A stretch of DNA of 64,000 bases from a virus (IMGVR_UViG_3300034104_003304:1-64000), one strand, 5' to 3'; counted from the stretch's first letter, positions 1 to 64,000 are shown. Notes: generated from the sequence alone by a model not told the origin. Program-made: numbers and translations.

Positions 1-100
1 GGTGCTAGTTGTGGTGCTAGTTGTGGTGCTAGTTGTGGTGCTAGTTGTGGTGCTAGTTGTGGTGCTAGTTGTGGTGCTAGTTGTGGTGCTAGTTGTGGTT
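1..100 (-). repeat. 12-bp coding tandem repeat (ggtgctagttgt)n encoding TTST
   Basis: About 8 tandem copies visible at the window start. Confidence 0.9.
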
Positions 101-2046
101 GGTGGTGGTGGCGGCGGCTCACAGTCTGGATAACTACACTTAAGATAATATACTCCACTATGATTAATTGGATCATATTCAAACGGATGCGCTATACTGC
201 CATCTCCAGAAACTATTCCAGAATTTGGATTTACAATGTCTGCTATGTAATGATTTTGTATAAGCCATCGACCAACAGTATCTATCAAGCCATAGCTTGG
301 ATTTTGTGGATCATCTCCACTTTCATATATTAAAAATGTTGCCTGTTCTTGTCCGCTGGGATAATGTAGTGGATATGGAACAAGAAAATCTCCCCCGGCA
401 TTATCGTAAGCAAGCGTTGGAGTGCTAAATACTCCTCCAGAAATTCTAATATGTGAATACCCGTGTGTGGCTAGTGGATCTGTAAATATTGTAACATAGA
501 GCGGATAATCTCCACTGCTTCTTAAAGACAATCGATTTTGAGCATTTGTGCAATCGTTAGTTATAGCTTGATAAGAATAATTGTATATAGATTTGTCTTC
601 TCCGATCCAGTCCAATATAGTATTAAGTACTAATATTCCACTATACGGAATAAATTCAAAATCGAATGGTAAAACGCTGTATGTGTCCAAATAATTTGAT
701 GAGCATAAAATGGGGGCGACCGTGGTGGTTGTTGAGCTTGTAGTAGTTGTGGTACTAGTAGTACTGGTGCCAGTTGTTGTGGTACTGGTAGTGGTCGAAG
801 TTGAGGTGCTTGTTGTAGTACTAGTTGTGGCTGTAGTACTAGTTGTGGCTGTAGTACTAGTTGTGGCTGTAGTACTAGTTGTGGCTGTAGTACTAGTTGT
901 GGTCGTGGTGCTAGTTATAAGTGGTGCATTCGGACCATCGCCAATACTATTAGCAAAAATTGGCGTTGGCGGGGTATCACTCTGCGTAGCATATAGCCAA
1001 TATCCAGCATTTGTGCCGCCACCTTTATAGTATGCAGCTTTATACCATTCATTTTCTGTAGGTATATGATATTTAGCTCCAGCATTTCTAGCTACCGCAT
1101 TTAGCATTTCGCCATTTAAAGTATATGCTCCGTCTTCAGTTGTGCCGCTATTTTGATTACCGATTGGCTTGCCGTTATGTATCCAGTTAGAATAACGAGC
1201 GGCATCAAACCAATTAATCCAATTCACAGGTTTATTTCCATAATTTGTTTCGACAAAATATGAAAAATTACCATTGGTTCCAGATCGATTTATTCCGCGT
1301 CCATTTGTACCCATATTAATGTCATACAATCCGTATGAGTCTAGTTTCGCTACGGCATTTAAAAACTCTGCATACTCGCTGTTGGTTACTTCATATTTTC
1401 CTATAGTATATACATAAGAAACACTACCCTTGCCAAGGCTCCCAGCAATATCAGCATTATTGTTAACATCTCCAACGACAACAAAGTTGGAAAGATTTGA
1501 GGGATTAAGACTAGAATATGATGATGCTAAACGAAAACCTAAGTTATTACTAGTACCATGCGCAGAAAATCTAATAGCAACCGCAGAAGATAGATAAGCC
1601 ACCTCGTTGATATTAAATGCGCCGCCACGGTATTGACGCACCGAGCCAGATGTTCCATCTAAGTCATTAATTTCTAGCGAATTTCCAGATTGATCGTAAG
1701 TACCATAAGCACTAGGACCACCGTTAGTTCCAACAGTAGTATTAGCGGAAAGATTACTAAAATTAGCAGTATTAGTACCAGCAGAAAATGGTACTTGAGG
1801 AGCGACTGTCGTAGTTGTACAATTTCTCCTATCAACACTAAAACTTCTGGAGATTGGAGTAACCGTATTTGGTAAATTTTCTAAATTAATAGTAGCATTG
1901 TATATTCTTGGCGACGTACCTATATCATTTCTAAAATATAGTTGTTTATTGCTAATAATAAAATATGCAGCATCCGCACCACGTAATCTTAAAACGTAGT
2001 TGCCGCAACCATCATCTGATATAAATATGTCTGCTATTTTAATCAT
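1..2046 (-). CDS. Thr-rich repeat virion/surface protein with a circularly permuted FGE-sulfatase (SUMF1/C-type-lectin fold) domain; 3' end runs off the window
   Basis: Not in ORF track (no stop in window). Manual translation from ATG at 2046 gives SAYGTYDQSGN...RGG...GFRLAS, then VVVGD...IGKYEVTN...PVNWINWFDAARYSNW...IPTENEWYKAAYY, then TTST/TTATTS repeats. Confidence 0.8.
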   Translation of the reverse strand, partial: MIKIADIFISDDGCGNYVLRLRGADAAYFIISNKQLYFRNDIGTSPRIYNATINLENLPNTVTPISRSFSVDRRNCTTTTVAPQVPFSAGTNTANFSNLSANTTVGTNGGPSAYGTYDQSGNSLEINDLDGTSGSVRQYRGGAFNINEVAYLSSAVAIRFSAHGTSNNLGFRLASSYSSLNPSNLSNFVVVGDVNNNADIAGSLGKGSVSYVYTIGKYEVTNSEYAEFLNAVAKLDSYGLYDINMGTNGRGINRSGTNGNFSYFVETNYGNKPVNWINWFDAARYSNWIHNGKPIGNQNSGTTEDGAYTLNGEMLNAVARNAGAKYHIPTENEWYKAAYYKGGGTNAGYWLYATQSDTPPTPIFANSIGDGPNAPLITSTTTTTSTTATTSTTATTSTTATTSTTATTSTTTSTSTSTTTSTTTTGTSTTSTTTTTSSTTTTVAPILCSSNYLDTYSVLPFDFEFIPYSGILVLNTILDWIGEDKSIYNYSYQAITNDCTNAQNRLSLRSSGDYPLYVTIFTDPLATHGYSHIRISGGVFSTPTLAYDNAGGDFLVPYPLHYPSGQEQATFLIYESGDDPQNPSYGLIDTVGRWLIQNHYIADIVNPNSGIVSGDGSIAHPFEYDPINHSGVYYLKCSYPDCEPPPPPPTTTSTTTSTTTSTTTSTTTSTTTSTTTSTTTST

Positions 2047-2237
2047 AGTTTATTCTTGTGATCGGGTGAACCATGTGCGTAAACATCTACTAGCACTGAA
2101 TGTTGTATTATAGTCTGCTTGTATATAAATATTTTCATCAGCACTAATATCTATACATCGCGTGTAATTCTCGTTTTTTGATTTAATTTCATGTGTTTTC
2201 CTTATTTTAACTATCAAAAAGTGTAACAAACGTATGA

Positions 2238-3845
2238 TTATAGATCATATGGATTACTTGGATTTGGGATACTATTCCAAAGTTCTAAATGAACTCTGTC
2301 ACAATAGTCACCATCTTCTGTTGGCGAAAAATGTGTCATTAATTTTATGCAATCGTATGGACCTGAGCCATTATACCTGCCTAAGCCTTCGCTATTTAAA
2401 AATTCTTGACTAAAAGCAAATCTTACTGCCATATCGCCGCAGCAAATAATAACATATTGTTGCTCTGGAGATGTGGTATATTGTGTATCTGCATCCAGAA
2501 CTGAACATAATGCTCCATCATAATATGATGCGCAGTAATTAAGTGGGGCTAAAGTGTCTAGAGATTGAATTGATCCAGAACAGTTTATATCGCTTACCTC
2601 ACATCTATATAAAATATCTTGACATTCACAATCACCTTTATCAAATAAAACATTCCATAGTGGTGGATACTCGCAAGTTCCAGAAGCTATAATTGAACCC
2701 AAAGAAATAGATGCATTAGGACAAGTTGTGCTTATTGAAGCTGACCACCTAGAAGCATCTTGAATATCTGGGTCACAAGTAATAATACCCTTAACAATTC
2801 CTCCAGACAATGACTTTATCGCTGTATAAGAGTGGCCACTTGGATTATATATAAAGTTAGCTGCTGTGCTAATATTGGCGCATTCGGCTGTGATATCAAA
2901 AATTTTATGGATGCTTAAACCATCCCAAACTTCGCATGTTCCACACTCTTGAGGTGTGGTTGTGGTTGTAGTTGGTTCGGGAGTGGTCGTAGTCGGTTCG
3001 GGAGTGGTTGTAGTCGGTTCGGGAGTGGTTGTAGTCGGTTCGGGAGTGGTTGTAGTCGGTTCGGGAGTGGTTGTAGTCGGTTCGGGAGTGGTTGTTGTCG
3101 GTTCGGGAGTGGTTGTAGTCGGTTCGGGAGTGGTTGTTGTCGGTTCGGGAGTGGTCGTAGTCGGTGGCGCGGTCGTGGTTGGTGGCGCAGTCGTGGTTGG
3201 TGGCGCAGTCGTGGTTGGTGGCGCGGTCGTGGTTGGTGGCGCGGTCGTGGTTGGTGGCGCGGTCGTGGTTGGTGGCGCGGTCGTGGTTGGTGGCGCAGTC
3301 GTGGTTGTACAATTAATATTTCTTACGTTGTATAAATACATATTACTTGGTAATTTATCACAACACGTTGCTTCGCTATCGTCGCAGAGACTATAAATTT
3401 CTAATTGTAAAGTTTTTTCATTAAGATCAACAGTATTAAGTATATCTATCTCACTAAAAGTAAATGCAAAGTTATTATCAACAATTTCACTAGTTTGCAA
3501 CGCCGAATAATCACCAATAGCTCCGATTACTTTATTAACTAAAACCTGTCCAGTTTCTTTAACTCTAATAATTATCTGTATAGAGTTGACTATAGTGGGA
3601 CTAGTAACAGTGCTTGATCCAAGGTATACAATAATATTTTTGGCATACAGTGGAGCTTCATGATATATTCTTGGGGTTAATGTTAAAAATAATTGATTGG
3701 CACTAATTAAAACATCAACGTTATGTAACAGTGTGTCATCGTAGTATGAATCTTGAGTAACTACGCGAATACGTAGACCATTACTAGGTGAGTATCTATC
3801 ACCTTTTGGTAAGAATAGTTGTCCGCAATCACATGGATTTATCAT
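2238..3845 (-). CDS. Mucin-like Thr/Pro-rich, Cys-rich protein (TTTAPP/TTTTPEP repeats), probable virion surface protein
   Basis: 535-aa ORF with 18- and 21-bp coding tandem repeats at about 2950-3310; lies in structural block. Confidence 0.7.
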   Translation of the reverse strand: MINPCDCGQLFLPKGDRYSPSNGLRIRVVTQDSYYDDTLLHNVDVLISANQLFLTLTPRIYHEAPLYAKNIIVYLGSSTVTSPTIVNSIQIIIRVKETGQVLVNKVIGAIGDYSALQTSEIVDNNFAFTFSEIDILNTVDLNEKTLQLEIYSLCDDSEATCCDKLPSNMYLYNVRNINCTTTTAPPTTTAPPTTTAPPTTTAPPTTTAPPTTTAPPTTTAPPTTTAPPTTTTPEPTTTTPEPTTTTPEPTTTTPEPTTTTPEPTTTTPEPTTTTPEPTTTTPEPTTTTPEPTTTTTTPQECGTCEVWDGLSIHKIFDITAECANISTAANFIYNPSGHSYTAIKSLSGGIVKGIITCDPDIQDASRWSASISTTCPNASISLGSIIASGTCEYPPLWNVLFDKGDCECQDILYRCEVSDINCSGSIQSLDTLAPLNYCASYYDGALCSVLDADTQYTTSPEQQYVIICCGDMAVRFAFSQEFLNSEGLGRYNGSGPYDCIKLMTHFSPTEDGDYCDRVHLELWNSIPNPSNPYDL

Positions 3846-3856
3846 TATTATTTTAT

Positions 3857-6115
3857 TTAGGATAATGCTTCTATTTTTATTGAGCGCTGACCATCAGTAA
3901 CGTCGGATAAATTCTCTATTGCTGGGCTGTTATATATACCATTTCTTTGTCCAGTAGTAACTGATACAGATTTACCTCCCGATATTGTGCCTTGATCAAA
4001 ATATTCTCTTGTTGCTGTATACTCAGTCATATTATACCAAAAAGTTTTGTCATATCCATAATCAGGACTATCTCCCTGAGGATAATTAGTGGCAACCTCC
4101 CCAGTAAGAGTAGCAAAAGAATAAGAAGAGGCGAAAAATACTTTTTGTTCTTGAGTCGGACTTAGCTCTAAATTATAGTTTGGCTCTGACACAACTCTAT
4201 GCACCAATACTGGAATAGTTCCATTAAAGCTTGATACGGTAGTAGGACCCCATTCTGGATCTCCGTTAGGATCTGTTTCTGTAATCGACACATTCCAAGC
4301 AGCAACTCCCCCACCTACTCCATAATAAGCATTACTTCTTGAGTAAAAAGGACTAGAATATCCATTACCAATATCTCTAGATACAGTAATACTCATAGTG
4401 GGAGAGAGTGCTTTGTACCAAGTTCCTCCATCATAAGAATTACTATAGTTTGAACTATTAAACTCCACAGTCATATTCAAACTTGAACTCACATTTCCGG
4501 CAACAGTAACCCTTATAGACTTTGACCATGCCCCGTTACCATTTAGACCAGAGCCAGAGTACGAATCATCAAAATAGGGTTTAAGCATTGTTGTAAAAAT
4601 ACAATCACCAGGAGTAACAGAACAAGGAACAATAGCCGGGGAACTGGTTGTTGTGGTGGGGGTTGGTGTGGTTGGTGCGGCAGTTGTTGGTGGCGATGTG
4701 GTGGCTTGGTCGCACACCCATCCCGGTGGGACACAAAGGCCATTACAAAGACTCCATCCACATGGGCAGCATAGTGGATCTCCAAGAGCACTTGTGCCAA
4801 CTTCGCAATAATCAATCATTCCACATGGCTGCGGTTCGGTTGTTGGATCTGGAGTGGTTGGGGGCGATGTTGTTGGTGGAGCCGTTGTTGGCGCAGCGGT
4901 TGTTGGCGCAGCGGTTGTTGGCGCAGCAGTTGTTGGTGGCGACGTAGTGGTTGGCTGCGAAGTCGTAGTTGTTGTACATATTCCACCGCAGTCTAAGCTT
5001 GAATATAAGCCAAAACTTTCACATGTTGTTCCGTATGGTTGAGTTCCCAAGTCTATTTGGCTACATCCCATAGACCCAACGCAATCATAACAAAATAGTG
5101 GAGGATTAGTTGTACTAGTAGTGCTAGTAGTGCTAGTAGTGCTAGTAGTGGTGGTAGTGCTAGTAGTGGTGGTAGTGGTGGTAGTGCTAGTAGTGGTGGT
5201 AGTGGTGGTAGTGCTAGTAGTGGTGGTAGTGGTGGTACTGGTTGTTGTGGTTGGTGGCGTAGTTGTTGTTGTTGTTGTTGTTGTTGTTGGCGGTATAGTC
5301 GTGGTTGGTGGCGTAGTCGTGGTTGGTTCTGACGTAGTAGTTGGTGGAGGAAGAGTAGTAGTTGGTGGGGGCGTTGTTGTGCATCCCGGTATGCAATCTT
5401 GGAAATTATCAATAAAATTGTTTTGCAAATCTTGCGTGATGGAACAGTAATCTAAACAATCTTGCTCTGAAGAAAATCCACTTACCTCGTTAGACATTTT
5501 TTGTTCACATGTTTTTATTAGAAACACTATTGGTGAACAACCCTCATTGCAATCATAAAAAGTGTTTTCTTGTGAAACACACTCCCAAACTGGATGAGAT
5601 GTTGTGGTTGTGCTTGTAGTCGTTGGGGGTGGAGTAGTCGTAGTAGTTGGTGGAATGGTAGTGGTGGTCGGCGGGAGAGTTGTAGTTGGTGGTGGAGTTG
5701 TAGTCGTTGTGGTGCAGGAAAGATTACAAAAACCACGATCTGGATAAACTGGAGTATCTAATTTGTCACCACATTCTGATAATGCGAGACAATCAATAAA
5801 ATTATCATAATATGGAATTCCGTTCATCTGATATTTTATTACAAAGATATTAGGAACTCCAATACAATAATTCCAATATGGTTCTAATGAAGAGTTCTCA
5901 CAACCATTTTCACAACTAAAATATTGTTCACCAAGCGTATTGTTAGTTATACATACCCATATTTTATTTGAACAAGATAAGCTGCTATTTGGAATAATAA
6001 TGCTATTAACGTCCTCGTCATTATTATATGGTTGAGGCGTGGTGGTTGTTGTTGATGTGATATATGTTATGTAAGGATACCCAACTGGCTTACATAGTGG
6101 ATTTGGTCGCCCCAT
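3857..6115 (-). CDS. Mucin-like Thr/Pro-rich protein with small Cys-rich domains, probable virion surface protein
   Basis: 752-aa ORF with long poly-Thr tracts alternating with Cys-rich modules. Confidence 0.7.
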   Translation of the reverse strand: MGRPNPLCKPVGYPYITYITSTTTTTPQPYNNDEDVNSIIIPNSSLSCSNKIWVCITNNTLGEQYFSCENGCENSSLEPYWNYCIGVPNIFVIKYQMNGIPYYDNFIDCLALSECGDKLDTPVYPDRGFCNLSCTTTTTTPPPTTTLPPTTTTIPPTTTTTPPPTTTSTTTTSHPVWECVSQENTFYDCNEGCSPIVFLIKTCEQKMSNEVSGFSSEQDCLDYCSITQDLQNNFIDNFQDCIPGCTTTPPPTTTLPPPTTTSEPTTTTPPTTTIPPTTTTTTTTTTPPTTTTSTTTTTTTSTTTTTTTTSTTTTTTTTSTTTTTSTTSTTSTTSTTNPPLFCYDCVGSMGCSQIDLGTQPYGTTCESFGLYSSLDCGGICTTTTTSQPTTTSPPTTAAPTTAAPTTAAPTTAPPTTSPPTTPDPTTEPQPCGMIDYCEVGTSALGDPLCCPCGWSLCNGLCVPPGWVCDQATTSPPTTAAPTTPTPTTTTSSPAIVPCSVTPGDCIFTTMLKPYFDDSYSGSGLNGNGAWSKSIRVTVAGNVSSSLNMTVEFNSSNYSNSYDGGTWYKALSPTMSITVSRDIGNGYSSPFYSRSNAYYGVGGGVAAWNVSITETDPNGDPEWGPTTVSSFNGTIPVLVHRVVSEPNYNLELSPTQEQKVFFASSYSFATLTGEVATNYPQGDSPDYGYDKTFWYNMTEYTATREYFDQGTISGGKSVSVTTGQRNGIYNSPAIENLSDVTDGQRSIKIEALS

Positions 6116-6130
6116 AAATATCCTCTTATC

Positions 6131-9100
6131 TTAAGACGTTGGGCAACAATCACACGTAGCTGCGCTTACCCATATTGGTCTATATTGACCGTTTACATAA
6201 ATAGCTACAACGTATGCTCCAGCTTGTACTTTAGACGAAGTATCTCTATTAGAAAGAAAAACCGTTCTTGTAGTATTCCAATTCCCATCTTTTAATATGA
6301 AGTTTCCAGATGTTGGAGAATTAATATTAGCTGGCGCTGGAATTTCATTAGGAACATATCCTTCGACTGTAAATTCATCAAGTCTAGTATTTAAATTTTC
6401 GATTCCACTATTGGCAACAACCATTCCAGATTCAAGAACTGATATATTATCTAAAAATGATGCTGAATCTAAAGATGTGGTATCACTAAATCTAATAGCT
6501 CCTCGTAGTTTTATATCTCCATTTAGTTGGGCAAATGGTCTTGTTGTAACTGGTGCTTCATAAGCTACCGAATTAGCCATTGGCGTAGCGTCATGACTTA
6601 ATACCAATAAATTAGCAGAACTGCTTCCAGTAAATCTAAATGTTAATGTATTATCTGGGTAGGTACTTCCACCGCGATCAATAACCTCAATGAAGTTTGG
6701 TTTGAATAGTATAGCTTCTGAATTTGTTACATTATTGATTGAAAATTGACCACCGCTGGGCATTTCCAAACGCTTGTCAGAGTTTGCTGGGCCAGATTTT
6801 CCTAAAAGTAATATATTTGAACTGCTGGATCCAACTATAAAATTGTGGTTGCCGGTTGCGGCATTGCCAACACCATTATTACCAATAATAATATTGTCGG
6901 TTGCTGAAATTAATCTTGGAGCTACGTTGTAGCCAATGATTATGTTTGCCGAACCCGTTGTTAACCCGCTAGCACAAAGACTACCAATAGTGGTATTATG
7001 GTCGCCATTTGTGATACTATATAAAGATTTATATCCTATAGAGGTATTATGTAATGCTGAAGCTAAATCAGTTCTCTTGTCTGGACATAAATATCCACCA
7101 AAAGTATTAGCATTAAGATCAGTATACAAGCCTCTAGCATCATATGAATCATATTTGTTAACAACTAAATCATGTATATTTCCACTAGAGTCTAATAAAT
7201 AAGCAGAATTAGCTTGATTATCTTGAAATTTTTGTTTAACAAATAATTTGCTATAGTTTATATAAGTAACTGGGTCACCAGAAGAAACGTGAAAACTCAC
7301 AACGGCATTTGGGAATACTCTATCCCCAATAGTAACCATATCATTTGCTAGGCCACTACCTGTGAATAAACCTATTCTATTATTCTCGTAAGTTCTAATA
7401 AAAGGAATCTTGCCAGAGCCTTTATACATACTCAGATCAGCAAATCCGCTAGCGCTGTAATATTGGAGTTCACATCCGTCCTGCAAACAATTGCTTGCCC
7501 CCAGTAATTGCAATGAAGAAGAAATATTTCCAACATTTTCTGCGGTTACTCTTACCACAGCATTTCCAGTTGATCTTATATTAAAGTGAGCTTCTGGAAG
7601 AATATCTTCTACGGATGGTGAAAAATTATTAAGACATAAAATACCATCTGTGCTATTTTTCATTAACAACAATCCATTTTTCATGGATGATGCATTATCA
7701 TAAGATCCAATAATTAATCTATCGCTTAATACTCCAACAACATTGTTACTTGAGTCATCGATATATTTAATTTCAAAGCCACTTAGTTTATCTTTATTAT
7801 TATTACCAGTATCTTTAACTCGCTTCTTAGTTCCTGTTAAAAATCTTTGACCAACAGTTACTCCAGATTCTACGGCGGCAATATTAACAAAATAATTTGA
7901 AGATGAATCTCCAGAATTTGCTAAAAAGTTGACATTACCAATGCCAGCTAAATGCCCACTAGAGCTTGATGGGTTTGGTTCTAGAATATTTGTTCGCGAT
8001 ATATAAATACGCTCATCGTTGTTTAAATTAATACCATAACAACTTGACGGTGTGATAATATTAAGATGTTCATAACTTAAAATTCTATCAGTTTTAAGAT
8101 GTGTGCCAGAATTTAGATGCAAACTAATATTACTATTCCAAGAAGCTTGAGAATATTCATCGTCTAACTCTTGGCAAGTTTGAGAATCGTCTGGTGGTAA
8201 AAATGTGAATTTATAATCTCTTTGATAACCAATTCCACTAGACTTTATTATTAAGCCAGCATCAATTAATTCTTCGTCTCCAAGATATCCACAGGGGTGA
8301 CCGTTTTGATTTTCTGGAACGAAATAATCTAATAGTCCAGACGCGCCACCGCCATCAAGAGAAGTTATAGAGCCGCTAGCAGCAAGGAATAATGTTTTAT
8401 TTACATACTCACAACTCTCAATTGTGGTATACTTATTTACTCTTGCTTCTCCGCTAACATAAATATTTTCAAAATGTCCTTCTAGCCAAGTTGAGCTTGC
8501 GTTACCTAGATTATAGGTTTTGTCTTGTGATGGTACTACGTTGCCGTCTAGTGTAATATTTGCATCTAACGATAGTCCATCTTCTGTTAATTCTAAAGAT
8601 GTATCATCTCCAAATTTTATACCACTGGATATATAAACATGCCTAAACTTATAAGATGGGTGACCGAGGTTATATAAATCGTCTGATGATGGAGTGGTGT
8701 GCCCGGCTATCTGAAGTGTACCATATGGATTAATGCTATTTGTAGCAATTGCTAATCTTAAATTTAACAAATCGCCACGAACTAGTGGATTTAATCCAGA
8801 ACCAAGAGGATTATCACAAATATAGTCGCTGTCAATTGAATGAGAAGCTATAAATAGTTGGTAGTTGGTATCTCTTGTAACGTAATATCCCGCGCCGTGA
8901 CCAATAGCTATATTGAAGTTACCAATTTTATTATTGTTTAGGGTGAAATTACCCAAACCAATATTGGCAAATCCAGTTGTGTTCCCAGCTAGAGAGTGGA
9001 AACCTAAAGCGGCATTATCTTCACCAAAAAGATTACAACTAAGAGCGAATGAACCTATAGCGGTATTCTGTGAGCCTTGATAATTAGCTTTTAACGCACT

Positions 9101-9361
9101 ATACCCAAAAGCAGTATTATCAACACTGCTATATCCATCTAGATTTAATTTCTCAAGCGTTAAAGATCCAGCTTTAGTTGTTCTAGTTTCTGGAGTTGCA
9201 AAATTTAATGCGTCGAGATTTTGATTGCCTGTTAATAAATGTACCGAATCTATTATATCTAATAAGTTATGACGAACATCGTATGGGGAAATTTGGCCGG
9301 TAGAGTTATCAGATATTTCATTCAGTATATTCTCAACAAGATTATTCTTGTTTAAGATCAT
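6131..9361 (-). CDS. Fibre/adhesin-like structural protein
   Basis: 1076 aa; NTAFG/NTAIG/NIAIG beta-roll-like repeats and 'YNLG...W' motifs typical of phage fibres. Confidence 0.6.
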   Translation of the reverse strand: MILNKNNLVENILNEISDNSTGQISPYDVRHNLLDIIDSVHLLTGNQNLDALNFATPETRTTKAGSLTLEKLNLDGYSSVDNTAFGYSALKANYQGSQNTAIGSFALSCNLFGEDNAALGFHSLAGNTTGFANIGLGNFTLNNNKIGNFNIAIGHGAGYYVTRDTNYQLFIASHSIDSDYICDNPLGSGLNPLVRGDLLNLRLAIATNSINPYGTLQIAGHTTPSSDDLYNLGHPSYKFRHVYISSGIKFGDDTSLELTEDGLSLDANITLDGNVVPSQDKTYNLGNASSTWLEGHFENIYVSGEARVNKYTTIESCEYVNKTLFLAASGSITSLDGGGASGLLDYFVPENQNGHPCGYLGDEELIDAGLIIKSSGIGYQRDYKFTFLPPDDSQTCQELDDEYSQASWNSNISLHLNSGTHLKTDRILSYEHLNIITPSSCYGINLNNDERIYISRTNILEPNPSSSSGHLAGIGNVNFLANSGDSSSNYFVNIAAVESGVTVGQRFLTGTKKRVKDTGNNNKDKLSGFEIKYIDDSSNNVVGVLSDRLIIGSYDNASSMKNGLLLMKNSTDGILCLNNFSPSVEDILPEAHFNIRSTGNAVVRVTAENVGNISSSLQLLGASNCLQDGCELQYYSASGFADLSMYKGSGKIPFIRTYENNRIGLFTGSGLANDMVTIGDRVFPNAVVSFHVSSGDPVTYINYSKLFVKQKFQDNQANSAYLLDSSGNIHDLVVNKYDSYDARGLYTDLNANTFGGYLCPDKRTDLASALHNTSIGYKSLYSITNGDHNTTIGSLCASGLTTGSANIIIGYNVAPRLISATDNIIIGNNGVGNAATGNHNFIVGSSSSNILLLGKSGPANSDKRLEMPSGGQFSINNVTNSEAILFKPNFIEVIDRGGSTYPDNTLTFRFTGSSSANLLVLSHDATPMANSVAYEAPVTTRPFAQLNGDIKLRGAIRFSDTTSLDSASFLDNISVLESGMVVANSGIENLNTRLDEFTVEGYVPNEIPAPANINSPTSGNFILKDGNWNTTRTVFLSNRDTSSKVQAGAYVVAIYVNGQYRPIWVSAATCDCCPTS

Positions 9362-9376
9362 GTTGAAAACCTTTTA

Positions 9377-10060
9377 TTATTTAAGGCTGATTTCTAGTGA
9401 GTTTGTATCAAATTTGATATTGTCTCCAGCATAAACATATCGTGGATTTTCTAATTCAGCATACATTAATAAATTTCCAGAACCATAGTTTGATGTATCA
9501 ACTATAGCAACACCAGAAACCCATCCCCAATCTGTAAAAGCGGTATTGAATACTAACTGACTTGAGTTTTTAATAAAACCATTACCTTCATACATTGTGT
9601 AACCGGGATTTGATGCGACTCCGCTTTGCTGTAGTGTTACTGGGGCGTATAGTGTCACGTTTGGAAATTCTCTAAATCTATATGACTGTGACGCTCCATC
9701 AGTATCAGCAGCATTGGCGGCTGTTCTGTTTAAATAAAGTGGATAATAATAACCTAGCAATCCAGATGTTACACCGGAGCTACTAGTGCCAGAAACGGCA
9801 TAAACAGTTGTATCGTCAACGCCAACGTTATTCCAAATAGTATTACCGCTAGCTAAAGGGCTAAATAAAGTTAATCTTCTGTAATTTGTTGTGCCTATTG
9901 GCGATCCAGAGGGTAGTTCTGGAATAGTAGCTCCGCTGTCGGAATCTAACGGAACTCCACTGGTCAGGGCGATAGCAATTTCAGATGGTTTAGCAAATGA
10001 AGACCCTTTGAAAATGTGGGTCAAAAGACCAGATTCTAGATAATCAGATAATGCGGCCAT
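9377..10060 (-). CDS. Virion structural protein
   Basis: N-terminal MAALSDYLE and C-terminal WGWVSGVAIVD...GNLLMYAEL resemble tail/fibre-associated proteins; follows capsid gene. Confidence 0.6.
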   Translation of the reverse strand: MAALSDYLESGLLTHIFKGSSFAKPSEIAIALTSGVPLDSDSGATIPELPSGSPIGTTNYRRLTLFSPLASGNTIWNNVGVDDTTVYAVSGTSSSGVTSGLLGYYYPLYLNRTAANAADTDGASQSYRFREFPNVTLYAPVTLQQSGVASNPGYTMYEGNGFIKNSSQLVFNTAFTDWGWVSGVAIVDTSNYGSGNLLMYAELENPRYVYAGDNIKFDTNSLEISLK

Positions 10061-10106
10061 ATTTATCTCCTATTAAGTCCTATCATACGATATCTAATGT
10101 TTTATA

Positions 10107-10149
10107 CACGGAAAAAGCCACCCCCAAGCAAATGAGGATGGCTTCCGTG
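10107..10149 (-). terminator. Stem-loop after major capsid gene
   Basis: cacggaaaaagcca...tggcttccgtg inverted repeat downstream of the MCP stop. Confidence 0.5.
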
Positions 10150-10174
10150 TTAACTAAATTACTTGATTTCTAGA

Positions 10175-11182
10175 TTAGAATGAGCCAAGGATCACTCTAC
10201 GATTATCTAGAACACCAAAGCCTAGTTCAGCAAAGCCATAGTAACCGGCTCTCTGCTGGCGGTGAAGAGTGGGATCTTCAAACACCTGTAGAGCTTCCTT
10301 AACTGGCATTACGAAACTATCACTTGTTGACTGATCAAGACCAACGACTAGTTCAAGATCGCTACCTTGAACGGCACCACCAAGATCATTCAAGAAGAAT
10401 GATTGGTACTGCTGGCCTTCGCCTAGTTCGTCTAGATCGTGAAGACTAACACCAAATACGTTGGTAACTGGACCACCGTTAACTGGTGCGTTGTAGATTT
10501 CACGACGGGTAAGATCATCAACTTGATCAAAGCCCCAATTACGAATATCTTCTAGAGCTTCTGGGCTTAGATAGATATCGGTTAGGCGACCACGACCAAC
10601 TGATGCTGAGTTACCACCGCTATTGCGGCGCATAACTGTTTGCATTAGTGATACTAGTCTCTTTGAGAAGAGGCCAGCGGTAGCATCGGCATCATAAACG
10701 AGGATGTTACGATCAACGCCAGCAGCTAGAATTGTGTGCCAGCCGTCATCATTCATCTTCTTTGTGAAACCAGCTTCCATCACCTGCATAGCGCGAGCAA
10801 CAATGTCCCATCGTGCTTCGCGGGCATAGCGAAGTAGATAGTCTACTGAAGATGCGATACTGTAGGTGGGGATCATCACATAGTCACCCTCAACTGAACG
10901 CTCTGGAATTCTGCCGTGGCCGGGATTGGTATAAGCGACATGCTCACCTTCAAGGCCGGGAGAAACGAGGTCGAGGGGGAATTCTGTGGTTGAACCGGGT
11001 TCAACATTAATGGTTTCGAAAATATTACTAAGAATATTACCAACTAGAACGCCCTTACGAAGGGGTAATTCTAGAGCCTTGGCAAACTCACGTTGAGCAG
11101 CCGCAGCTACATTGATATCAGCATCCCCTGACTTACGGAGGAGACTGATAAATTCATCACTAGGTCTTTTGTTTTCTGCCAT
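10175..11182 (-). CDS. Major capsid protein (HK97 fold, inferred)
   Basis: 335 aa, strong codon bias, canonical terminase-portal-protease-decoration-capsid order. Confidence 0.8.
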   Translation of the reverse strand: MAENKRPSDEFISLLRKSGDADINVAAAAQREFAKALELPLRKGVLVGNILSNIFETINVEPGSTTEFPLDLVSPGLEGEHVAYTNPGHGRIPERSVEGDYVMIPTYSIASSVDYLLRYAREARWDIVARAMQVMEAGFTKKMNDDGWHTILAAGVDRNILVYDADATAGLFSKRLVSLMQTVMRRNSGGNSASVGRGRLTDIYLSPEALEDIRNWGFDQVDDLTRREIYNAPVNGGPVTNVFGVSLHDLDELGEGQQYQSFFLNDLGGAVQGSDLELVVGLDQSTSDSFVMPVKEALQVFEDPTLHRQQRAGYYGFAELGFGVLDNRRVILGSF

Positions 11183-11215
11183 GTTTAATTCTCCTTATTA
11201 GTTTCTTTCTATAAC

Positions 11216-11683
11216 TCAGGGTAGGTTGACTTCTACTTTTGCATAACCGTCCTCATCCTTACTGGAGAGGAAACGACCGATTTGCAATACGCCAGAACTA
11301 CCGGGGCTATCTGGACGAATGTTGCCAGCGGTAACGTGGCAAGCATAAGCGGGATCGCCAGCGGCTGGACTGCCAGTTAGACTACTAGTTACAACGTAAC
11401 CCTTACGTAGAACTGTAACTTTGCCACCCTTTTGTACTTCATCCTTGTGCTGATTTAGATGTGTACGGGTTAGATCCTTATTTACTACGTCGTTAAGTAG
11501 AATACCTACTGGACGACTAGCGGCTGTGACGGCAACGTACTTCACAAGATTAACACCTTGATCCATTGCTGCGCCAGAACCGGCAGTATCATGTACAACA
11601 ACGCCACCGCGAGTAGCAGTGCCTTCGTTGTAGAAGAAACTAATATCTGTCTGAAGTTCGTATCTATCTGATTTTAGGGCCAT
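11216..11683 (-). CDS. Head decoration/cement protein
   Basis: 155 aa, Gly/Val-rich (PVGILLNDV, GGKVTVL), directly upstream of capsid gene. Confidence 0.65.
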   Translation of the reverse strand: MALKSDRYELQTDISFFYNEGTATRGGVVVHDTAGSGAAMDQGVNLVKYVAVTAASRPVGILLNDVVNKDLTRTHLNQHKDEVQKGGKVTVLRKGYVVTSSLTGSPAAGDPAYACHVTAGNIRPDSPGSSGVLQIGRFLSSKDEDGYAKVEVNLP

Positions 11684-11703
11684 AGTTTTTCTCCTATTTT
11701 AAT

Positions 11704-13107
11704 TCACTTACGTAAAACGTTTTCTGTAAGCCACTCTGCTACACTAGCTCTTGTGACTGCTAATTCATCCTTAACGGCAGAAGCGTCTACGAGGGTGGCT
11801 TCTGTTGACTCAACGCCTTCGAAAAGCTGTTCGGAAATTTCTTCTGTTGATTCAGAAGCTAATACCTCTGCTTTTGGATTGTCGCTTTCTTTCTTTTCTT
11901 CTTTATACATAGCTTCTTTAGGCTCCATCTTTTTAGCCATCTTCTTTTTGAACATAGCTACGATTGATTCGAAAGCTGTATCTTCTAGATTGTCATAAAG
12001 AGAAAGTGATTCTTCAGCTTCTGCATCCTCAAAACCGGAGGCCATAAGCTGTTCTTTTCTCATGCGATTCTTTTCTTTCTTCTTCATGTCTGTCATTGCA
12101 GCGACAGTTTCTGAAAGCTGAGTATCTTTTACTAATAGTGTTTCTTGAAGACTTAATACTGCGGCTTCAAGAGTTCTGATAGCTTCATCTTTTTCAGCTA
12201 GTGCTGTCTCAAAGGCTGAAATCTTAGCGGATAGTTCTGCTTCGGCTTCGCTTTGAGTCACTGTGACCTGTTCTGTTGAAGAAGCTAACTCTTCTGATAG
12301 CTGCTTCTCTTCATTGTTATCTTGCATATTAAAATCTCCTTTAGAAACATTGGAAACATACTGTTCATTAATTAAGAATGCTTTACTGGAATCAAGAATA
12401 ATACTTCTTGGATTAGCTGGTTTTGACACTAAACCCTTGCCAGAAAATGAAATATCTCTTAATGATCTACCAATTTTGTAACCGTCATATTCTCCAGTAC
12501 CGCCATACGCTCTTAAATGTTTTGTTAAAAATGCCGAATCTTCATTTCTAGCAACCACTTTAGACTGACCTTTTGGATCAATAATGGCATAATCAAAACC
12601 AGAAAATAAACATTCCATTGAAACAAACCATTTGCCTTGATCTATTTCTGATATGATTTTTTGCATTCTCTCCCGATTATCTGGATTGCTCCAACTATTA
12701 TACAAAACAGCTTCTGTTATAATATCAAACTCTGAAGGAACATTATCATCGCTTGCTTCTATTTTGTCGCCGTTCCTATCAACAACATAACTTCCAGTAA
12801 TATGGCCGATTATATCGTTCTCATTGTGCATGAAGTTAAATTGTTTATCTTCTGGTGTATTTCTAGCTGCCCAAGTTTGAGCATTAGAAAATACGTCATC
12901 ATTTTTATTCCATCCAGTTGATACTAGTACCGATTTAATATAATGTAGATCTATTTGATTTGGGTTGCTTGATGCTTTAATTTTGTTTATTACTTCGCAG
13001 TTTGGCATATCATCAGTTAATACAGCTTGAGAACAGTACGCGATGGAATTATCCTTGCGCACGATCTCTGAAATACCGTCTATAATTTCTGATTTATATA
13101 TTTGCAT
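11704..13107 (-). CDS. Prohead protease / scaffold fusion
   Basis: N-terminal NKNDD...H...IIGHI...VSMEC...FSGKGLVSKPAN motifs; acidic coiled-coil C-terminus; lies between portal and capsid. Confidence 0.7.
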   Translation of the reverse strand: MQIYKSEIIDGISEIVRKDNSIAYCSQAVLTDDMPNCEVINKIKASSNPNQIDLHYIKSVLVSTGWNKNDDVFSNAQTWAARNTPEDKQFNFMHNENDIIGHITGSYVVDRNGDKIEASDDNVPSEFDIITEAVLYNSWSNPDNRERMQKIISEIDQGKWFVSMECLFSGFDYAIIDPKGQSKVVARNEDSAFLTKHLRAYGGTGEYDGYKIGRSLRDISFSGKGLVSKPANPRSIILDSSKAFLINEQYVSNVSKGDFNMQDNNEEKQLSEELASSTEQVTVTQSEAEAELSAKISAFETALAEKDEAIRTLEAAVLSLQETLLVKDTQLSETVAAMTDMKKKEKNRMRKEQLMASGFEDAEAEESLSLYDNLEDTAFESIVAMFKKKMAKKMEPKEAMYKEEKKESDNPKAEVLASESTEEISEQLFEGVESTEATLVDASAVKDELAVTRASVAEWLTENVLRK

Positions 13108-13155
13108 TATATAGTATACCTTTCAAGAATATAATACACTAAATGAAATAAAAGT

Positions 13156-15255
13156 TTAAACTAGGGTGTTTTCTTCGATAAATAACCCAATAATATTCCT
13201 ACGATAGTTATCAATAGTCATATTATCTATACTTACAGAGCGGTCTTGTAATAGGTTTTTAAATTCTTGAGGAGTAGTCTTTTTTGAGGATAAAATGGAG
13301 TGTATAGCCGATGCCGTCACATCTTCTAATATCGGTAAATTTGTTAAAACGTCTATCTTAAGTTGCTCTAGATCGCTAGCCTCTGCCTTAGTTAATTGTC
13401 TTAAATTTTTCTTATTGTTGCAATTCAAGAATGCGTCATTAAGCACTTCTGATATATTATCCCAAGCCGCTTCTGTCCAAACTAATAGTTCGGCAACTCC
13501 CGGTTTTGATTTTGGGTTTGCAACTCTTTGCTTGCGAGGACCAGAGTCTTTTGATAATGGCGGTCTTCCATTAGGATTTGGTACTTTGGGAGATGAGGGT
13601 GATCCGCCGCCACCGAATGGGCTTCCCTTTGGTTGTAATAATATATCGGTCGGTACGCTACTTTTTAAGCCGACATCTTTTGGTAAAAGTTTACCTGTTT
13701 GTAATCCAATCTTCTCAAGATCGTTTTCGTGTTGAGGGTTATGGTATGGTGATGCTTTATTTGGAATAACATTATTATTACGATCTTCAACTTCTCTTTG
13801 TATTCTAATTTTTTCAATCTGTGGTATCTCTTTAAATCTTTGAAGTAGAGTTTCTTGACTAATTAAGTCTCTATCAGCTAATTGAATTAATAGATTCTTC
13901 TCGGTTGCCTCATCTGATAAACTCATATGATCATACTGAATGAAAGCCTTGTTTCTGAAACCCATAGCTTGACGAACAATCTCAATTTCTTTTTCCCAGA
14001 ACTTAGTTAAAAGATCTCTTCCGTATTGAAGTCTTTCTACTAAAGTTTTTAGCGAAATAAAATTATTGGTAAAACCACCACCGTTTGTAGCCATTCCTGT
14101 TAGAGTTGGTGGAACACCAAGACCAGCGTAAATACTATTAAGTACTGCTGTGTATTTTTCTGAACCCAAGAATTTATAAACTTCGCTATTAGATTCTTTA
14201 AATGATAACTCTGGACCCCAAACTAGTTCCATTGTTCCACCGCCAACATTACTAGCTAAAATATCTCTTAGCTTGTTGATTGCAGCTTTGTTTGGTAAAA
14301 TCTTATGCTCAAGGCTACCAAGTGTCCATAAGCGAATGTTTGAAATAGCACCATCAAGAGCAGATAGGTCAGCCAATCTCATTTTTTCTAACATGATAAT
14401 ATCATCTAGAATAGCATAAATCATGGGATTAGCCCACTGCAACCAATCGTCTTTCTTGTAATGTGATATACTAAGCCTACTTGGGTCTAGTGGTATACGC
14501 TTTTCTTTATTGAGTAATGCTTTCTTAATATTAGCCGGTAAAGTATTCAACACATCTGTTGGAATATCTCCATCGACAAATCTATCAAAAAATGAACCAG
14601 CACTTAAGCTATAGTTATATTGACCTAAGAATAGTGATAGATCTCCATCTTTCATTTCAACAGTTAAGGGATTAAAGAAGTTATATCTCCAAGGAATCAA
14701 ATTTTCCTTCATGTTTGGAACTTCAACTTTAATGTCGGAAGCTAAGGACTTCATATACTTAGTTAATTCTGGAGTTAACTTAGCATAGCTTCTATAAGCA
14801 ATAACGTTTCCAGCTTTGTAAAGATTGTTTAAAAATCTTTCTGACCTTTCTTTACCGTTAACGCTTCTAAACCATTGCTGATAAAATTTTTCAACACTTT
14901 TATTTTGATGAACAATATTGATTCCTTGGCAACCAAAATCGCCCATAAGATCGATAATATTTCTAATAATACCAACCTTGTCATAGGCATCCATGCACAT
15001 TTTAATAATGCGCCTCTGTTGAGATGGAACCTGTTCGTTTGGTCGAAAGGCATGATAATCTAATTGACTATATCCGGGTCTTACTGACTTATTTGGCTCA
15101 ATATCGATAAAGTGTCGATATGCTGTACTGGCTGTAGATTTACTAAGACCAGTGTATGAATCGACGCTTTCTGAAAACTTCGATAGAGCTTCTGCTTTGC
15201 CAGTGCCGTCATCTGACCAAGTAATCATGTCTTTATTATCCATTTTAGCCCTCAA
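13156..15255 (-). CDS. Portal protein
   Basis: 699 aa immediately after terminase; LGVPPTL motif; Pro/Gly-rich GRP tail. Confidence 0.75.
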   Translation of the reverse strand: MRAKMDNKDMITWSDDGTGKAEALSKFSESVDSYTGLSKSTASTAYRHFIDIEPNKSVRPGYSQLDYHAFRPNEQVPSQQRRIIKMCMDAYDKVGIIRNIIDLMGDFGCQGINIVHQNKSVEKFYQQWFRSVNGKERSERFLNNLYKAGNVIAYRSYAKLTPELTKYMKSLASDIKVEVPNMKENLIPWRYNFFNPLTVEMKDGDLSLFLGQYNYSLSAGSFFDRFVDGDIPTDVLNTLPANIKKALLNKEKRIPLDPSRLSISHYKKDDWLQWANPMIYAILDDIIMLEKMRLADLSALDGAISNIRLWTLGSLEHKILPNKAAINKLRDILASNVGGGTMELVWGPELSFKESNSEVYKFLGSEKYTAVLNSIYAGLGVPPTLTGMATNGGGFTNNFISLKTLVERLQYGRDLLTKFWEKEIEIVRQAMGFRNKAFIQYDHMSLSDEATEKNLLIQLADRDLISQETLLQRFKEIPQIEKIRIQREVEDRNNNVIPNKASPYHNPQHENDLEKIGLQTGKLLPKDVGLKSSVPTDILLQPKGSPFGGGGSPSSPKVPNPNGRPPLSKDSGPRKQRVANPKSKPGVAELLVWTEAAWDNISEVLNDAFLNCNNKKNLRQLTKAEASDLEQLKIDVLTNLPILEDVTASAIHSILSSKKTTPQEFKNLLQDRSVSIDNMTIDNYRRNIIGLFIEENTLV

Positions 15256-15281
15256 TTAGATTGTAATTGGATTACCAATAT

Positions 15282-17267
15282 TTAATACACATCTTTCATA
15301 TTCTCAGAAAACCAGCTAGGTCCGGTGTATAGTTTTTCGTTCTCATACTTGGTCGTACCAGATCTACCAGTAGCAAATCCACCGTAGAAATTGTATGCTT
15401 CTTGTTCTGGTGTTCTTTGTAGAACTCTCGCTGCCATATTTGCCATTAAAAGCGCAGAATATCGGTCCTTTCTCATCTTGCTCTTTTTGCCAGTTCCTAC
15501 GATAACTTCTGGAGTGTCCCAGCGATCTCGACCGCTATTGGTCTGAGTCATTTGAATCATAGAAAGTTCATCTTTTAATTCTTCGATATCCATAACGCAC
15601 TCTTCTAAAGTGTCGAACATTCTGTGTTTTACAGAGTCCTCTGAACTAGACAATCCAATTGAAATCGAATCAAAAAATGGAAATACTAATACTTTATCTT
15701 CGAAGTCTTTTCTCATGCCGTGATTAGCTTCTGCTAGCCATTCGTACCTAGCAAATTGACATGCTTCTATAATGTGTAGTCCTCTTTCTCCATCTGAGTC
15801 TTTTGGTTTATCGTCATCAATAGTGGGCCATATTGGCAATTCTCCAGTTTTAATCTTATCATGATCATGAAGAGATTCTATAATAGCTATACCACCGCCC
15901 TGTGCGTCGATAGCTATATGAATACAGGGATATAGCGCCATTAAGTCCCTTATCTTCCTTGCGCAATAAGAATAAAAATCACTTTCTGTGGAATATCCCT
16001 TCTTGACTTTTTCTTTATGTTCAGACCTAGTAGTAGTCCAGCAATGAACAATACGCCTATGATCTGGATTAACTTCTAGCACTACAATACTAAAGTTGTC
16101 TACTTCAGAAGCTGGGTCAACGCCAAATATATATCTTTTATTTGGATCGCCAATTAAGCTAGCTTCAAAATGAATATCACTTCCCTTACTATCCTTTATA
16201 GGGTTAGATTGAGAAATAACACACGATTCAATTAATGATCGTTTAAAAAATCCTTGGCTATCTCTTGTGAAACATGCACCATATTCCATTTGATAAATAC
16301 CAGTATGAACCGTAGCTTTTGATCTTGCTACTTGGTCAGCATCCATGAAACCTTTTGGTAATAACTCGTAAGGCATACGAATGATTGAATATTGTGTCCA
16401 ATCAAAACTATCTGGATAGTCTTCGCCGCCGAACACTTCTCTTAACTTAGCTGGATTTCCTTGACTCTTAATAATTGCTTTCCATTTTTTCCAATACGTA
16501 GCAAAATGATTAAAGTCATAATAAGCTGTTCCAGATAATACGATCTGATTATCTTTAGACTGCGTAGAAGAACTATTATCGTCTTCTATAATTATTCCTA
16601 GCTCTTCAGCTTTTTGCTTTGCAGCAAGTCGTTTAACATTCGCCACTGGATCAGCACTAACTGCGGCGAAACCAGCAACAACATTTTCAAAAATATCTCT
16701 AGGAATAGAAGCAAACTCATCGCTGATAATATCATTGGCTCTTTGACCTCTAATTTTTTGACCATCACCCAGTGGTAGACAGGTAATAGTGCTTTCGTTT
16801 AGTCTCATAACACAACGATCAGTATCTCGTCGTGGACCACTATCAGAGTCGCATATATCTCTTAGCATGGGAGAATTGCGCCATATAGTTTCCATGTACT
16901 CAAACAATACTTTGGATTGTCTAAACGCTGCGCCAACAACAACTATTTTTCTACGCGGAAGCACAAGACCTCTAAGCATAGCATATAATGATAACATAAA
17001 AGATTTACCAAAGCCTCGGCTAGCGATAAGCATAGGAAATTTTCTATTCCAAATCTCATCTAAAACCAAAGCCTGTGATGGTAATAGTTGAACGTTTAAA
17101 ATTTCATGGCAAAAGAACGATAGGTATTCTGGCCTAGTCATTAGCCAAGCAAGTTTCAAATGAAAATCATCTTCACTGGGTTTTAGTATAGACATCGGAT
17201 TAAAAATATCCGCATCTATAGTATCAAGACCTAGCCAAGCCTCGTCTATCTTTTTAAGTTCGCTCAT
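15282..17267 (-). CDS. terL: Terminase large subunit
   Basis: Walker A-like ASRGFGKS, Walker B IISDE, RNase H-like FGVDPA, C-terminal KDRYSAL. Confidence 0.9.
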   Translation of the reverse strand: MSELKKIDEAWLGLDTIDADIFNPMSILKPSEDDFHLKLAWLMTRPEYLSFFCHEILNVQLLPSQALVLDEIWNRKFPMLIASRGFGKSFMLSLYAMLRGLVLPRRKIVVVGAAFRQSKVLFEYMETIWRNSPMLRDICDSDSGPRRDTDRCVMRLNESTITCLPLGDGQKIRGQRANDIISDEFASIPRDIFENVVAGFAAVSADPVANVKRLAAKQKAEELGIIIEDDNSSSTQSKDNQIVLSGTAYYDFNHFATYWKKWKAIIKSQGNPAKLREVFGGEDYPDSFDWTQYSIIRMPYELLPKGFMDADQVARSKATVHTGIYQMEYGACFTRDSQGFFKRSLIESCVISQSNPIKDSKGSDIHFEASLIGDPNKRYIFGVDPASEVDNFSIVVLEVNPDHRRIVHCWTTTRSEHKEKVKKGYSTESDFYSYCARKIRDLMALYPCIHIAIDAQGGGIAIIESLHDHDKIKTGELPIWPTIDDDKPKDSDGERGLHIIEACQFARYEWLAEANHGMRKDFEDKVLVFPFFDSISIGLSSSEDSVKHRMFDTLEECVMDIEELKDELSMIQMTQTNSGRDRWDTPEVIVGTGKKSKMRKDRYSALLMANMAARVLQRTPEQEAYNFYGGFATGRSGTTKYENEKLYTGPSWFSENMKDVY

Positions 17268-17905
17268 TCTTGCTTATTCCAGTCAGTCATAATAGCATCA
17301 GCAAACCCATAATAAATAGCTTCTTCTGCGTTTAAATACCAATCGCCAGATTTTAGTTTTCTAATTAAGTATTGTCTAACTTGCGACTCTGTTGGCTTTT
17401 TGTTATTAAACTTGTCTTTAAAAAATTGGCCATCTACGCACCGTTTGGCATATATTCTAAACATAATATCTGCTGTGCGCTTTTCATAATCCGCTTGAGA
17501 CATAGCGCTAAGATAATCTGTGTTAATATCGCTAGAGCCATAATGACTCATAAAATGAGAGTTTGGGGTCATATATCTATAGTCGGCAGCTTGCAAAATA
17601 ATGCTACTCATTGACTCTGCTTGTCCGTAGACTATAATACTTACGTAAGAGCGACACATGCTTATAGCATCAAAAATTGCCATCCCATCGCACCATTCGC
17701 CACCAACACTTTGCATATGTATAGTTATTGGATTATTATTTCTTATGTCTAATGCTCTTAAGTTTTTAATAAAAGTATTCGACATTCTATACTCTACACC
17801 GGGATTTTGGTTATCCTCAGTGTGATAATGGTTATGCAAGAAGATCTCTCTAGTGTTTATATTGGCACCATAGTCATGAAAATCTTTCAGTAATTCTGGC
17901 TCCAT
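17264..17905 (-). CDS. ClpP-like peptidase
   Basis: SVGGE, AESMSSIILQAAD, FMSH, DWYLNAEEAIYYGFAD match ClpP motifs. Confidence 0.8.
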   Translation of the reverse strand: MEPELLKDFHDYGANINTREIFLHNHYHTEDNQNPGVEYRMSNTFIKNLRALDIRNNNPITIHMQSVGGEWCDGMAIFDAISMCRSYVSIIVYGQAESMSSIILQAADYRYMTPNSHFMSHYGSSDINTDYLSAMSQADYEKRTADIMFRIYAKRCVDGQFFKDKFNNKKPTESQVRQYLIRKLKSGDWYLNAEEAIYYGFADAIMTDWNKQE

Positions 17906-17906
17906 G

Positions 17907-18407
17907 TTAGTCTTTCCTTCCGATTGTGTACATTTCGTTAATACGTTTAAGGATACTGCTAACCGTTATAAATGCGTTAAGCTTGTTACCACAGAATAAC
18001 ACATGAACATTGTTATATATTTGAAATTCAACTAAGCATTTAAGCATGTATTTACCAGTAATTTTAACAGATGCTTTATTTTTAATTGGTATACGTGTTT
18101 CTTCTGGAAACTTTATTAGATCTTCAGCGGAGAATTCTAGGACTATAAACTTATGGGGGATAGTAGCCATTCGTTCTATTTCATTTAGGAAAGCGTATTT
18201 TTTGGAACCAAGATTCATAGCTAGTTCTTCAACGCAACCCTTTCTCTCTATACATAATTTGTCTTCCAAGCCTTTTATGGAATAATCTCCAGTATCTAAT
18301 TTTTCTTGTACCATGCCAGCGCACGGGCTATATTCTTTAAAGAAATATCCGTCCTGCTCTCTGGTGTCTTTAACAACAGTAAATGATGGGGCTATTTTAT
18401 ACGCCAT
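17907..18407 (-). CDS. ERCC4-domain nuclease
   Basis: DTREQ...LDTGDYS...IERK signature. Confidence 0.8.
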   Translation of the reverse strand: MAYKIAPSFTVVKDTREQDGYFFKEYSPCAGMVQEKLDTGDYSIKGLEDKLCIERKGCVEELAMNLGSKKYAFLNEIERMATIPHKFIVLEFSAEDLIKFPEETRIPIKNKASVKITGKYMLKCLVEFQIYNNVHVLFCGNKLNAFITVSSILKRINEMYTIGRKD

Positions 18408-18657
18408 TGATAATTTCCATAAATAGGGATTCGTAGTGACATTCTTTTCCTCTTATAGATTTGTGACATTCTTCGCATAGCGTTATGCCATTTGATACTT
18501 CATATCTTAATGAAGAAGCGTGTGACCAAGTTCTAATATGATGTACTTGTAATTTTGTTCTAGATTTACATCCCGGCATTCTACATCTATTTTTATCTCT
18601 TGCTCTTATCTTTTTTCTAAAATCCTCGTATGCTGGATCTTTAAAGTTTCTTCTCAT
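18397..18657 (-). CDS. HNH endonuclease (packaging-associated type)
   Basis: RDKNRC..PGC...LQVHHI...NGITLCEECH. Confidence 0.8.
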   Translation of the reverse strand: MRRNFKDPAYEDFRKKIRARDKNRCRMPGCKSRTKLQVHHIRTWSHASSLRYEVSNGITLCEECHKSIRGKECHYESLFMEIINGV

Positions 18658-18902
18658 AAGCAATGTATCTTATCTATTCTAGATTCTCTTCTTATCTTTC
18701 TACATATTATACGCATATTGATAGATGGATCTTGATCTAGTAAGATTTTGATTAATCCATATATAGCATCAACACACGCACCGTCTGGGTCTGCTGCTGT
18801 TACGAAAATTGTAGGGAATGGCGAATTATATGCTTTTAGATATAAATGTCTGATTGATGGATAAATGTTAGAGATGTCTAACATGACTCTGTAATTTTTC
18901 AT
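18654..18902 (-). CDS. Hypothetical protein
   Basis: 82-aa ORF overlapping both neighbours in the operon. Confidence 0.6.
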   Translation of the reverse strand: MKNYRVMLDISNIYPSIRHLYLKAYNSPFPTIFVTAADPDGACVDAIYGLIKILLDQDPSINMRIICRKIRRESRIDKIHCL

Positions 18903-19950
18903 TTAATTTATCATCTATCATTAGTTGTACAAGTTCTTGTAAGTCACAAGTCGGAACCCATCCAAGCTTTTCTTTGGCCTTAGACGAGTCTCCACGAAGG
19001 TAATCTACTTCTGCCGGTCTATAAAACTCCATGTCTACAACGACATAATTGGTCCAATCATATATACCAACATGCTGAAAAGCGTAATTTAAAAATTCTC
19101 TAATAGTGTATGTTTTACCGGTACATATTACGTAGTCATCTGGCACTTCTTGTTGCAACATGCGCCACATAGCTTCAACATAATCCCCAGCATATCCCCA
19201 ATCTCTATAAGCGTCCAAATTTCCAAGCCTTAATTTTGGGAAAGAGCCAGACAATTGATAATGAATATTGTCTTTAGCAAAAGATACATTATCCAAATTA
19301 AAGTTATTATTTTCTATCCAATCTAAAAATGAAACTATCCAGTTGGTAATCTTCTTGGTAACGAAGTTATCTCCACGCCTTGGACCTTCGTGATTAAATA
19401 ATATGCCAGCACTAGCGTGTAGATTATAAGCTTCGCGGTATAGTCTAACTGCGTAGTGGGCAGCGCATTTTGAAATAGCGTATGGCGATTGTGGTAGAAA
19501 TTTAGTATTCTCATTTTGGTATTTATTACCATTACCATCAATGTCATATGAGCTACCAAACATTTCACTAGAAGAAGCTTGGTAAAATCTAGGCTTTGTA
19601 ACTCCAGTGTCAACCATAGCCTGTAGAATATTCATGCAGCCTTTACCGGTTATATCCCAAGTAAGGGCGGGTTGCTTAAAAGAAGTTCCCACATGCGATT
19701 GTGCTGCTAGATTATAGATTTCATCTACTTTTTCGTAAGTTTTTAAGATATTACTAACACTACTAACATCGGTAATATCTCCTTCGATCAATTTGAATCT
19801 ATTATCGTCTTTTAGATGTTTTATTCTTTCTGATGTATCAACGCTGCACCTTCTCGCTACACCAAGAACATTATAATCCTTAGAAAGTAATAGGTCTGCT
19901 AAATGGCTTCCATCCTGTCCCGTTACTCCAAACACGATAGCACTTTTCAT
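18868..19950 (-). CDS. gmd: GDP-mannose 4,6-dehydratase
   Basis: GVTGQDGS, NLAAQSHV, YQASSSEMFG, PQSPYAISK, GILFNHE, GNLDAYRDWG, YRPAEVD. Confidence 0.95.
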   Translation of the reverse strand: MKSAIVFGVTGQDGSHLADLLLSKDYNVLGVARRCSVDTSERIKHLKDDNRFKLIEGDITDVSSVSNILKTYEKVDEIYNLAAQSHVGTSFKQPALTWDITGKGCMNILQAMVDTGVTKPRFYQASSSEMFGSSYDIDGNGNKYQNENTKFLPQSPYAISKCAAHYAVRLYREAYNLHASAGILFNHEGPRRGDNFVTKKITNWIVSFLDWIENNNFNLDNVSFAKDNIHYQLSGSFPKLRLGNLDAYRDWGYAGDYVEAMWRMLQQEVPDDYVICTGKTYTIREFLNYAFQHVGIYDWTNYVVVDMEFYRPAEVDYLRGDSSKAKEKLGWVPTCDLQELVQLMIDDKLNEKLQSHVRHL

Positions 19951-20495
19951 AAACTCTCCTTTTTGTATATCCAACAAGTGTCTTGTATGCGAATATTATC
20001 TTTTCCTAGTTTTTCATCAACAGCCTGTATAACCCCAAGCCAATCATTGCTATAGTCATGTCCAGCTAGATAGCCACCAGTTTTAACTTTTGGTAGCCAT
20101 AACTCTATGTCATTTTTTACTGCGTTATACGTATGTTCCATGTCTATAAAAACAACGTCGCAGGATTCGTTGTCAAAATGTAAACTTGCTTCATATGACA
20201 AAGCTTTCATCGATTCGTATTTACGATTTCCCATATTATTTAGAAATACTTCGTATATATCCATTTGTGTTGCTATATTCTGTGTAGTTTGTAATTCGTT
20301 TATGGAGCCTTTCCAACTATCAATTATAGTAACATCTATATTTTTATTTAATGCTTTATCAATAAGGTATGATGAGCTTTTCCCAAGCCAAGCACCACAT
20401 TCTATAAACACTCCACTAGCTGGACACTGATCTATCAAAAAATCATATACTCCAGCATAGTTGAACCAGCCATCTATTTCGTGGGAATATTTCAT
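19947..20495 (-). CDS. SAM-dependent methyltransferase (Methyltransf_24-like)
   Basis: IECGAWLGKS, VFIDMEHTY, GGYLAGHDY. Confidence 0.85.
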   Translation of the reverse strand: MKYSHEIDGWFNYAGVYDFLIDQCPASGVFIECGAWLGKSSSYLIDKALNKNIDVTIIDSWKGSINELQTTQNIATQMDIYEVFLNNMGNRKYESMKALSYEASLHFDNESCDVVFIDMEHTYNAVKNDIELWLPKVKTGGYLAGHDYSNDWLGVIQAVDEKLGKDNIRIQDTCWIYKKESL

Positions 20496-20496
20496 A

Positions 20497-21030
20497 TTAC
20501 CTCAAGTAGTTATAATAACATAAGTATTTATTTATTTTAATAATTGGACCATTCTTGGCGCATTGAGAAGCATATATTCCATCTTTACTATATATTGGTT
20601 GGTGTCTAAGTTGTGAATTTAATTTCCATTTAATCATGTAGCAAGCTGTATCTATACATTCAACTGCTGGAGCCAATTTTTCTAAAGGAATTCTGATAAC
20701 ATTATTTTCTATTTGACCCCAATATATCATAGAATAATCTGAATTTAAAAATGGTTTAATATTATTATAAAGTTCTGGGTGAATAATATTATCATCATCA
20801 TGAACCAATATCCAATCGTTATCATTAAAACAAAAGTTATCTAATATATGATTTAGAGCCAGCGCACCAACGGCTCCAGTATTTTCGCACTTCATTATGA
20901 TAGAATTTTCTATGGGTGGCATTATAACTCTATCATCATAACATATAATCCATCTAGCTTCACTTGGTATTGTTTGAGCAATGGTGAGCAAATTTTCTGG
21001 TCTAGAACAGGGAGTAATTATATTTAACAT
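20497..21030 (-). CDS. GT-A (family 2-like) glycosyltransferase
   Basis: IITPCSRPENL start, DDD motif, IDTAC. Confidence 0.7.
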   Translation of the reverse strand: MLNIITPCSRPENLLTIAQTIPSEARWIICYDDRVIMPPIENSIIMKCENTGAVGALALNHILDNFCFNDNDWILVHDDDNIIHPELYNNIKPFLNSDYSMIYWGQIENNVIRIPLEKLAPAVECIDTACYMIKWKLNSQLRHQPIYSKDGIYASQCAKNGPIIKINKYLCYYNYLR

Positions 21031-21815
21031 TATTCTATTACCGTGTCTGGGGTTAAGAATGGTTGATCGATAGTTCCATCTTCGTATTTATGGAGCGCAC
21101 TTAGTCGTTCGCCCTCTTTCTTCATAGCCAGCCTCATCTTCTCCATCTCTATTCCGTATTTCTTCATAGTGTCGGGATCTTGCATTAGGTGAGCTACCCA
21201 TGAAACGAAGCTTTGTTTGCTATCTTCAAGACGCTTAATGCGCTGCTCTCTGGTTCCCTTCATCTCGCGTAACATGGAAGCTTTCTTGCTTTGTAGCTCA
21301 CGATAATCCCGATTTAAACTTTCTTGGCTGGCGCGGAGTGCTGCTATCTGTCGTTCTAGATTTAAAATATAATCTTGGTCGCGGTCTTCTTTATCTTTGG
21401 CCCGTTCTTCTTTAACCATCTTTTCGAAAACCGTCATGTCCATTATATTATCTTTGTTTGACTTAAGGCAGCGGTTCATTAATAGCTCTAACTTGATAAC
21501 ATCCACCACCTGTAATTCTTCTGTTGGAAATACGTCATCTTTAAACTGGGCGATAATACGACTCCAGTGATATTTAAATAGTTCCAACTCTTCATCAGTA
21601 AACTGCCCACTTAGTTCGTGATAGTAAGGACGATCCTCAAGAGAGAAAGCCGCCGCCTCTTCGCCCGAAATACCGACTCTAAATTTCCTTTTTACAAAGT
21701 TATCAATAGATTCAACGTCACGATCTAATTTTTGCGCAATGTCTTCGACCGTCATACTATCAATAAGTCGCGCTATGATTCGCTCTTCTTCTTTGCTGAT
21801 TCTACCTTTCTTCAT
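21030..21815 (-). CDS. HTH plus coiled-coil protein (possible small terminase)
   Basis: N-terminal HTH-like TVEDIAQKLDR; long helical C-terminus; upstream in the packaging operon. Confidence 0.4.
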   Translation of the reverse strand: MKKGRISKEEERIIARLIDSMTVEDIAQKLDRDVESIDNFVKRKFRVGISGEEAAAFSLEDRPYYHELSGQFTDEELELFKYHWSRIIAQFKDDVFPTEELQVVDVIKLELLMNRCLKSNKDNIMDMTVFEKMVKEERAKDKEDRDQDYILNLERQIAALRASQESLNRDYRELQSKKASMLREMKGTREQRIKRLEDSKQSFVSWVAHLMQDPDTMKKYGIEMEKMRLAMKKEGERLSALHKYEDGTIDQPFLTPDTVIE

Positions 21816-22302
21816 AATTATGCTCCGCTAATAGTTCTTTTATTTTTAGTATTACTTCGTCACGGCGTTTTTTGGGAACATAAACATCACTTATAATTTT
21901 AAGATAGTCTGATCGGTAGTCTGATGGTAAGCACCGGTCTATAATTTTTTGCATATCCTTGGCATCTATTGTAACATCAGAGTCAAAGTCATCTTCGGGA
22001 ACATAATCTTCATAAGATAATTGTTTGGGCGATAAGATTTTCTTTTTGTCAGTTTCGTTTTTGGTATAGAAGTTGTCGCGGACGAAATTCTTTAAGCGAT
22101 TACTAAGGTGGACAGATAGGAAGTTTTCCAGTGGGCGACTTTCATCATAACGTTCAAGGGCATCCATACATATAATAAACGCCTCTTGTTTTATATCATC
22201 AACTTCATATCCGTTAAATGTATACTTAGGGGATATTCTATTTACGACAGTGTGGATTTGTTTGATAACATCATCTTTACTCATATTTTTTGGTATTTTC
22301 AT
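21802..22302 (-). CDS. Sigma-70 region 2-like factor (candidate late sigma)
   Basis: DDIKQEAFIICMDALERYDESRPLENFLSVHLSNRLKNFVR resembles sigma region 2. Confidence 0.65.
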   Translation of the reverse strand: MKIPKNMSKDDVIKQIHTVVNRISPKYTFNGYEVDDIKQEAFIICMDALERYDESRPLENFLSVHLSNRLKNFVRDNFYTKNETDKKKILSPKQLSYEDYVPEDDFDSDVTIDAKDMQKIIDRCLPSDYRSDYLKIISDVYVPKKRRDEVILKIKELLAEHNYEER

Positions 22303-23081
22303 TCCTGACATGATCTCCACTCTAGTATTCTCCAAACTTCTCCGTCATAAAATTTTAAATCTTTACCATCAAATCCCAGAGTGCCCTTTTTATCTAATAT
22401 TTTGTCGTTGGAGTTTAGCTGTAGTGAGTCTGTGCATAATCTTTTAGCATCAAGTTTTGATGTTCGAAGAGATAACTGTTTAGAATATGTTGTAATAACC
22501 TGTAAAATAGCGGCTATTAATTCTGGATTAGAGAAAAGTTCGCTAAATGGGATTGACTGAACATTGTTGTTTAGTCTTCCTAAGAATGAGAAATTATCTA
22601 TCGCAACGGGGTTGGGGCAGAATGGTTCCGATGATGCTATTACACAATTAGAATTAGCTAATAATTCTAAATAAGAAGATGGCAGCACGGAGTGAGCTAC
22701 TAAGTATTCGGGGCTATCGCATTTAAAATGATAAGGACCATTATTACATTGAGTTATTTTATTATTTGAGTTTAAGTATATGGGCAAGTGTCTTTTTAAG
22801 ATAGTCTTATTATCTAAAGATTCTATGTGGCCAATACCATACTCTGAGATGATAACCTTATTATTGTTACCTATCTGCTCAATATTATAGAAGAAACTAC
22901 AGTCGTGCCCGAATATAGTTTGAAAAGAAGTATCTATATCTATAGTGGAATTAAGAGAAAGTGATATAGATTTATTAAATTCAGATAGGGCTTTTAGTCC
23001 CTTAAGTTCTAAATCGTTGTTATTATGATTGCTAACAGCTAGCTCAATCGCTGACGATTTGCTCGTTTTCAGATTCATCAT
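22299..23081 (-). CDS. Hypothetical protein
   Basis: 260-aa ORF in operon. Confidence 0.6.
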   Translation of the reverse strand: MMNLKTSKSSAIELAVSNHNNNDLELKGLKALSEFNKSISLSLNSTIDIDTSFQTIFGHDCSFFYNIEQIGNNNKVIISEYGIGHIESLDNKTILKRHLPIYLNSNNKITQCNNGPYHFKCDSPEYLVAHSVLPSSYLELLANSNCVIASSEPFCPNPVAIDNFSFLGRLNNNVQSIPFSELFSNPELIAAILQVITTYSKQLSLRTSKLDAKRLCTDSLQLNSNDKILDKKGTLGFDGKDLKFYDGEVWRILEWRSCQE

Positions 23082-23211
23082 CCTTTTCGTCTTCCTTTAA
23101 TAAATTTGCTATTGGAAGATCGGGCTTTGATAAATCTGCTAGAACGCTTTCGTTGAGTGCGGCTGTTGCCCTGCAATCCAATTGTGTTTCAATTATTCTC
23201 TTTGTAGTCAT
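23044..23211 (-). CDS. Small hypothetical protein, first gene of the minus-strand operon
   Basis: AGGAG RBS before ATG 23211; GTGTATAA motif upstream. Confidence 0.55.
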   Translation of the reverse strand: MTTKRIIETQLDCRATAALNESVLADLSKPDLPIANLLKEDEKDDESENEQIVSD

Positions 23212-23327
23212 ATTATAGTCTCCTTTTAATATTATACACACATGAGAATGATAGTACCGCAGGATTATGTTTGTTTTTAGTGTATAACATGGGGGTGGTT
23301 TTATTTTAAGCTAAAAGGAGTGAAATA

Positions 23328-24170
23328 ATGGGAAGACCAAAGGGTTCAAAAGATACTATAAAAAGAAAATCAAGAAATCAATTTGGATTTGGGGAAAAAG
23401 ATGCAAAAATTATTAAAGATTTACGTAATAGTCATCTCAATATGAGAGATATATCTAAATTAACTGGGTACAGCGAGACTCAAATTAAATCGATTTGTAA
23501 AACTTTTGATATTAAAACAATAAATACTGTACTCTTATCATTAAAAAAAATTGTTGATACAAAAACCAAGCAGTGTGGAGTATATGTTATAGCTTTACAT
23601 AGAAATGATGGATATGTGGGTTACTACGTGGGGAGTTCAACTAATATAGGGGATAGGTATAATAATCACTATTCTGCTCTTTCTAATGGAAACCATTATA
23701 ATAAAAAATTACAAGAAGATTTTATGCAAATGAGCGCAATTAAATGTTATGTTTGGTCGATTGAAGATGAACAAAATTTATTGAGAGAGGAATCAAAAAT
23801 AATTAATAAATATTGTGGACTATATAATACTTGGCGCAACATTGCATTGGATGAAGTTTCTAAAATTTTAAAAATTGTGAGTGAAAGATTCACAGAAGAT
23901 AAATATGAAATACATGAGTCAGGTTGCTGGTTTTGGAAAAAAACTCATAAAAATGGATATGGTAGGGATATAAGTATCAGATACAATGAAAAATTATTTC
24001 ATTTTAAACCACATAGAATATCGCTGTTTAAATATAATGGTATCTATCCAGAATTAGTGAGACACAAGTGTAATAATAGAAGTTGTGTTTGTCCGAATCA
24101 TTTGGAGGGTGGATCGTATAAAGACAATAGTAACGATAGGACTCAAATGTTATCGGAGAGGTTTGAGTAA
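23328..24170 (+). CDS. Homing endonuclease-like protein with GIY-YIG and HNH/His-Cys domains
   Basis: GVYVI...YYVGSS...R..H and GCWFW...HRISL...VRHKCNNRSCVCPNHL. Confidence 0.75.
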   Translation: MGRPKGSKDTIKRKSRNQFGFGEKDAKIIKDLRNSHLNMRDISKLTGYSETQIKSICKTFDIKTINTVLLSLKKIVDTKTKQCGVYVIALHRNDGYVGYYVGSSTNIGDRYNNHYSALSNGNHYNKKLQEDFMQMSAIKCYVWSIEDEQNLLREESKIINKYCGLYNTWRNIALDEVSKILKIVSERFTEDKYEIHESGCWFWKKTHKNGYGRDISIRYNEKLFHFKPHRISLFKYNGIYPELVRHKCNNRSCVCPNHLEGGSYKDNSNDRTQMLSERFE

Positions 24171-24285
24171 TACATTAGATTTATTAATCTCCTATTTTGC
24201 GGTAGCCACCCCCAGTTTTTACGGGCGGCTGAGAAAATTGAATTTATAAGATAAAACCCCCCACACTACCCATCTTAACATAGGT

Positions 24286-24367
24286 CGTAAGTCCTTATTT
24301 ATCAACGATTTAGGGTTTAGGTGTCCCGCCCGCCGCGTCGTAAGTCTTTATATACCAACACTTTACG
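24286..24367. repeat. 82-bp paired-palindrome element copy 1 (C-rich core)
   Basis: cgtaagtcctt-atttatc-aacgatttagg / 24 bp / cgtaagtcttt-atatacc-aacactttacg. Confidence 0.9.
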
Positions 24368-24378
24368 TCAAGTTCGCG

Positions 24379-24395
24379 TAGCAAACGATGTGCCA
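24379..24395 (-). promoter_or_regulatory. Sigma54 -24/-12 motif facing element 1
   Basis: Minus strand TGGCACATCGTTTGCTA. Confidence 0.65.
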
Positions 24396-24450
24396 TGTAT
24401 TCTAGGAAAGATTTTTTGTCATTTGGCATGAAAATATATTTGAAAAAATC

Positions 24451-24490
24451 CAAAGATTTCGCTTGACGATGACGATATATACTGTATAAT
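24451..24490 (+). promoter_or_regulatory. Nested sigma70 / sigma28-like promoter
   Basis: TTGACG-N16-TATAAT overlapping CAAAG-N15-GACGATA. Confidence 0.7.
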
Positions 24491-24529
24491 AGAAGTACAA
24501 GAGAGAACGATAGAGAAAAGGAAAAGAAA

Positions 24530-24745
24530 ATGAACAACAACGAAATCAAGCTGGGCGATGTGGTGGTGTGGAACTTTGTGTTTGACAGGCCGGAAGATGA
24601 TGGGGTTGTTGTGTCTGTCAAGGGTAATAAGGTGGAAGTGGAGTATAAGGGATACGTGATGGGTGGTGGATCTAAGGTATATAGGGAATGGCTGAACGTT
24701 GACGAAATCATGCTGAAATCGGAATATGATTCGCAGTATATCTGA
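24530..24745 (+). CDS. Small early hypothetical protein
   Basis: Own promoter and purine-rich leader. Confidence 0.7.
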   Translation: MNNNEIKLGDVVVWNFVFDRPEDDGVVVSVKGNKVEVEYKGYVMGGGSKVYREWLNVDEIMLKSEYDSQYI

Positions 24746-24826
24746 AAAATATTTCTAAGGTACTTGACACTGGCCAACCGATACTATATAATACAGAGAC
24801 AAGAGAAAAGGAAAAGGAATAGAAAA

Positions 24827-25030
24827 ATGGAAAAGGTCAATAGCGTAAACGGTTTCATCAGCAGTCTCCCCAAGATTCGCAAGCGTAGAATCTGGAAAGT
24901 GATCATCAACGGTACAGTTGTTCAAGGTGTTTCCGCTGATGATAATCGCAAATCAACTGCACAAGCGTATATCGCAAACAAGTATCCCGGTCAGGTTTTC
25001 ACTCTGGAATTTTCTCACTGGAAAATCTAA
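24827..25030 (+). CDS. Small early protein, paralogue of 25663-25881
   Basis: MEKVNSVNGFISSLPKI...DNRKSTAQAYI; own sigma70 promoter. Confidence 0.75.
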   Translation: MEKVNSVNGFISSLPKIRKRRIWKVIINGTVVQGVSADDNRKSTAQAYIANKYPGQVFTLEFSHWKI

Positions 25031-25070
25031 GGTACTTGACAACCCCTTGCCGATACTATATAATACAGAC

Positions 25071-25217
25071 ATGAACAACACAAAGAAAATGATTTACTGG
25101 AATACTTCTAATCGCACGGGCGACCGATATGAGGTATGGTATGATGGTAAGGTAGTCGCACGACACATTACGTTCAATGAATGTTGGAATCTTGTTCAGT
25201 CTCTCCAAGCTAAGTAA
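25071..25217 (+). CDS. Small early hypothetical protein (near-leaderless)
   Basis: ATG just after TTGACA-N17-TATAAT. Confidence 0.55.
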   Translation: MNNTKKMIYWNTSNRTGDRYEVWYDGKVVARHITFNECWNLVQSLQAK

Positions 25218-25376
25218 GGTATATAGAATGATTACGATTATAGAATATGTTCAGTTGTTTGCTCTTATCGCATGTTGTGCGTTTATCACCTATACGGTAC
25301 ATGAGATAGGTAACGCCGTACATTCAATGCTGAACGATTGAATAGGTATACGAATGTATACTCCATAAAGACTCGA

Positions 25377-25458
25377 CGTAAACCCTTGGTAGATAAGGAC
25401 TTAGGGCGAATCGGGCGGGCCAAATTTGACGTAACTCCTTACGCCACAACGACTTACG
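25377..25458. repeat. 82-bp paired-palindrome element copy 2 (G-rich core)
   Basis: cgtaaaccctt-ggtagat-aaggacttagg / 24 bp / cgtaactcctt-acgccac-aacgacttacg. Confidence 0.9.
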
Positions 25459-25493
25459 ACGTATTTCCCAATATAATCGGGTAGCGCCGCATA

Positions 25494-25528
25494 TGGCATG
25501 AGAGTTGCATATAGCAAATGGTGTGCCA
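25494..25528. promoter_or_regulatory. Two head-to-head sigma54 motifs
   Basis: Plus TGGCATGAGAGTTGCAT (25494-25510); minus TGGCACACCATTTGCTA (25528-25512). Confidence 0.6.
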
Positions 25529-25662
25529 AACTGAGGTATTCTAGAGGAAAACAATGTCAAATTCTCTTGACAATATTCTTGGGATTTTTCGCTTGCAATT
25601 TAAAGAATCCTTGGTATAATGTCGATATAAGAAGTAAGAGAGAAAGAAAGAGAAAAAGAAAA

Positions 25663-25881
25663 ATGGAAAAAACCACTAACATCAACAGTTTCATCAGCAC
25701 CCTTCCTAAGATTGCTCAAAAGAAGGTTTGGAAAGTAACCGATCAAAATGGTACGGTTGTTCAGTATGTTGGAGCTACCGATAATCGGAAAAGCTCTGCA
25801 CAAACGTACATCAATGAAAAGTACGTTGGTCAAAATCTTACCCTAACGTTTTCACACTTTAAGGGATTGATGACCCTCTAA
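25663..25881 (+). CDS. Small early protein, paralogue of 24827-25030
   Basis: MEKTTNINSFISTLPKI...DNRKSSAQTYI. Confidence 0.75.
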   Translation: MEKTTNINSFISTLPKIAQKKVWKVTDQNGTVVQYVGATDNRKSSAQTYINEKYVGQNLTLTFSHFKGLMTL

Positions 25882-26131
25882 TATGGGGGATTGACGGCAG
25901 GAAAAACTTTATAGAATAATGGAAAGAAAAGAGAAAATGGAAATGACAGTGTTTTACGTTTCGGATTGCTGCAATGTTGAAAGCAACAAAGATTATGAGA
26001 TTTGCTCACAGTGTGGCGAACACTGCCAAATCATCGTAGACGATAGCTGCGAAAAATAATTATTTAAGGCTTGACAACTAAAAAGACGATGCTATAATAG
26101 AGAAAAGAACAAAGGACAAAGGAAAAGAAAA

Positions 26132-26419
26132 ATGATGACGCTTGACAAGGTTATGGCAGGGGTTCGACAGGTTTTCGGGAGTGATTCCCACAAGGTGCGA
26201 GTGATTCAAGCCGGATCGTCGTTCAAGGTTGAGCCGAAAGAAATGATCCACGATGGGGTGTGGATTCGTTCAGAGGGTGCTATCGAAACCCAAATCAATA
26301 ATCTTTTCTATGATATGGCTTGTGAAGATTGTGCGGATGAGGCGGATTATATTCCCGGCCTTGACGATGGCGAATGGGATTCGGATGAGGATTGCTGTGG
26401 TGAAGAAGAATTTGCCTAA
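26132..26419 (+). CDS. Early hypothetical protein with acidic C-terminus
   Basis: Own promoter and purine leader. Confidence 0.7.
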   Translation: MMTLDKVMAGVRQVFGSDSHKVRVIQAGSSFKVEPKEMIHDGVWIRSEGAIETQINNLFYDMACEDCADEADYIPGLDDGEWDSDEDCCGEEEFA

Positions 26420-26946
26420 GCCTTGACAACATAAAAAACCGATGATATAATTAGAGAAGAACAGAGAACGCTAACTAAGGAAAAATGATGAAACTTTCAG
26501 AAGTAGACATTGCCATGATCGCTTACAACACTTTCGACGCGAACAACGGCCTGACCCTTGAAAACTTGGAAGAAATTAAGGAAACTAAATGAATTACGTT
26601 TCAGTCTGGATCATGGGAATGATGCTTAAGGGGATGGAAACGATATGCGAAGTGTGGCAGCGTTTCAAGGAATATGATGAAATGCAATCCAAGGGATACA
26701 TTCTTTTTAAGAATGGCAAACGGGATGATTTTTGGGCTGGACATGGCGACTAAAACTAAGAGGTGAACGGATGTACACTTTTGACTTTACAAGTATCGTA
26801 ACGGGCTATATTCTGGGCGTTTTCCTATGCTGGACAACTGTTCAAGCAATCTATCTACAGGACAAAGATGAAGACTAAACGCATGTACACTGTATGGATG
26901 ATCACCTTCATTCTGGGGTGTTTTGCAACTTATCTCGTAAACTAGA

Positions 26947-27028
26947 CGTAAACCCTTGTCAGATATAGACTTACGACTAGGCGGGCGGGCCGGATTTTTC
27001 GTAAGTCCTTACGTGCCAACAACTTACG
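26947..27028. repeat. 82-bp paired-palindrome element copy 3
   Basis: cgtaaaccctt-gtcagat-atagacttacg / 24 bp / cgtaagtcctt-acgtgcc-aacaacttacg. Confidence 0.9.
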
Positions 27029-27224
27029 TCAAGTGCCTTGTGATGATGCTTTTTTAGGCACACTATATGTAGCGTAGTGCAAAATGCTACACTCTTGCGT
27101 ATTTCAGCCAAAAACGCTAACGCAAAATGCAAAACTGTGCAGCAAAATGCTACGCCTAAAATCTAGGCACAAAAAGTAGCATAGTGTTTTCCCCGTGAAA
27201 AACGCACAAAAAATATTTTTCCGA

Positions 27225-27242
27225 TTGGCACGGGAAGTGCAT
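27225..27242 (+). promoter_or_regulatory. Sigma54-type promoter for gene 27297
   Basis: TTGGCACGGGAAGTGCAT with correct GG-to-GC spacing; predicted start coincides with the purine leader; no TTGACA present. Confidence 0.6.
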
Positions 27243-27296
27243 TTATATATGGATAGAAAAGAAGAAAAAAGAAGAAAGAAAGAAAAGAGAAAGAAA

Positions 27297-27485
27297 ATGA
27301 ATATCAAGACTTTTACCGAATCCCTCAAACCAGTTTACATTTACGATCATATGGTTCATATGAAGAATGGAAAAGCCTATAGGGTTTATCGTTGTGGTAG
27401 TGATCGTGCAGTTTACGAGTACATGAGTGCAAACGGTTTCGATACCAAAGAAATCGTAAAAATCGATCTGGTTGCCAAAAAATAG
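27297..27485 (+). CDS. Small hypothetical protein
   Basis: MNIKTFTESL after a near purine-only leader. Confidence 0.65.
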   Translation: MNIKTFTESLKPVYIYDHMVHMKNGKAYRVYRCGSDRAVYEYMSANGFDTKEIVKIDLVAKK

Positions 27486-27656
27486 GGCTTGACAAATAAA
27501 AAAAGTGTGGTATAATGTTAGAAAGAAAGAAAGAGAAAGTTATGATTGATAGAGAAAAAATGATTGCTGAAATTCAAGAAAGTTTCGCCAAGATTGGTGC
27601 AAAGCCTCTTAGCGAAAAGAGACTCAATGAAATCATTGATGAAGAAATTGCAAGAT

Positions 27657-27692
27657 TCAAGGCTTGACAACTAAAAGCCGATACTGTATAAT
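27657..27692 (+). promoter_or_regulatory. Nested sigma70 / sigma28-like promoter
   Basis: TTGACA-N17-TATAAT overlapping TCAAG-N15-GCCGATA. Confidence 0.75.
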
Positions 27693-27721
27693 AGAAAAAC
27701 AAGAAAGAAGAAAGAAAGAAA

Positions 27722-28036
27722 ATGAAAAACAAGTTTCCTATCATCGAAAACGCAAAGCGTCAAGCCCGTCTGTGCTTCCTTGGGATTGCACTTCCCACAG
27801 TTGTCAAGAGCATCGATGGAGAAATGGTGCAGGTCGAAAAGGTAATCAAGTTCAATCGCACCGCTCTAAAGAATATCGGAAAGCGTAAAACTGAAAACGT
27901 CGATCCGCGATATGTTGGCGGTGAAGATAAGATGATTGTCAAGGTAGGCAAACCGGGTAGTCGAGAGAGAGTGGAAGAATTGGCTAAACAGTATAGCGTG
28001 GTCATGAGACATGAACTGAGCGCTTTCGAGGATTGA
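27722..28036 (+). CDS. Early hypothetical protein
   Basis: 104 aa after promoter and purine leader. Confidence 0.7.
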   Translation: MKNKFPIIENAKRQARLCFLGIALPTVVKSIDGEMVQVEKVIKFNRTALKNIGKRKTENVDPRYVGGEDKMIVKVGKPGSRERVEELAKQYSVVMRHELSAFED

Positions 28037-28136
28037 GGGGGTTTTGGTAAGATAGGCAATCTAGGTAATTTGCATAAGCTGGGAAGTCTCGGCCAATCTG
28101 GCCGGATAAGATGTTTTGAAGCGTAGCCAGCGAAAA
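28037..28136 (+). repeat. Degenerate 9-bp-period GG-led array with conserved tail
   Basis: ggtaagata ggcaatcta ggtaatttg...ggaagtctc ggccaatct; related to 30676-30810. Confidence 0.55.
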
Positions 28137-28198
28137 GCCTAAATTTTATACTTGACAAAAGACGATAAAGAGTATATAATGAGAGAACAGAAAGGGAA

Positions 28199-28387
28199 AT
28201 GATGGACTCTCTAACATTAAAAGAAGTAGCAAAGATGGCCCGTGAGAATGATTTGCATATTCTTATCAAGTCTGAGGGATATGCGTTATGTGATGACAAT
28301 TTTAAAACATTGCTAGTCACAAACAGTCTTCGTAACATGGTATGGTATATTAACAACTGCGAAATCCTTGGAATTGTAAAGGTATAA
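28199..28387 (+). CDS. Hypothetical protein
   Basis: ORF after sigma70 promoter. Confidence 0.6.
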   Translation: MMDSLTLKEVAKMARENDLHILIKSEGYALCDDNFKTLLVTNSLRNMVWYINNCEILGIVKV

Positions 28388-28389
28388 AT

Positions 28390-28638
28390 ATGTACAACGG
28401 ATATGCAAATTATCAAACGTGGAATGTATGTTTGTGGATTAGTAACGATGAAATGTTGTATGGTCTAGCACAACGTTGTGAGTCTTACGAGCGTTTCAAG
28501 ATTTTTCTGCGTGAAGTTTTTGAACAGCATCCCGTTAGATTCGAAACGCCCGATGGTGTGGCGTGGAATGATAGTGGTATTGAACTGTCAGAAGTGGAAA
28601 AATATTGGGAAGAAAGTTTTTCTACAGTCGAAGCTTGA
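28390..28638 (+). CDS. Conserved small phage protein
   Basis: YNGYANYQTWNVCLWISNDE...TPDGVAW pattern recognised from phage early genes. Confidence 0.7.
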   Translation: MYNGYANYQTWNVCLWISNDEMLYGLAQRCESYERFKIFLREVFEQHPVRFETPDGVAWNDSGIELSEVEKYWEESFSTVEA

Positions 28639-28703
28639 CAACTGCCGATCTATACTGTAAGATAGCGTAAGTGTTTTTCAATTAGCAAAAGAGGAATTTT
28701 AGT

Positions 28704-29093
28704 ATGAGTGATTTTCTGGTGATTTGTTTGGTTGCTGCTGTTGTTTTCTGTGCGACTTTTTATTGTGTGTATCGTGGAGTGTACGGTTCGCTGTCCTCCG
28801 CGAGTCTTGGTGAAGTTTATAACTTTCACTATCTTCAGCCTCTCACGGGAGAGTACGAGCGTTATCTTGCTAAGGTAATCTCTAAGCGTGATATGAAAGA
28901 TCATATTCACAGGTTGAATGTAACGAGTGACTATCGTTTGCACGATAAAGAGTTTCAACGTACTAACACGCTTGTAACTTGCGAATTGTCAAACGGTGAA
29001 ATTCGTAACTTTTATGCTGAACGTGTTAAAGATTGTTACAGGTCTATCTTTGGTAGACTTTTGTACAGTACGGGCATGGCTTGCATGTTCTAA
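28704..29093 (+). CDS. Hypothetical protein with N-terminal TM helix
   Basis: Hydrophobic N-terminus; GEIRNFYAERV weakly WYL-like. Confidence 0.65.
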   Translation: MSDFLVICLVAAVVFCATFYCVYRGVYGSLSSASLGEVYNFHYLQPLTGEYERYLAKVISKRDMKDHIHRLNVTSDYRLHDKEFQRTNTLVTCELSNGEIRNFYAERVKDCYRSIFGRLLYSTGMACMF

Positions 29094-29111
29094 AGATTCG
29101 CCAAAAGTAGC

Positions 29112-29193
29112 CGTAAACCCTTGCCACCAAAGGACTTACGGCGAATTTGGCCCGCCCCGCGAATCGTAAACCCTTACGCACCAACGACTTAGG
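29112..29193. repeat. 82-bp paired-palindrome element copy 4 (C-rich core)
   Basis: cgtaaaccctt-gccacca-aaggacttacg / 24 bp / cgtaaaccctt-acgcacc-aacgacttagg. Confidence 0.9.
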
Positions 29194-29204
29194 GCAAGTG
29201 GTGA

Positions 29205-29220
29205 CGCAAAAGCTGTGCCA
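29205..29220 (-). promoter_or_regulatory. Sigma54 motif facing element 4
   Basis: Minus strand TGGCACAGCTTTTGCG. Confidence 0.65.
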
Positions 29221-29304
29221 AAAATATTCTGAAAATTCTCTATAGATTTCCCTTGACATGGCCGATATATCCTATATAATGAATTACACAAGGAGAAAGA
29301 AACC

Positions 29305-29475
29305 ATGCGATACGATTTTGATGATGTCAACGCGATTCTCTCTGCTCTTGCCGATGCGGACATTGTGGAACCGGTGGTCGAGCCGATTGATGATCCTAGC
29401 GTGGAAGTTGATTTTTGGGATTGGGCCGATGTGGTTGGTGTGGTTGACGAGTTTGTTCCAGAGGAGTACGTGTGA
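29305..29475 (+). CDS. Small acidic protein (56 aa)
   Basis: Manual translation MRYDFDDVNAIL...VPEEYV; AGGAG RBS; below the ORF-track cutoff. Confidence 0.65.
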   Translation: MRYDFDDVNAILSALADADIVEPVVEPIDDPSVEVDFWDWADVVGVVDEFVPEEYV

Positions 29476-29544
29476 TGCCGATACTGTTTATTGTTGCTTA
29501 CTTTTGTTTTTTCTATCTTGCAACCATTATTGAGGACTAATAAC

Positions 29545-29781
29545 ATGAGCCACCCTGACCCGTTGTTCGATGCCGATAACTCTTACGAGGATGATGACAT
29601 GGAAATCCATGATGATACCGCTGATGCTCTATATGATGATTACCACGACTTCCATAATGATAGCATGGATGGCGATCACGATTCCGCGATGACTTCCTGC
29701 GGATGGGGAACCGATGAGAATTACGGTCATTATGGTGATGACATTGAATCTTTCCACGATTACTATGGAGATGATTGCTGA
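29545..29781 (+). CDS. Extremely acidic small protein
   Basis: 78 aa, 26 D/E, no K/R; GAGG RBS. Confidence 0.7.
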   Translation: MSHPDPLFDADNSYEDDDMEIHDDTADALYDDYHDFHNDSMDGDHDSAMTSCGWGTDENYGHYGDDIESFHDYYGDDC

Positions 29782-30185
29782 TGAACTATCGCAAAATTGC
29801 TACCGGTATGATCGAAGCAACGTATGATAATTATAAGGATTGGAAAAAGAATGAAGACTTTGACTTGATTGAAGAATTGAATGCTCACAATGATGACATT
29901 CCAGTATGGCGTGACATGAGTGACAATACTAAGTGTGCCGCTATTGAGTATGTATACAAGAATCGTAAGACTATTGAGCTACACTCTGGATGTGTTGAGG
30001 CTTGGGTTCAAGCTACGGCGTATTTCATGTTGTATAGCTGTGCTACTTGTATGATTCACGACGGAGAGCCATCTTTAGAAATGTTTTTTGATGATATGGA
30101 TTTCATGATGGATGAAGACATTCTTGAAGATAGTGATGTTCAAGAGGCGTTGGGAATTAGTTCTGATTTTACTGGTAAGTTTTAA
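29781..30185 (+). CDS. Acidic hypothetical protein
   Basis: Translationally coupled ORF. Confidence 0.65.
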   Translation: MNYRKIATGMIEATYDNYKDWKKNEDFDLIEELNAHNDDIPVWRDMSDNTKCAAIEYVYKNRKTIELHSGCVEAWVQATAYFMLYSCATCMIHDGEPSLEMFFDDMDFMMDEDILEDSDVQEALGISSDFTGKF

Positions 30186-30198
30186 ATAGAAAGTATAT

Positions 30199-30435
30199 AT
30201 GAACATTGGATATCAAAAATTTGTAGAGTTTGATAACGGCTATACCGCTAGCGTTGTATGTAATGATATGAGCTACGGTAGTGATCGTGGACTATTTGAG
30301 ATTGCAGTATTAGTAAACAATGAGATTGTATACGATACGCCCGTTGCTCACGGTGTAGTCGGCTTTCTTGATTTTCAAGAGGTAGCAGACACACTCAAAC
30401 AAATTGAGCAACTTCCTAGACGTAAACCCTTGTGA
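30199..30435 (+). CDS. Conserved small phage protein
   Basis: FDNGYTASVV...SYG...GLFEIAVL; ends RKPL* inside element 5. Confidence 0.7.
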   Translation: MNIGYQKFVEFDNGYTASVVCNDMSYGSDRGLFEIAVLVNNEIVYDTPVAHGVVGFLDFQEVADTLKQIEQLPRRKPL

Positions 30436-30502
30436 ATAAAGGACTTACGACTCGGCGGGCGGGGGAAATTTGTCCTAAGTCCTTATCTGACATATACTTA
30501 CG
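30421..30502. repeat. 82-bp paired-palindrome element copy 5
   Basis: cgtaaaccctt-gtgaata-aaggacttacg / 24 bp / cctaagtcctt-atctgac-atatacttacg. Confidence 0.9.
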
Positions 30503-30675
30503 ACGAGTTTTTGATTAAAGAAAGTGCTTGACAGGTGTCGATACATAGGGTAGACTACACTAGGAGGATCATATGAGTAAAATTGTAGACGATAGAGAGT
30601 ATGTGCAACCTGAGCAGGATACGATAGATTTTCTGGTTTACGCAGAATATATAAACTGGCAACTTAGGCAAATTG

Positions 30676-30810
30676 GGCAAGATGTGAGAGATGCGATATC
30701 TAGGCAAGATGGGCAATCTGGGTAAGATAGGGGGTTTGGGAGGTTTGGGTAAAGTGGGGAGTATTTGCTAAACTATACCGGTCATATGTTTTTCCGCATA
30801 GTCAGCCAAA
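30676..30810 (+). repeat. Degenerate 9-bp-period GG-led array with conserved tail
   Basis: ggcaagatg ggcaatctg ggtaagata gggggtttg ggaggtttg ggtaaagtg. Confidence 0.55.
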
Positions 30811-30821
30811 AGGAGATTTTT

Positions 30822-30983
30822 ATGAAGAATGTTCATGTGTATGATATCCTGTCAGAAGATGGTGTTGCCCTTCAAGATCTGATTATCCCTATGGATATTG
30901 GATATGAGTGGATGGACGTTTTTGAGAAGGTTCAAGGAGCATACCTTGACAACGTAGAGAGCTACAGTTATACTGAGATTTGA
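30822..30983 (+). CDS. Small acidic hypothetical protein
   Basis: AGGAG RBS, ATG 30822. Confidence 0.55.
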   Translation: MKNVHVYDILSEDGVALQDLIIPMDIGYEWMDVFEKVQGAYLDNVESYSYTEI

Positions 30984-30989
30984 CGGTTC

Positions 30990-31062
30990 GGGTCATTAGC
31001 TCAATCGGCAGAGCATCGGACTTTTAATCCGTAGGTTGAAGGTTCAAGTCCTTCATGACCCA
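30990..31062 (+). tRNA. tRNA-Lys(TTT)
   Basis: Cloverleaf; anticodon loop CTTTTAA; GGTTCAAGTCC T-arm. Confidence 0.9.
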
Positions 31063-31135
31063 TTGACATTGTTAAGGATTGTGAGTATAATATGAGGATG
31101 CGTCGTATTCACAAATATGAACTAAGGAGTAGGTT

Positions 31136-31390
31136 ATGTCTTGGCGAGATGAATTCTTTTTCTATAAGGGATATAATTGCAGGATCGAACACGAATACGA
31201 AGAAGATAACATCAAAGCATGGCATATCGTGGTTGGTCCAGATGGTAAAGAAATTACTGCCGACATAACTCCTTATGACAGTTCTACTGAAACACTACGC
31301 TTGTGGATTGACGCTGGTATGCCTAAACGTATTAACAATGGACCACTTCATCGTGAAGAACTGGAGAAGATGATCTATGAGCGAGCCTAA
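31136..31390 (+). CDS. Hypothetical protein
   Basis: AGGAG RBS, upstream sigma70 promoter. Confidence 0.65.
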   Translation: MSWRDEFFFYKGYNCRIEHEYEEDNIKAWHIVVGPDGKEITADITPYDSSTETLRLWIDAGMPKRINNGPLHREELEKMIYERA

Positions 31391-31532
31391 TGTCTATTAT
31401 ATCTATAACGAATACGTATTGGGCGACGTAGATTATTATGAGGATATCTACGAAGAAATTATTGAGTATGATGACTCCAATGAGTGGTACAATATTGATG
31501 AAGCGGAGGCTGATGTTTGAGTTGCGATGGTT

Positions 31533-31605
31533 GCCGATGTAACTCAGTTGGTAGAGTAGCAGTTTTGTAAACTGCCTGTCATCAGTTCGATTCTGATCAT
31601 CGGCT
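31533..31605 (+). tRNA. tRNA-Thr(TGT)
   Basis: gcagt-TTTGTAA-actgc. Confidence 0.9.
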
Positions 31606-31606
31606 C

Positions 31607-31677
31607 TCTGGGGTAGTGTAACGGTAGCACTAGAGATTTTGGTTCTCTTTGTCTGGGTTCGAATCCTAGCCCCAGAA
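31607..31677 (+). tRNA. tRNA-Gln(TTG)
   Basis: agaga-TTTTGGT-tctct. Confidence 0.88.
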
Positions 31678-31685
31678 TTAGATAT

Positions 31686-31757
31686 TGTCCGATAGCTCAA
31701 CGGTAGAGTAGGCGGCTGTTAACCGCTTGGTTCTAGGTTCGAATCCTAGTCGGACAG
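31686..31757 (+). tRNA. tRNA-Asn(GTT)
   Basis: gcgg-CTGTTAA-ccgc. Confidence 0.9.
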
Positions 31758-31760
31758 CTT

Positions 31761-31847
31761 GGAAGAATGGCAGAGTGGTCTAATGCACCGGTTTACTAAA
31801 CCGGCGAACCTTAATTGGTTCCGTGGGTTCGAATCCTACTTCTTCCG
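31761..31847 (+). tRNA. tRNA-Ser(ACT), unusual A34 anticodon
   Basis: ccggt-TTACTAA-accgg, long variable arm, G73. Confidence 0.82.
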
Positions 31848-31849
31848 TT

Positions 31850-31922
31850 GGCCCTATCGTCTAGTGGACTAGGACACTACCCTTTCACGGTAGATACTGG
31901 AGTTCGAATCTCCATAGGGTCA
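31850..31922 (+). tRNA. tRNA-Glu(TTC)
   Basis: ctacc-CTTTCAC-ggtag. Confidence 0.9.
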
Positions 31923-31927
31923 TTAAT

Positions 31928-32001
31928 GGGAGCGTAGATCAATTGGTTAGATCGCTAGCCTGTCACGCTAGAGGTTGCGGGTTCAAGTCCCGTCGCTCTC
32001 G
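31928..32001 (+). tRNA. tRNA-Asp(GTC)
   Basis: ctagc-CTGTCAC-gctag. Confidence 0.9.
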
Positions 32002-32011
32002 TTTTATTTGA

Positions 32012-32093
32012 TGTAAGTCTATATTTGACAAGTGTTTAGGACATGCGGGGCGGGCCGCGTTTTTCATAAGTCCTTATCTACCAACACTTTACG
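32012..32093. repeat. 82-bp paired-palindrome element copy 6
   Basis: tgtaagtctat-atttgac-aagtgtttagg / 24 bp / cataagtcctt-atctacc-aacactttacg. Confidence 0.88.
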
Positions 32094-32104
32094 ATCAATC
32101 TCTC

Positions 32105-32121
32105 TAGCAAATATCATGCCA
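32105..32121 (-). promoter_or_regulatory. Sigma54 motif facing element 6
   Basis: Minus strand TGGCATGATATTTGCTA. Confidence 0.65.
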
Positions 32122-32194
32122 GAGATTTTTCTAAAGATTTCTCTTGACCATGCCGATTTATATGGTATGATGAGTGGACACAAGGGAGAATGAT

Positions 32195-32899
32195 ATGAAA
32201 ACTGCTGATGGTAATGATAAGTTGGGTAAGGGTTGCATTGTGGTTTCGCGTCCAGTTGGCGATACTTGCCCGCCCGATTGCGACTATCTTGGAAACGGAT
32301 GCTATGCCGAAGCTACTGAAAACCAGTATAAGAATGCCCGCACGGCTGGTTTTGCGAATGTCGTGACGGAGAAGAATAAGATTCGGGCGATGATTCTTGA
32401 CGCTAAAAAGCGTGAGAAGTCTATCCGTTGGCATGAACGGGGCGATTGGTTTCTCAATGGCGAACTTGACCTAGACTATGTTGCTAATGTAACGTGGGCT
32501 TGTGAGAGTATCCTTGCCGATGGTGATACTTTGCCCGATATGTGGTTTTATACTCATATTTATGATTCCCGGCTTGTGAGTCTGGAAAAGTATATGAATG
32601 TATACGCTAGTGTGCATGACGATAACGATATGGGCGAAGCAATGGCCCAAGGTTTCAAACTGTTCGCATGGTGCGATAGTGATATGAAAGTTGCTCCCAA
32701 GCGTCCTAAGAGCAAAGTCAAAGCCGAAGCGTGGAGAAAAGAACTTCCTAAGATGGTAGTTCTCAATGCTACCAAATTCGTGGTATGCCCAGAAATCCGT
32801 CGCGGTCGCTCGGAAATCACTTGCACTGGCACTAAAGATAGTCTATCATGTGACATGTGCGTTCGTGGTCTGGCTAACGTATTATTTCCCGCCCATTGA
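32195..32899 (+). CDS. Cys-rich phage protein (gp88-like, possible Fe-S/radical-SAM-related)
   Basis: TCPPDC...GCYA, IRWHERGDW, WFYTH, C-terminal CPE...C...CDMC...FPAH. Confidence 0.6.
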   Translation: MKTADGNDKLGKGCIVVSRPVGDTCPPDCDYLGNGCYAEATENQYKNARTAGFANVVTEKNKIRAMILDAKKREKSIRWHERGDWFLNGELDLDYVANVTWACESILADGDTLPDMWFYTHIYDSRLVSLEKYMNVYASVHDDNDMGEAMAQGFKLFAWCDSDMKVAPKRPKSKVKAEAWRKELPKMVVLNATKFVVCPEIRRGRSEITCTGTKDSLSCDMCVRGLANVLFPAH

Positions 32900-32910
32900 A
32901 AGGATATAAA

Positions 32911-33441
32911 ATGACGATTGTTGGGAAGTATGAGAACGAAGGGTCGATGAGTGCTTTCTATGTTATAGATAACAAACGGGGCTTCAAAGAGTTCTGCGAC
33001 AAGTATGAAGCAGAGTATGCCCATAGTGTTCAATCTAAACTGGAAAGTTATGATATGGCTCCATATGTTATGAGTCAAGTTGGCAAGATTCGTAAGAGTA
33101 ATGGCGACCTATCATATTGGGGATATATTACAGAGATTGCAGAGACTATTGGCTGCGGTGGTAATAGTTGTAGCTGCGGCGAGTGTGATGATGATCTACA
33201 ATTTATGTATGATAAAAAGATTTGTAAACTTGCCCATGAGATGATGTATGTGGCCGGTGTAGAGTTTATGGATAGTCATATCGGTAATGTGGGATTCGTG
33301 CGACGTAATGGTAAGAAAGTCTTAGTATGTATTGATTTTGGTACAGAGAGCGTGTGTGACGAAGATTGTAGTATTGACCCATATGATGACGAAGAATGTA
33401 ACTGCCTAGTTTGTAAACAGCAAAGGGGATCGAATGTCTAA
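32911..33441 (+). CDS. Minimal protein-kinase-like fold protein
   Basis: DSHIGNVG catalytic-loop-like and CIDFG motifs. Confidence 0.55.
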   Translation: MTIVGKYENEGSMSAFYVIDNKRGFKEFCDKYEAEYAHSVQSKLESYDMAPYVMSQVGKIRKSNGDLSYWGYITEIAETIGCGGNSCSCGECDDDLQFMYDKKICKLAHEMMYVAGVEFMDSHIGNVGFVRRNGKKVLVCIDFGTESVCDEDCSIDPYDDEECNCLVCKQQRGSNV

Positions 33442-33664
33442 GTATTATATTCAGTGTGGAAGTCTACAACTTATTTTCAGTACAAATAAATCAGAGAGTG
33501 AAGCGGCAGCACAAGTATTGTGGGAAACTAACGAGCATGATGTATTAGATGAATATTTTTATATAGATGAGCGTGGATATCGTGACTATACTAGTGCAGA
33601 TAAACACACTCAAGTTATTCCTACAGAAGTTATTGTTAAACTCGCAAACTGGGAGATGGAATGA
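33434..33664 (+). CDS. Hypothetical protein
   Basis: Coupled ORF. Confidence 0.6.
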   Translation: MSKYYIQCGSLQLIFSTNKSESEAAAQVLWETNEHDVLDEYFYIDERGYRDYTSADKHTQVIPTEVIVKLANWEME

Positions 33665-33820
33665 ATTATTATTTAGAAAAGCATGATATGGAAATTATTC
33701 TGGACGCTCTTGAGTGTTTGAACGAACACATAAAAAATAATAATAGCCCTTATCCTTGGACGGTTGAGGATGTTGATTCACTTTTTCAGAGTTTTGATAA
33801 TTCTGGCGATGAATAATTGA

Positions 33821-33902
33821 CGTAAACCCTTGCTACCATTGGACTTATGGCAAGCGGGGCCGGGGTTTTTTGACGTAAACCCTTACCAGATAAAGACTTA
33901 GA
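33821..33902. repeat. 82-bp paired-palindrome element copy 7
   Basis: cgtaaaccctt-gctacca-ttggacttatg / 24 bp / cgtaaaccctt-accagat-aaagacttaga. Confidence 0.9.
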
Positions 33903-33920
33903 GAAAGTTTTGAGAAAGCC

Positions 33921-33948
33921 TAAAGGTCTAGGCGTAGAGTGTCGATAA
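33921..33948 (+). promoter_or_regulatory. Stand-alone sigma28-like promoter
   Basis: TAAAG-N15-GTCGATAA, no TTGACA. Confidence 0.55.
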
Positions 33949-33988
33949 CTAGTGTATGGACAAGAAGTGTGTAAAAAGGAGTGGAGAG

Positions 33989-34351
33989 ATGATTCAGTGG
34001 GTTGGGGTATTGATTACCCTCGTTGGTTTGGCGTATACGGGACTGAAAGATTACCAAAAAGGTGATATTAAATTCCCCCAAATGCCACAGAAACCGGCCT
34101 TGACAAAGGTGGTTTATCCGGTACAATATTGTTTAATGGCTTACGATCCGAATGTCGATAAAGTCTTTTACCTACATGAGAATGGAATATGGCATGACTA
34201 TGCACCACAACAGCGAAGATATGAATCCACGCCGCAACGTAATCAAACTCAAGGTCAAGAAGCCTTGGGAAATGGCTACGGGACACAGAGAGCATCGGGA
34301 TACAGTTATGGACAATCGGCCCAAGCGTCAACGAACACGCAAAGATATTGA
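33989..34351 (+). CDS. Membrane-anchored hypothetical protein
   Basis: GGAG RBS; N-terminal hydrophobic helix. Confidence 0.55.
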   Translation: MIQWVGVLITLVGLAYTGLKDYQKGDIKFPQMPQKPALTKVVYPVQYCLMAYDPNVDKVFYLHENGIWHDYAPQQRRYESTPQRNQTQGQEALGNGYGTQRASGYSYGQSAQASTNTQRY

Positions 34352-34511
34352 AAAGAGGTGGCGAGATGAGTACAATATGTAGTGAGTGTGGCAGCAGCAA
34401 CATAGGATATGATGCTTGGGTTGATAAGGATGGTAATGTAGTTGGTGGGCCATACGACAATTCCATGTGTATGGATTGTTCATCATCGAACATAACACAG
34501 AAAGAAATATA

Positions 34512-34841
34512 ATGCCATATATTGATGAAACAAGCCGCAAGATATTAGACCGGTCTATAGATGATCTTGCTAACATAATTACTAATCATAGTGAGCTTAA
34601 TAATGAAGATGTGATATCAGTGTTGGGCGATCTTAATTACTGTATGACTAGGCTAATTGGGCAAGTAATGGGAAGTACGTCATATGCGAAGATTGCAATG
34701 ATCACGGGCGTTGTTGAGAATGTAAAACAAGAATTCTACCGCCGAGTAGCCGTACCTTACGAAGAAGAGAAGATTGTTCAGAACGGCGACATCAAAGAAT
34801 ATAAAAATCGACACTTGACAGGACGAAATAAGATAGTATAA
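34512..34841 (+). CDS. Conserved small phage protein (MPYI family)
   Basis: MPYI...GDLNYCMTRL...ENVKQEFYRRVAVPYEEEKI.QNGD. Confidence 0.75.
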   Translation: MPYIDETSRKILDRSIDDLANIITNHSELNNEDVISVLGDLNYCMTRLIGQVMGSTSYAKIAMITGVVENVKQEFYRRVAVPYEEEKIVQNGDIKEYKNRHLTGRNKIV

Positions 34842-34842
34842 T
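34815..34842 (+). promoter_or_regulatory. Sigma70 promoter upstream of the ncRNA array
   Basis: TTGACA-N16-TATAAT. Confidence 0.75.
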
Positions 34843-34850
34843 AAAAAGAC

Positions 34851-34933
34851 AAGCAGATGAGGGCCGCTGGCAGAATGATATCAAAGTAGCCACGGTTAAA
34901 TGGCTGTCGAGTATGGCTCAACCCTATCTGCTT
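34851..34933 (+). ncRNA. Candidate structured RNA 1
   Basis: Closing stem aagcagat.aggg/ccct.atctgctt; internal tagcca/tggctg hairpin. Confidence 0.6.
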
Positions 34934-34946
34934 TATAATACAATCA

Positions 34947-35084
34947 TCGTGGGTCCATGCCTTGGACTAGGTTGGGTAACTCATTACGATAAGCATCGCA
35001 TGTCGCGGCAGCGATGATGCTGACAGTGCCGGTTACGCACTGGATAGTAGTGCCAATCTATGGGGGATCGCGTCCTCACCACGT
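34947..35084 (+). ncRNA. Candidate structured RNA 2 (multi-branch)
   Basis: cgtgg/ccacg closing stem; gtcca/tggac, taggttgg/ccaatcta, agcatc/gatgct, cagtgc/gcactg, gggga/tcctc. Confidence 0.65.
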
Positions 35085-35093
35085 TTATAATAC

Positions 35094-35279
35094 AACCAGT
35101 AACCGCTTCCAAGAGCCAGATGAATCATATAGCATGGCGCAATGTGAAAGATTCTAGGGAGGATTTCCGTGGGCGGTTTCCAACGAGAGAACCCCATTGG
35201 GAGGGTGGGTTTGAGGTTCCCAACAACAAACCTAACTAGAGTTGGATAATAGAACCGGATCGTAAAAGGTTCGCTGGTT
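35094..35279 (+). ncRNA. Candidate structured RNA 3 (possible pseudoknot)
   Basis: aaccag.aacc/ggtt..ctggtt closing stem; gaatc/gattc; cggtt-tccaac/gttgga-aaccg; ttggga/tcccaa with loop ggtttg complementary to caaacc. Confidence 0.65.
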
Positions 35280-35460
35280 TACAATACAAAGGATAAGAGA
35301 TGACTAAAGAAGAAGCGACAGTATTTATTCTTAGGGTTCTTAAAAACCCCATGATGATTATGAGTCCCGATAAAACTAAAGCTATGAACCTAGCAGCAGA
35401 GCATAACATTAGTGGTATCGATCTGATTAAAGCCTACGAAAATATTGTTATGAGGATATA

Positions 35461-35730
35461 ATGCAGTGGATTAGTTTCTTTGAAAAGCAACCAGAAGATG
35501 GTCAAGGTATCTGGTATTATGGTGAGATGATTGGTGTGTGGGCTGGTGAGTATTCTTATTCTGAGAATGATCCGTTCAGTCCACATCTTATATTTTGTCA
35601 TGAATCTCCCGGTCTGGTTGACCGAATGGATGCTCCGTGGTGGATGCCAGATGATGGAGCGATGAACAGGCCAATTAAACCATCAAAAGATTATCCAGAC
35701 GATTATCCAGCCCTTGACAAACTAAAATAA
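35461..35730 (+). CDS. Hypothetical protein (DUF551-like N-terminus)
   Basis: MQWISFFEKQPE...WWMP. Confidence 0.6.
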   Translation: MQWISFFEKQPEDGQGIWYYGEMIGVWAGEYSYSENDPFSPHLIFCHESPGLVDRMDAPWWMPDDGAMNRPIKPSKDYPDDYPALDKLK

Positions 35731-35747
35731 GCCTGTATAATAGGTAT

Positions 35748-36161
35748 ATGAAACCAAAACCATTACACGCTGAAGTTCGATTCCATCTTGCTAGTGGTAA
35801 AAACTATATGCACTGGCAAGTCAAGGTCATGCAGGGCAGGAAAAAGGTTGATGTCTATTACTACGATCCTGCTGACTATCAACTAGAGATGATTAACTGC
35901 AAGCTGGTTAACAAAGTAAATAAGGCTAAGAAGGTTAACAAGGCTGGCAAGAAAGATGTGGCAGGATGGGTAAAGTGTGACGAAGTTATTCTTACCAAAG
36001 AATCTTCTGTTGACAACCTTGAACGTGTGTTTTATAATCCTATTCGTGATGTTCACTGGCGACGAGAAAGTGACGCTGGTGAATTCGCTTGGGATGATAC
36101 TGAGTACGCTACGCTAATTACCAATAACAAACAAGTTTATATCTTAGAGGAAAGAACATGA
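35748..36161 (+). CDS. Hypothetical protein (near-leaderless)
   Basis: ATG just after TTGACA...TATAAT; VRFHLASGKNYMHWQVK, YNP motif. Confidence 0.7.
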   Translation: MKPKPLHAEVRFHLASGKNYMHWQVKVMQGRKKVDVYYYDPADYQLEMINCKLVNKVNKAKKVNKAGKKDVAGWVKCDEVILTKESSVDNLERVFYNPIRDVHWRRESDAGEFAWDDTEYATLITNNKQVYILEERT

Positions 36162-36541
36162 TTAACGTTGAAATGACCGTTCGTGAAGCTGTCAATCTGG
36201 TGAGCAATGGTTGCGGTCTGGATATGTACGAGCGTATCGTTCAAGCTCTTGAAGCGAAGTGTGGCGAACTCAAGGCTATTATGACCGTGCGTTACGTTCC
36301 ACGGGATAGTTTCATTCCCTGTATCAAGATCATTCGTAATCATCTTGGTTGGGGTCTTAAGGAAACTAAGGACTTCCTTGATGTGGTCCGTGGTGGTTGG
36401 GATAGTATCGTCAATGATTATGTTGACGGTAAGCCTAACTCCATGACTAACGATAGTGATGTGATCATCAAGATTGCGTCTGAACTTCGTTCTCAGGGGT
36501 GTACGGTGGATGTGAAAGATGCTGAACGTAAACCCTTGTAG
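36158..36541 (+). CDS. Ribosomal protein bL12 C-terminal-domain-like protein
   Basis: IPCIKIIRNHLGWGLKETKDFLD resembles bL12 IKAVR..TGLGLKEAKDLVE; ends RKPL* in element 8. Confidence 0.6.
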   Translation: MINVEMTVREAVNLVSNGCGLDMYERIVQALEAKCGELKAIMTVRYVPRDSFIPCIKIIRNHLGWGLKETKDFLDVVRGGWDSIVNDYVDGKPNSMTNDSDVIIKIASELRSQGCTVDVKDAERKPL

Positions 36542-36608
36542 GATATAGACTTAGGGCAAACGGGGCGGGCCGCGTTCGTCGTAAGTCCTTTGCTACCAAT
36601 GACTTATG
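36527..36608. repeat. 82-bp paired-palindrome element copy 8
   Basis: cgtaaaccctt-gtaggat-atagacttagg / 24 bp / cgtaagtcctt-tgctacc-aatgacttatg. Confidence 0.9.
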
Positions 36609-36714
36609 ACCAATCTCAAAAAATTTTTCAAGTTCCCTATTGACTATGGACGATACTATGGTAGAATGATTGAAGTTACGGGATTGATAACCACTAAAGA
36701 AAAGAGGATTGATT

Positions 36715-36972
36715 ATGCAGAAGTTTACGTTTGTTGTTGATATTGTTACGGATTCGCCCGCTGGTATTGAGCCTAGTGCTGTCGCTGGTACGCTTCTCGC
36801 GTCTGTTGATGGCATCGGCAATCTGGCCGCTGTTCATCCGGTCAAGGTGACGGCTCTCAAGGAGCAGGGTTTCAAGGTGTGGCGAGCTAGGGTCGCTGGC
36901 ATCACTGAGGAATCGGTGAATCCCAAGCCCGTCAAGGCTGAAAAGGTGGCGACCGAAGTTGCTGCCTCTTGA
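36715..36972 (+). CDS. Small hypothetical protein, strongly biased codons
   Basis: GAGGA RBS and upstream promoter. Confidence 0.7.
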   Translation: MQKFTFVVDIVTDSPAGIEPSAVAGTLLASVDGIGNLAAVHPVKVTALKEQGFKVWRARVAGITEESVNPKPVKAEKVATEVAAS

Positions 36973-36977
36973 TTTTC

Positions 36978-37005
36978 TCAAGTCCACAGAGTAAAATGCC
37001 GATAA
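36978..37005 (+). promoter_or_regulatory. Stand-alone sigma28-like promoter
   Basis: TCAAG-N15-GCCGATAA (perfect FliA -10). Confidence 0.6.
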
Positions 37006-37088
37006 CCTTATAAGCGGTGGAAGTCAAAAACGCAACTGGACGTTAGACCAGTATAGGTTGTCGGTTCCACTAACTAGGAGAAAATGTA

Positions 37089-37460
37089 ATGGGTTTGGAT
37101 CAGTTCGCATACGCTATCGATAAAGATAATAACAAGACTGAGATTTGTTATTGGAGAAAGCATCCTAATCTTCAAGGGTGGATGGAAAACTTGTGGCAAA
37201 GCAAGGGTCGCCCTAACGCCCACGAAGATAAGGATATTGCTGGTCTGAGTGATTTCAACTGTGTTCCGGTTGAACTTACTAAGGAAGATTTGGACAGTCT
37301 AGAGCAGAGTCTTGAATCTAATAACTTGCCCGAGACTACTGGCTTCTTCTTTGGTAGCGATAGTGATGATACTTATCGGCAGCAGGACGTAGAATTTATC
37401 AAAGCTGCAAGAAATGCACTTGACAACGGTAGCAAGGTAGTGTATGATAGCTGGTGGTGA
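37089..37460 (+). CDS. Conserved phage protein (MGLDQ...YWRK family)
   Basis: MGLDQFAY...YWRKHPNLQGWM...GFFFG...YDSWW. Confidence 0.75.
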   Translation: MGLDQFAYAIDKDNNKTEICYWRKHPNLQGWMENLWQSKGRPNAHEDKDIAGLSDFNCVPVELTKEDLDSLEQSLESNNLPETTGFFFGSDSDDTYRQQDVEFIKAARNALDNGSKVVYDSWW

Positions 37461-37632
37461 TTTAGCAACGAGGGAGATTGATATGACAAAGATAATTGGA
37501 ATTGGTACTGTCACGCCCAAGGGTACTGTGACGGCTATCAAGCGTGATGGTGTGGTGATTGTTGATAAGGGTGCGAAGGTTGTGTTGACCTTTGCCGAAG
37601 TTGAAAAGATGATGAGTGTCTAACTAAGGGAG

Positions 37633-37857
37633 ATGATTATGACTATGAATGTTTTTACTAACTTTTCGCTGGCTACTGGTAAGCACCTCGTTTGCAAGTA
37701 TCCCAAGCATGGACGGTTGAACGTGTTGAAGTTCCACAAGGGTACTGTTGAGAGTCTTGGATTCGGCCCGAATGGCCCGTATGCTAAGATTCGTAGTGAG
37801 GATAACACTATCCGTACTCTGCGATGTGACCGCATGGTTGATCCGGTTTGTTCGTAG
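37633..37857 (+). CDS. Small hypothetical protein (weakly WYL-like)
   Basis: IRTLRCDRM; RBS present. Confidence 0.6.
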   Translation: MIMTMNVFTNFSLATGKHLVCKYPKHGRLNVLKFHKGTVESLGFGPNGPYAKIRSEDNTIRTLRCDRMVDPVCS

Positions 37858-37910
37858 TCACTCCCTTGACTCGGCGGGAACCCTGTGTTACAATGGGGTT
37901 CCCGCTTCAC

Positions 37911-37986
37911 GGGGCGTAAGGTAAGCCGGTTGCATCCGACACTCTTATAAGGTGTTCATAGGTACGTTCGACTCGTACACGCCCTA
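37911..37986 (+). tRNA. tRNA-Ile(TAT)
   Basis: ggggcgt/acgccct acceptor; acact-CTTATAA-ggtgt; gtacg-TTCGACT-cgtac; atypical D-arm. Confidence 0.75.
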
Positions 37987-38458
37987 CTGTGATATGTTAT
38001 CACTGTCTAGGGAGATGAATTGATAGAAATTATGATTATGATAATCGTGTGGTCAATGCTATATCAAGGTGAATAAATCGGGAATATATCTTTATATAAT
38101 AAAGTAATCAATTTTCCCCCAACCATAACAGGGCAAACTATATGAAAATCGTAACCATAACTATGGAACTTGGTATTGATAATATGGAAGATGAGATTGA
38201 CTTCTCCAATAAGGAAGCAATCGCAGACTTTCTAAGTAAAATGTTATATGAAGATGCGGAGTGGTTTGGTGGGTTCGGACCTGAGAATATAACAGAAGTA
38301 AAGGATACCAATGGTTGAACTATCTGCTAATGAAATGTGGAAGATCCTAGACGCTATAACAGCATATAAAAAAGATTATGCAGTAAGTGGGGCAGTCCAG
38401 AAAACTATATCTGGTATAGAGAAAAAGTTGAGAACAGAGTTGAAAAAGTAGAAGTCGC

Positions 38459-38540
38459 CGTAAGTCCTTACCACCAAAGGGTTTAGGACAAACGCGGCCC
38501 GCCCCGCTCGTCGTAAGTCCTTATCTAGCAACAACTTACG
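38459..38540. repeat. 82-bp paired-palindrome element copy 9 (C-rich core)
   Basis: cgtaagtcctt-accacca-aagggtttagg / 24 bp / cgtaagtcctt-atctagc-aacaacttacg. Confidence 0.9.
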
Positions 38541-38615
38541 TCAAAAAGAAATTTCTAATGCTGACCCCTTGACACTGACGATACGTATGGTATCATTGGT
38601 GAAAAGGAGAGAGTC

Positions 38616-38837
38616 ATGGTTGCGATGAATGAAGATGTTGCCGACACGGTACTCGCGGTTCAGTGCAATGTTTGTGCTGCCGATCATATCATCTTTGTAA
38701 AGATGCACGATTATATCGAATGGAAAAATGGTGCAGGTTTTATTCAAGACCTTATGCCATACCTGTCCGATAGTGATCGTGAACTTTTGATCAGTGGCGT
38801 TTGTGGCCCGTGTTTTGATTCAATGTTTCCCTCTTGA
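38616..38837 (+). CDS. Small Zn-finger phage protein
   Basis: CNVC...IQDLMPYLSDSDRELLISGVCGPC. Confidence 0.7.
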   Translation: MVAMNEDVADTVLAVQCNVCAADHIIFVKMHDYIEWKNGAGFIQDLMPYLSDSDRELLISGVCGPCFDSMFPS

Positions 38838-38900
38838 CAAGCCGATAAGATATAGTATACTGTTGACACGTAGTTTGATTTCCCACTAGGAGTTTTGAAG

Positions 38901-40100
38901 ATGAGCGATTACAACAAGTTGACGATTGATTCTGACGTTTCCGCTGGTTCGTTCGTGCGTACCCTGCAAGGCAACACCGGTACGGGTTTCGCAGAAGGCA
39001 CCCATGTCCATAAGGATTGGTGGGCGAAGACGAAAACGTTTGAACAGGTCAAGCAGGATACGCAGACCGCGATTGATAACCGTGAGGATATTCTCACTGA
39101 AATCAAGAACATTTTCTGCACGAATGAGGGTGGTGATTTTTATTTCAAGCTGGCAGACGGTCGCAAGTTTCGCCCGACTGACCATGCTCTTGAGCAGTTC
39201 AGCACCCGCGTTGGCGTGACGAGTTCTTCGTTCCTGCGTGAGATGCGTAATATCGAAGGGTTCGATGGTAACGATAGCAACACGATGGCTATCGTTGGCA
39301 ACAATGCCATGCGTCGAATCGACCAAGATAAGAAGTTCCGACTGCGTACCTATACGGATGGAACGTGTCGTGCGTTCGTGACTGAGCAGTATGCCCCGAT
39401 TGATAATCGTTGGTATCTGGATGTTCTTGGTGAGTTTATTCCCGGTGGTCGTTTCAGCCACTGGCGTGGCGATGAAGATACTATCTATGGTAATGTTCTC
39501 ATCCCCGATACCATCATGGACTACGGTGCGGACGATAGTGACTACGGTGGCATGATCAGCGTGGGTAACTGTGAGATCGGCACTCGCCGCATCACGCAAA
39601 CGCCCAGCCTGTTTCGTGCTATCTGCATGAACGGTTGCATCTGGGGACAAACGGAAGGCCAGAAGATTCGTCGCGTTCATCGTGGCAATATCGACCTCGC
39701 CGCTCTGAAGTTGGAAATCGCTAAGAATATCCAAGATCAGATTCCTCTGCTTGCTCCTAGCATCAAGAAGTTTCTGGAAACCCGTTCGCTGGAACTTGGT
39801 AAGACTTCCGCGAAGAGTGTTATCGCTAGTGTTTCGTCGGATTATAAACTTAGTAAGAAGGAAGCAACGGAATTCCTTGAGCAGTTTATCACCTATGAAT
39901 CTGAACAGAATACGCTGTTCGGTATTATCAACGGTCTGACCCGTGCTGGTCAGAAGTTCGATAATAAGGAATGGGTGCGATTCGATGAGATCGCTGGCGG
40001 TCTGGCTCAGATGGATTCCTCGCAGTGGAATAGCGTTCTGCGTCGTGCGGATACCTTTACTCAGAAAGACTATGAGAAGGTTTTCGCTCTGACCGCTTGA
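38901..40100 (+). CDS. DUF932-family protein
   Basis: RAFVTEQYAPIDN, GNCEIG, FRAICMNG, TLFGIINGLT. Confidence 0.75.
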   Translation: MSDYNKLTIDSDVSAGSFVRTLQGNTGTGFAEGTHVHKDWWAKTKTFEQVKQDTQTAIDNREDILTEIKNIFCTNEGGDFYFKLADGRKFRPTDHALEQFSTRVGVTSSSFLREMRNIEGFDGNDSNTMAIVGNNAMRRIDQDKKFRLRTYTDGTCRAFVTEQYAPIDNRWYLDVLGEFIPGGRFSHWRGDEDTIYGNVLIPDTIMDYGADDSDYGGMISVGNCEIGTRRITQTPSLFRAICMNGCIWGQTEGQKIRRVHRGNIDLAALKLEIAKNIQDQIPLLAPSIKKFLETRSLELGKTSAKSVIASVSSDYKLSKKEATEFLEQFITYESEQNTLFGIINGLTRAGQKFDNKEWVRFDEIAGGLAQMDSSQWNSVLRRADTFTQKDYEKVFALTA

Positions 40101-40109
40101 GTATAATAG

Positions 40110-40171
40110 TGGGAGGGGAAGGGGCTGGTAGGACATTATCAATAAATTATCCTGCCAGTTCCCTAACCTCT
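40110..40171 (+). terminator. Long stem-loop after DUF932 gene
   Basis: ggggctggtagga...tcctgccagttccc. Confidence 0.55.
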
Positions 40172-40197
40172 CAAAATCTTGGGAAGCTGGTTCTCGC

Positions 40198-40329
40198 TGT
40201 AAGTCCGTTGCCCGTAAGGGTTTACGGCAAGCGGGGCCGGGGATATTTGATATAAATCCTTATTTGATAATGGTTTACGTCAAATCTAAAAGTGACTGAA
40301 CGTAAGTCGTTTGTTCTCAAGTACTTGCG
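40198..40329. repeat. Element copy 10 (40198-40279) plus a third palindrome (40301-40329)
   Basis: tgtaagtccgt-tgcccgt-aagggtttacg / 24 bp / tataaatcctt-atttgat-aatggtttacg / 21 bp / cgtaagtcgtt-tgttctc-aagtacttgcg. Confidence 0.85.
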
Positions 40330-40375
40330 TCGAGTGTGTCGATATGGTATGATAGAAGCATAGGAGGATGATAAA

Positions 40376-40696
40376 ATGGATAATCTAGGCAATATGGGTA
40401 GTCTGAGCGGTCTGGGAATTACCGTTCGGGGTGCGGATGTATCACCTAATATATTGGGGTCAAGTTATGGAGATACAGTCAGCGAGATTTCAAAAAATAA
40501 TAATATTGGAAGTTTGGTAAAATGGGAGAATGAAAATAAGAAAGAGATTGTATGGATGCTAACAGATAAACCCTATGAGGGAATAGTGGTCCATTCAGAT
40601 AATCTAATACAGGTAGGAACAACAACCAACCTCAAAGATTATATTTTAAAGCCGTTTATTGGAACAGTTAACATACACTCAGCAGTAAAGGAATAA
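40376..40696 (+). CDS. Hypothetical protein
   Basis: GGAGG RBS; N-terminus encoded by a 9-mer-like array. Confidence 0.55.
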   Translation: MDNLGNMGSLSGLGITVRGADVSPNILGSSYGDTVSEISKNNNIGSLVKWENENKKEIVWMLTDKPYEGIVVHSDNLIQVGTTTNLKDYILKPFIGTVNIHSAVKE

Positions 40697-40698
40697 TT

Positions 40699-41019
40699 AT
40701 GGCGCGATCAAAGGAAAATCCAAAAACTGAAAACCACCCTCACCGACGAGCATCTGATAATGTAGCTTCAGATGATGTGTGCTGCCTACTTTTTAAGCAG
40801 GTGCAAAAGCCCGAACATTATATGATGTGCAAGGCCACCAATGTATATGATAATAAATATCGTATTAATGTATATACTAAGCACGAAGAAGAGGGGCTAT
40901 TCAAGCAGCGTATTTCTAATAGCTACTTTGCCAAACTTAATGAAACAGGATCATTAGAAATTCTTATGGGCAATGAGCCGCCTGTCGAATCTAAAAATAA
41001 GAAGCATAAGATGTGGTAA
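40699..41019 (+). CDS. Hypothetical protein
   Basis: NVYDNKYRINVY; RBS. Confidence 0.65.
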   Translation: MARSKENPKTENHPHRRASDNVASDDVCCLLFKQVQKPEHYMMCKATNVYDNKYRINVYTKHEEEGLFKQRISNSYFAKLNETGSLEILMGNEPPVESKNKKHKMW

Positions 41020-41041
41020 TACTGTCTTAGCTTATTTATTA

Positions 41042-41162
41042 AGTTCTGGCCTGTACTGGTAGTCAGTGACAATACACTACTTGACACTTTGTGTAAGTTG
41101 TTGTATACTGACTCATGTACTTCCCAAATTAAACAGTTCTGGCCGCTACTGGTAGTCAGTGA
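41042..41162 (+). repeat. 28-bp direct repeat pair flanking a promoter-containing hairpin
   Basis: AGTTCTGGCC(TG/GC)TACTGGTAGTCAGTGA at 41042 and 41135. Confidence 0.75.
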
Positions 41163-41193
41163 GATTTGTATTTTTACTCTATAGGACATATAT

Positions 41194-41625
41194 ATGAAAC
41201 TGAAGCGTGGACAAAAACTTTGTAAGAATTGTCAGGAGATTAATGGCGCACGATCACACTCTTGTAAAAAGTGTAATTTTGAATTTGTTCCTGCTTCTAT
41301 AACTAAGAAGAATAAGTTTAAAACTAAGCGCCCCAAGAAGTTTGAAGAGATTGAGGATTGGAAGTCTCTTGCTGTTGGTGATACTATTAAGGTTATTGGG
41401 CGATCTGGTAACTACTATATCAACGACATGGGCGAGCGTATGTACATGAGTGATGCTGGAATATATACAGTATATAAACATGACTCTAATGGCTTGGTCG
41501 TACATAGTTCTAATGGTGGTTACGGGTATATCTATATGGGAGAAGAAGAACAATCTTCACTCATAGATAACATGTATCGTAGTCCTCATAAACTAATTAA
41601 GGTAAATATGCCCGTTAGAGCATAA
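41194..41625 (+). CDS. Zn-ribbon hypothetical protein
   Basis: CKNC...CKKC. Confidence 0.65.
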   Translation: MKLKRGQKLCKNCQEINGARSHSCKKCNFEFVPASITKKNKFKTKRPKKFEEIEDWKSLAVGDTIKVIGRSGNYYINDMGERMYMSDAGIYTVYKHDSNGLVVHSSNGGYGYIYMGEEEQSSLIDNMYRSPHKLIKVNMPVRA

Positions 41626-41721
41626 ACCGTAATATCACCTTTTAACACCATTTTATATACTAAAGCGCACCTATTCTGAGACAAATTGGGTCAAAATCGC
41701 CCAATTATTATAGGAGATAAT

Positions 41722-41994
41722 ATGGCTACCAAGAAAGAATTCTTAGAATACATGTCTATCATATATGATGATATATACGATAGCAATGAAACCTATTCCC
41801 TATTTAAATCTATTACTAAGCTCAAAGATAAAAACCAGTTAAACGAGCTACATGATCTAACACTCATGACCAAACAGCAGAGACTACAGTATAGATATGT
41901 TCTTGCTACTAATGGTAAGGAACTAACGCCCGATCAATTGGACCAATATATAACAACCATAGACTATGCTCTACGTAATAGAAAGATCACTTAG
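41722..41994 (+). CDS. Hypothetical protein
   Basis: AGGAG RBS. Confidence 0.55.
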   Translation: MATKKEFLEYMSIIYDDIYDSNETYSLFKSITKLKDKNQLNELHDLTLMTKQQRLQYRYVLATNGKELTPDQLDQYITTIDYALRNRKIT

Positions 41995-42338
41995 ACACTC
42001 TATACCTATACTCCCAGTACCTCTTAGAAATCTGATCAATATCGAATATTATTGTATTATGTGAAATAGCCACCTTAATATCAATGAATATCCTAACAAC
42101 CAAAGTCGTATTAGATGTATTCATGTATGGTAGTATACTGTATATATTATTAGTCTTGTTTTCATGTATAAGTATGATATTAGACGATAAGAAATAACTA
42201 TCCGTTTTAGGACCATTTTGAGCCACTGTAACACGTATTTTATGGGTTACAAGCCCAAAGGAAAATATAGAAAAGGGGATTAAGTGGGAATTAAACCCAC
42301 AAATAAAAAAGAAAAATAACTATTTATGGAGTATCACT

Positions 42339-42581
42339 ATGGAAGATATAAAACAAGAAATGAATGTTGTGATACAGGAATTAGAAAAGCAGGGAATAAA
42401 ACCCAATAGTCATACTGATCCAAATATGACGGGGCTTGGGGATGTGGTAGAAAATACATTAAAATCATTAGGGATCACAGAAGAGAAATTCAAAGCTTGG
42501 TTTAATCTTAAAGAGTGTAATTGCAGTAAAAGAAAAGCTTGGCTAAATAATCTATTCTCTTGGAAAAAGAATCAGTCCTAG
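42339..42581 (+). CDS. Small protein with GLGD...CxC motif
   Basis: GLGDVVE...ECNCSKRKAWLN. Confidence 0.65.
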   Translation: MEDIKQEMNVVIQELEKQGIKPNSHTDPNMTGLGDVVENTLKSLGITEEKFKAWFNLKECNCSKRKAWLNNLFSWKKNQS

Positions 42582-42653
42582 AACGTTTTAAGTTGACAAG
42601 TGCCTTTACCGATGTATAATAGGGTAGAGGCACTTATTATTTTGAGGTACAAT

Positions 42654-43565
42654 ATGAAATTTGGATTATGCTGTATAAGTCTTAATTTGCAGGAACTAGA
42701 CGAACCCGTTAAGTTCCAAACCATGACATTTAAAAGATTCTCTAGTCTGCCCAGACAAGAAGCATTGTCTATCTTGGGCGACCGTATTCTTAATAATATG
42801 GAGACTACCAATAAAATCATCCAATATTGTGGTGATAATAACTATGTTTATAGGATTAGTAGTGATCTATTTCCTCTTATTACTTATGATGAAGCTAACA
42901 TTGAACTAGAAGACTTACCAAATTATGATGATATTCAAGACTCTTTTGATAGTATCGCACAGACTATTGCCACTACTAATGTTCGCATTTCTTGTCATCC
43001 TAGTGAATTTAATGTTTTGGCATCCCTTAATAGCAAAGCCGTTGACAAAACCATTACAGAACTTAACTTCTATTCTTCATTCATGGACCGCATTGGATGT
43101 CCAGCAGACTATAGATCCCCAATGAACATCCACGTTCATAATAAGACCGGTACTTACAACGAAATACTAAACCGATTCATTACCAATTGTGATCGTCTTG
43201 ATAGTAATTGCAGGAATAGGCTTGTGCTAGAAAATGATGACAAGTTGGGCGGCTGGAGCGTTATAGAGCTAATTCATCAAATTCATGACATAACAGCTAT
43301 TCCTATTACATTTGATTATTTACACCATGCCTGTCATCCTAACGGTATAGATGAGGAACGGGCTATAAACGCTTGCTATAGGTCATGGGATGGCTATAAA
43401 CCATTGTTCCACTATAGTGAAAGTCGCCCCGGTAATAATCCACGGGCACACGCTGACTACGCCAATAATATATTCAATACATATGGTCTTGATTTTGATA
43501 TAGACTTTGAACTAAAGATGAAAGATAAAGCTATAGAAAAATATAATCAACTGATTACAGTTTAA
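42654..43565 (+). CDS. uvsE: UV-damage endonuclease UvsE
   Basis: FGLCCI, YRISSDLFP, RISCHP, LENDD, FDYLHH, HYSES, RAHADY, ELKMKDKA. Confidence 0.9.
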   Translation: MKFGLCCISLNLQELDEPVKFQTMTFKRFSSLPRQEALSILGDRILNNMETTNKIIQYCGDNNYVYRISSDLFPLITYDEANIELEDLPNYDDIQDSFDSIAQTIATTNVRISCHPSEFNVLASLNSKAVDKTITELNFYSSFMDRIGCPADYRSPMNIHVHNKTGTYNEILNRFITNCDRLDSNCRNRLVLENDDKLGGWSVIELIHQIHDITAIPITFDYLHHACHPNGIDEERAINACYRSWDGYKPLFHYSESRPGNNPRAHADYANNIFNTYGLDFDIDFELKMKDKAIEKYNQLITV

Positions 43566-43574
43566 GGAGACATT

Positions 43575-43898
43575 ATGGATAATCTAGTTAAAATTAAAAA
43601 TCTAACATTGGCAGCTAAACATCTTGGAAGAGATATTGCTAAACAAAGAAAAATACCAATGTGCAAATTCAAAGAATATATAACAGTAAAAGAAGTTAAA
43701 AATATAATTAGACAGTTTGGCTTACAGGATGAAGATGGAAGTATCCTAATAAACTATAAAATTCTTCATAAAATATGCGAAGAAATAAATGTATGGGTAT
43801 TAGGAATTGAATTATCTAAATTAGCAGCTTTAGATTCTATTGAAACTTATTGGGATGATGAAAGAAATTGTATGGTATTCTCTTATAAAAAGGATTAA
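43575..43898 (+). CDS. Hypothetical protein
   Basis: ORF with RBS. Confidence 0.6.
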   Translation: MDNLVKIKNLTLAAKHLGRDIAKQRKIPMCKFKEYITVKEVKNIIRQFGLQDEDGSILINYKILHKICEEINVWVLGIELSKLAALDSIETYWDDERNCMVFSYKKD

Positions 43899-43900
43899 AG

Positions 43901-44182
43901 ATGGCAAAGAAACTCTATAAGGCTCCAAAGCATTTTACAGGACACGTTGTAACAACCAAAACTCATTTTGGATCAACCGCAGATATGGTTGTTGACCATT
44001 CAGCATTTAAAAATGTTACTATTAATGAAGGACAGGTTCTATGTAAAGATGATTCTGGTTATTATATCACTCTGCTTAATCGTATTAATGATGGTCTAGC
44101 AGACCCAAATAGGTATGCAAATATTTCACAGCGAATTATCGTTGAAGAGGAACAAACGGAAGAAGTTTCCTCAAGCACTTGA
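43901..44182 (+). CDS. Hypothetical protein
   Basis: ORF in operon. Confidence 0.6.
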   Translation: MAKKLYKAPKHFTGHVVTTKTHFGSTADMVVDHSAFKNVTINEGQVLCKDDSGYYITLLNRINDGLADPNRYANISQRIIVEEEQTEEVSSST

Positions 44183-44231
44183 CAGTACAATGACGATACT
44201 GTACAATGGCATAACACTTAGGAGAAATAAC

Positions 44232-44471
44232 ATGACTTGGCGAGAATTGATAGCTTATATAGCAAAACAGGCAGAAAACCAAGAACCTGACTTTTTGGAT
44301 TCTGATATTAAAGTTTACGATTTCAATGATGGGTCAGAGTATGAAGCTAATGTGACAGAATTATTGTTTGGAGAAGATGAAGAAACGGGATGGGTTCCGT
44401 ATTTGACTATCAATCATGAAGGAGATGAGAATGACAACCAAAGCGAAACTGAGAAAGCAAGTATCGATTGA
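44232..44471 (+). CDS. Hypothetical acidic protein
   Basis: AGGAG RBS, upstream promoter. Confidence 0.6.
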   Translation: MTWRELIAYIAKQAENQEPDFLDSDIKVYDFNDGSEYEANVTELLFGEDEETGWVPYLTINHEGDENDNQSETEKASID

Positions 44472-44763
44472 TTTTCTTACACACACAAAGAATACGATTA
44501 ATGACATGCTCGGAACTCGTATTCCTCAGTCTACTAAACAAAAGCTTTGCATTCTAATGGAAAAGCTATTAGCGGAAACTAAAAGCTACGAAGGGTTTAA
44601 GTATCTTTATTGGAGCAGATATGGTTGTTTGGATTGGGAAGAAGCTAAATTGAAGGGTGTTTATAAAACTGTACCAGCAGAATATATAACTGGACCCGAT
44701 GATACTGGTAAGTTGGATTTTGTGCATGATATACAAGGTGAATACTCTAGGCTTTACATTTAA
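44431..44763 (+). CDS. Hypothetical protein
   Basis: AGGAG RBS. Confidence 0.6.
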   Translation: MTTKAKLRKQVSIDFLTHTKNTINDMLGTRIPQSTKQKLCILMEKLLAETKSYEGFKYLYWSRYGCLDWEEAKLKGVYKTVPAEYITGPDDTGKLDFVHDIQGEYSRLYI

Positions 44764-44774
44764 AGGAGAATACT

Positions 44775-45008
44775 ATGGACCGTTTTGATTTGGAAGATCA
44801 GATTATGAAGTCGGAAAATATTGCTGATGAGCTTGAAATGATTTCTTGTGCTATGCTGGAAGAGCAGATTACTCCAGATGAACTATCTAATGCTTTGATC
44901 GGCTTGGCTACGATTCATAGGATTAGGAACAAGCAGTTGTTTGAATGTTTTAAGAATGTTCTTGAACTTGATGAATATAGTCCTAACTTTTATGGTAGCG
45001 AAAAGTGA
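44775..45008 (+). CDS. Hypothetical protein
   Basis: MDRFDLEDQIM; RBS. Confidence 0.65.
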   Translation: MDRFDLEDQIMKSENIADELEMISCAMLEEQITPDELSNALIGLATIHRIRNKQLFECFKNVLELDEYSPNFYGSEK

Positions 45009-45203
45009 CTTGGACAGAAGTTAGGAAATGGGCTAAAGACCAAGGGTACTCAGCGACGAAAAGCGATGGGTACTCTTGGTTCAAGCTTGACAACCCAGAA
45101 CGATGTGGTAAAACTACAAGCGTAAGCAAGTTGGCATTTGCAATATATAACGATCTAACCGACAATAAATGGTTAGACTATCAAATAGCATACAAGGAAA
45201 AAT

Positions 45204-46517
45204 ATGAGCCACCAAAGTTTTGAGCATCTTTATGGTTTTGTTCGTGATCTTAGGGCCACCAGTAGCACTCTTGATAAAGTAGATATTATTAAAGATTATG
45301 CCGCCCACAATAATGAGGGTGCCTACTTTATTAAAAAGATTTTGCTTTATACTTACCATCCTCTTTGGCAGTATAATGTTACAAGTGATAATCTTAAAAA
45401 GAAAAGTCACTTGCGTGGTAATGTTTACGAGTCCATATTTGATTTGCTTAACGCTCTAAAGAATAGAACTATCACGGGACATGATGCTATCGGTGCCGTT
45501 AATAGTTTTATTGATAATCAAAGAGAATATGAAGAACTCATTCACTGTATTATTGATAAAGATTTGAAAACTAGGGCTGGTGATAAGCTTATTAATAAAG
45601 CTCTTCCAGATTTTATTCCTACGTTTAGCGTTGCGTTGGCAGATAAGTATGTTCCTAAAATTGTAAATTGGAAGGATGGTTGGTATGCTAGTCGTAAAAT
45701 TGATGGGGCTAGGTGTATTGCTATTGTTGATGATAAAGGCAACTCAACTTTCTACTCTAGAACGGGAAAGGTGTTTGACACACTTAACGTCGTGCATGAT
45801 GCTATTCGCTCTATGGGACTTGTTAACGTAGTCCTAGATGGTGAACTGTGCTTAGTCGATGAAGATGGAGTAGAGGACTTTCAAGGAGTAATGAAAGAAC
45901 TTCGTAAGAAAGACCATATCATCCCCAATCCTGTATATAAAATATTTGATATGCTTACCCATGATGAGTTTTATTCCCAAAAGGGTAGTAGCAGTAGGCC
46001 ATTTAGTATTAGAGTTAAAGACTTGGAATACGTAATGGCACAAGATAATAAGAACAAGTGCTTAGTTCAGCTTGAACAGACCGTTATTAAAGATGAATAT
46101 CATTTCCAAGAACTTGTAAAAGAGGCTAGTAATAAGGGCTGGGAAGGTCTAATGTTAAGGGCTGATGAGCCATACAAGGGTAAGCGTAGTAAAGATTTGC
46201 TTAAGTATAAAACGTTTTTTGACGATGAATATACAGTAGAAAATGTTTCATTCGGGCCATTTCGTTATGTTAAAGATGGTCAAGAGTGCGAAGAAATTAT
46301 GCTATCAAATATAACTATAGACCATAAGGGATATAAGGTCGATGTTGGTAGTGGATTTACTATCGAAGAAAGACAAGCATTTTATAAAGATAAGAGTAAA
46401 ATTCTTAACAAAACCGTAACAATTCAATATTTCGAAGAGACAGAGAATCAAGAAGGTGGAATTAGCCTAAGATTTCCCACATTGAAGATGATACATGGTC
46501 AAGAAAGGGATATTTAA
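45204..46517 (+). CDS. lig: ATP-dependent DNA ligase
   Basis: SRKIDGARC (KxDG), LDGEL, EGLMLR, KRSKDLLKYK, VGSGF, SLRFP. Confidence 0.93.
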   Translation: MSHQSFEHLYGFVRDLRATSSTLDKVDIIKDYAAHNNEGAYFIKKILLYTYHPLWQYNVTSDNLKKKSHLRGNVYESIFDLLNALKNRTITGHDAIGAVNSFIDNQREYEELIHCIIDKDLKTRAGDKLINKALPDFIPTFSVALADKYVPKIVNWKDGWYASRKIDGARCIAIVDDKGNSTFYSRTGKVFDTLNVVHDAIRSMGLVNVVLDGELCLVDEDGVEDFQGVMKELRKKDHIIPNPVYKIFDMLTHDEFYSQKGSSSRPFSIRVKDLEYVMAQDNKNKCLVQLEQTVIKDEYHFQELVKEASNKGWEGLMLRADEPYKGKRSKDLLKYKTFFDDEYTVENVSFGPFRYVKDGQECEEIMLSNITIDHKGYKVDVGSGFTIEERQAFYKDKSKILNKTVTIQYFEETENQEGGISLRFPTLKMIHGQERDI

Positions 46518-46583
46518 CAATATAGATAGTGTATAATAATATGTAAATCATTCCCGCCACTCCTTCCTCACCGGAGAATTTAA

Positions 46584-47018
46584 ATGATTAAGATTATTAT
46601 ACGCTCTATCCTATATCCTTGGTTTATTCTATTTGCTGGCGTTTGTTTGGGATTTATTTGTAATTCAGAATACGTTGGACAAAAAGCTGTAGTTATTGAA
46701 AGATCTATCAATAATATCTTTTTTCCCATCGAATATGATGAGAATATAGAACAGTATGTCAAATGGATGGGTAGCAATAGAATACATTCTGAATTGGGTT
46801 ATCCAGCAGATTTTGAAATACTTGAAGAATTAGTTAAGGGTGAAGAATATTATTGGGCTATAGCACAATATACAGATGTAAAAACTGGACAAAAAATTAA
46901 AACTGTTGTTAGTACCAAAGTTAGATGGAAGCCTTGGGAGTATAACTATCATACTAGAAAAATTGAAGAGATAATGGAGAAAAAAAATGAATCAAGAATT
47001 GCAAGACAAACTAATTAA
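46584..47018 (+). CDS. Membrane-anchored hypothetical protein
   Basis: N-terminal hydrophobic helix. Confidence 0.6.
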   Translation: MIKIIIRSILYPWFILFAGVCLGFICNSEYVGQKAVVIERSINNIFFPIEYDENIEQYVKWMGSNRIHSELGYPADFEILEELVKGEEYYWAIAQYTDVKTGQKIKTVVSTKVRWKPWEYNYHTRKIEEIMEKKNESRIARQTN

Positions 47019-47397
47019 GAAATATCCAGAACAGTTTAAAAATATAAAGTGGATAGAGATTGAGGATGGTTGGTATGATCTATTGGATAGACTGTGCCAC
47101 CTAATTAAAAATGAACTGGATCACAAAGCTAGAATAAATGAACCACTAAATGATTTTGGATGGCAGCAGATCAAAGAAAAATTTGGTGGACTAAGAGCTT
47201 ATGCTTTTGGCGGCAATGATCGTATTGATGGGGCTATAAGTATGGCAGAGAGTATTAGTTATAGTATTTGTGAATTCACGGGTGAAAAAGGTAAACCAAG
47301 AAAGAAAAAGAAGGATGAAGTAACTGGAAAGATTATTCCAGCGTGGATTAAAACCCTTTCAGATGAGGAAGCGGAAAGACAAGGATATATACTATGA
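46987..47397 (+). CDS. Conserved phage protein (QIKEKFGGLR family)
   Basis: DGWYDLL...QIKEKFGGLRAY. Confidence 0.7.
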   Translation: MNQELQDKLIKKYPEQFKNIKWIEIEDGWYDLLDRLCHLIKNELDHKARINEPLNDFGWQQIKEKFGGLRAYAFGGNDRIDGAISMAESISYSICEFTGEKGKPRKKKKDEVTGKIIPAWIKTLSDEEAERQGYIL

Positions 47398-47642
47398 GCA
47401 AACCAGAAAGTTATTGGAATCATAGAGTAATGATGACTGTTACTCCTATAGTTCATATGGATGATTCTATAACGTATGGTATTCACGAAGTATATTATCG
47501 TGGAGATAAAGTCATTGGCTGGACAGATACTCCAGTTGAAATAGTAGAAGAATCTTTGAAAGATCTTAAAAAAACATTGAAAAATATGCTTGACGCTTGC
47601 AAATTGCCAGTTCTTGATTCTATAACGGGAGAAGAAATATGA
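47394..47642 (+). CDS. Hypothetical protein
   Basis: WNHRV...IHEVYY. Confidence 0.65.
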   Translation: MSKPESYWNHRVMMTVTPIVHMDDSITYGIHEVYYRGDKVIGWTDTPVEIVEESLKDLKKTLKNMLDACKLPVLDSITGEEI

Positions 47643-47857
47643 AAGCCACATTGACATTTAATTTACCAGAAGAACAAATAGAATTTGATACTGCCATCCA
47701 AGCTAGCGCAGCAAAGAGTATGCTATGGGATTTTGCACAGCAGCTTCGTTCTTGGCAAAAACATCACAATGATTTTACAAGTAGCAATGATGCTTTGGAT
47801 AAAATAAGAGAAGAATTCTATAAACTGCTCAACGAACACAATGTCAACATTGACTAA
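47639..47857 (+). CDS. Hypothetical protein
   Basis: MKATLTFNLPEE; coupled. Confidence 0.65.
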   Translation: MKATLTFNLPEEQIEFDTAIQASAAKSMLWDFAQQLRSWQKHHNDFTSSNDALDKIREEFYKLLNEHNVNID

Positions 47858-47905
47858 AGAAAACGCTTGACACTTGACGATTGATAGAGTATAATTAGGA
47901 TGTAC

Positions 47906-48175
47906 GGGGGCTTAGACCAACGGCAGAGTCAAAGGACTTATACAATTTGAGTGCTTAAGGAGAAATCTTTAAAGTAGAACCTGTCAAATTCGGTGAAGGC
48001 TTAACTGCTAATACCGAGCCAAGCCTAGAAATAGGAAGGTGTAGAGACTTTACGGCAGGAACCTAAAGTTAATAACTATGGTTAAGATAAAGTCCAGACC
48101 ACAAACAGAAATGGTAGTGAAAACTATAGTGGTAAGAAAATCCTTAAAGTATCGGTTCGAATCCGATAGCCCCTA
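47906..48175 (+). tRNA. Intron-containing tRNA, spliced anticodon TAA (Leu), short variable loop; exons 47906-47939 and 48137-48175
   Basis: Spliced aagga-CTT^AAAA-tcctt; atcgg-TTCGAAT-ccgat; gggggct/agcccct. Confidence 0.8.
47940..48136 (+). ncRNA. Group I self-splicing intron (197 nt, tRNA-Leu(UAA)/IC3-like)
   Basis: P aaattcggtgaa, Q aataccgagcc, R gtgtagagact, S gataaagtcc; P1 actt/gagt with U.G at the 5' splice site; terminal G. Confidence 0.88.
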
Positions 48176-48460
48176 CTTATTTTTTCCGCGATAGTTATCA
48201 GTTAGTGCATGACAATTAGGACATAATAAAGTTAGATTTGAAAGTTCATTATTAAAATGATCACCGTCTATGTGATGTAATTCTAAAGGAATATCTTTTT
48301 CTAACCAAGTTGTTTGTTTACAGTTATAGCATTTACGTTCAAAAACATTTTCTGAAATCAAACGTTTTGGTTCACTATTAATAGAAAGAAACTTGAAGAG
48401 ATGGTTAATTTTATTGACCAATACTTGATGGATAACTAATGCAAAAAGATCACAATACAA
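48173..48460 (-). pseudogene. HNH homing-endonuclease C-terminal fragment (possibly truncated)
   Basis: CYNC...LELHHIDGDHFNNELSNLTLLCPNCH; no convincing start or RBS. Confidence 0.6.
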
Positions 48461-48647
48461 TAATACCCTTAGTTGGCGGTCCTTTGTGTGGGGAAAGCCT
48501 TACAATGAAAGATGGTAGAATATCAAATAGCGTTCCTGTCTTTAACAAAGGAAAATTTTACATCTACAATCTTTTTGTAGAACAAACTGAAGATTGGACT
48601 ACTATGTATTATGAATATTCTAATGAAGTAGTGGAGATTAATAACAC

Positions 48648-48941
48648 ATGAAAACATATAAAAATAAGACTGTTAAAGCTCATGATAAAACTTTTTGTGA
48701 TTGCTGCGGCAAGCAGTGTACGGACGATTACTACAACGAACATGAAAATGCTACACTAGAAGCTGTTTGGGGCTATAATAGTGGGAGCGATGGTAAGAAA
48801 TTTGAGATTGAACTGTGCGAAGATTGTTTCTATCAAACAGTTCAATTCTTGAAAGAGAAAAGATTCTCTCATTTTGAAGCAGAGTTTAATGAGGAATGGG
48901 GGCTTGGACAAAATGACCCATTCGATGGAGTATTGTACTAA
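48648..48941 (+). CDS. Zn-finger hypothetical protein
   Basis: CDCCG...WGYNS..DG...LCEDC. Confidence 0.65.
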   Translation: MKTYKNKTVKAHDKTFCDCCGKQCTDDYYNEHENATLEAVWGYNSGSDGKKFEIELCEDCFYQTVQFLKEKRFSHFEAEFNEEWGLGQNDPFDGVLY

Positions 48942-49342
48942 TGAATATCAAACACGATTCAATAACCAAAACTAAAAATGTTGAAAAACTATTCTCTGAA
49001 AAAGATGGAGTAAACATAAGATATGTTTGTACCACAGAATTTAATAGTATGATAGCCGATATTTTCTACAGAGAAACCGCCCACCCAAAATTTGGTAATA
49101 AGTATTTTGCTATATATTTTCGTAGCGATGATCCATATATTGCTAATGCTGACAGTGTTGAGAAGCTAAAATTTGGAATGGTAGAAAATGATGCTGGCGA
49201 GCTAGAATATAGCACAAGCCGACACGACTATAAAACATTTGAAAATGGCAACATGATTGATGGTGGAAGAGATTATATTCGATCATCTGGCAGTGTTAAA
49301 GTTTTTGCGGTTCGTAATGGGATTATGAAACACGATGAATAA
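48941..49342 (+). CDS. Conserved phage protein
   Basis: HPKFGNKYF...SRHDY...IDGGRDY. Confidence 0.65.
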   Translation: MNIKHDSITKTKNVEKLFSEKDGVNIRYVCTTEFNSMIADIFYRETAHPKFGNKYFAIYFRSDDPYIANADSVEKLKFGMVENDAGELEYSTSRHDYKTFENGNMIDGGRDYIRSSGSVKVFAVRNGIMKHDE

Positions 49343-49686
49343 TCTAATACAAAAATGGCTAATATGGAATAAACAAAAACAAAAGTTTATTACCAGTGGC
49401 CCGTTTCAATATACCACCGATCCTAATTTAGCACGATTATATCATAACTATTCCGATGCTCTCATGGCTTGTCAGAATGTTTATGATAAAAATTATGATA
49501 TACAACATTATCCTATTGAACTAAGAATGCACTTCAATGTAGATACTCTTATAGGGCAAGAATCATGAGCGAAGAACTGCCAGATAGTAAAATTCCTTGG
49601 TTTGACAATGAGTACGAAGGAGTGTATAGTGATGATCCAGAACATGGATACCCATATGATATGGGAACAAAAGTACAGGAATAACT

Positions 49687-50374
49687 ATGCTTAAAAACAA
49701 GAACCCGATGTTTGATATGGACAATTATATCAATCAGTTACAAAAGACTATTGATCAACAGAAATATATCATAGACTCTCTTAAGACTGAGATTAAAACT
49801 CAAAGAAAAGAAATAGCAGCACTACGTGAAGAGCGTAGACATTTTCTTAAAGATGATCAACCACCAAATTTTGACTATAACCCATTAATTGAGTAAATTA
49901 TTATGAATGAAAATGCTACACCATTGGATGCTATAATTGATTTTGCTTTGAAGTCTGGCGCTAGTTTATTTATTACAAACAACGCCAAAGATGAACTAAA
50001 GAAACTGCGTGAAGAGGTCGATAATCTTCGTAGTCAGCTTGACAAACCAGTAGCATGGGCTAGAATGAATAAACGAGGAGACTTGTATGATCTTAGACTC
50101 TGTTTAAACCCATACATCAACCCTCAAGAAATCGTACCACTTTACGCAAACAGAAAAGGATATAACAATGAAACTTGAAGTTTATAGCATTGGCAGCAAG
50201 GTTAAGCTGGCAGAAGACGTTTATGGAACTATAAATAGTATTGCTATTCATGGTGATAATAGCGTAACATATGAATGCGGATGGTGGAATGGTCGCTCAT
50301 ACGATACTAGGTGGTTTTATAATGATCAAATTGAAGTAACAATTGCTGAAAAGACAAAAATAGGTTTTGCTTGA
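49687..50374 (+). other. Run of three small hypothetical CDSs (49687-49896, 49903-50178, 50168-50374)
   Basis: Tightly packed co-oriented ORFs. Confidence 0.6.
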
Positions 50375-50378
50375 AAGC

Positions 50379-50450
50379 GGCCCCATAGTTAAATGGATAT
50401 AACGAGTGATTTCTAATCTCTAATTGCAGGTTCGATTCCTGCTGGGGCTA
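50379..50450 (+). tRNA. tRNA-Arg(TCT)
   Basis: agtga-TTTCTAA-tctct; gcagg-TTCGATT-cctgc. Confidence 0.85.
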
Positions 50451-50459
50451 TTAATAAAT

Positions 50460-50759
50460 ATGTTTGAACCAGAATGGATGGAATACTTTAAAACAGAAGC
50501 ACCTTTCTCATACTACTGCATTTTATTTTTACAGTTTTTGATAACGGTATTGTCTTATTTTTCATACGTTGTATTATTAGCTGTTATTGCTGTTCCGATA
50601 TTTATGCTTTATTCTGGCACCAAAGCAATTAAAATTAAACTAGTAGAAGACAAGCATCATAAAAAATTACGCAAAGAAAAAGAAAAGCATCAAGAGATTC
50701 ACCAAAAATTATATTTTGACCACTTGGATAAAAATATAAACAAGAAGAAAAAACACTAA
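50460..50759 (+). CDS. Membrane protein
   Basis: Long hydrophobic stretch then basic tail. Confidence 0.6.
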   Translation: MFEPEWMEYFKTEAPFSYYCILFLQFLITVLSYFSYVVLLAVIAVPIFMLYSGTKAIKIKLVEDKHHKKLRKEKEKHQEIHQKLYFDHLDKNINKKKKH

Positions 50760-51040
50760 TGAAGATACAAACAATAGCAACATATGAGTATGATCTTGTG
50801 CGTACTTGTTTTGCTTGCCCAGAACAATACGAAGTATATGATAAAAATAATAAACGAGTTGGGTATCTCAGACTCAGGCATGGAGAATTCACAGCGGAGT
50901 ATCCATACTGTGGCGGGAAAACAGTTTATGAGTCATATCCAGATGGAGATGGAGTTTTTAAAGAATACGAAAGAATGTTTGAACTAACAAAAGCTATAGA
51001 AGCAATTCATGCACAGCTAGTTATAGATAATAAAATATGA
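50759..51040 (+). CDS. Conserved phage protein
   Basis: TCFACPEQY...GYLRLRHG. Confidence 0.65.
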   Translation: MKIQTIATYEYDLVRTCFACPEQYEVYDKNNKRVGYLRLRHGEFTAEYPYCGGKTVYESYPDGDGVFKEYERMFELTKAIEAIHAQLVIDNKI

Positions 51041-51185
51041 TAGCACAAGTTTCTATAGTTCGTCGCCCAATATGTCCAACGTTTATTCATGACGATACTT
51101 CAAGAATATTAATATCTATTATTGGAATAATTATTTGTTTGATTATATTTGTAAAATTGTTTCGATCTATAAGTAAGGAGTAAAT

Positions 51186-51443
51186 ATGCACCACATCAGC
51201 ACGGTAGACGATCTTAGGCATTTGGGATATAAGGTACGTGTTATGCACTTCCGCGAACGTGATCAGTACGGTCACTATAAAACAAAGGGTGGAAAGACTA
51301 TTGTTACAATTACCGATAATGATGGTCATACATCTCAAGGTACTGCTAGATGCTCCAATAGCGATGGTTTTAATAAAAAACTTGGTGTTAAAATTGCTAT
51401 TGGTAGAGCTTTGTTTAGTGAAGAATCTTTTGTAAATAAGTAA
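51186..51443 (+). CDS. Small phage protein (T7 gp1.2-like motif)
   Basis: GTARCSNSDGFNKKLGVKIAIGRA. Confidence 0.55.
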   Translation: MHHISTVDDLRHLGYKVRVMHFRERDQYGHYKTKGGKTIVTITDNDGHTSQGTARCSNSDGFNKKLGVKIAIGRALFSEESFVNK

Positions 51444-51573
51444 GTACGATGGTATAATATGTTGGCGGGCGTGAAGCAAGCCATGTTGCAAGTCACTGAA
51501 GACATTCGCCAGTATCTTTAAACTATGGGCGAAAGTAGTCATAGACAAATTATTTGTCCTATGGAGGTGATTT

Positions 51574-52316
51574 ATGAGTTGTTTTTTCGTTGATCGTATC
51601 GATGATTCTAATCGTCAAGAGATACAAGATAAGTACATACAGGCTATCATAGCTCATATGGACTTTATGGAGATTAGAGATGCTCTACGTGAGTATCTAT
51701 TCAAAGAAAAGAATAGGTATACACACAAGCATTTATATAGAGAGATTAAGAGACAGAATCCAGAAATTCTACGTGAAATCTTTCAAGATGATTATGTAGA
51801 CACTCTTACAAATTAAAGGTGCTACCATGAAAAATCTAAAAGTCACAATTGAAAATAAAGCATATTTAACACGAAGATATGTGGACTATATAGTTTCACA
51901 TATGGACGAAATAGATATGCTTGAAAGTATCAAGGATTATATTTACAGAGAAAAATATAACTACCCAAATGCAACACTAGAAGTTGAAATTGGTAGACAT
52001 TGCCCAGAACTTCTACAAGACCATACCACAGAGGAATTAGTGGGTAAAGGAGGCGAGTATGCCAAAGCCATTTAAAAGAATTATATCATTCGAAGTAGAG
52101 GGTGAACTTTATGATGATAAAATTCAACCAGAGGAAATCATTAAAAGTTATAGTTGGAGATTTAAAGGTTATCATGATCAACACGGTGAAGATAAATGTT
52201 TTTTAGAAGCATCTCACTCTCATCCCCGTGGACAAATAACTAAAATAAATTTTAAATCAATTACCAAAAAACCACCGGTGTTACAGGCTGAATTATTTGA
52301 AGAATCCATTCAATGA
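51574..52316 (+). other. Three small hypothetical CDSs (51574-51816, 51827-52075, 52059-52316); the first two look paralogous
   Basis: YIQAIIAHMD...EYLFKEK vs YVDYIVSHMD...DYIYREK. Confidence 0.6.
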
Positions 52317-52622
52317 GGTGATTTATGACTACTATTCCTTTCATACAGTATTGGGTTGTTGGAGGTCTTGTTAGTGTATTAGCTTTGGTAAGTCTGTATT
52401 ATCTATTCTTTCATTGCAGAAAGGATCTGAAAACATGACCAAAGTTATATTATTAATTTTTGCTTTATTTATCTCTGCATGTAAGCCGGTTTGTACTTGT
52501 GGTAATGTAAATTGTGGTCCAGATTGTAGAAATAAATGCGAAGGAAATAGATGTTATCCCGGCATACCATGTTGCGATAAATGTATTTGCGGTACGCTAG
52601 AGAGTTTAAAGAAGTAAATACG

Positions 52623-52657
52623 AGGCAGGGTTGGTGTAAAAGCCAGCCCTGCTTTTG
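52623..52657 (+). terminator. Rho-independent terminator
   Basis: gcagggttgg...ccagccctgc followed by T-tract. Confidence 0.7.
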
Positions 52658-52741
52658 TATTTCCTGAGTCTATTTAATATCAATAGATTTAGGTGTATAT
52701 ACTAAGGATAGTTATACATATTAGCCAATGGAGGGTTTTCT

Positions 52742-53083
52742 ATGAAAAACTCTAGCTTTATCTCTGTGTTCTTAATATCCTTTCTTATCTCAATATCAAC
52801 TGTTCTCGCTTATGAAAACCAACAGAAAACTCTTTTAATTTTTTCAGCAGATTGGTGCCATTACTGTCAAGTAGCTAAGAATGACATTAATAAAAACAAT
52901 AAACTTTCTGAAGTCATTAAAAATTATGATATCATCGAACTAGATCACGGTGTTGACAAAGATGCCTTCACGGGCTATAATATCAAAGTGCTGCCAACCT
53001 TTGTAATCATGCAAAATGGCAGAGAGATTGGTCGTAGCACAGGCTACAACGGTTATAAATCATTGTATAATTTTTTGAAATAG
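52742..53083 (+). CDS. Exported thioredoxin-like protein
   Basis: Signal peptide, FSADWCHYC, LPTF. Confidence 0.8.
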   Translation: MKNSSFISVFLISFLISISTVLAYENQQKTLLIFSADWCHYCQVAKNDINKNNKLSEVIKNYDIIELDHGVDKDAFTGYNIKVLPTFVIMQNGREIGRSTGYNGYKSLYNFLK

Positions 53084-53088
53084 AAAAC

Positions 53089-53439
53089 GGGCCAGTACAG
53101 GTATCGACAGGTAAAATAGATATAAACTGCATTAACTGGTTGATCGGTTGGCCAGTATAAAAGCCGATTAAAAATGTTAATTGGCGAAGTAACTCTCGCT
53201 CTCGCTGCCTAATTAGATTAGGTACTGAGTGGGGCGACATGAGCCTTATTACCAAATCATGTTGACTCCGATAATCGGATATGGTAGCCTTACCAGACAT
53301 AAATAGGGATGATGATTGTACTCAATCTGACTCAGATAATTCTGATAGCTTTGTCAGTAGTGTGATAACAACTGAATAATAATGTAGACGTTTATGTTGA
53401 TGTTTACTCTGGACAGGGGTTCGATTCCCCTCTGGTCCA
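53089..53439 (+). ncRNA. ssrA: tmRNA
   Basis: 5' GGGCCAG...TCGAC, 3' GGTTCGATTCCC...CTGGTCCA with G3.U70; tag frame 53183-53212 GEVTLALAA*. Confidence 0.9.
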
Positions 53440-53544
53440 CTGATAAGAAAAATTAAAGGTTGCAAAACGGTTTTGACGATACTACAATGTGGTTAGTTGA
53501 TCCGTATGGAAGCGTGATAGTTTTTATTAACTAAGGAGAAGTTT

Positions 53545-53760
53545 ATGAAGAGTTTGATTGCTTGTTTTGCGATTATTGTTTGCGGTAGCGTTGCTAGTGC
53601 TGGCGAGTGCGTAAATGGTCAGTGTAGCCTACGCAGCCGAACAGTTTCAGTCGCCCGCGAAATTATTAACGTGCCTGTACAGGTCACTAGGCGAACTGTA
53701 GAAGCAACACGCAATGTGGGCCGACGCACGGTAGCACGGGTTCGCAGCGTTGTTCGCTAA
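53545..53760 (+). CDS. Small secreted Arg-rich protein (planctomycete-style)
   Basis: Signal peptide, CVNGQC, Arg-rich tail. Confidence 0.65.
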   Translation: MKSLIACFAIIVCGSVASAGECVNGQCSLRSRTVSVAREIINVPVQVTRRTVEATRNVGRRTVARVRSVVR

Positions 53761-53857
53761 TCAATAATGGAAAAGAGAAAACTCCCGATGCCTCTTAACA
53801 ATGCACACTTTCGGGAGTCTTTTCCTAACTATCAAGATTTACATCAAGGAGGATGCA

Positions 53858-54184
53858 ATGAAAACTTTTATGGTATTTATGGTAATAATGGCTATGTCAA
53901 CGATCACGGCTTATGCAGAAGGTAATGTTAGATATTATTCTAGCAAACCTAAAACATATAGTTATACTAGCAATTCATCAGCACAGGGTGTTGCTGAAAT
54001 ACAAGCTAATCGTTGCAGCATGGGTCATTGTGGTGGCAATAGTGGTTATGAGGGGGTAGGATTTAGTAGCAACAGTGCGGATGCCGCAGTCAGAAATTGT
54101 TGTTATTGGGGTCAAAAAACACCAATCGAAATTGGAGTTGCCCGTGGTCGTAATGGATGGTATGCTTGTGTAAGGTATAAATAA
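53858..54184 (+). CDS. Secreted CAP/SCP-like small protein
   Basis: Signal peptide; MGH.GG...EGVG...CCYWG...IGVARG..GWYAC. Confidence 0.6.
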   Translation: MKTFMVFMVIMAMSTITAYAEGNVRYYSSKPKTYSYTSNSSAQGVAEIQANRCSMGHCGGNSGYEGVGFSSNSADAAVRNCCYWGQKTPIEIGVARGRNGWYACVRYK

Positions 54185-54243
54185 TAAAACCCCCAGCATA
54201 TATGCCGAGGGTTCCATTATAAATATCAAAAATTTAACTAAAA

Positions 54244-54594
54244 TCAGTCAGGATTATATTCGGGTTCGTCTGAAACGTCTAAAATTTGAGTATTAGCTAT
54301 AAAGCTAACATTAAATGTTTTTCTTGTTGTATTATCTGGATTAGTATTAATTGTTGAGGATATTGTGAAATTTTTAGCTTTTGTCTGAGTATTTACACCG
54401 CTAGCATAAACTGGCAATGCTGCATAATCATCATCAATAACGCTTAACATAGAAAAAAGAATTTCTTTAATATCTGTTAAATTTGCGGGATTGCCTGAAC
54501 ATGTTGGTAAACTGCTAACTGGAAATACGGCAAAACCACCCTCATCTGTGACGTAACCGGTAAAAAGATTTGTTGGATCAGAATAATAAGCCAT
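54244..54594 (-). CDS. Hypothetical protein (isolated minus-strand gene with late-type motif)
   Basis: GGAG RBS; GTGTATA upstream. Confidence 0.6.
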   Translation of the reverse strand: MAYYSDPTNLFTGYVTDEGGFAVFPVSSLPTCSGNPANLTDIKEILFSMLSVIDDDYAALPVYASGVNTQTKAKNFTISSTINTNPDNTTRKTFNVSFIANTQILDVSDEPEYNPD

Positions 54595-54666
54595 GATTTG
54601 TACTCCATCATTATTTTGTAAATATTTACATACCATCACACAAATATACACCAAAATAGGATAATT

Positions 54667-55194
54667 ATGACAAATACCGATTATAATCTGCTTGGGCTAG
54701 GAATATATAATAATTTTATTTCTGATGACGAACATGATCTATTGCTAAAAGAAATAGAGAACGAATTAATTGATTTTACTTCTACTGGATATATGAATAG
54801 GAATAAAGTTAAAAGATATGGCGATATTAAAATGTGTGAGAATAATCATGTAAAATTAGATTTTCCACCTATTATAGATCAGATATCTAATAAGCTTGTT
54901 GACAGCAATATATTAAAATATAAACCAGATACTATTAATATCAATGAATACCTAAAAGGGGATTTCATAGCTCCACATATAGATAGAGTTGCAAGCGGCC
55001 CAATAGTTACCATCTTAAGTTTAAGATCACCATGTAAAATGATTTTTACGAATGGTAGAAAAACTTTTGATTTAATTTTAATGCCAAAAATGTTAATACA
55101 AATGAAAAATTCTATAAGATGGCACTGGCATCATTCAATATCTCCAGTTGAAGATACTAGATATTCTATTGTATTTAGGAATAAGCATGAATAA
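54667..55194 (+). CDS. AlkB-like 2OG-Fe(II) oxygenase
   Basis: INEY...IAPHID...WHHSI...RYSIVFR. Confidence 0.8.
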   Translation: MTNTDYNLLGLGIYNNFISDDEHDLLLKEIENELIDFTSTGYMNRNKVKRYGDIKMCENNHVKLDFPPIIDQISNKLVDSNILKYKPDTININEYLKGDFIAPHIDRVASGPIVTILSLRSPCKMIFTNGRKTFDLILMPKMLIQMKNSIRWHWHHSISPVEDTRYSIVFRNKHE

Positions 55195-55933
55195 TCATAT
55201 ACCATTACCGGGAATATCATGCTATTGTTCAACGTATGGTCGTCCAAAGCGATTATTAGAAAATAGCATTCAATGTTTTCTTGAGCAAGACTACAAAGGA
55301 CCAAAAGAATTGGTTATATTGAATGATTTTGATCAACAGGAACTCATATTTGATCATCCAGAAGTCACAATCATTAATAACCCCCAAAGAATAACACCGC
55401 TCGGCAAAAAATTTAATCACAATATTAATCTTTGTAAGTATGACATACTTGCCACTTGGGAAGATGATGATGTATTTCTAAGGAATAGACTATCATATAG
55501 TTATGATCATTTAAATAATGGCTTATTCCATACTCATAATGCTTTTTATGAAGTAGAAGAAAAAAATATTATCACCGCTCAGAATGTATTTCATAGTACG
55601 CACATGTTTACTAGAAAGGTTTTTGAAACTACTAAATATGATGAATCTGAAGATTCATGCGCTTTAGATATATCTTTAATATCAAAATTGCGTCAAGAAT
55701 ACGGTAATTATACTCAAGACGTTGACATCGAAAATATATTCTATATTTATGTTTGGGCCGGTAGTCAAAGCTATCATGGAAGTGGTCATGGTCCAGCGAA
55801 CAAAGAAATATCAGCAATGGCAGAGAACATAGTTAAAAATCAGATATTGCAAAACAATGTTCAAACTGGTACAATATGTTTGGAACCAAAGCTTAGGTAT
55901 AACTTTTATGATTACTTACCGATAGGGGGGTAA
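55187..55933 (+). CDS. GT2-like glycosyltransferase
   Basis: SCYCSTYGRP...QDY.GPKELVILND...WEDDD. Confidence 0.75.
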   Translation: MNNHIPLPGISCYCSTYGRPKRLLENSIQCFLEQDYKGPKELVILNDFDQQELIFDHPEVTIINNPQRITPLGKKFNHNINLCKYDILATWEDDDVFLRNRLSYSYDHLNNGLFHTHNAFYEVEEKNIITAQNVFHSTHMFTRKVFETTKYDESEDSCALDISLISKLRQEYGNYTQDVDIENIFYIYVWAGSQSYHGSGHGPANKEISAMAENIVKNQILQNNVQTGTICLEPKLRYNFYDYLPIGG

Positions 55934-56058
55934 TGATGTTTTATTGGGGTAGTTATCGACCTATACTGAGATTGATCAATCAATTGCGAAAAATGGATAT
56001 GCGAACAATCCATCCAATAGCATTTAAATCCACGCTTGTTCGTAAAAAAGAGGGTAAC

Positions 56059-56352
56059 ATGTCACTAGTTTATAATGTAACCGCTGGACCAGTTGTAGAT
56101 AACGATGTTGTCGAGCGTAGGCTAACAGTAACTGTTAATGGTGAAGTATCACAAGTAGCCACAAACTCAAATGATACTACTTCATTCGGAGAGTTTTCCT
56201 TTGCAGAAAATGACAACGTTGTTCTAACACTGGTTGACGTTGATGATGCTGGAAACGTAAGTTCCCCAGCAGTATTAGAGTTTACCGCTGCCGATACCAT
56301 TCCTCCAGCAAAGCCGGGAGAATTTGGAGTAACTTTGGTACGAGAAGAGTAA
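56059..56352 (+). CDS. Small Ig/FN3-like beta protein
   Basis: VDDAGNVS...DTIPPAKP. Confidence 0.55.
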   Translation: MSLVYNVTAGPVVDNDVVERRLTVTVNGEVSQVATNSNDTTSFGEFSFAENDNVVLTLVDVDDAGNVSSPAVLEFTAADTIPPAKPGEFGVTLVREE

Positions 56353-56375
56353 ATAAGTCAATTTATTGGCACAGA

Positions 56376-56406
56376 TAAGGGGATAGCCCATCGGCTATCC
56401 CTTTAT
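56376..56406. terminator. Hairpin terminator
   Basis: ggggatagcc...ggctatcccc. Confidence 0.7.
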
Positions 56407-56469
56407 TGTTATATGGAAAGGTGTATATAGTATTGGTAATTTCATAACCGGCACCGAAGGGATATCGCC

Positions 56470-57240
56470 ATGAAAAAGCTAATATTAATACTTTTCTGTC
56501 TATTTCTAGAGAATAATTTGATAGCTGGCACAATAGACCAAAACGTGCCAGATTCTAAATATGTTGAATATGGCGATAAGCATGAGTCTGTAGTAAAACT
56601 AGAAGGAAATTACGATAATAAAGATAATACATATTTTTACGCATCAGCAGTAGTTATTAAACCTAGATGGTTATTAACTGCCGCACACGTAATTAAAGGT
56701 AGTAAAAATTGTAGAATTGTTGTTGGTAAAAAAACTATACCAATAGACTTCATAAAGCACCATGCTTCATATGAAGAAAATAAATTTGGAAAATACGATA
56801 TTGGAATAGGGCATTTAAAAGAAGATGCCAATATATCTTTTTATCCAGAGTTATATAGCAAAGACGATGAGGTTGGTAAAATTTGTAGCATGGCTGGATA
56901 TGGAGTTACTGGAACATTTCAAAGCACAGAAAGAAAAGTAGATAATCTTAAAAGAGCAGGATCAAATACAGTAGAAGCTATAGATAGAGACTTATTGATA
57001 TGTTCTTTAAAAGATGGGCCAAGAACCAGTTTAGAATTTTTGATATGTCATGGCGATAGTGGTGGTGGTTTATTTATAGATAAAAAACTAGCAGGAATAA
57101 ATTCCTGTATTCTTACGGAAGATAAAAAATTAGATTCAAATATTAATGATTGGTCTGGACATACTAGAGTTAGTTTATTTATTGATTGGGTAAAAGAGGT
57201 AATGGATACCATAGAAAAGGCAGAGCAAGCCAAACCATGA
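56470..57240 (+). CDS. Secreted trypsin-like serine protease
   Basis: Signal peptide, LTAAHV, YDIGI, GDSGGG. Confidence 0.88.
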   Translation: MKKLILILFCLFLENNLIAGTIDQNVPDSKYVEYGDKHESVVKLEGNYDNKDNTYFYASAVVIKPRWLLTAAHVIKGSKNCRIVVGKKTIPIDFIKHHASYEENKFGKYDIGIGHLKEDANISFYPELYSKDDEVGKICSMAGYGVTGTFQSTERKVDNLKRAGSNTVEAIDRDLLICSLKDGPRTSLEFLICHGDSGGGLFIDKKLAGINSCILTEDKKLDSNINDWSGHTRVSLFIDWVKEVMDTIEKAEQAKP

Positions 57241-57560
57241 TTTTTCAAAAACTACTAAAGTATTTTTTCAGAACAGACGAATATGGTGCTAGGTCGCCAC
57301 GCTGGGCTATAATAAGGAAAGAGCATCTAGAAAATAATCCAGACTGTGCAGCATGTGGAAGAAATAAAAAGATAGAGGTTCATCATATAAAACCATTTCA
57401 TTTAAATCCAGAATTAGAATTAGATCCAAATAATTTGATTTCTTTATGCGACGATCCTTGTCACTTTGTGTTTGGTCATTTAATGAATTATAGGAGTTGG
57501 AATACCAATGTTATCGAAGACTGTAAAAGATATCTTGACAGAATTAAAAATAGGCCATAA
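57237..57560 (+). CDS. HNH endonuclease
   Basis: CAACG...EVHHIKP...NLISLC...CH. Confidence 0.8.
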   Translation: MIFQKLLKYFFRTDEYGARSPRWAIIRKEHLENNPDCAACGRNKKIEVHHIKPFHLNPELELDPNNLISLCDDPCHFVFGHLMNYRSWNTNVIEDCKRYLDRIKNRP

Positions 57561-57684
57561 ATTTTATATAGTATTGAGCATACAGGGTTTTTGTTTAGGA
57601 TATATGATTGGATTTTTAATGTCTTATTTTGAAATTCTATAACTTGCTATTGACAAAATTGACTTGGTGGGCTATCATAGTTAG

Positions 57685-58324
57685 ATGCAAGCTCACCCAA
57701 AAGAAAAATTGAACATGTTAGACTTAAGAGAATACAACAAAGCTCCCTCTAGTTATTTAGAGGATAAACAAAAAATTAAAAAATTGATATCAGATGTGGG
57801 CTATAAACATCTTCTTGAATATCTTATCGAAGATATAGATAACTATGAAATTCTTGGCCATGATGATTTATGGATATTAAGAATGGCAGAAAGTCTAGAA
57901 GATGCTTACAATGTATTTATGCAAAAGTATAAGGACGAAGACAACATAGATAGTAGGATAACACCAAATGAGAATTGATCACGCATTAAATGTTAAGGTT
58001 GGAGATCATCTAATGAATACATTCTTGGATGACGTTGTTGTAACCAGTATATACAAAGAAGGTGGAGTCATTGTATTTGGAACAATCGACACAAGACTAA
58101 GACAAGTAGCTTACTCATATGATTATGTATACTTAGTCGATATTGGCCCAAATGATATTTCTGATGAAGAATCTAGTTTTATAAATTGGGCTAAAGAAAA
58201 TAGAGAAAGCATAGAAGAACAGTTAGAAAATTTAGATTTAGTCAAGCAGTCTTATATGCAGGGATTTGGAATGGGTTTTGCTTATAAAAGAATAATATCC
58301 CATGAGGAGTCAATGCAAAAATGA
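57685..58324 (+). other. Two hypothetical CDSs (57685-57978, 57968-58324)
   Basis: Overlapping co-oriented ORFs after a promoter. Confidence 0.6.
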
Positions 58325-58971
58325 ATAATGTAAAACTAATCAGTATCACTCCAGACGTTGAAAAGCTTATGGCGTATTGTGCTAAGGTAAGTAATCCAAA
58401 TGGACAAGATAGTGATAATTATGCAAAACTATTAAAGTATTGCATCGCTCATGAGCATTGGAGTATTTTTGAGCAAGGTTTTATGACCGTAGAGATTAAT
58501 ACCACAAGAGGTATAGCGGCACAGATTCTTCGCCACCGTAGTTTTACATTTCAAGAGTTTAGCCAACGATATGCAGATGCCACTCTATTAGCAGAAGATA
58601 TTCCACTTTTTGAATTAAGGCGGCAAGACAATAAGAATCGTCAAAATAGCATTGATGATATATCTGATGAGATTAAAGTAAAATGGAATACACAAATTCG
58701 TGAACATTTTTCTAAAGCTAAGGCTATTTATGATGGCATGATTGCAGATGGTATAGCTAAAGAATGTGCAAGGTTTGTATTGCCACTAGCAGTCCCAACA
58801 AGACTATATATGAGTGGCACCATTAGATCATGGATTCACTATATAAATCTACGATCTTCTCATGGCACACAGAAAGAACATATGGATATAGCTAATAGCG
58901 TTAAGGAAATTTTTATTCAACAATTACCAGTTGTTTCTCAAGCATTGGAGTGGAATAATGATCAAGCTTGA
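58321..58971 (+). CDS. thyX: Flavin-dependent thymidylate synthase
   Basis: HWSIFE, QILRHRSFTFQEFSQRY, KECARFVLP, TQKEH. Confidence 0.95.
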   Translation: MNNVKLISITPDVEKLMAYCAKVSNPNGQDSDNYAKLLKYCIAHEHWSIFEQGFMTVEINTTRGIAAQILRHRSFTFQEFSQRYADATLLAEDIPLFELRRQDNKNRQNSIDDISDEIKVKWNTQIREHFSKAKAIYDGMIADGIAKECARFVLPLAVPTRLYMSGTIRSWIHYINLRSSHGTQKEHMDIANSVKEIFIQQLPVVSQALEWNNDQA

Positions 58972-59257
58972 TATGTCCGAAAGCGATATTATTAGGGCAG
59001 TTAAAAATTCTACCACATCCCCGCTGCAATATTTAAGTGCTAGATTCTTCAAAAGAGATGTACGAGATATTGATGTTGGAAGAGATGGAATTATAATCTG
59101 GGAAAATGATATCGATGATTATATATCCTACAGATATTGTGAAGAATATATTCAACTTTTAGATCAATTTATTTCTGAATGGGAAGAGTTTGTCGATGGA
59201 GAACTAAGTGATTTTGACTTAGAACCCATATCTTTTTGCGTATACCAGAACGGTTGA
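58958..59257 (+). CDS. Hypothetical protein
   Basis: Coupled ORF. Confidence 0.6.
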   Translation: MIKLDMSESDIIRAVKNSTTSPLQYLSARFFKRDVRDIDVGRDGIIIWENDIDDYISYRYCEEYIQLLDQFISEWEEFVDGELSDFDLEPISFCVYQNG

Positions 59258-59265
59258 AAAAAATT

Positions 59266-59306
59266 TCAAGTCTGCTGCTTGACAACGCCGATACATGGTG
59301 TAGAAT
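59266..59306 (+). promoter_or_regulatory. Nested sigma70 / sigma28-like promoter for rIIA
   Basis: TTGACA-N16-TAGAAT overlapping TCAAG-N16-GCCGATA. Confidence 0.7.
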
Positions 59307-59350
59307 CAAAGCATATTCAGTCACTTAGCACTTTTAGGAGATAAGCAATT

Positions 59351-61459
59351 ATGAAACTTCACGCTAGCACCAACGTCATTGAAAAGTCTGGTAACTTTGA
59401 AGAGTCAAAGTTCAGCATCGAAGCTTCGTCTAAAGCGTTTTTCATTCTGTCTGACGGTCTTTATTCTAACAAGATTCTCGCGGTTGTTCGTGAGCTTTCT
59501 ACCAATGCGTATGATTCGCACGTTGAGGCTGGCAAGGTCAACGTTCCGTTCGATGTTCATCTGCCCACGCAGCTTGAACCTACGTTTTTTATTCGTGACT
59601 ACGGCACCAGCATGGATCACGATAGCTGTATGCAACTTTATACAACATATTTCCGCAGTACGCGAAACAATAGTAATGACGCTGTGGGTTGTCTTGGTCT
59701 TGGTAGCAAGGCTCCCTTTGCTTATTCTGATAGTTTTACTGTTGAGGCTTTCCTTGATGGCAAGCGTAGGCTTTATGCTGCCTATAAGAATGAGGATGGT
59801 AGCCCCGTGTTCTCTCTGATGGATACTTTTGAAACGACTGAGCCTAATGGCATCAAGGTTTCTATCAGTGTTCAAGATAACGACGTTAATCGATTTATTC
59901 GTGAGGCTCATAAGGTTTATGAGTTCTTCAAGGTTCGCCCCAAGTTTATCGGTGAATCTATTTCTTATGAAAATCCCAACAAGGTTATTGAGGGAACCAA
60001 CTGGTATTTTGATGATAACAGTTCTGACAATCTGATTATCATGGGTCAGATTGCATACCCCCTTGATCACTACCAGCTTATGAATAGCGGTTTTGATAAT
60101 AAGACTGTTAGTTTTATTCAAGATTCCAGCGGTCTGCGTCTTTTCGTAAAGATTGGTGATGTTGATATTACTCCTAGTCGTGAATCTTTGTCTTATAGCA
60201 AGGAAACTAAGACTAATATCGTCAACATGGCACGTACTATTGCTGAAGAGATCGCGGTCAAGATTCAAGAAGAAATTAAGAGTCAACCGTCTTTGTTTAA
60301 AGCACGTAAGAAATATGTACAGGTTAGTGATCAGTGCCATTCTATCAAGACTGCTGTTGAATCACTGCATAAATCTCTTACTTGGAATGATACCAAGCTT
60401 TTTGATAGTAATGCTGCTGAAAGTGTTGGTATTAAGGGTTGCAGCGTAGATATTTTTGAAAAGTCTCAGTGGCGTAAAAAGATTGAGGTTAAGAAGAATG
60501 CCGAACATATGTTCTTCGGTACTAAAACCAAGTTTATTGTTGACGATCTTAATCGCGGTGGCGTTAGTCGGATTCGTCAAATGATGCGTGATGCTAATAA
60601 TAGTCAGGTCTGCTACTGCTACAAGCTTTCTAGTGGAGAGACTGTTGACAGTTGCAAGCTGTATGATATCATGGGTGGAGCAACCAAAGAGGATGTGATC
60701 CTTACGTCGAATCTTCCCAAGGTTGAGTACAATCGTCAAAGCTATGGTAATTCAGACGGTTTGCCCGCTGTTCAAATTCAAGTCTATAATGAAGAAACTG
60801 GCAAGTTTGAAGTGTGTAACATGAGCGTAAAGTTCGAAAACGCCCACTATTTCATCGAAGCGAAAGATACTATCAAGATCGGCTATTCACATGTCGATAC
60901 TAGGTATCTGCAAGATGTACTGACTTGGGTTCATCAAAACTATAGCGAAGTTGTTAGCGATGCCACGTTTTATATTGTTAAGCCTTCTGTGGCTAAGAAT
61001 CGTAAACTGGAACAGCGAGACAACTGGACTAATGGTTGCAATTTGCTTGAGACTGTTTTCGCAGATGCTGTTGAAAAGCACCGCGAAGATATTATCACTG
61101 TGAATACTCGCAGCCCATTGTCTGCCTCTAGGAATGATCGCTGGATTGATATTCTCAACATGACTAAGACTAATTGCAAAGCAAAGCAGATTGCGACAGA
61201 GTATAATGAATACAGGAAGAGGATTGACAACATCTCAGCCGACATGTATACTATTCAAGGTATGGCAGAAAAACTGCACAGCGTTGAAGCGGTCAATTTT
61301 AGCAACGTGAAGATCAACACTGATAAGTTTTCGAAAGAATTTGATAAGGAAATGATGAAGTATCCCATGCTTAAGTTTGCCGCCAATGTCTGGGGCGAAG
61401 CTGATAAGCAACTTGTGGCCGATTATATCGACTGCATTGAGAACAATAACACACTGTGA
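59351..61459 (+). CDS. rIIA: rIIA-like protein (GHKL ATPase N-terminus)
   Basis: LYSNKILAVVRELSTNAYDSH, IRDYG, GLGSKAPFAY, TPSRESLSY; followed by rIIB-like gene. Confidence 0.85.
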   Translation: MKLHASTNVIEKSGNFEESKFSIEASSKAFFILSDGLYSNKILAVVRELSTNAYDSHVEAGKVNVPFDVHLPTQLEPTFFIRDYGTSMDHDSCMQLYTTYFRSTRNNSNDAVGCLGLGSKAPFAYSDSFTVEAFLDGKRRLYAAYKNEDGSPVFSLMDTFETTEPNGIKVSISVQDNDVNRFIREAHKVYEFFKVRPKFIGESISYENPNKVIEGTNWYFDDNSSDNLIIMGQIAYPLDHYQLMNSGFDNKTVSFIQDSSGLRLFVKIGDVDITPSRESLSYSKETKTNIVNMARTIAEEIAVKIQEEIKSQPSLFKARKKYVQVSDQCHSIKTAVESLHKSLTWNDTKLFDSNAAESVGIKGCSVDIFEKSQWRKKIEVKKNAEHMFFGTKTKFIVDDLNRGGVSRIRQMMRDANNSQVCYCYKLSSGETVDSCKLYDIMGGATKEDVILTSNLPKVEYNRQSYGNSDGLPAVQIQVYNEETGKFEVCNMSVKFENAHYFIEAKDTIKIGYSHVDTRYLQDVLTWVHQNYSEVVSDATFYIVKPSVAKNRKLEQRDNWTNGCNLLETVFADAVEKHREDIITVNTRSPLSASRNDRWIDILNMTKTNCKAKQIATEYNEYRKRIDNISADMYTIQGMAEKLHSVEAVNFSNVKINTDKFSKEFDKEMMKYPMLKFAANVWGEADKQLVADYIDCIENNNTL

Positions 61460-61482
61460 AAGGTCTAAACTAGGAGTATATC

Positions 61483-62349
61483 ATGAAATATATTATTGCA
61501 AATGACGGTAACGTTACAGCGGTGGTCAGCAGTCAAACGTATAACTTTGGCAAAGCCCACCCAAATTATAATAAGCTGGTCAATCATCTTAAGAATAATA
61601 ATGTTGAGCATTTCGAAGCTTGCTACGATATCGTGTCTCATCTTAATTCTTATTGCGAGGGCTATGTGAATTGTGCGGACGGTGTTCTGAACTGGGATGG
61701 TATTAAGATGCCCAATATGTTTACCAGCACAATTCTGGATATGGTCAAGCAGGGTTTTCCTTTTGAGCCGATGCTTAACTTCCTTGATAATATGAGCCAG
61801 AATCCTTCTGACCATGCTATCGTTGAATTGTTTGACTTTATGGAGAATAAGCACATGCCTATTACTATGGACGGGCACTTCTTGGCATATAAGGCTGTTC
61901 GTTCAGACTGTAAAGATATCTATTCTGGCACGTTTGATAATTCAGTTGGTAGCGTATGCTCAGTGCCACGTAGTCAAGTAGACGGTAATCGTGATAATGG
62001 TTGTGGCAAGGGTTTGCACGTTGGTGCTATCGATTATGCTAAGTCTTATGGTGGTATTAATCTTGATGAAGATGGTGACAATGATGGTGGAAATCAGCTT
62101 ATGATTTGCAAGGTTAATCCCCGCGACGTTGTTAGCGTTCCTACGGATCATAAGTTCCAAAAGCTTCGCACTTGTCGCTATGAAGTTGTGTCTAAGTTTG
62201 ATAGCATCTTCGATAAGATCATCCATATGACAGAGCAGGACAAGGCTTACATGGCAACTAAGAAGCGTAACCGCGAATGGGTTGTTGAAGTTACAGCAAA
62301 GCTTGACAAGATTAATTCGGTTCTTAGTAAGAAGTTGATGAGTGTGTGA
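61483..62349 (+). CDS. rIIB: rIIB-like protein
   Basis: ITMDGHFLAYKAV, CGKGLH, KVNPRDVVSVP, KLRTCRYEV. Confidence 0.88.
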   Translation: MKYIIANDGNVTAVVSSQTYNFGKAHPNYNKLVNHLKNNNVEHFEACYDIVSHLNSYCEGYVNCADGVLNWDGIKMPNMFTSTILDMVKQGFPFEPMLNFLDNMSQNPSDHAIVELFDFMENKHMPITMDGHFLAYKAVRSDCKDIYSGTFDNSVGSVCSVPRSQVDGNRDNGCGKGLHVGAIDYAKSYGGINLDEDGDNDGGNQLMICKVNPRDVVSVPTDHKFQKLRTCRYEVVSKFDSIFDKIIHMTEQDKAYMATKKRNREWVVEVTAKLDKINSVLSKKLMSV

Positions 62350-62367
62350 TTGAATGTTTGAGAGTAT

Positions 62368-62395
62368 AACGGGGATGGGGAAACTCACCCCGTTT
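62368..62395 (+). terminator. Hairpin after rIIB
   Basis: aacgggg...ccccgtt. Confidence 0.55.
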
Positions 62396-62517
62396 ACTCT
62401 TAAAATAATTACTGTCTTACCTTTTCCATCAAGATTATTTATAAAATTATGGATCTATTAAAATACCAGTTATTGTGTATATAAATATATGATCGGTACA
62501 CAGCAAGAGGTATTAAA

Positions 62518-63051
62518 GTGAAAAATAATATAGGCGACAAAAAATATAATCTTCAAATATTAGAAATTATAAGAGAAAATAATAAAATTTCAAAGTATAA
62601 ATGTATTTGTGAATGTGGTAATGAAAAGACGATACCAACAAATAAGTTTGGAGTAACAAAAACGTGCGGTTGTAGAAAAACAACAATAGGATCATTGCAT
62701 AGAAAATGGAAGGGATATAAAGACATACAGGGTGGAATATGGTATCAATATATTAGAAATGCAAACAAAAGAAATATTCTATTTGATTTAAATATTAAAG
62801 ACGCTTGGGATATATTTGAACAACAAAATCAAAAATGCGCATTATCTGGTTTAGATATAAAATTTGGACGAAGAGGAAAATTGCACCATAGAATAGAAAC
62901 CACAGCATCTCTAGATAGAATAAATAACGATATGGGATATACTAAAGATAACGTGCATTGGGTACATAAAAAAATAAATCAGATTAAAATGGATATGAGT
63001 ATGCAAGAATTTATAGAATTATGTAAGAAAGTTAGCAATGAAAATAAATAA
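62518..63051 (+). CDS. Homing endonuclease-like protein
   Basis: CICECG...TCGC; CALSG...SLDRINNDMGY..DNV.W...N..K. Confidence 0.75.
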   Translation: MKNNIGDKKYNLQILEIIRENNKISKYKCICECGNEKTIPTNKFGVTKTCGCRKTTIGSLHRKWKGYKDIQGGIWYQYIRNANKRNILFDLNIKDAWDIFEQQNQKCALSGLDIKFGRRGKLHHRIETTASLDRINNDMGYTKDNVHWVHKKINQIKMDMSMQEFIELCKKVSNENK

Positions 63052-64000
63052 TGACATAAAATTAGATTTTGACGACGTTCTTTTGCTCCCAAAAAGAAGT
63101 ATGGCAGCATCTAGAAAAGACGTAAATATTGAAAGAACATTTAATTTTTTCCACTCGTCACAACAATGGTATGGAACGCCAATTTGTGCTTCAAATATGG
63201 ATTCTGTTGGCACGTTTATTATGGCTCAAGCATTGCAAAAGTTTAATGCCATAACATGTCTACACAAACACTATACAGTAGAAGAATATTGTGAAAATAT
63301 TACAGATTTGAACACGTACTGGTATAGTATGGGCATCAAAGATTCAGACATAGAAAAACTTTCTGTGTTAGTCGAAAGAATTCAAGATGTTCCTAATATT
63401 TGTATAGATGTTGCGAATGGCTATACTGATAACTTTGTGAATTTCTGTAGTAAAGTTAGAGAAACTTTTGGTAGTCGCCCCATTATAATGGCTGGAAATG
63501 TATGCACTCCAGAAATGGTACAAGAACTAATTCTTCACGGTGGCGTGGATATTGTTAAGATTGGAATTGGTCCCGGTTCAGCCTGTACAACAAGATTAAA
63601 AACTGGTGTTGGATATCCCCAGCTTTCAGCTATAATAGAGTGTGGACATGCCGCTCACGGTTTAAAGAGCGAAGATAAACGCATGGGGTTGATTTGTGCA
63701 GACGGTGGTTGTAGGACTCCCGCAGACGTTGTAAAGGCTTTTGCAGCCAATGCAGACTTTGTGATGCTGGGAGGAATGTTTGCTGGTGCAGACGAATGTG
63801 AAGGCGAATGGGAATATGAATATCAATCTAAAGCTGCTGGATTAGTTGGACCATTTTGGCAACCATTTGATCCCGGTTATAATACAGAGAAAAGAAAAAA
63901 GAAACTAACATTCTATGGCATGAGTTCGCATAAGGCTCAAGAGAAATATGGTGGTATTAAGAACTATAGAGCTAGCGAAGGAAGAACACTATCGGTTCCA
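63038..64000 (+). CDS. guaC: GMP reductase (runs off the window)
   Basis: Manual translation: [64 protein letters not shown]. Confidence 0.92.

Follow-up and report, generated by a model that had tools for sequence, protein, structure and literature searches.

The early region of an uncultured lake phage carries conserved boxes of the sigma-54 (-24/-12) type that lie at a fixed distance from a repeated 82-bp palindromic element and point back toward it, and the same phage contains a canonical enhancer-dependent sigma-54 promoter. The window that we analyzed is a stretch of 64 kb, part of a 75.9-kb IMG/VR contig. The consensus for sigma-54 is TGGCAC-N5-TTGC, with transcription starting about 12 nt downstream. 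The initial annotation had read three minus-strand motifs in this way, and on sequence comparison that identification is well supported, given the strict spacing, the consensus found at unseeded positions, the retention of the motif in orthologous cassettes and the canonical cassette within the window. Judged by these features the motifs are probably real RpoN docking sites, either as parked complexes or as conditional antisense promoters.

In the explanation that we favor, to which as a whole we give a probability of about 0.5, the boxes would be recognition sites of the host sigma-54 (RpoN) RNA polymerase holoenzyme, inserted into the helically phased linker that joins the double palindrome heading an early cassette to the sigma-70-type promoter of that cassette. 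The box is aimed back at the palindrome, with its predicted start 1-2 nt outside. A closed, silent sigma-54 polymerase would normally be held beside the occupant of the palindrome, just upstream of the early promoter, where it might affect the neighboring cassettes. Leftward firing would require an active enhancer-binding ATPase of the host, e.g., one bound at the cluster at 27.07-27.16 kb, and the resulting RNA would contain the palindrome first, followed by sequence antisense to the preceding cassette.

Sigma-54-type boxes and their surroundings in the window

The features of the region are collected in Table 1. The three minus-strand motifs named by the initial annotation, beside elements 1, 4 and 6, were all recovered, and their -12 C lies 14, 13 and 14 bp from the respective core ends, just as had been described. 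From these offsets the start is computed to fall 1-2 nt outside elements 1, 4 and 6, in agreement with the start at the element edge that the initial annotation had predicted. We also found a face-to-face pair of boxes to the right of element 2 and a sense site with one mismatch, neither of which had been annotated before. The previous count of six or seven elements has to be revised, since about ten are found. There are 12 perfect (12/12) plus-strand sigma-70-type promoters in the region.

Table 1. Features of the early region, numbered from the first nucleotide of the window
Feature	Position	Strand	Remarks
Element 1, 82-bp double palindrome, GC core inverted	24286..24367		core CGTAA...TTACG, ending at 24367
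Antisense sigma-54-type -24/-12 box	24379..24395	-	-12 C at 24381; predicted +1 ~24369, 2 nt outside element 1
Sigma-70-type early promoter, cassette after element 1	24463..24490	+	11/12 match
Element 2, 82 bp	25377..25458		
Sense sigma-54-type box, half of face-to-face pair	25494..25508	+	20-bp-offset pair geometry recurs in relatives
Antisense sigma-54-type box, other half of pair	25514..25528	-	
Element 3, 82 bp	26947..27028		without adjoining antisense box
Enhancer-like cluster	27069..27155	+	three GCAAAATGC(T/A)A(C/A) repeats at 27079, 27122, 27142
Sense sigma-54-type promoter	27226..27240	+	one mismatch (G at -15); predicted +1 ~27252
Small ORF behind sense sigma-54 promoter	27297..27485	+	62 aa
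13-pair hairpin (left palindrome of element 4), then U-run	29110..29142	-	terminator-like
Element 4, 82 bp, GC core inverted	29112..29193		core CGTAA...TTACG, ending at 29193
Antisense sigma-54-type box	29205..29220	-	-12 C at 29206; predicted +1 ~29194, 1 nt outside element 4
Sigma-70-type early promoter, cassette after element 4	29253..29280	+	12/12 match
Element 6, 82 bp, directly 3' of tRNA cluster	32012..32093		core CGTAA...TTACG, ending at 32093
Antisense sigma-54-type box	32105..32121	-	-12 C at 32107; predicted +1 ~32095, 2 nt outside element 6
Sigma-70-type early promoter, cassette after element 6	32144..32171	+	

The pattern TGGCA-N6-TTGC occurs five times in the 64-kb window, where 0.36 matches are expected; at least five were reached in none of 100 shuffles, which answers the earlier suggestion that the random frequency be computed. 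All five exact matches are confined to 24.3-32.2 kb, and in the boxes of the window the GG and GC doublets within TGGCAC-N5-TTGC are exactly 10 bp apart. Nearby, additional TGGCA half-sites without a -12 block are also seen, e.g., to the right of element 1.

The sense site has the layout of an enhancer-dependent promoter, lying 84 nt past the last of three enhancer-like repeats, which correspond to halves of a 17-bp dyad, TGTAGC-N5-GCTACA, that is intact in relatives. No promoter of the sigma-70 type was found from the end of element 3 to the ATG at 27297, and the 62-aa ORF that begins there has no homolog among the relatives that were fetched. The combination of enhancer repeat and sigma-54-type site recurs in several related loci, where it precedes different genes, and of 18 repeat clusters examined, 7 (that of the window is one of them) are followed by such a site at exactly 84 nt. 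It is this retention of an enhancer and sense promoter at a fixed distance that makes the sigma-54 reading credible.

Around the antisense boxes at 24.4, 29.2 and 32.1 kb we found no enhancer-like repeats of the kind present at 27.1 kb. As initially annotated, there is no convincing gene on the minus strand; the plus-strand genes have homologs in relatives, and the minus-strand ORFs downstream of the antisense boxes are short overlaps, none of them credible. Neither a bacterial enhancer-binding protein (bEBP; PF00158) nor a sigma-54 DNA-binding domain (PF04552) was detected in the contig or in five complete relatives. With neither found in these sequences, both the reader of the boxes and the activator would have to come from the host. 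Among the phage's own products are a sigma-70-family factor and numerous small early proteins that have no annotation. The 11-12-bp spacing of the blocks does not suit -35/-10 recognition by that factor.

Conservation of the motif, its offset and the phased linker

The comparison was extended to 72 related loci (about 70 related phage contigs) comprising 1.19 Mb; complete genomes of the relatives, also uncultured freshwater phages, are 160-238 kb. With the N5 spacing there are 127 matches in these loci, against 2-7 for other spacers between N2 and N9 and 2 for the reversed pattern. The extended sigma-54 consensus is reproduced at positions that were not part of the search seed: in 129 distinct instances we find C59/T32 at -21, G55/A37 at -20, T75 at -16 and T61/A19 at -11, together with T at -27/-28. 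These preferences agree with the ChIP-seq motifs of E. coli (PMC4591121). In the face-to-face pairs the two spacers are not complementary to each other, and the conserved blocks are therefore blocks of DNA recognition rather than parts of an RNA hairpin.

Conservation of the offset, which the initial annotation had put forward as a check, is clearly seen. Across the 265 elements collected from related viral contigs, positions of the antisense motif show a peak at +6/+7, counted from the edge of the 93-nt element, with 24 exact matches; on allowing up to two mismatches and mirrored calls, about 43 of 246 elements have an antisense motif at this peak. Roughly 10-17% of elements thus carry a box, in keeping with the earlier remark that only some copies do. 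All 29 element-adjacent exact sites for which the direction of the gene could be called are antisense and on the promoter side. In five orthologous cassettes of the element 4 box the box is invariant and the length of the element-side spacer is kept, the coding sequences having diverged to about 50-75% amino-acid identity; on the other side of the box there are indels of up to about 40 nt. Between cassettes the 6-7-nt spacer varies in sequence and keeps its length. Tandem, back-to-back and face-to-face arrays of boxes are present in relatives, with a periodicity of 20-26 bp, and in some relatives an antisense box and a sense promoter share an enhancer cluster as a divergent pair. Since this design is kept in about 70 related phage contigs, the phage probably recruits the sigma-54 of its host.

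The elements lie between cassettes whose order differs from one relative to another, and strong sigma-70-like early promoters accompany stem-loops at the borders of these shuffled small-gene cassettes. In a genome scan the element was confined to phage-like contigs, mis-binned into MAGs of many phyla, and none was found on bacterial chromosomes. The distance from the element to the -35 is helically phased (28/29, 39 and 50; Rayleigh R = 0.56, p ~ 1e-9), and cassettes with a box keep the same phase (49, 50, 50, 59, 59 and 71). The box is an optional insert that adds about 21-31 bp to the linker between element and promoter; cassettes that are otherwise nearly the same differ by a short indel through which it is gained or lost. 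The gene downstream of the element 6 box is found in 11 related cassettes, of which 8 lack the box and one has it in the sense orientation. The box moves as part of the downstream cassette, independently of the upstream gene opposite which the RNA would run, which argues against a gene-specific antisense target.

Alternative explanations and significance

The boxes might simply hold a polymerase that binds and never fires, acting as a decoy, sink, roadblock or insulator that titrates host sigma-54 or blocks upstream read-through into the next promoter. The lack of enhancer, gene and general terminator at the antisense boxes is consistent with this, as are the arrays in relatives, which cannot all be productive, and the inactivity of E. 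coli sigma-54 at most of its sites (PMC4591121). A sink, however, has no need of a fixed offset and orientation, which it leaves unexplained, and the 4-5 sites present per genome would titrate sigma-54 only weakly. A roadblock is disfavored by the behavior of intragenic RNAP:sigma-54 in E. coli, where expression was lowered in 3 of 85 genes (p = 0.47; PMC4591121), and the enhancer cluster shared by divergent pairs suggests that an antisense box can fire. We regard a permanently silent polymerase as rather unlikely. It is far less probable still that the fixed offset reflects inheritance only, a unit of element and box having been copied by recombination at the palindrome edge, with antisense boxes as neutral passengers and the promoter class mattering only in the sense orientation. 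The appearance and loss of the box as a short indel, once in the sense orientation, would suit such a history, as would the shuffling of cassettes between relatives, like that of the PeSL cassettes of T4-type phages (PMC2839356). Yet a passenger would not account for a spacer that changes in sequence and not in length, a box that stays invariant while orthologs diverge, an orientation bias of 29 to 0 among adjacent sites, or a helical phase that is preserved on insertion.

If each box were the promoter of a self-contained gene for an antisense small RNA, the transcript would begin with the first base of the palindrome, form a double or long hairpin and end shortly beyond the element, at about 95 nt, and would pair with palindromes at cassette borders on plus-strand transcripts. 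The predicted +1 base, 1-2 nt outside the core, is a plus-strand C in 79% of copies and would give a G start, and sigma-54-dependent small RNAs exist, e.g., GlmY/GlmZ (PMC3045617). Elements adjoining a box fold more stably as minus- than as plus-strand RNA (-5.9 versus -0.3 kcal/mol, p = 0.009, or p = 0.05 once similar copies are collapsed), and near boxes the GC core is more often inverted, making the minus-strand RNA G-rich (p = 0.005-0.02). The 13-pair hairpin and U-run of element 4 are predicted to form a terminator-like end for such an RNA, at that copy only; elements 1 and 6 have no U-run, and in general minus-strand U-runs beyond the element show no enrichment (29% versus 17%, p = 0.23). 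Moreover, most elements have no promoter, no Rfam family matches the element, and the palindrome arms are 100% invariant at TAA/TT/AA/TTA with no compensatory change, which points to recognition of DNA by a protein and not to an RNA helix. A small-RNA gene is improbable. An operator for some other DNA-binding protein, either of the phage or a host response regulator on one-turn direct repeats, with a coincidental likeness to sigma-54 sites, is also improbable, if marginally less so. TGGCA and TTGC(A/T) are near-repeats 11 bp apart, one helical turn, and another two-domain or dimeric protein could read such a -24/-12 direct repeat; the periodic arrays, the half-sites without a -12 block, and the phage's small early proteins and sigma factor might be seen in the same light. 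Against this, the unseeded positions specifically reproduce the preferences of sigma-54, and the sense copies stand at the classical distance behind triple dyad repeats, before genes with no other promoter.

Returning to host RpoN held in the phased linker, a more elaborate form can be imagined, in which we place little confidence. The palindrome, bound by a putative phage regulator, the closed sigma-54 polymerase and the sigma-70 early promoter would together make one phased nucleoprotein switch. Host sigma-54 polymerase would dock in the linker and be released by the host enhancer-binding ATPase, and release would couple the expression of individual early cassettes to the signaling state of the host. 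Sigma-54 would then serve as an architectural and regulatory element rather than as a promoter for a product.

Sigma-54 transcription is usually viewed as a cellular circuit for stress, nitrogen and motility. Our full-text literature searches returned no paper in which a phage of the virulent type has sigma-54 promoters as part of its early region. In the present clade of uncultured and abundant freshwater phages, sigma-54-type sites come in two forms: a canonical promoter that depends on an enhancer, and boxes that lack one, face backward and keep a fixed place beside a boundary palindrome. Should the boxes be read by host RpoN, these phages would sense a signaling pathway of the host through its activator, and the dyad TGTAGC-N5-GCTACA would provide a handle for finding both activator and host. 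Natural variants of the same cassette occur with and without the box, so that its function is directly testable.

Comparison with known systems

Classical enhancer-dependent sigma-54 promoters include glnAp2 and pspA. The phage boxes share with such promoters the -24 GG and -12 GC blocks, their exact spacing and the extended consensus, and the sense copy resembles them further in its dyad repeats, two to three of them at 85-150 bp upstream, and in the A/T-rich DNA that precedes the promoter. The antisense boxes differ in that they aim away from genes, lack an enhancer in the nearest 200 bp and have a palindrome directly on the transcribed side, in the early region of a virulent-type phage in which, by the PF00158 search of the contig and five relatives, no activator gene was found. 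At glmY and glmZ three GlrR sites lie upstream of the sigma-54 promoter, together with IHF (PMC3045617), a layout that the sense promoter of the window resembles with its three upstream repeats. The products of these sigma-54 promoters are short, structured non-coding RNAs, and the same is reported of Qrr. In contrast, the phage boxes have neither enhancer nor consistent terminator, and the putative RNA would be a repeat element that mostly lacks a promoter.

In E. coli most sigma-54 sites are bound by inactive holoenzyme, many being antisense or far from genes, and RNAP:sigma-54 bound inside genes did not reduce their expression (Bonocora et al., 2015; PMC4591121). Like those of the phage, these are high-quality motifs with no near downstream gene, and some are kept between species and bound as silent holoenzyme (PMC4591121). 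The phage sites are instead intergenic; they keep a set distance of 6-7 nt from a repeated element and sit within the phased linker that precedes strong sigma-70 promoters. In the flagellar sigma-54 promoters of Vibrio with downstream FlrC enhancers, as reviewed in PMC6504787, a protein-binding dyad region falls in the ~100 nt at the start of the transcribed side, a layout shared with the phage. The resemblance is one of layout only, since about 85% of phage elements have no sigma-54 box, no AAA+ activator was found in the contig and five relatives, and the genome scan placed the element on no bacterial chromosome.

PeSL cassettes, found in T4-type phages (Arbiol et al., 2010; PMC2839356), likewise pair strong sigma-70-like early promoters with a stem-loop or palindrome where one small shuffled cassette borders on the next. 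Some cassettes of the present phage add a sigma-54 box, which the PeSL abstract does not name, and the palindrome differs as well, being an 82-bp double dyad that is rigid, has invariant bases and is in phase with the promoter.

Identity and placement of the antisense boxes

Three boxes of the sigma-54 type (-24 and -12 blocks in the form TGGCA-N6-TTGC) lie on the minus strand beside elements 1, 4 and 6 of the 82-bp double palindromes (CGTAA...TTACG) that head the early cassettes. The initial annotation had located them correctly, as it had their offsets of 14, 13 and 14 bp from the elements. It proposed that transcription would begin at the very edge of the element, and with the usual numbering the predicted +1 positions do fall 2, 1 and 2 nt outside the cores. 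A relaxed pattern finds five matches in the window compared with an expectation of 0.36, and none of 100 shuffled sequences reached five.

Does the motif correspond to a true sigma-54 site? As far as sequence goes, four comparative tests say that it does. In 1.19 Mb of related loci the form with an N5 spacer gives 127 matches, compared with 2-7 for each of the other spacers from N2 to N9 and 2 for the reversed pattern. The positions that were not seeded follow the preferences of sigma-54 (T at -27/-28, C over T at -21, G over A at -20, T at -16, and T or A at -11), as judged against the E. coli ChIP-seq motifs (PMC4591121). Face-to-face pairs are mirrored in their two blocks only and their spacers are not complementary, indicating that each 15-mer is recognized as DNA, rather than forming an RNA hairpin. 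The fourth test is the presence inside the window of a canonical promoter of this class in the sense orientation. In 79% of the relatives' copies the plus strand has C at +1, and thus the RNA would begin with G. The sigma-70-family factor encoded by the phage was considered as the reader of the box and rejected, the spacing of the blocks being unfit for -35/-10 recognition. Neither PF00158 (sigma-54 activators) nor PF04552 (the sigma-54 DNA-binding domain) was found in the contig or in five complete relatives, and a literature search on sigma-54 promoters in phages yielded no relevant paper.

ORF length left the gene orientation of 184 of 269 elements undecided, and local GC skew was used in its place. 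On this basis all 29 exact sites adjacent to an element are on its promoter side and antisense, with none on the other side. Sixty of the 103 orientable sites are found no more than 70 nt downstream of an element. Antisense sites recur at about +7 and about +49, and sense sites at about +29. Measured from the edge of oriented elements, the antisense motif has its peak at +6/+7, so that the offset seen in the window is kept in its relatives. In complete relatives the sites are concentrated at the start of the early region, within its first 5-8 kb, next to the divergent junction and the gene for the phage sigma factor. The box does not vary among five orthologous cassettes, in which the spacer on its element side has a constant length and indels of up to about 40 nt occur on the distal side. 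Element and promoter also stay in the same helical phase in cassettes bearing a box (49, 50, 50, 59, 59 and 71 bp; n = 6).

The promoters that follow the antisense boxes in the window (24449-24490, 29239-29280 and 32130-32171) belong to one family, in which a sigma-28/SigD-like motif, TAAAG-N15-GCCGAT, is nested in the sigma-70 promoter. The related genome G003 contains two triple arrays, antisense-sense-antisense with gaps of 8 and 5 bp (locus L153, 5905-5962 and 7317-7374); with these geometries not all of the sites can be productive promoters.

The phage and its palindromic elements

The window is the first 64 kb of a viral contig of 75,859 bp with a CheckV completeness of 51%, and its sequence recurs nearly unchanged across many lake-water metagenomes (24 sequencing runs listed, all of them lake DNA metagenomes and none of RNA). 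Virion and packaging genes, including the terminase, occupy 1-23 kb on the minus strand. From 23.3 kb onward the genes run on the plus strand in small cassettes with very strong sigma-70-type promoters in front of them, and 12 of these promoters match perfectly (12/12). Nine tRNAs and rIIA are encoded as well. The sigma-70-family factor gene lies near the early-region junction, a place kept in four complete relatives. Homologues of the HNH endonuclease occupy other positions in two relatives, and its gene is therefore probably a mobile insertion. Megablast of 24-33 kb and tblastn of a 335-aa ORF of no matched family (10175-11182, minus strand) found no match among cultured phages, and the terminase, ligase and RIIA have just 29-40% identity to diverse phages. 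Cultured phages are distant relatives only.

Features of the window
Feature	Position	Strand	Remark
GDP-mannose 4,6-dehydratase	18868-19977	-	auxiliary gene
Sigma-70-family factor	21802-22335	-	divergent, ECF-like; second in minus-strand cluster after ORF 22299-23081
HNH endonuclease	23328-24170	+	between late operon and element 1
Antisense box, element 1	24379-24395	-	predicted +1 24369
GCAAAATGC(T/A)A(C/A) dyad-type repeats (three)	27079, 27122, 27142		enhancer-like
Sense -24/-12 box	27226-27240	+	one mismatch; 84 nt after last repeat, past A/T-rich stretch
Antisense box, element 4	29205-29220	-	predicted +1 29194
Antisense box, element 6	32105-32121	-	predicted +1 32095
UvdE UV endonuclease	42600-43565	+	auxiliary gene
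Trypsin-like protease	56470-57240	+	auxiliary gene
ThyX	58321-58971	+	auxiliary gene

About ten elements of fixed geometry lie between cassettes at 24.3-40.3 kb. A profile built on the nine clearest copies, leaving out the tenth near 40.2 kb, detected 276 full elements, spread over 72 of the loci obtained by an IMG/VR pattern scan, and the relatives bearing them include complete genomes of 160-238 kb with terminal repeats. Of 180 copies, 117 have a core of exactly 82 bp from CGTAA to TTACG. The pattern TAA-N4-TT-N7-AA-N4-TTA is 94-100% invariant in both halves (mostly 100%), and no compensatory variation was found in the palindrome arms, indicating a protein operator rather than an RNA helix. 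An Rfam scan of 23-41 kb found only tRNAs. In related loci the spacing between the element and the -35 that follows it keeps to a helical phase (28/29, 39 and 50 bp; Rayleigh R = 0.56, p ~ 1e-9), consistent with an operator that acts on the early promoter. For box-free elements, the T-run on their right was examined as a terminator U-tract that the box had replaced. This was dropped, since the T-rich linker directly precedes the -35; it may equally be an upstream promoter element. In locus L051 an unrelated palindrome pair, of the form CTGCCAAAAYGGCAG, takes the place of the 82-bp element before a conserved gene shared with the relatives (6298-6999).

Over 24286-40290 of the window and loci L006-L123, the GC core between the palindromes is flipped in some copies (elements 1, 4 and 9). 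Of 62 scorable box-free clusters, 49 have a core that is G-rich on the coding strand (49 versus 13), but just 3 of 8 box-adjacent ones do (3 versus 5; p = 0.02, rank test p = 0.005). Box-adjacent elements fold more stably as minus-strand than as plus-strand RNA. Each observation is based on about 20 cases, and both are compatible with the core having a strand-specific role for the transcript that crosses it, whichever that is.

In a scan of genome contigs full elements occurred only on short contigs of about 40-45% GC (L124-L146), assigned to MAGs of unrelated phyla (the taxa Micavibrio, Nitrospinaceae, Planctomycetaceae, Planktophila, Thalassolituus, Methylococcaceae and Bathyarchaeia). They are phage contigs, mis-binned into MAGs of bacteria and archaea. 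Matches on long chromosomes were rejected as chance matches to a single hairpin.

Possible roles of the antisense boxes

The annotation stated that only some elements carry the box, and indeed it is optional: of 11 related cassettes with the same highly conserved downstream gene (DUF7227, which follows element 6 in the window), eight have no box, one has an identical box at a different offset, one a sense box and one a different palindrome. Two of the five matches, a face-to-face pair to the right of element 2, were not in its list.

Two roles had been suggested, an antisense RNA or a parked polymerase serving as roadblock, insulator or sigma-54 sink. Element 4 alone resembles a complete small transcription unit, and there is no enrichment of U-runs after the element on the minus strand. 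The box moves with the cassette downstream of it rather than with the upstream gene, making an antisense RNA directed against a particular upstream gene unlikely. The possibility that a sigma-54 promoter drives the operon of the phage sigma factor leftward was rejected, as plus-strand early genes separate the first box from this operon in relatives. The role of roadblock is disfavoured by data from E. coli (PMC4591121). The strict offset, one-sided orientation and preserved helical phase argue against a mere sink, and for physical coupling with the occupant of the palindrome and with the early promoter.

On the best-supported reading, the antisense boxes are real docking sites for the RpoN holoenzyme. 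No enhancer-like repeat was found near those of the window, and being enhancer-less they are probably silent most of the time, as are most sigma-54 sites in E. coli (PMC4591121). Each box would be physically coupled to whatever occupies the palindrome and to the early promoter, and leftward firing might be possible if a host activator reached it.

A candidate sense sigma-54 promoter cassette

The region 27069-27300 is a candidate for a complete enhancer-dependent sense sigma-54 promoter cassette. In relatives its repeats are seen to be halves of an intact 17-bp dyad, TGTAGC-N5-GCTACA. The sense box is followed by a purine-rich leader and then by the ATG at 27297 that opens a small ORF, and no sigma-70-type promoter was found between the repeats or sense box and this ATG. 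The module is repeated in several related loci before different small genes, and a sigma-54-type site lies at exactly 84 nt in 7 of the 18 repeat clusters examined, that of the window included. Some relatives have an antisense box on one side of an enhancer cluster and a sense promoter on the other. None of 5 MAGs and none of 401 genomes sampled from one class contained the pattern of dyad, N55-85 and sigma-54 box; the sample is about 1% and does not imply absence. The layout of the module matches that of glmY and glmZ, where three activator sites lie upstream of a sigma-54 promoter (PMC3045617).
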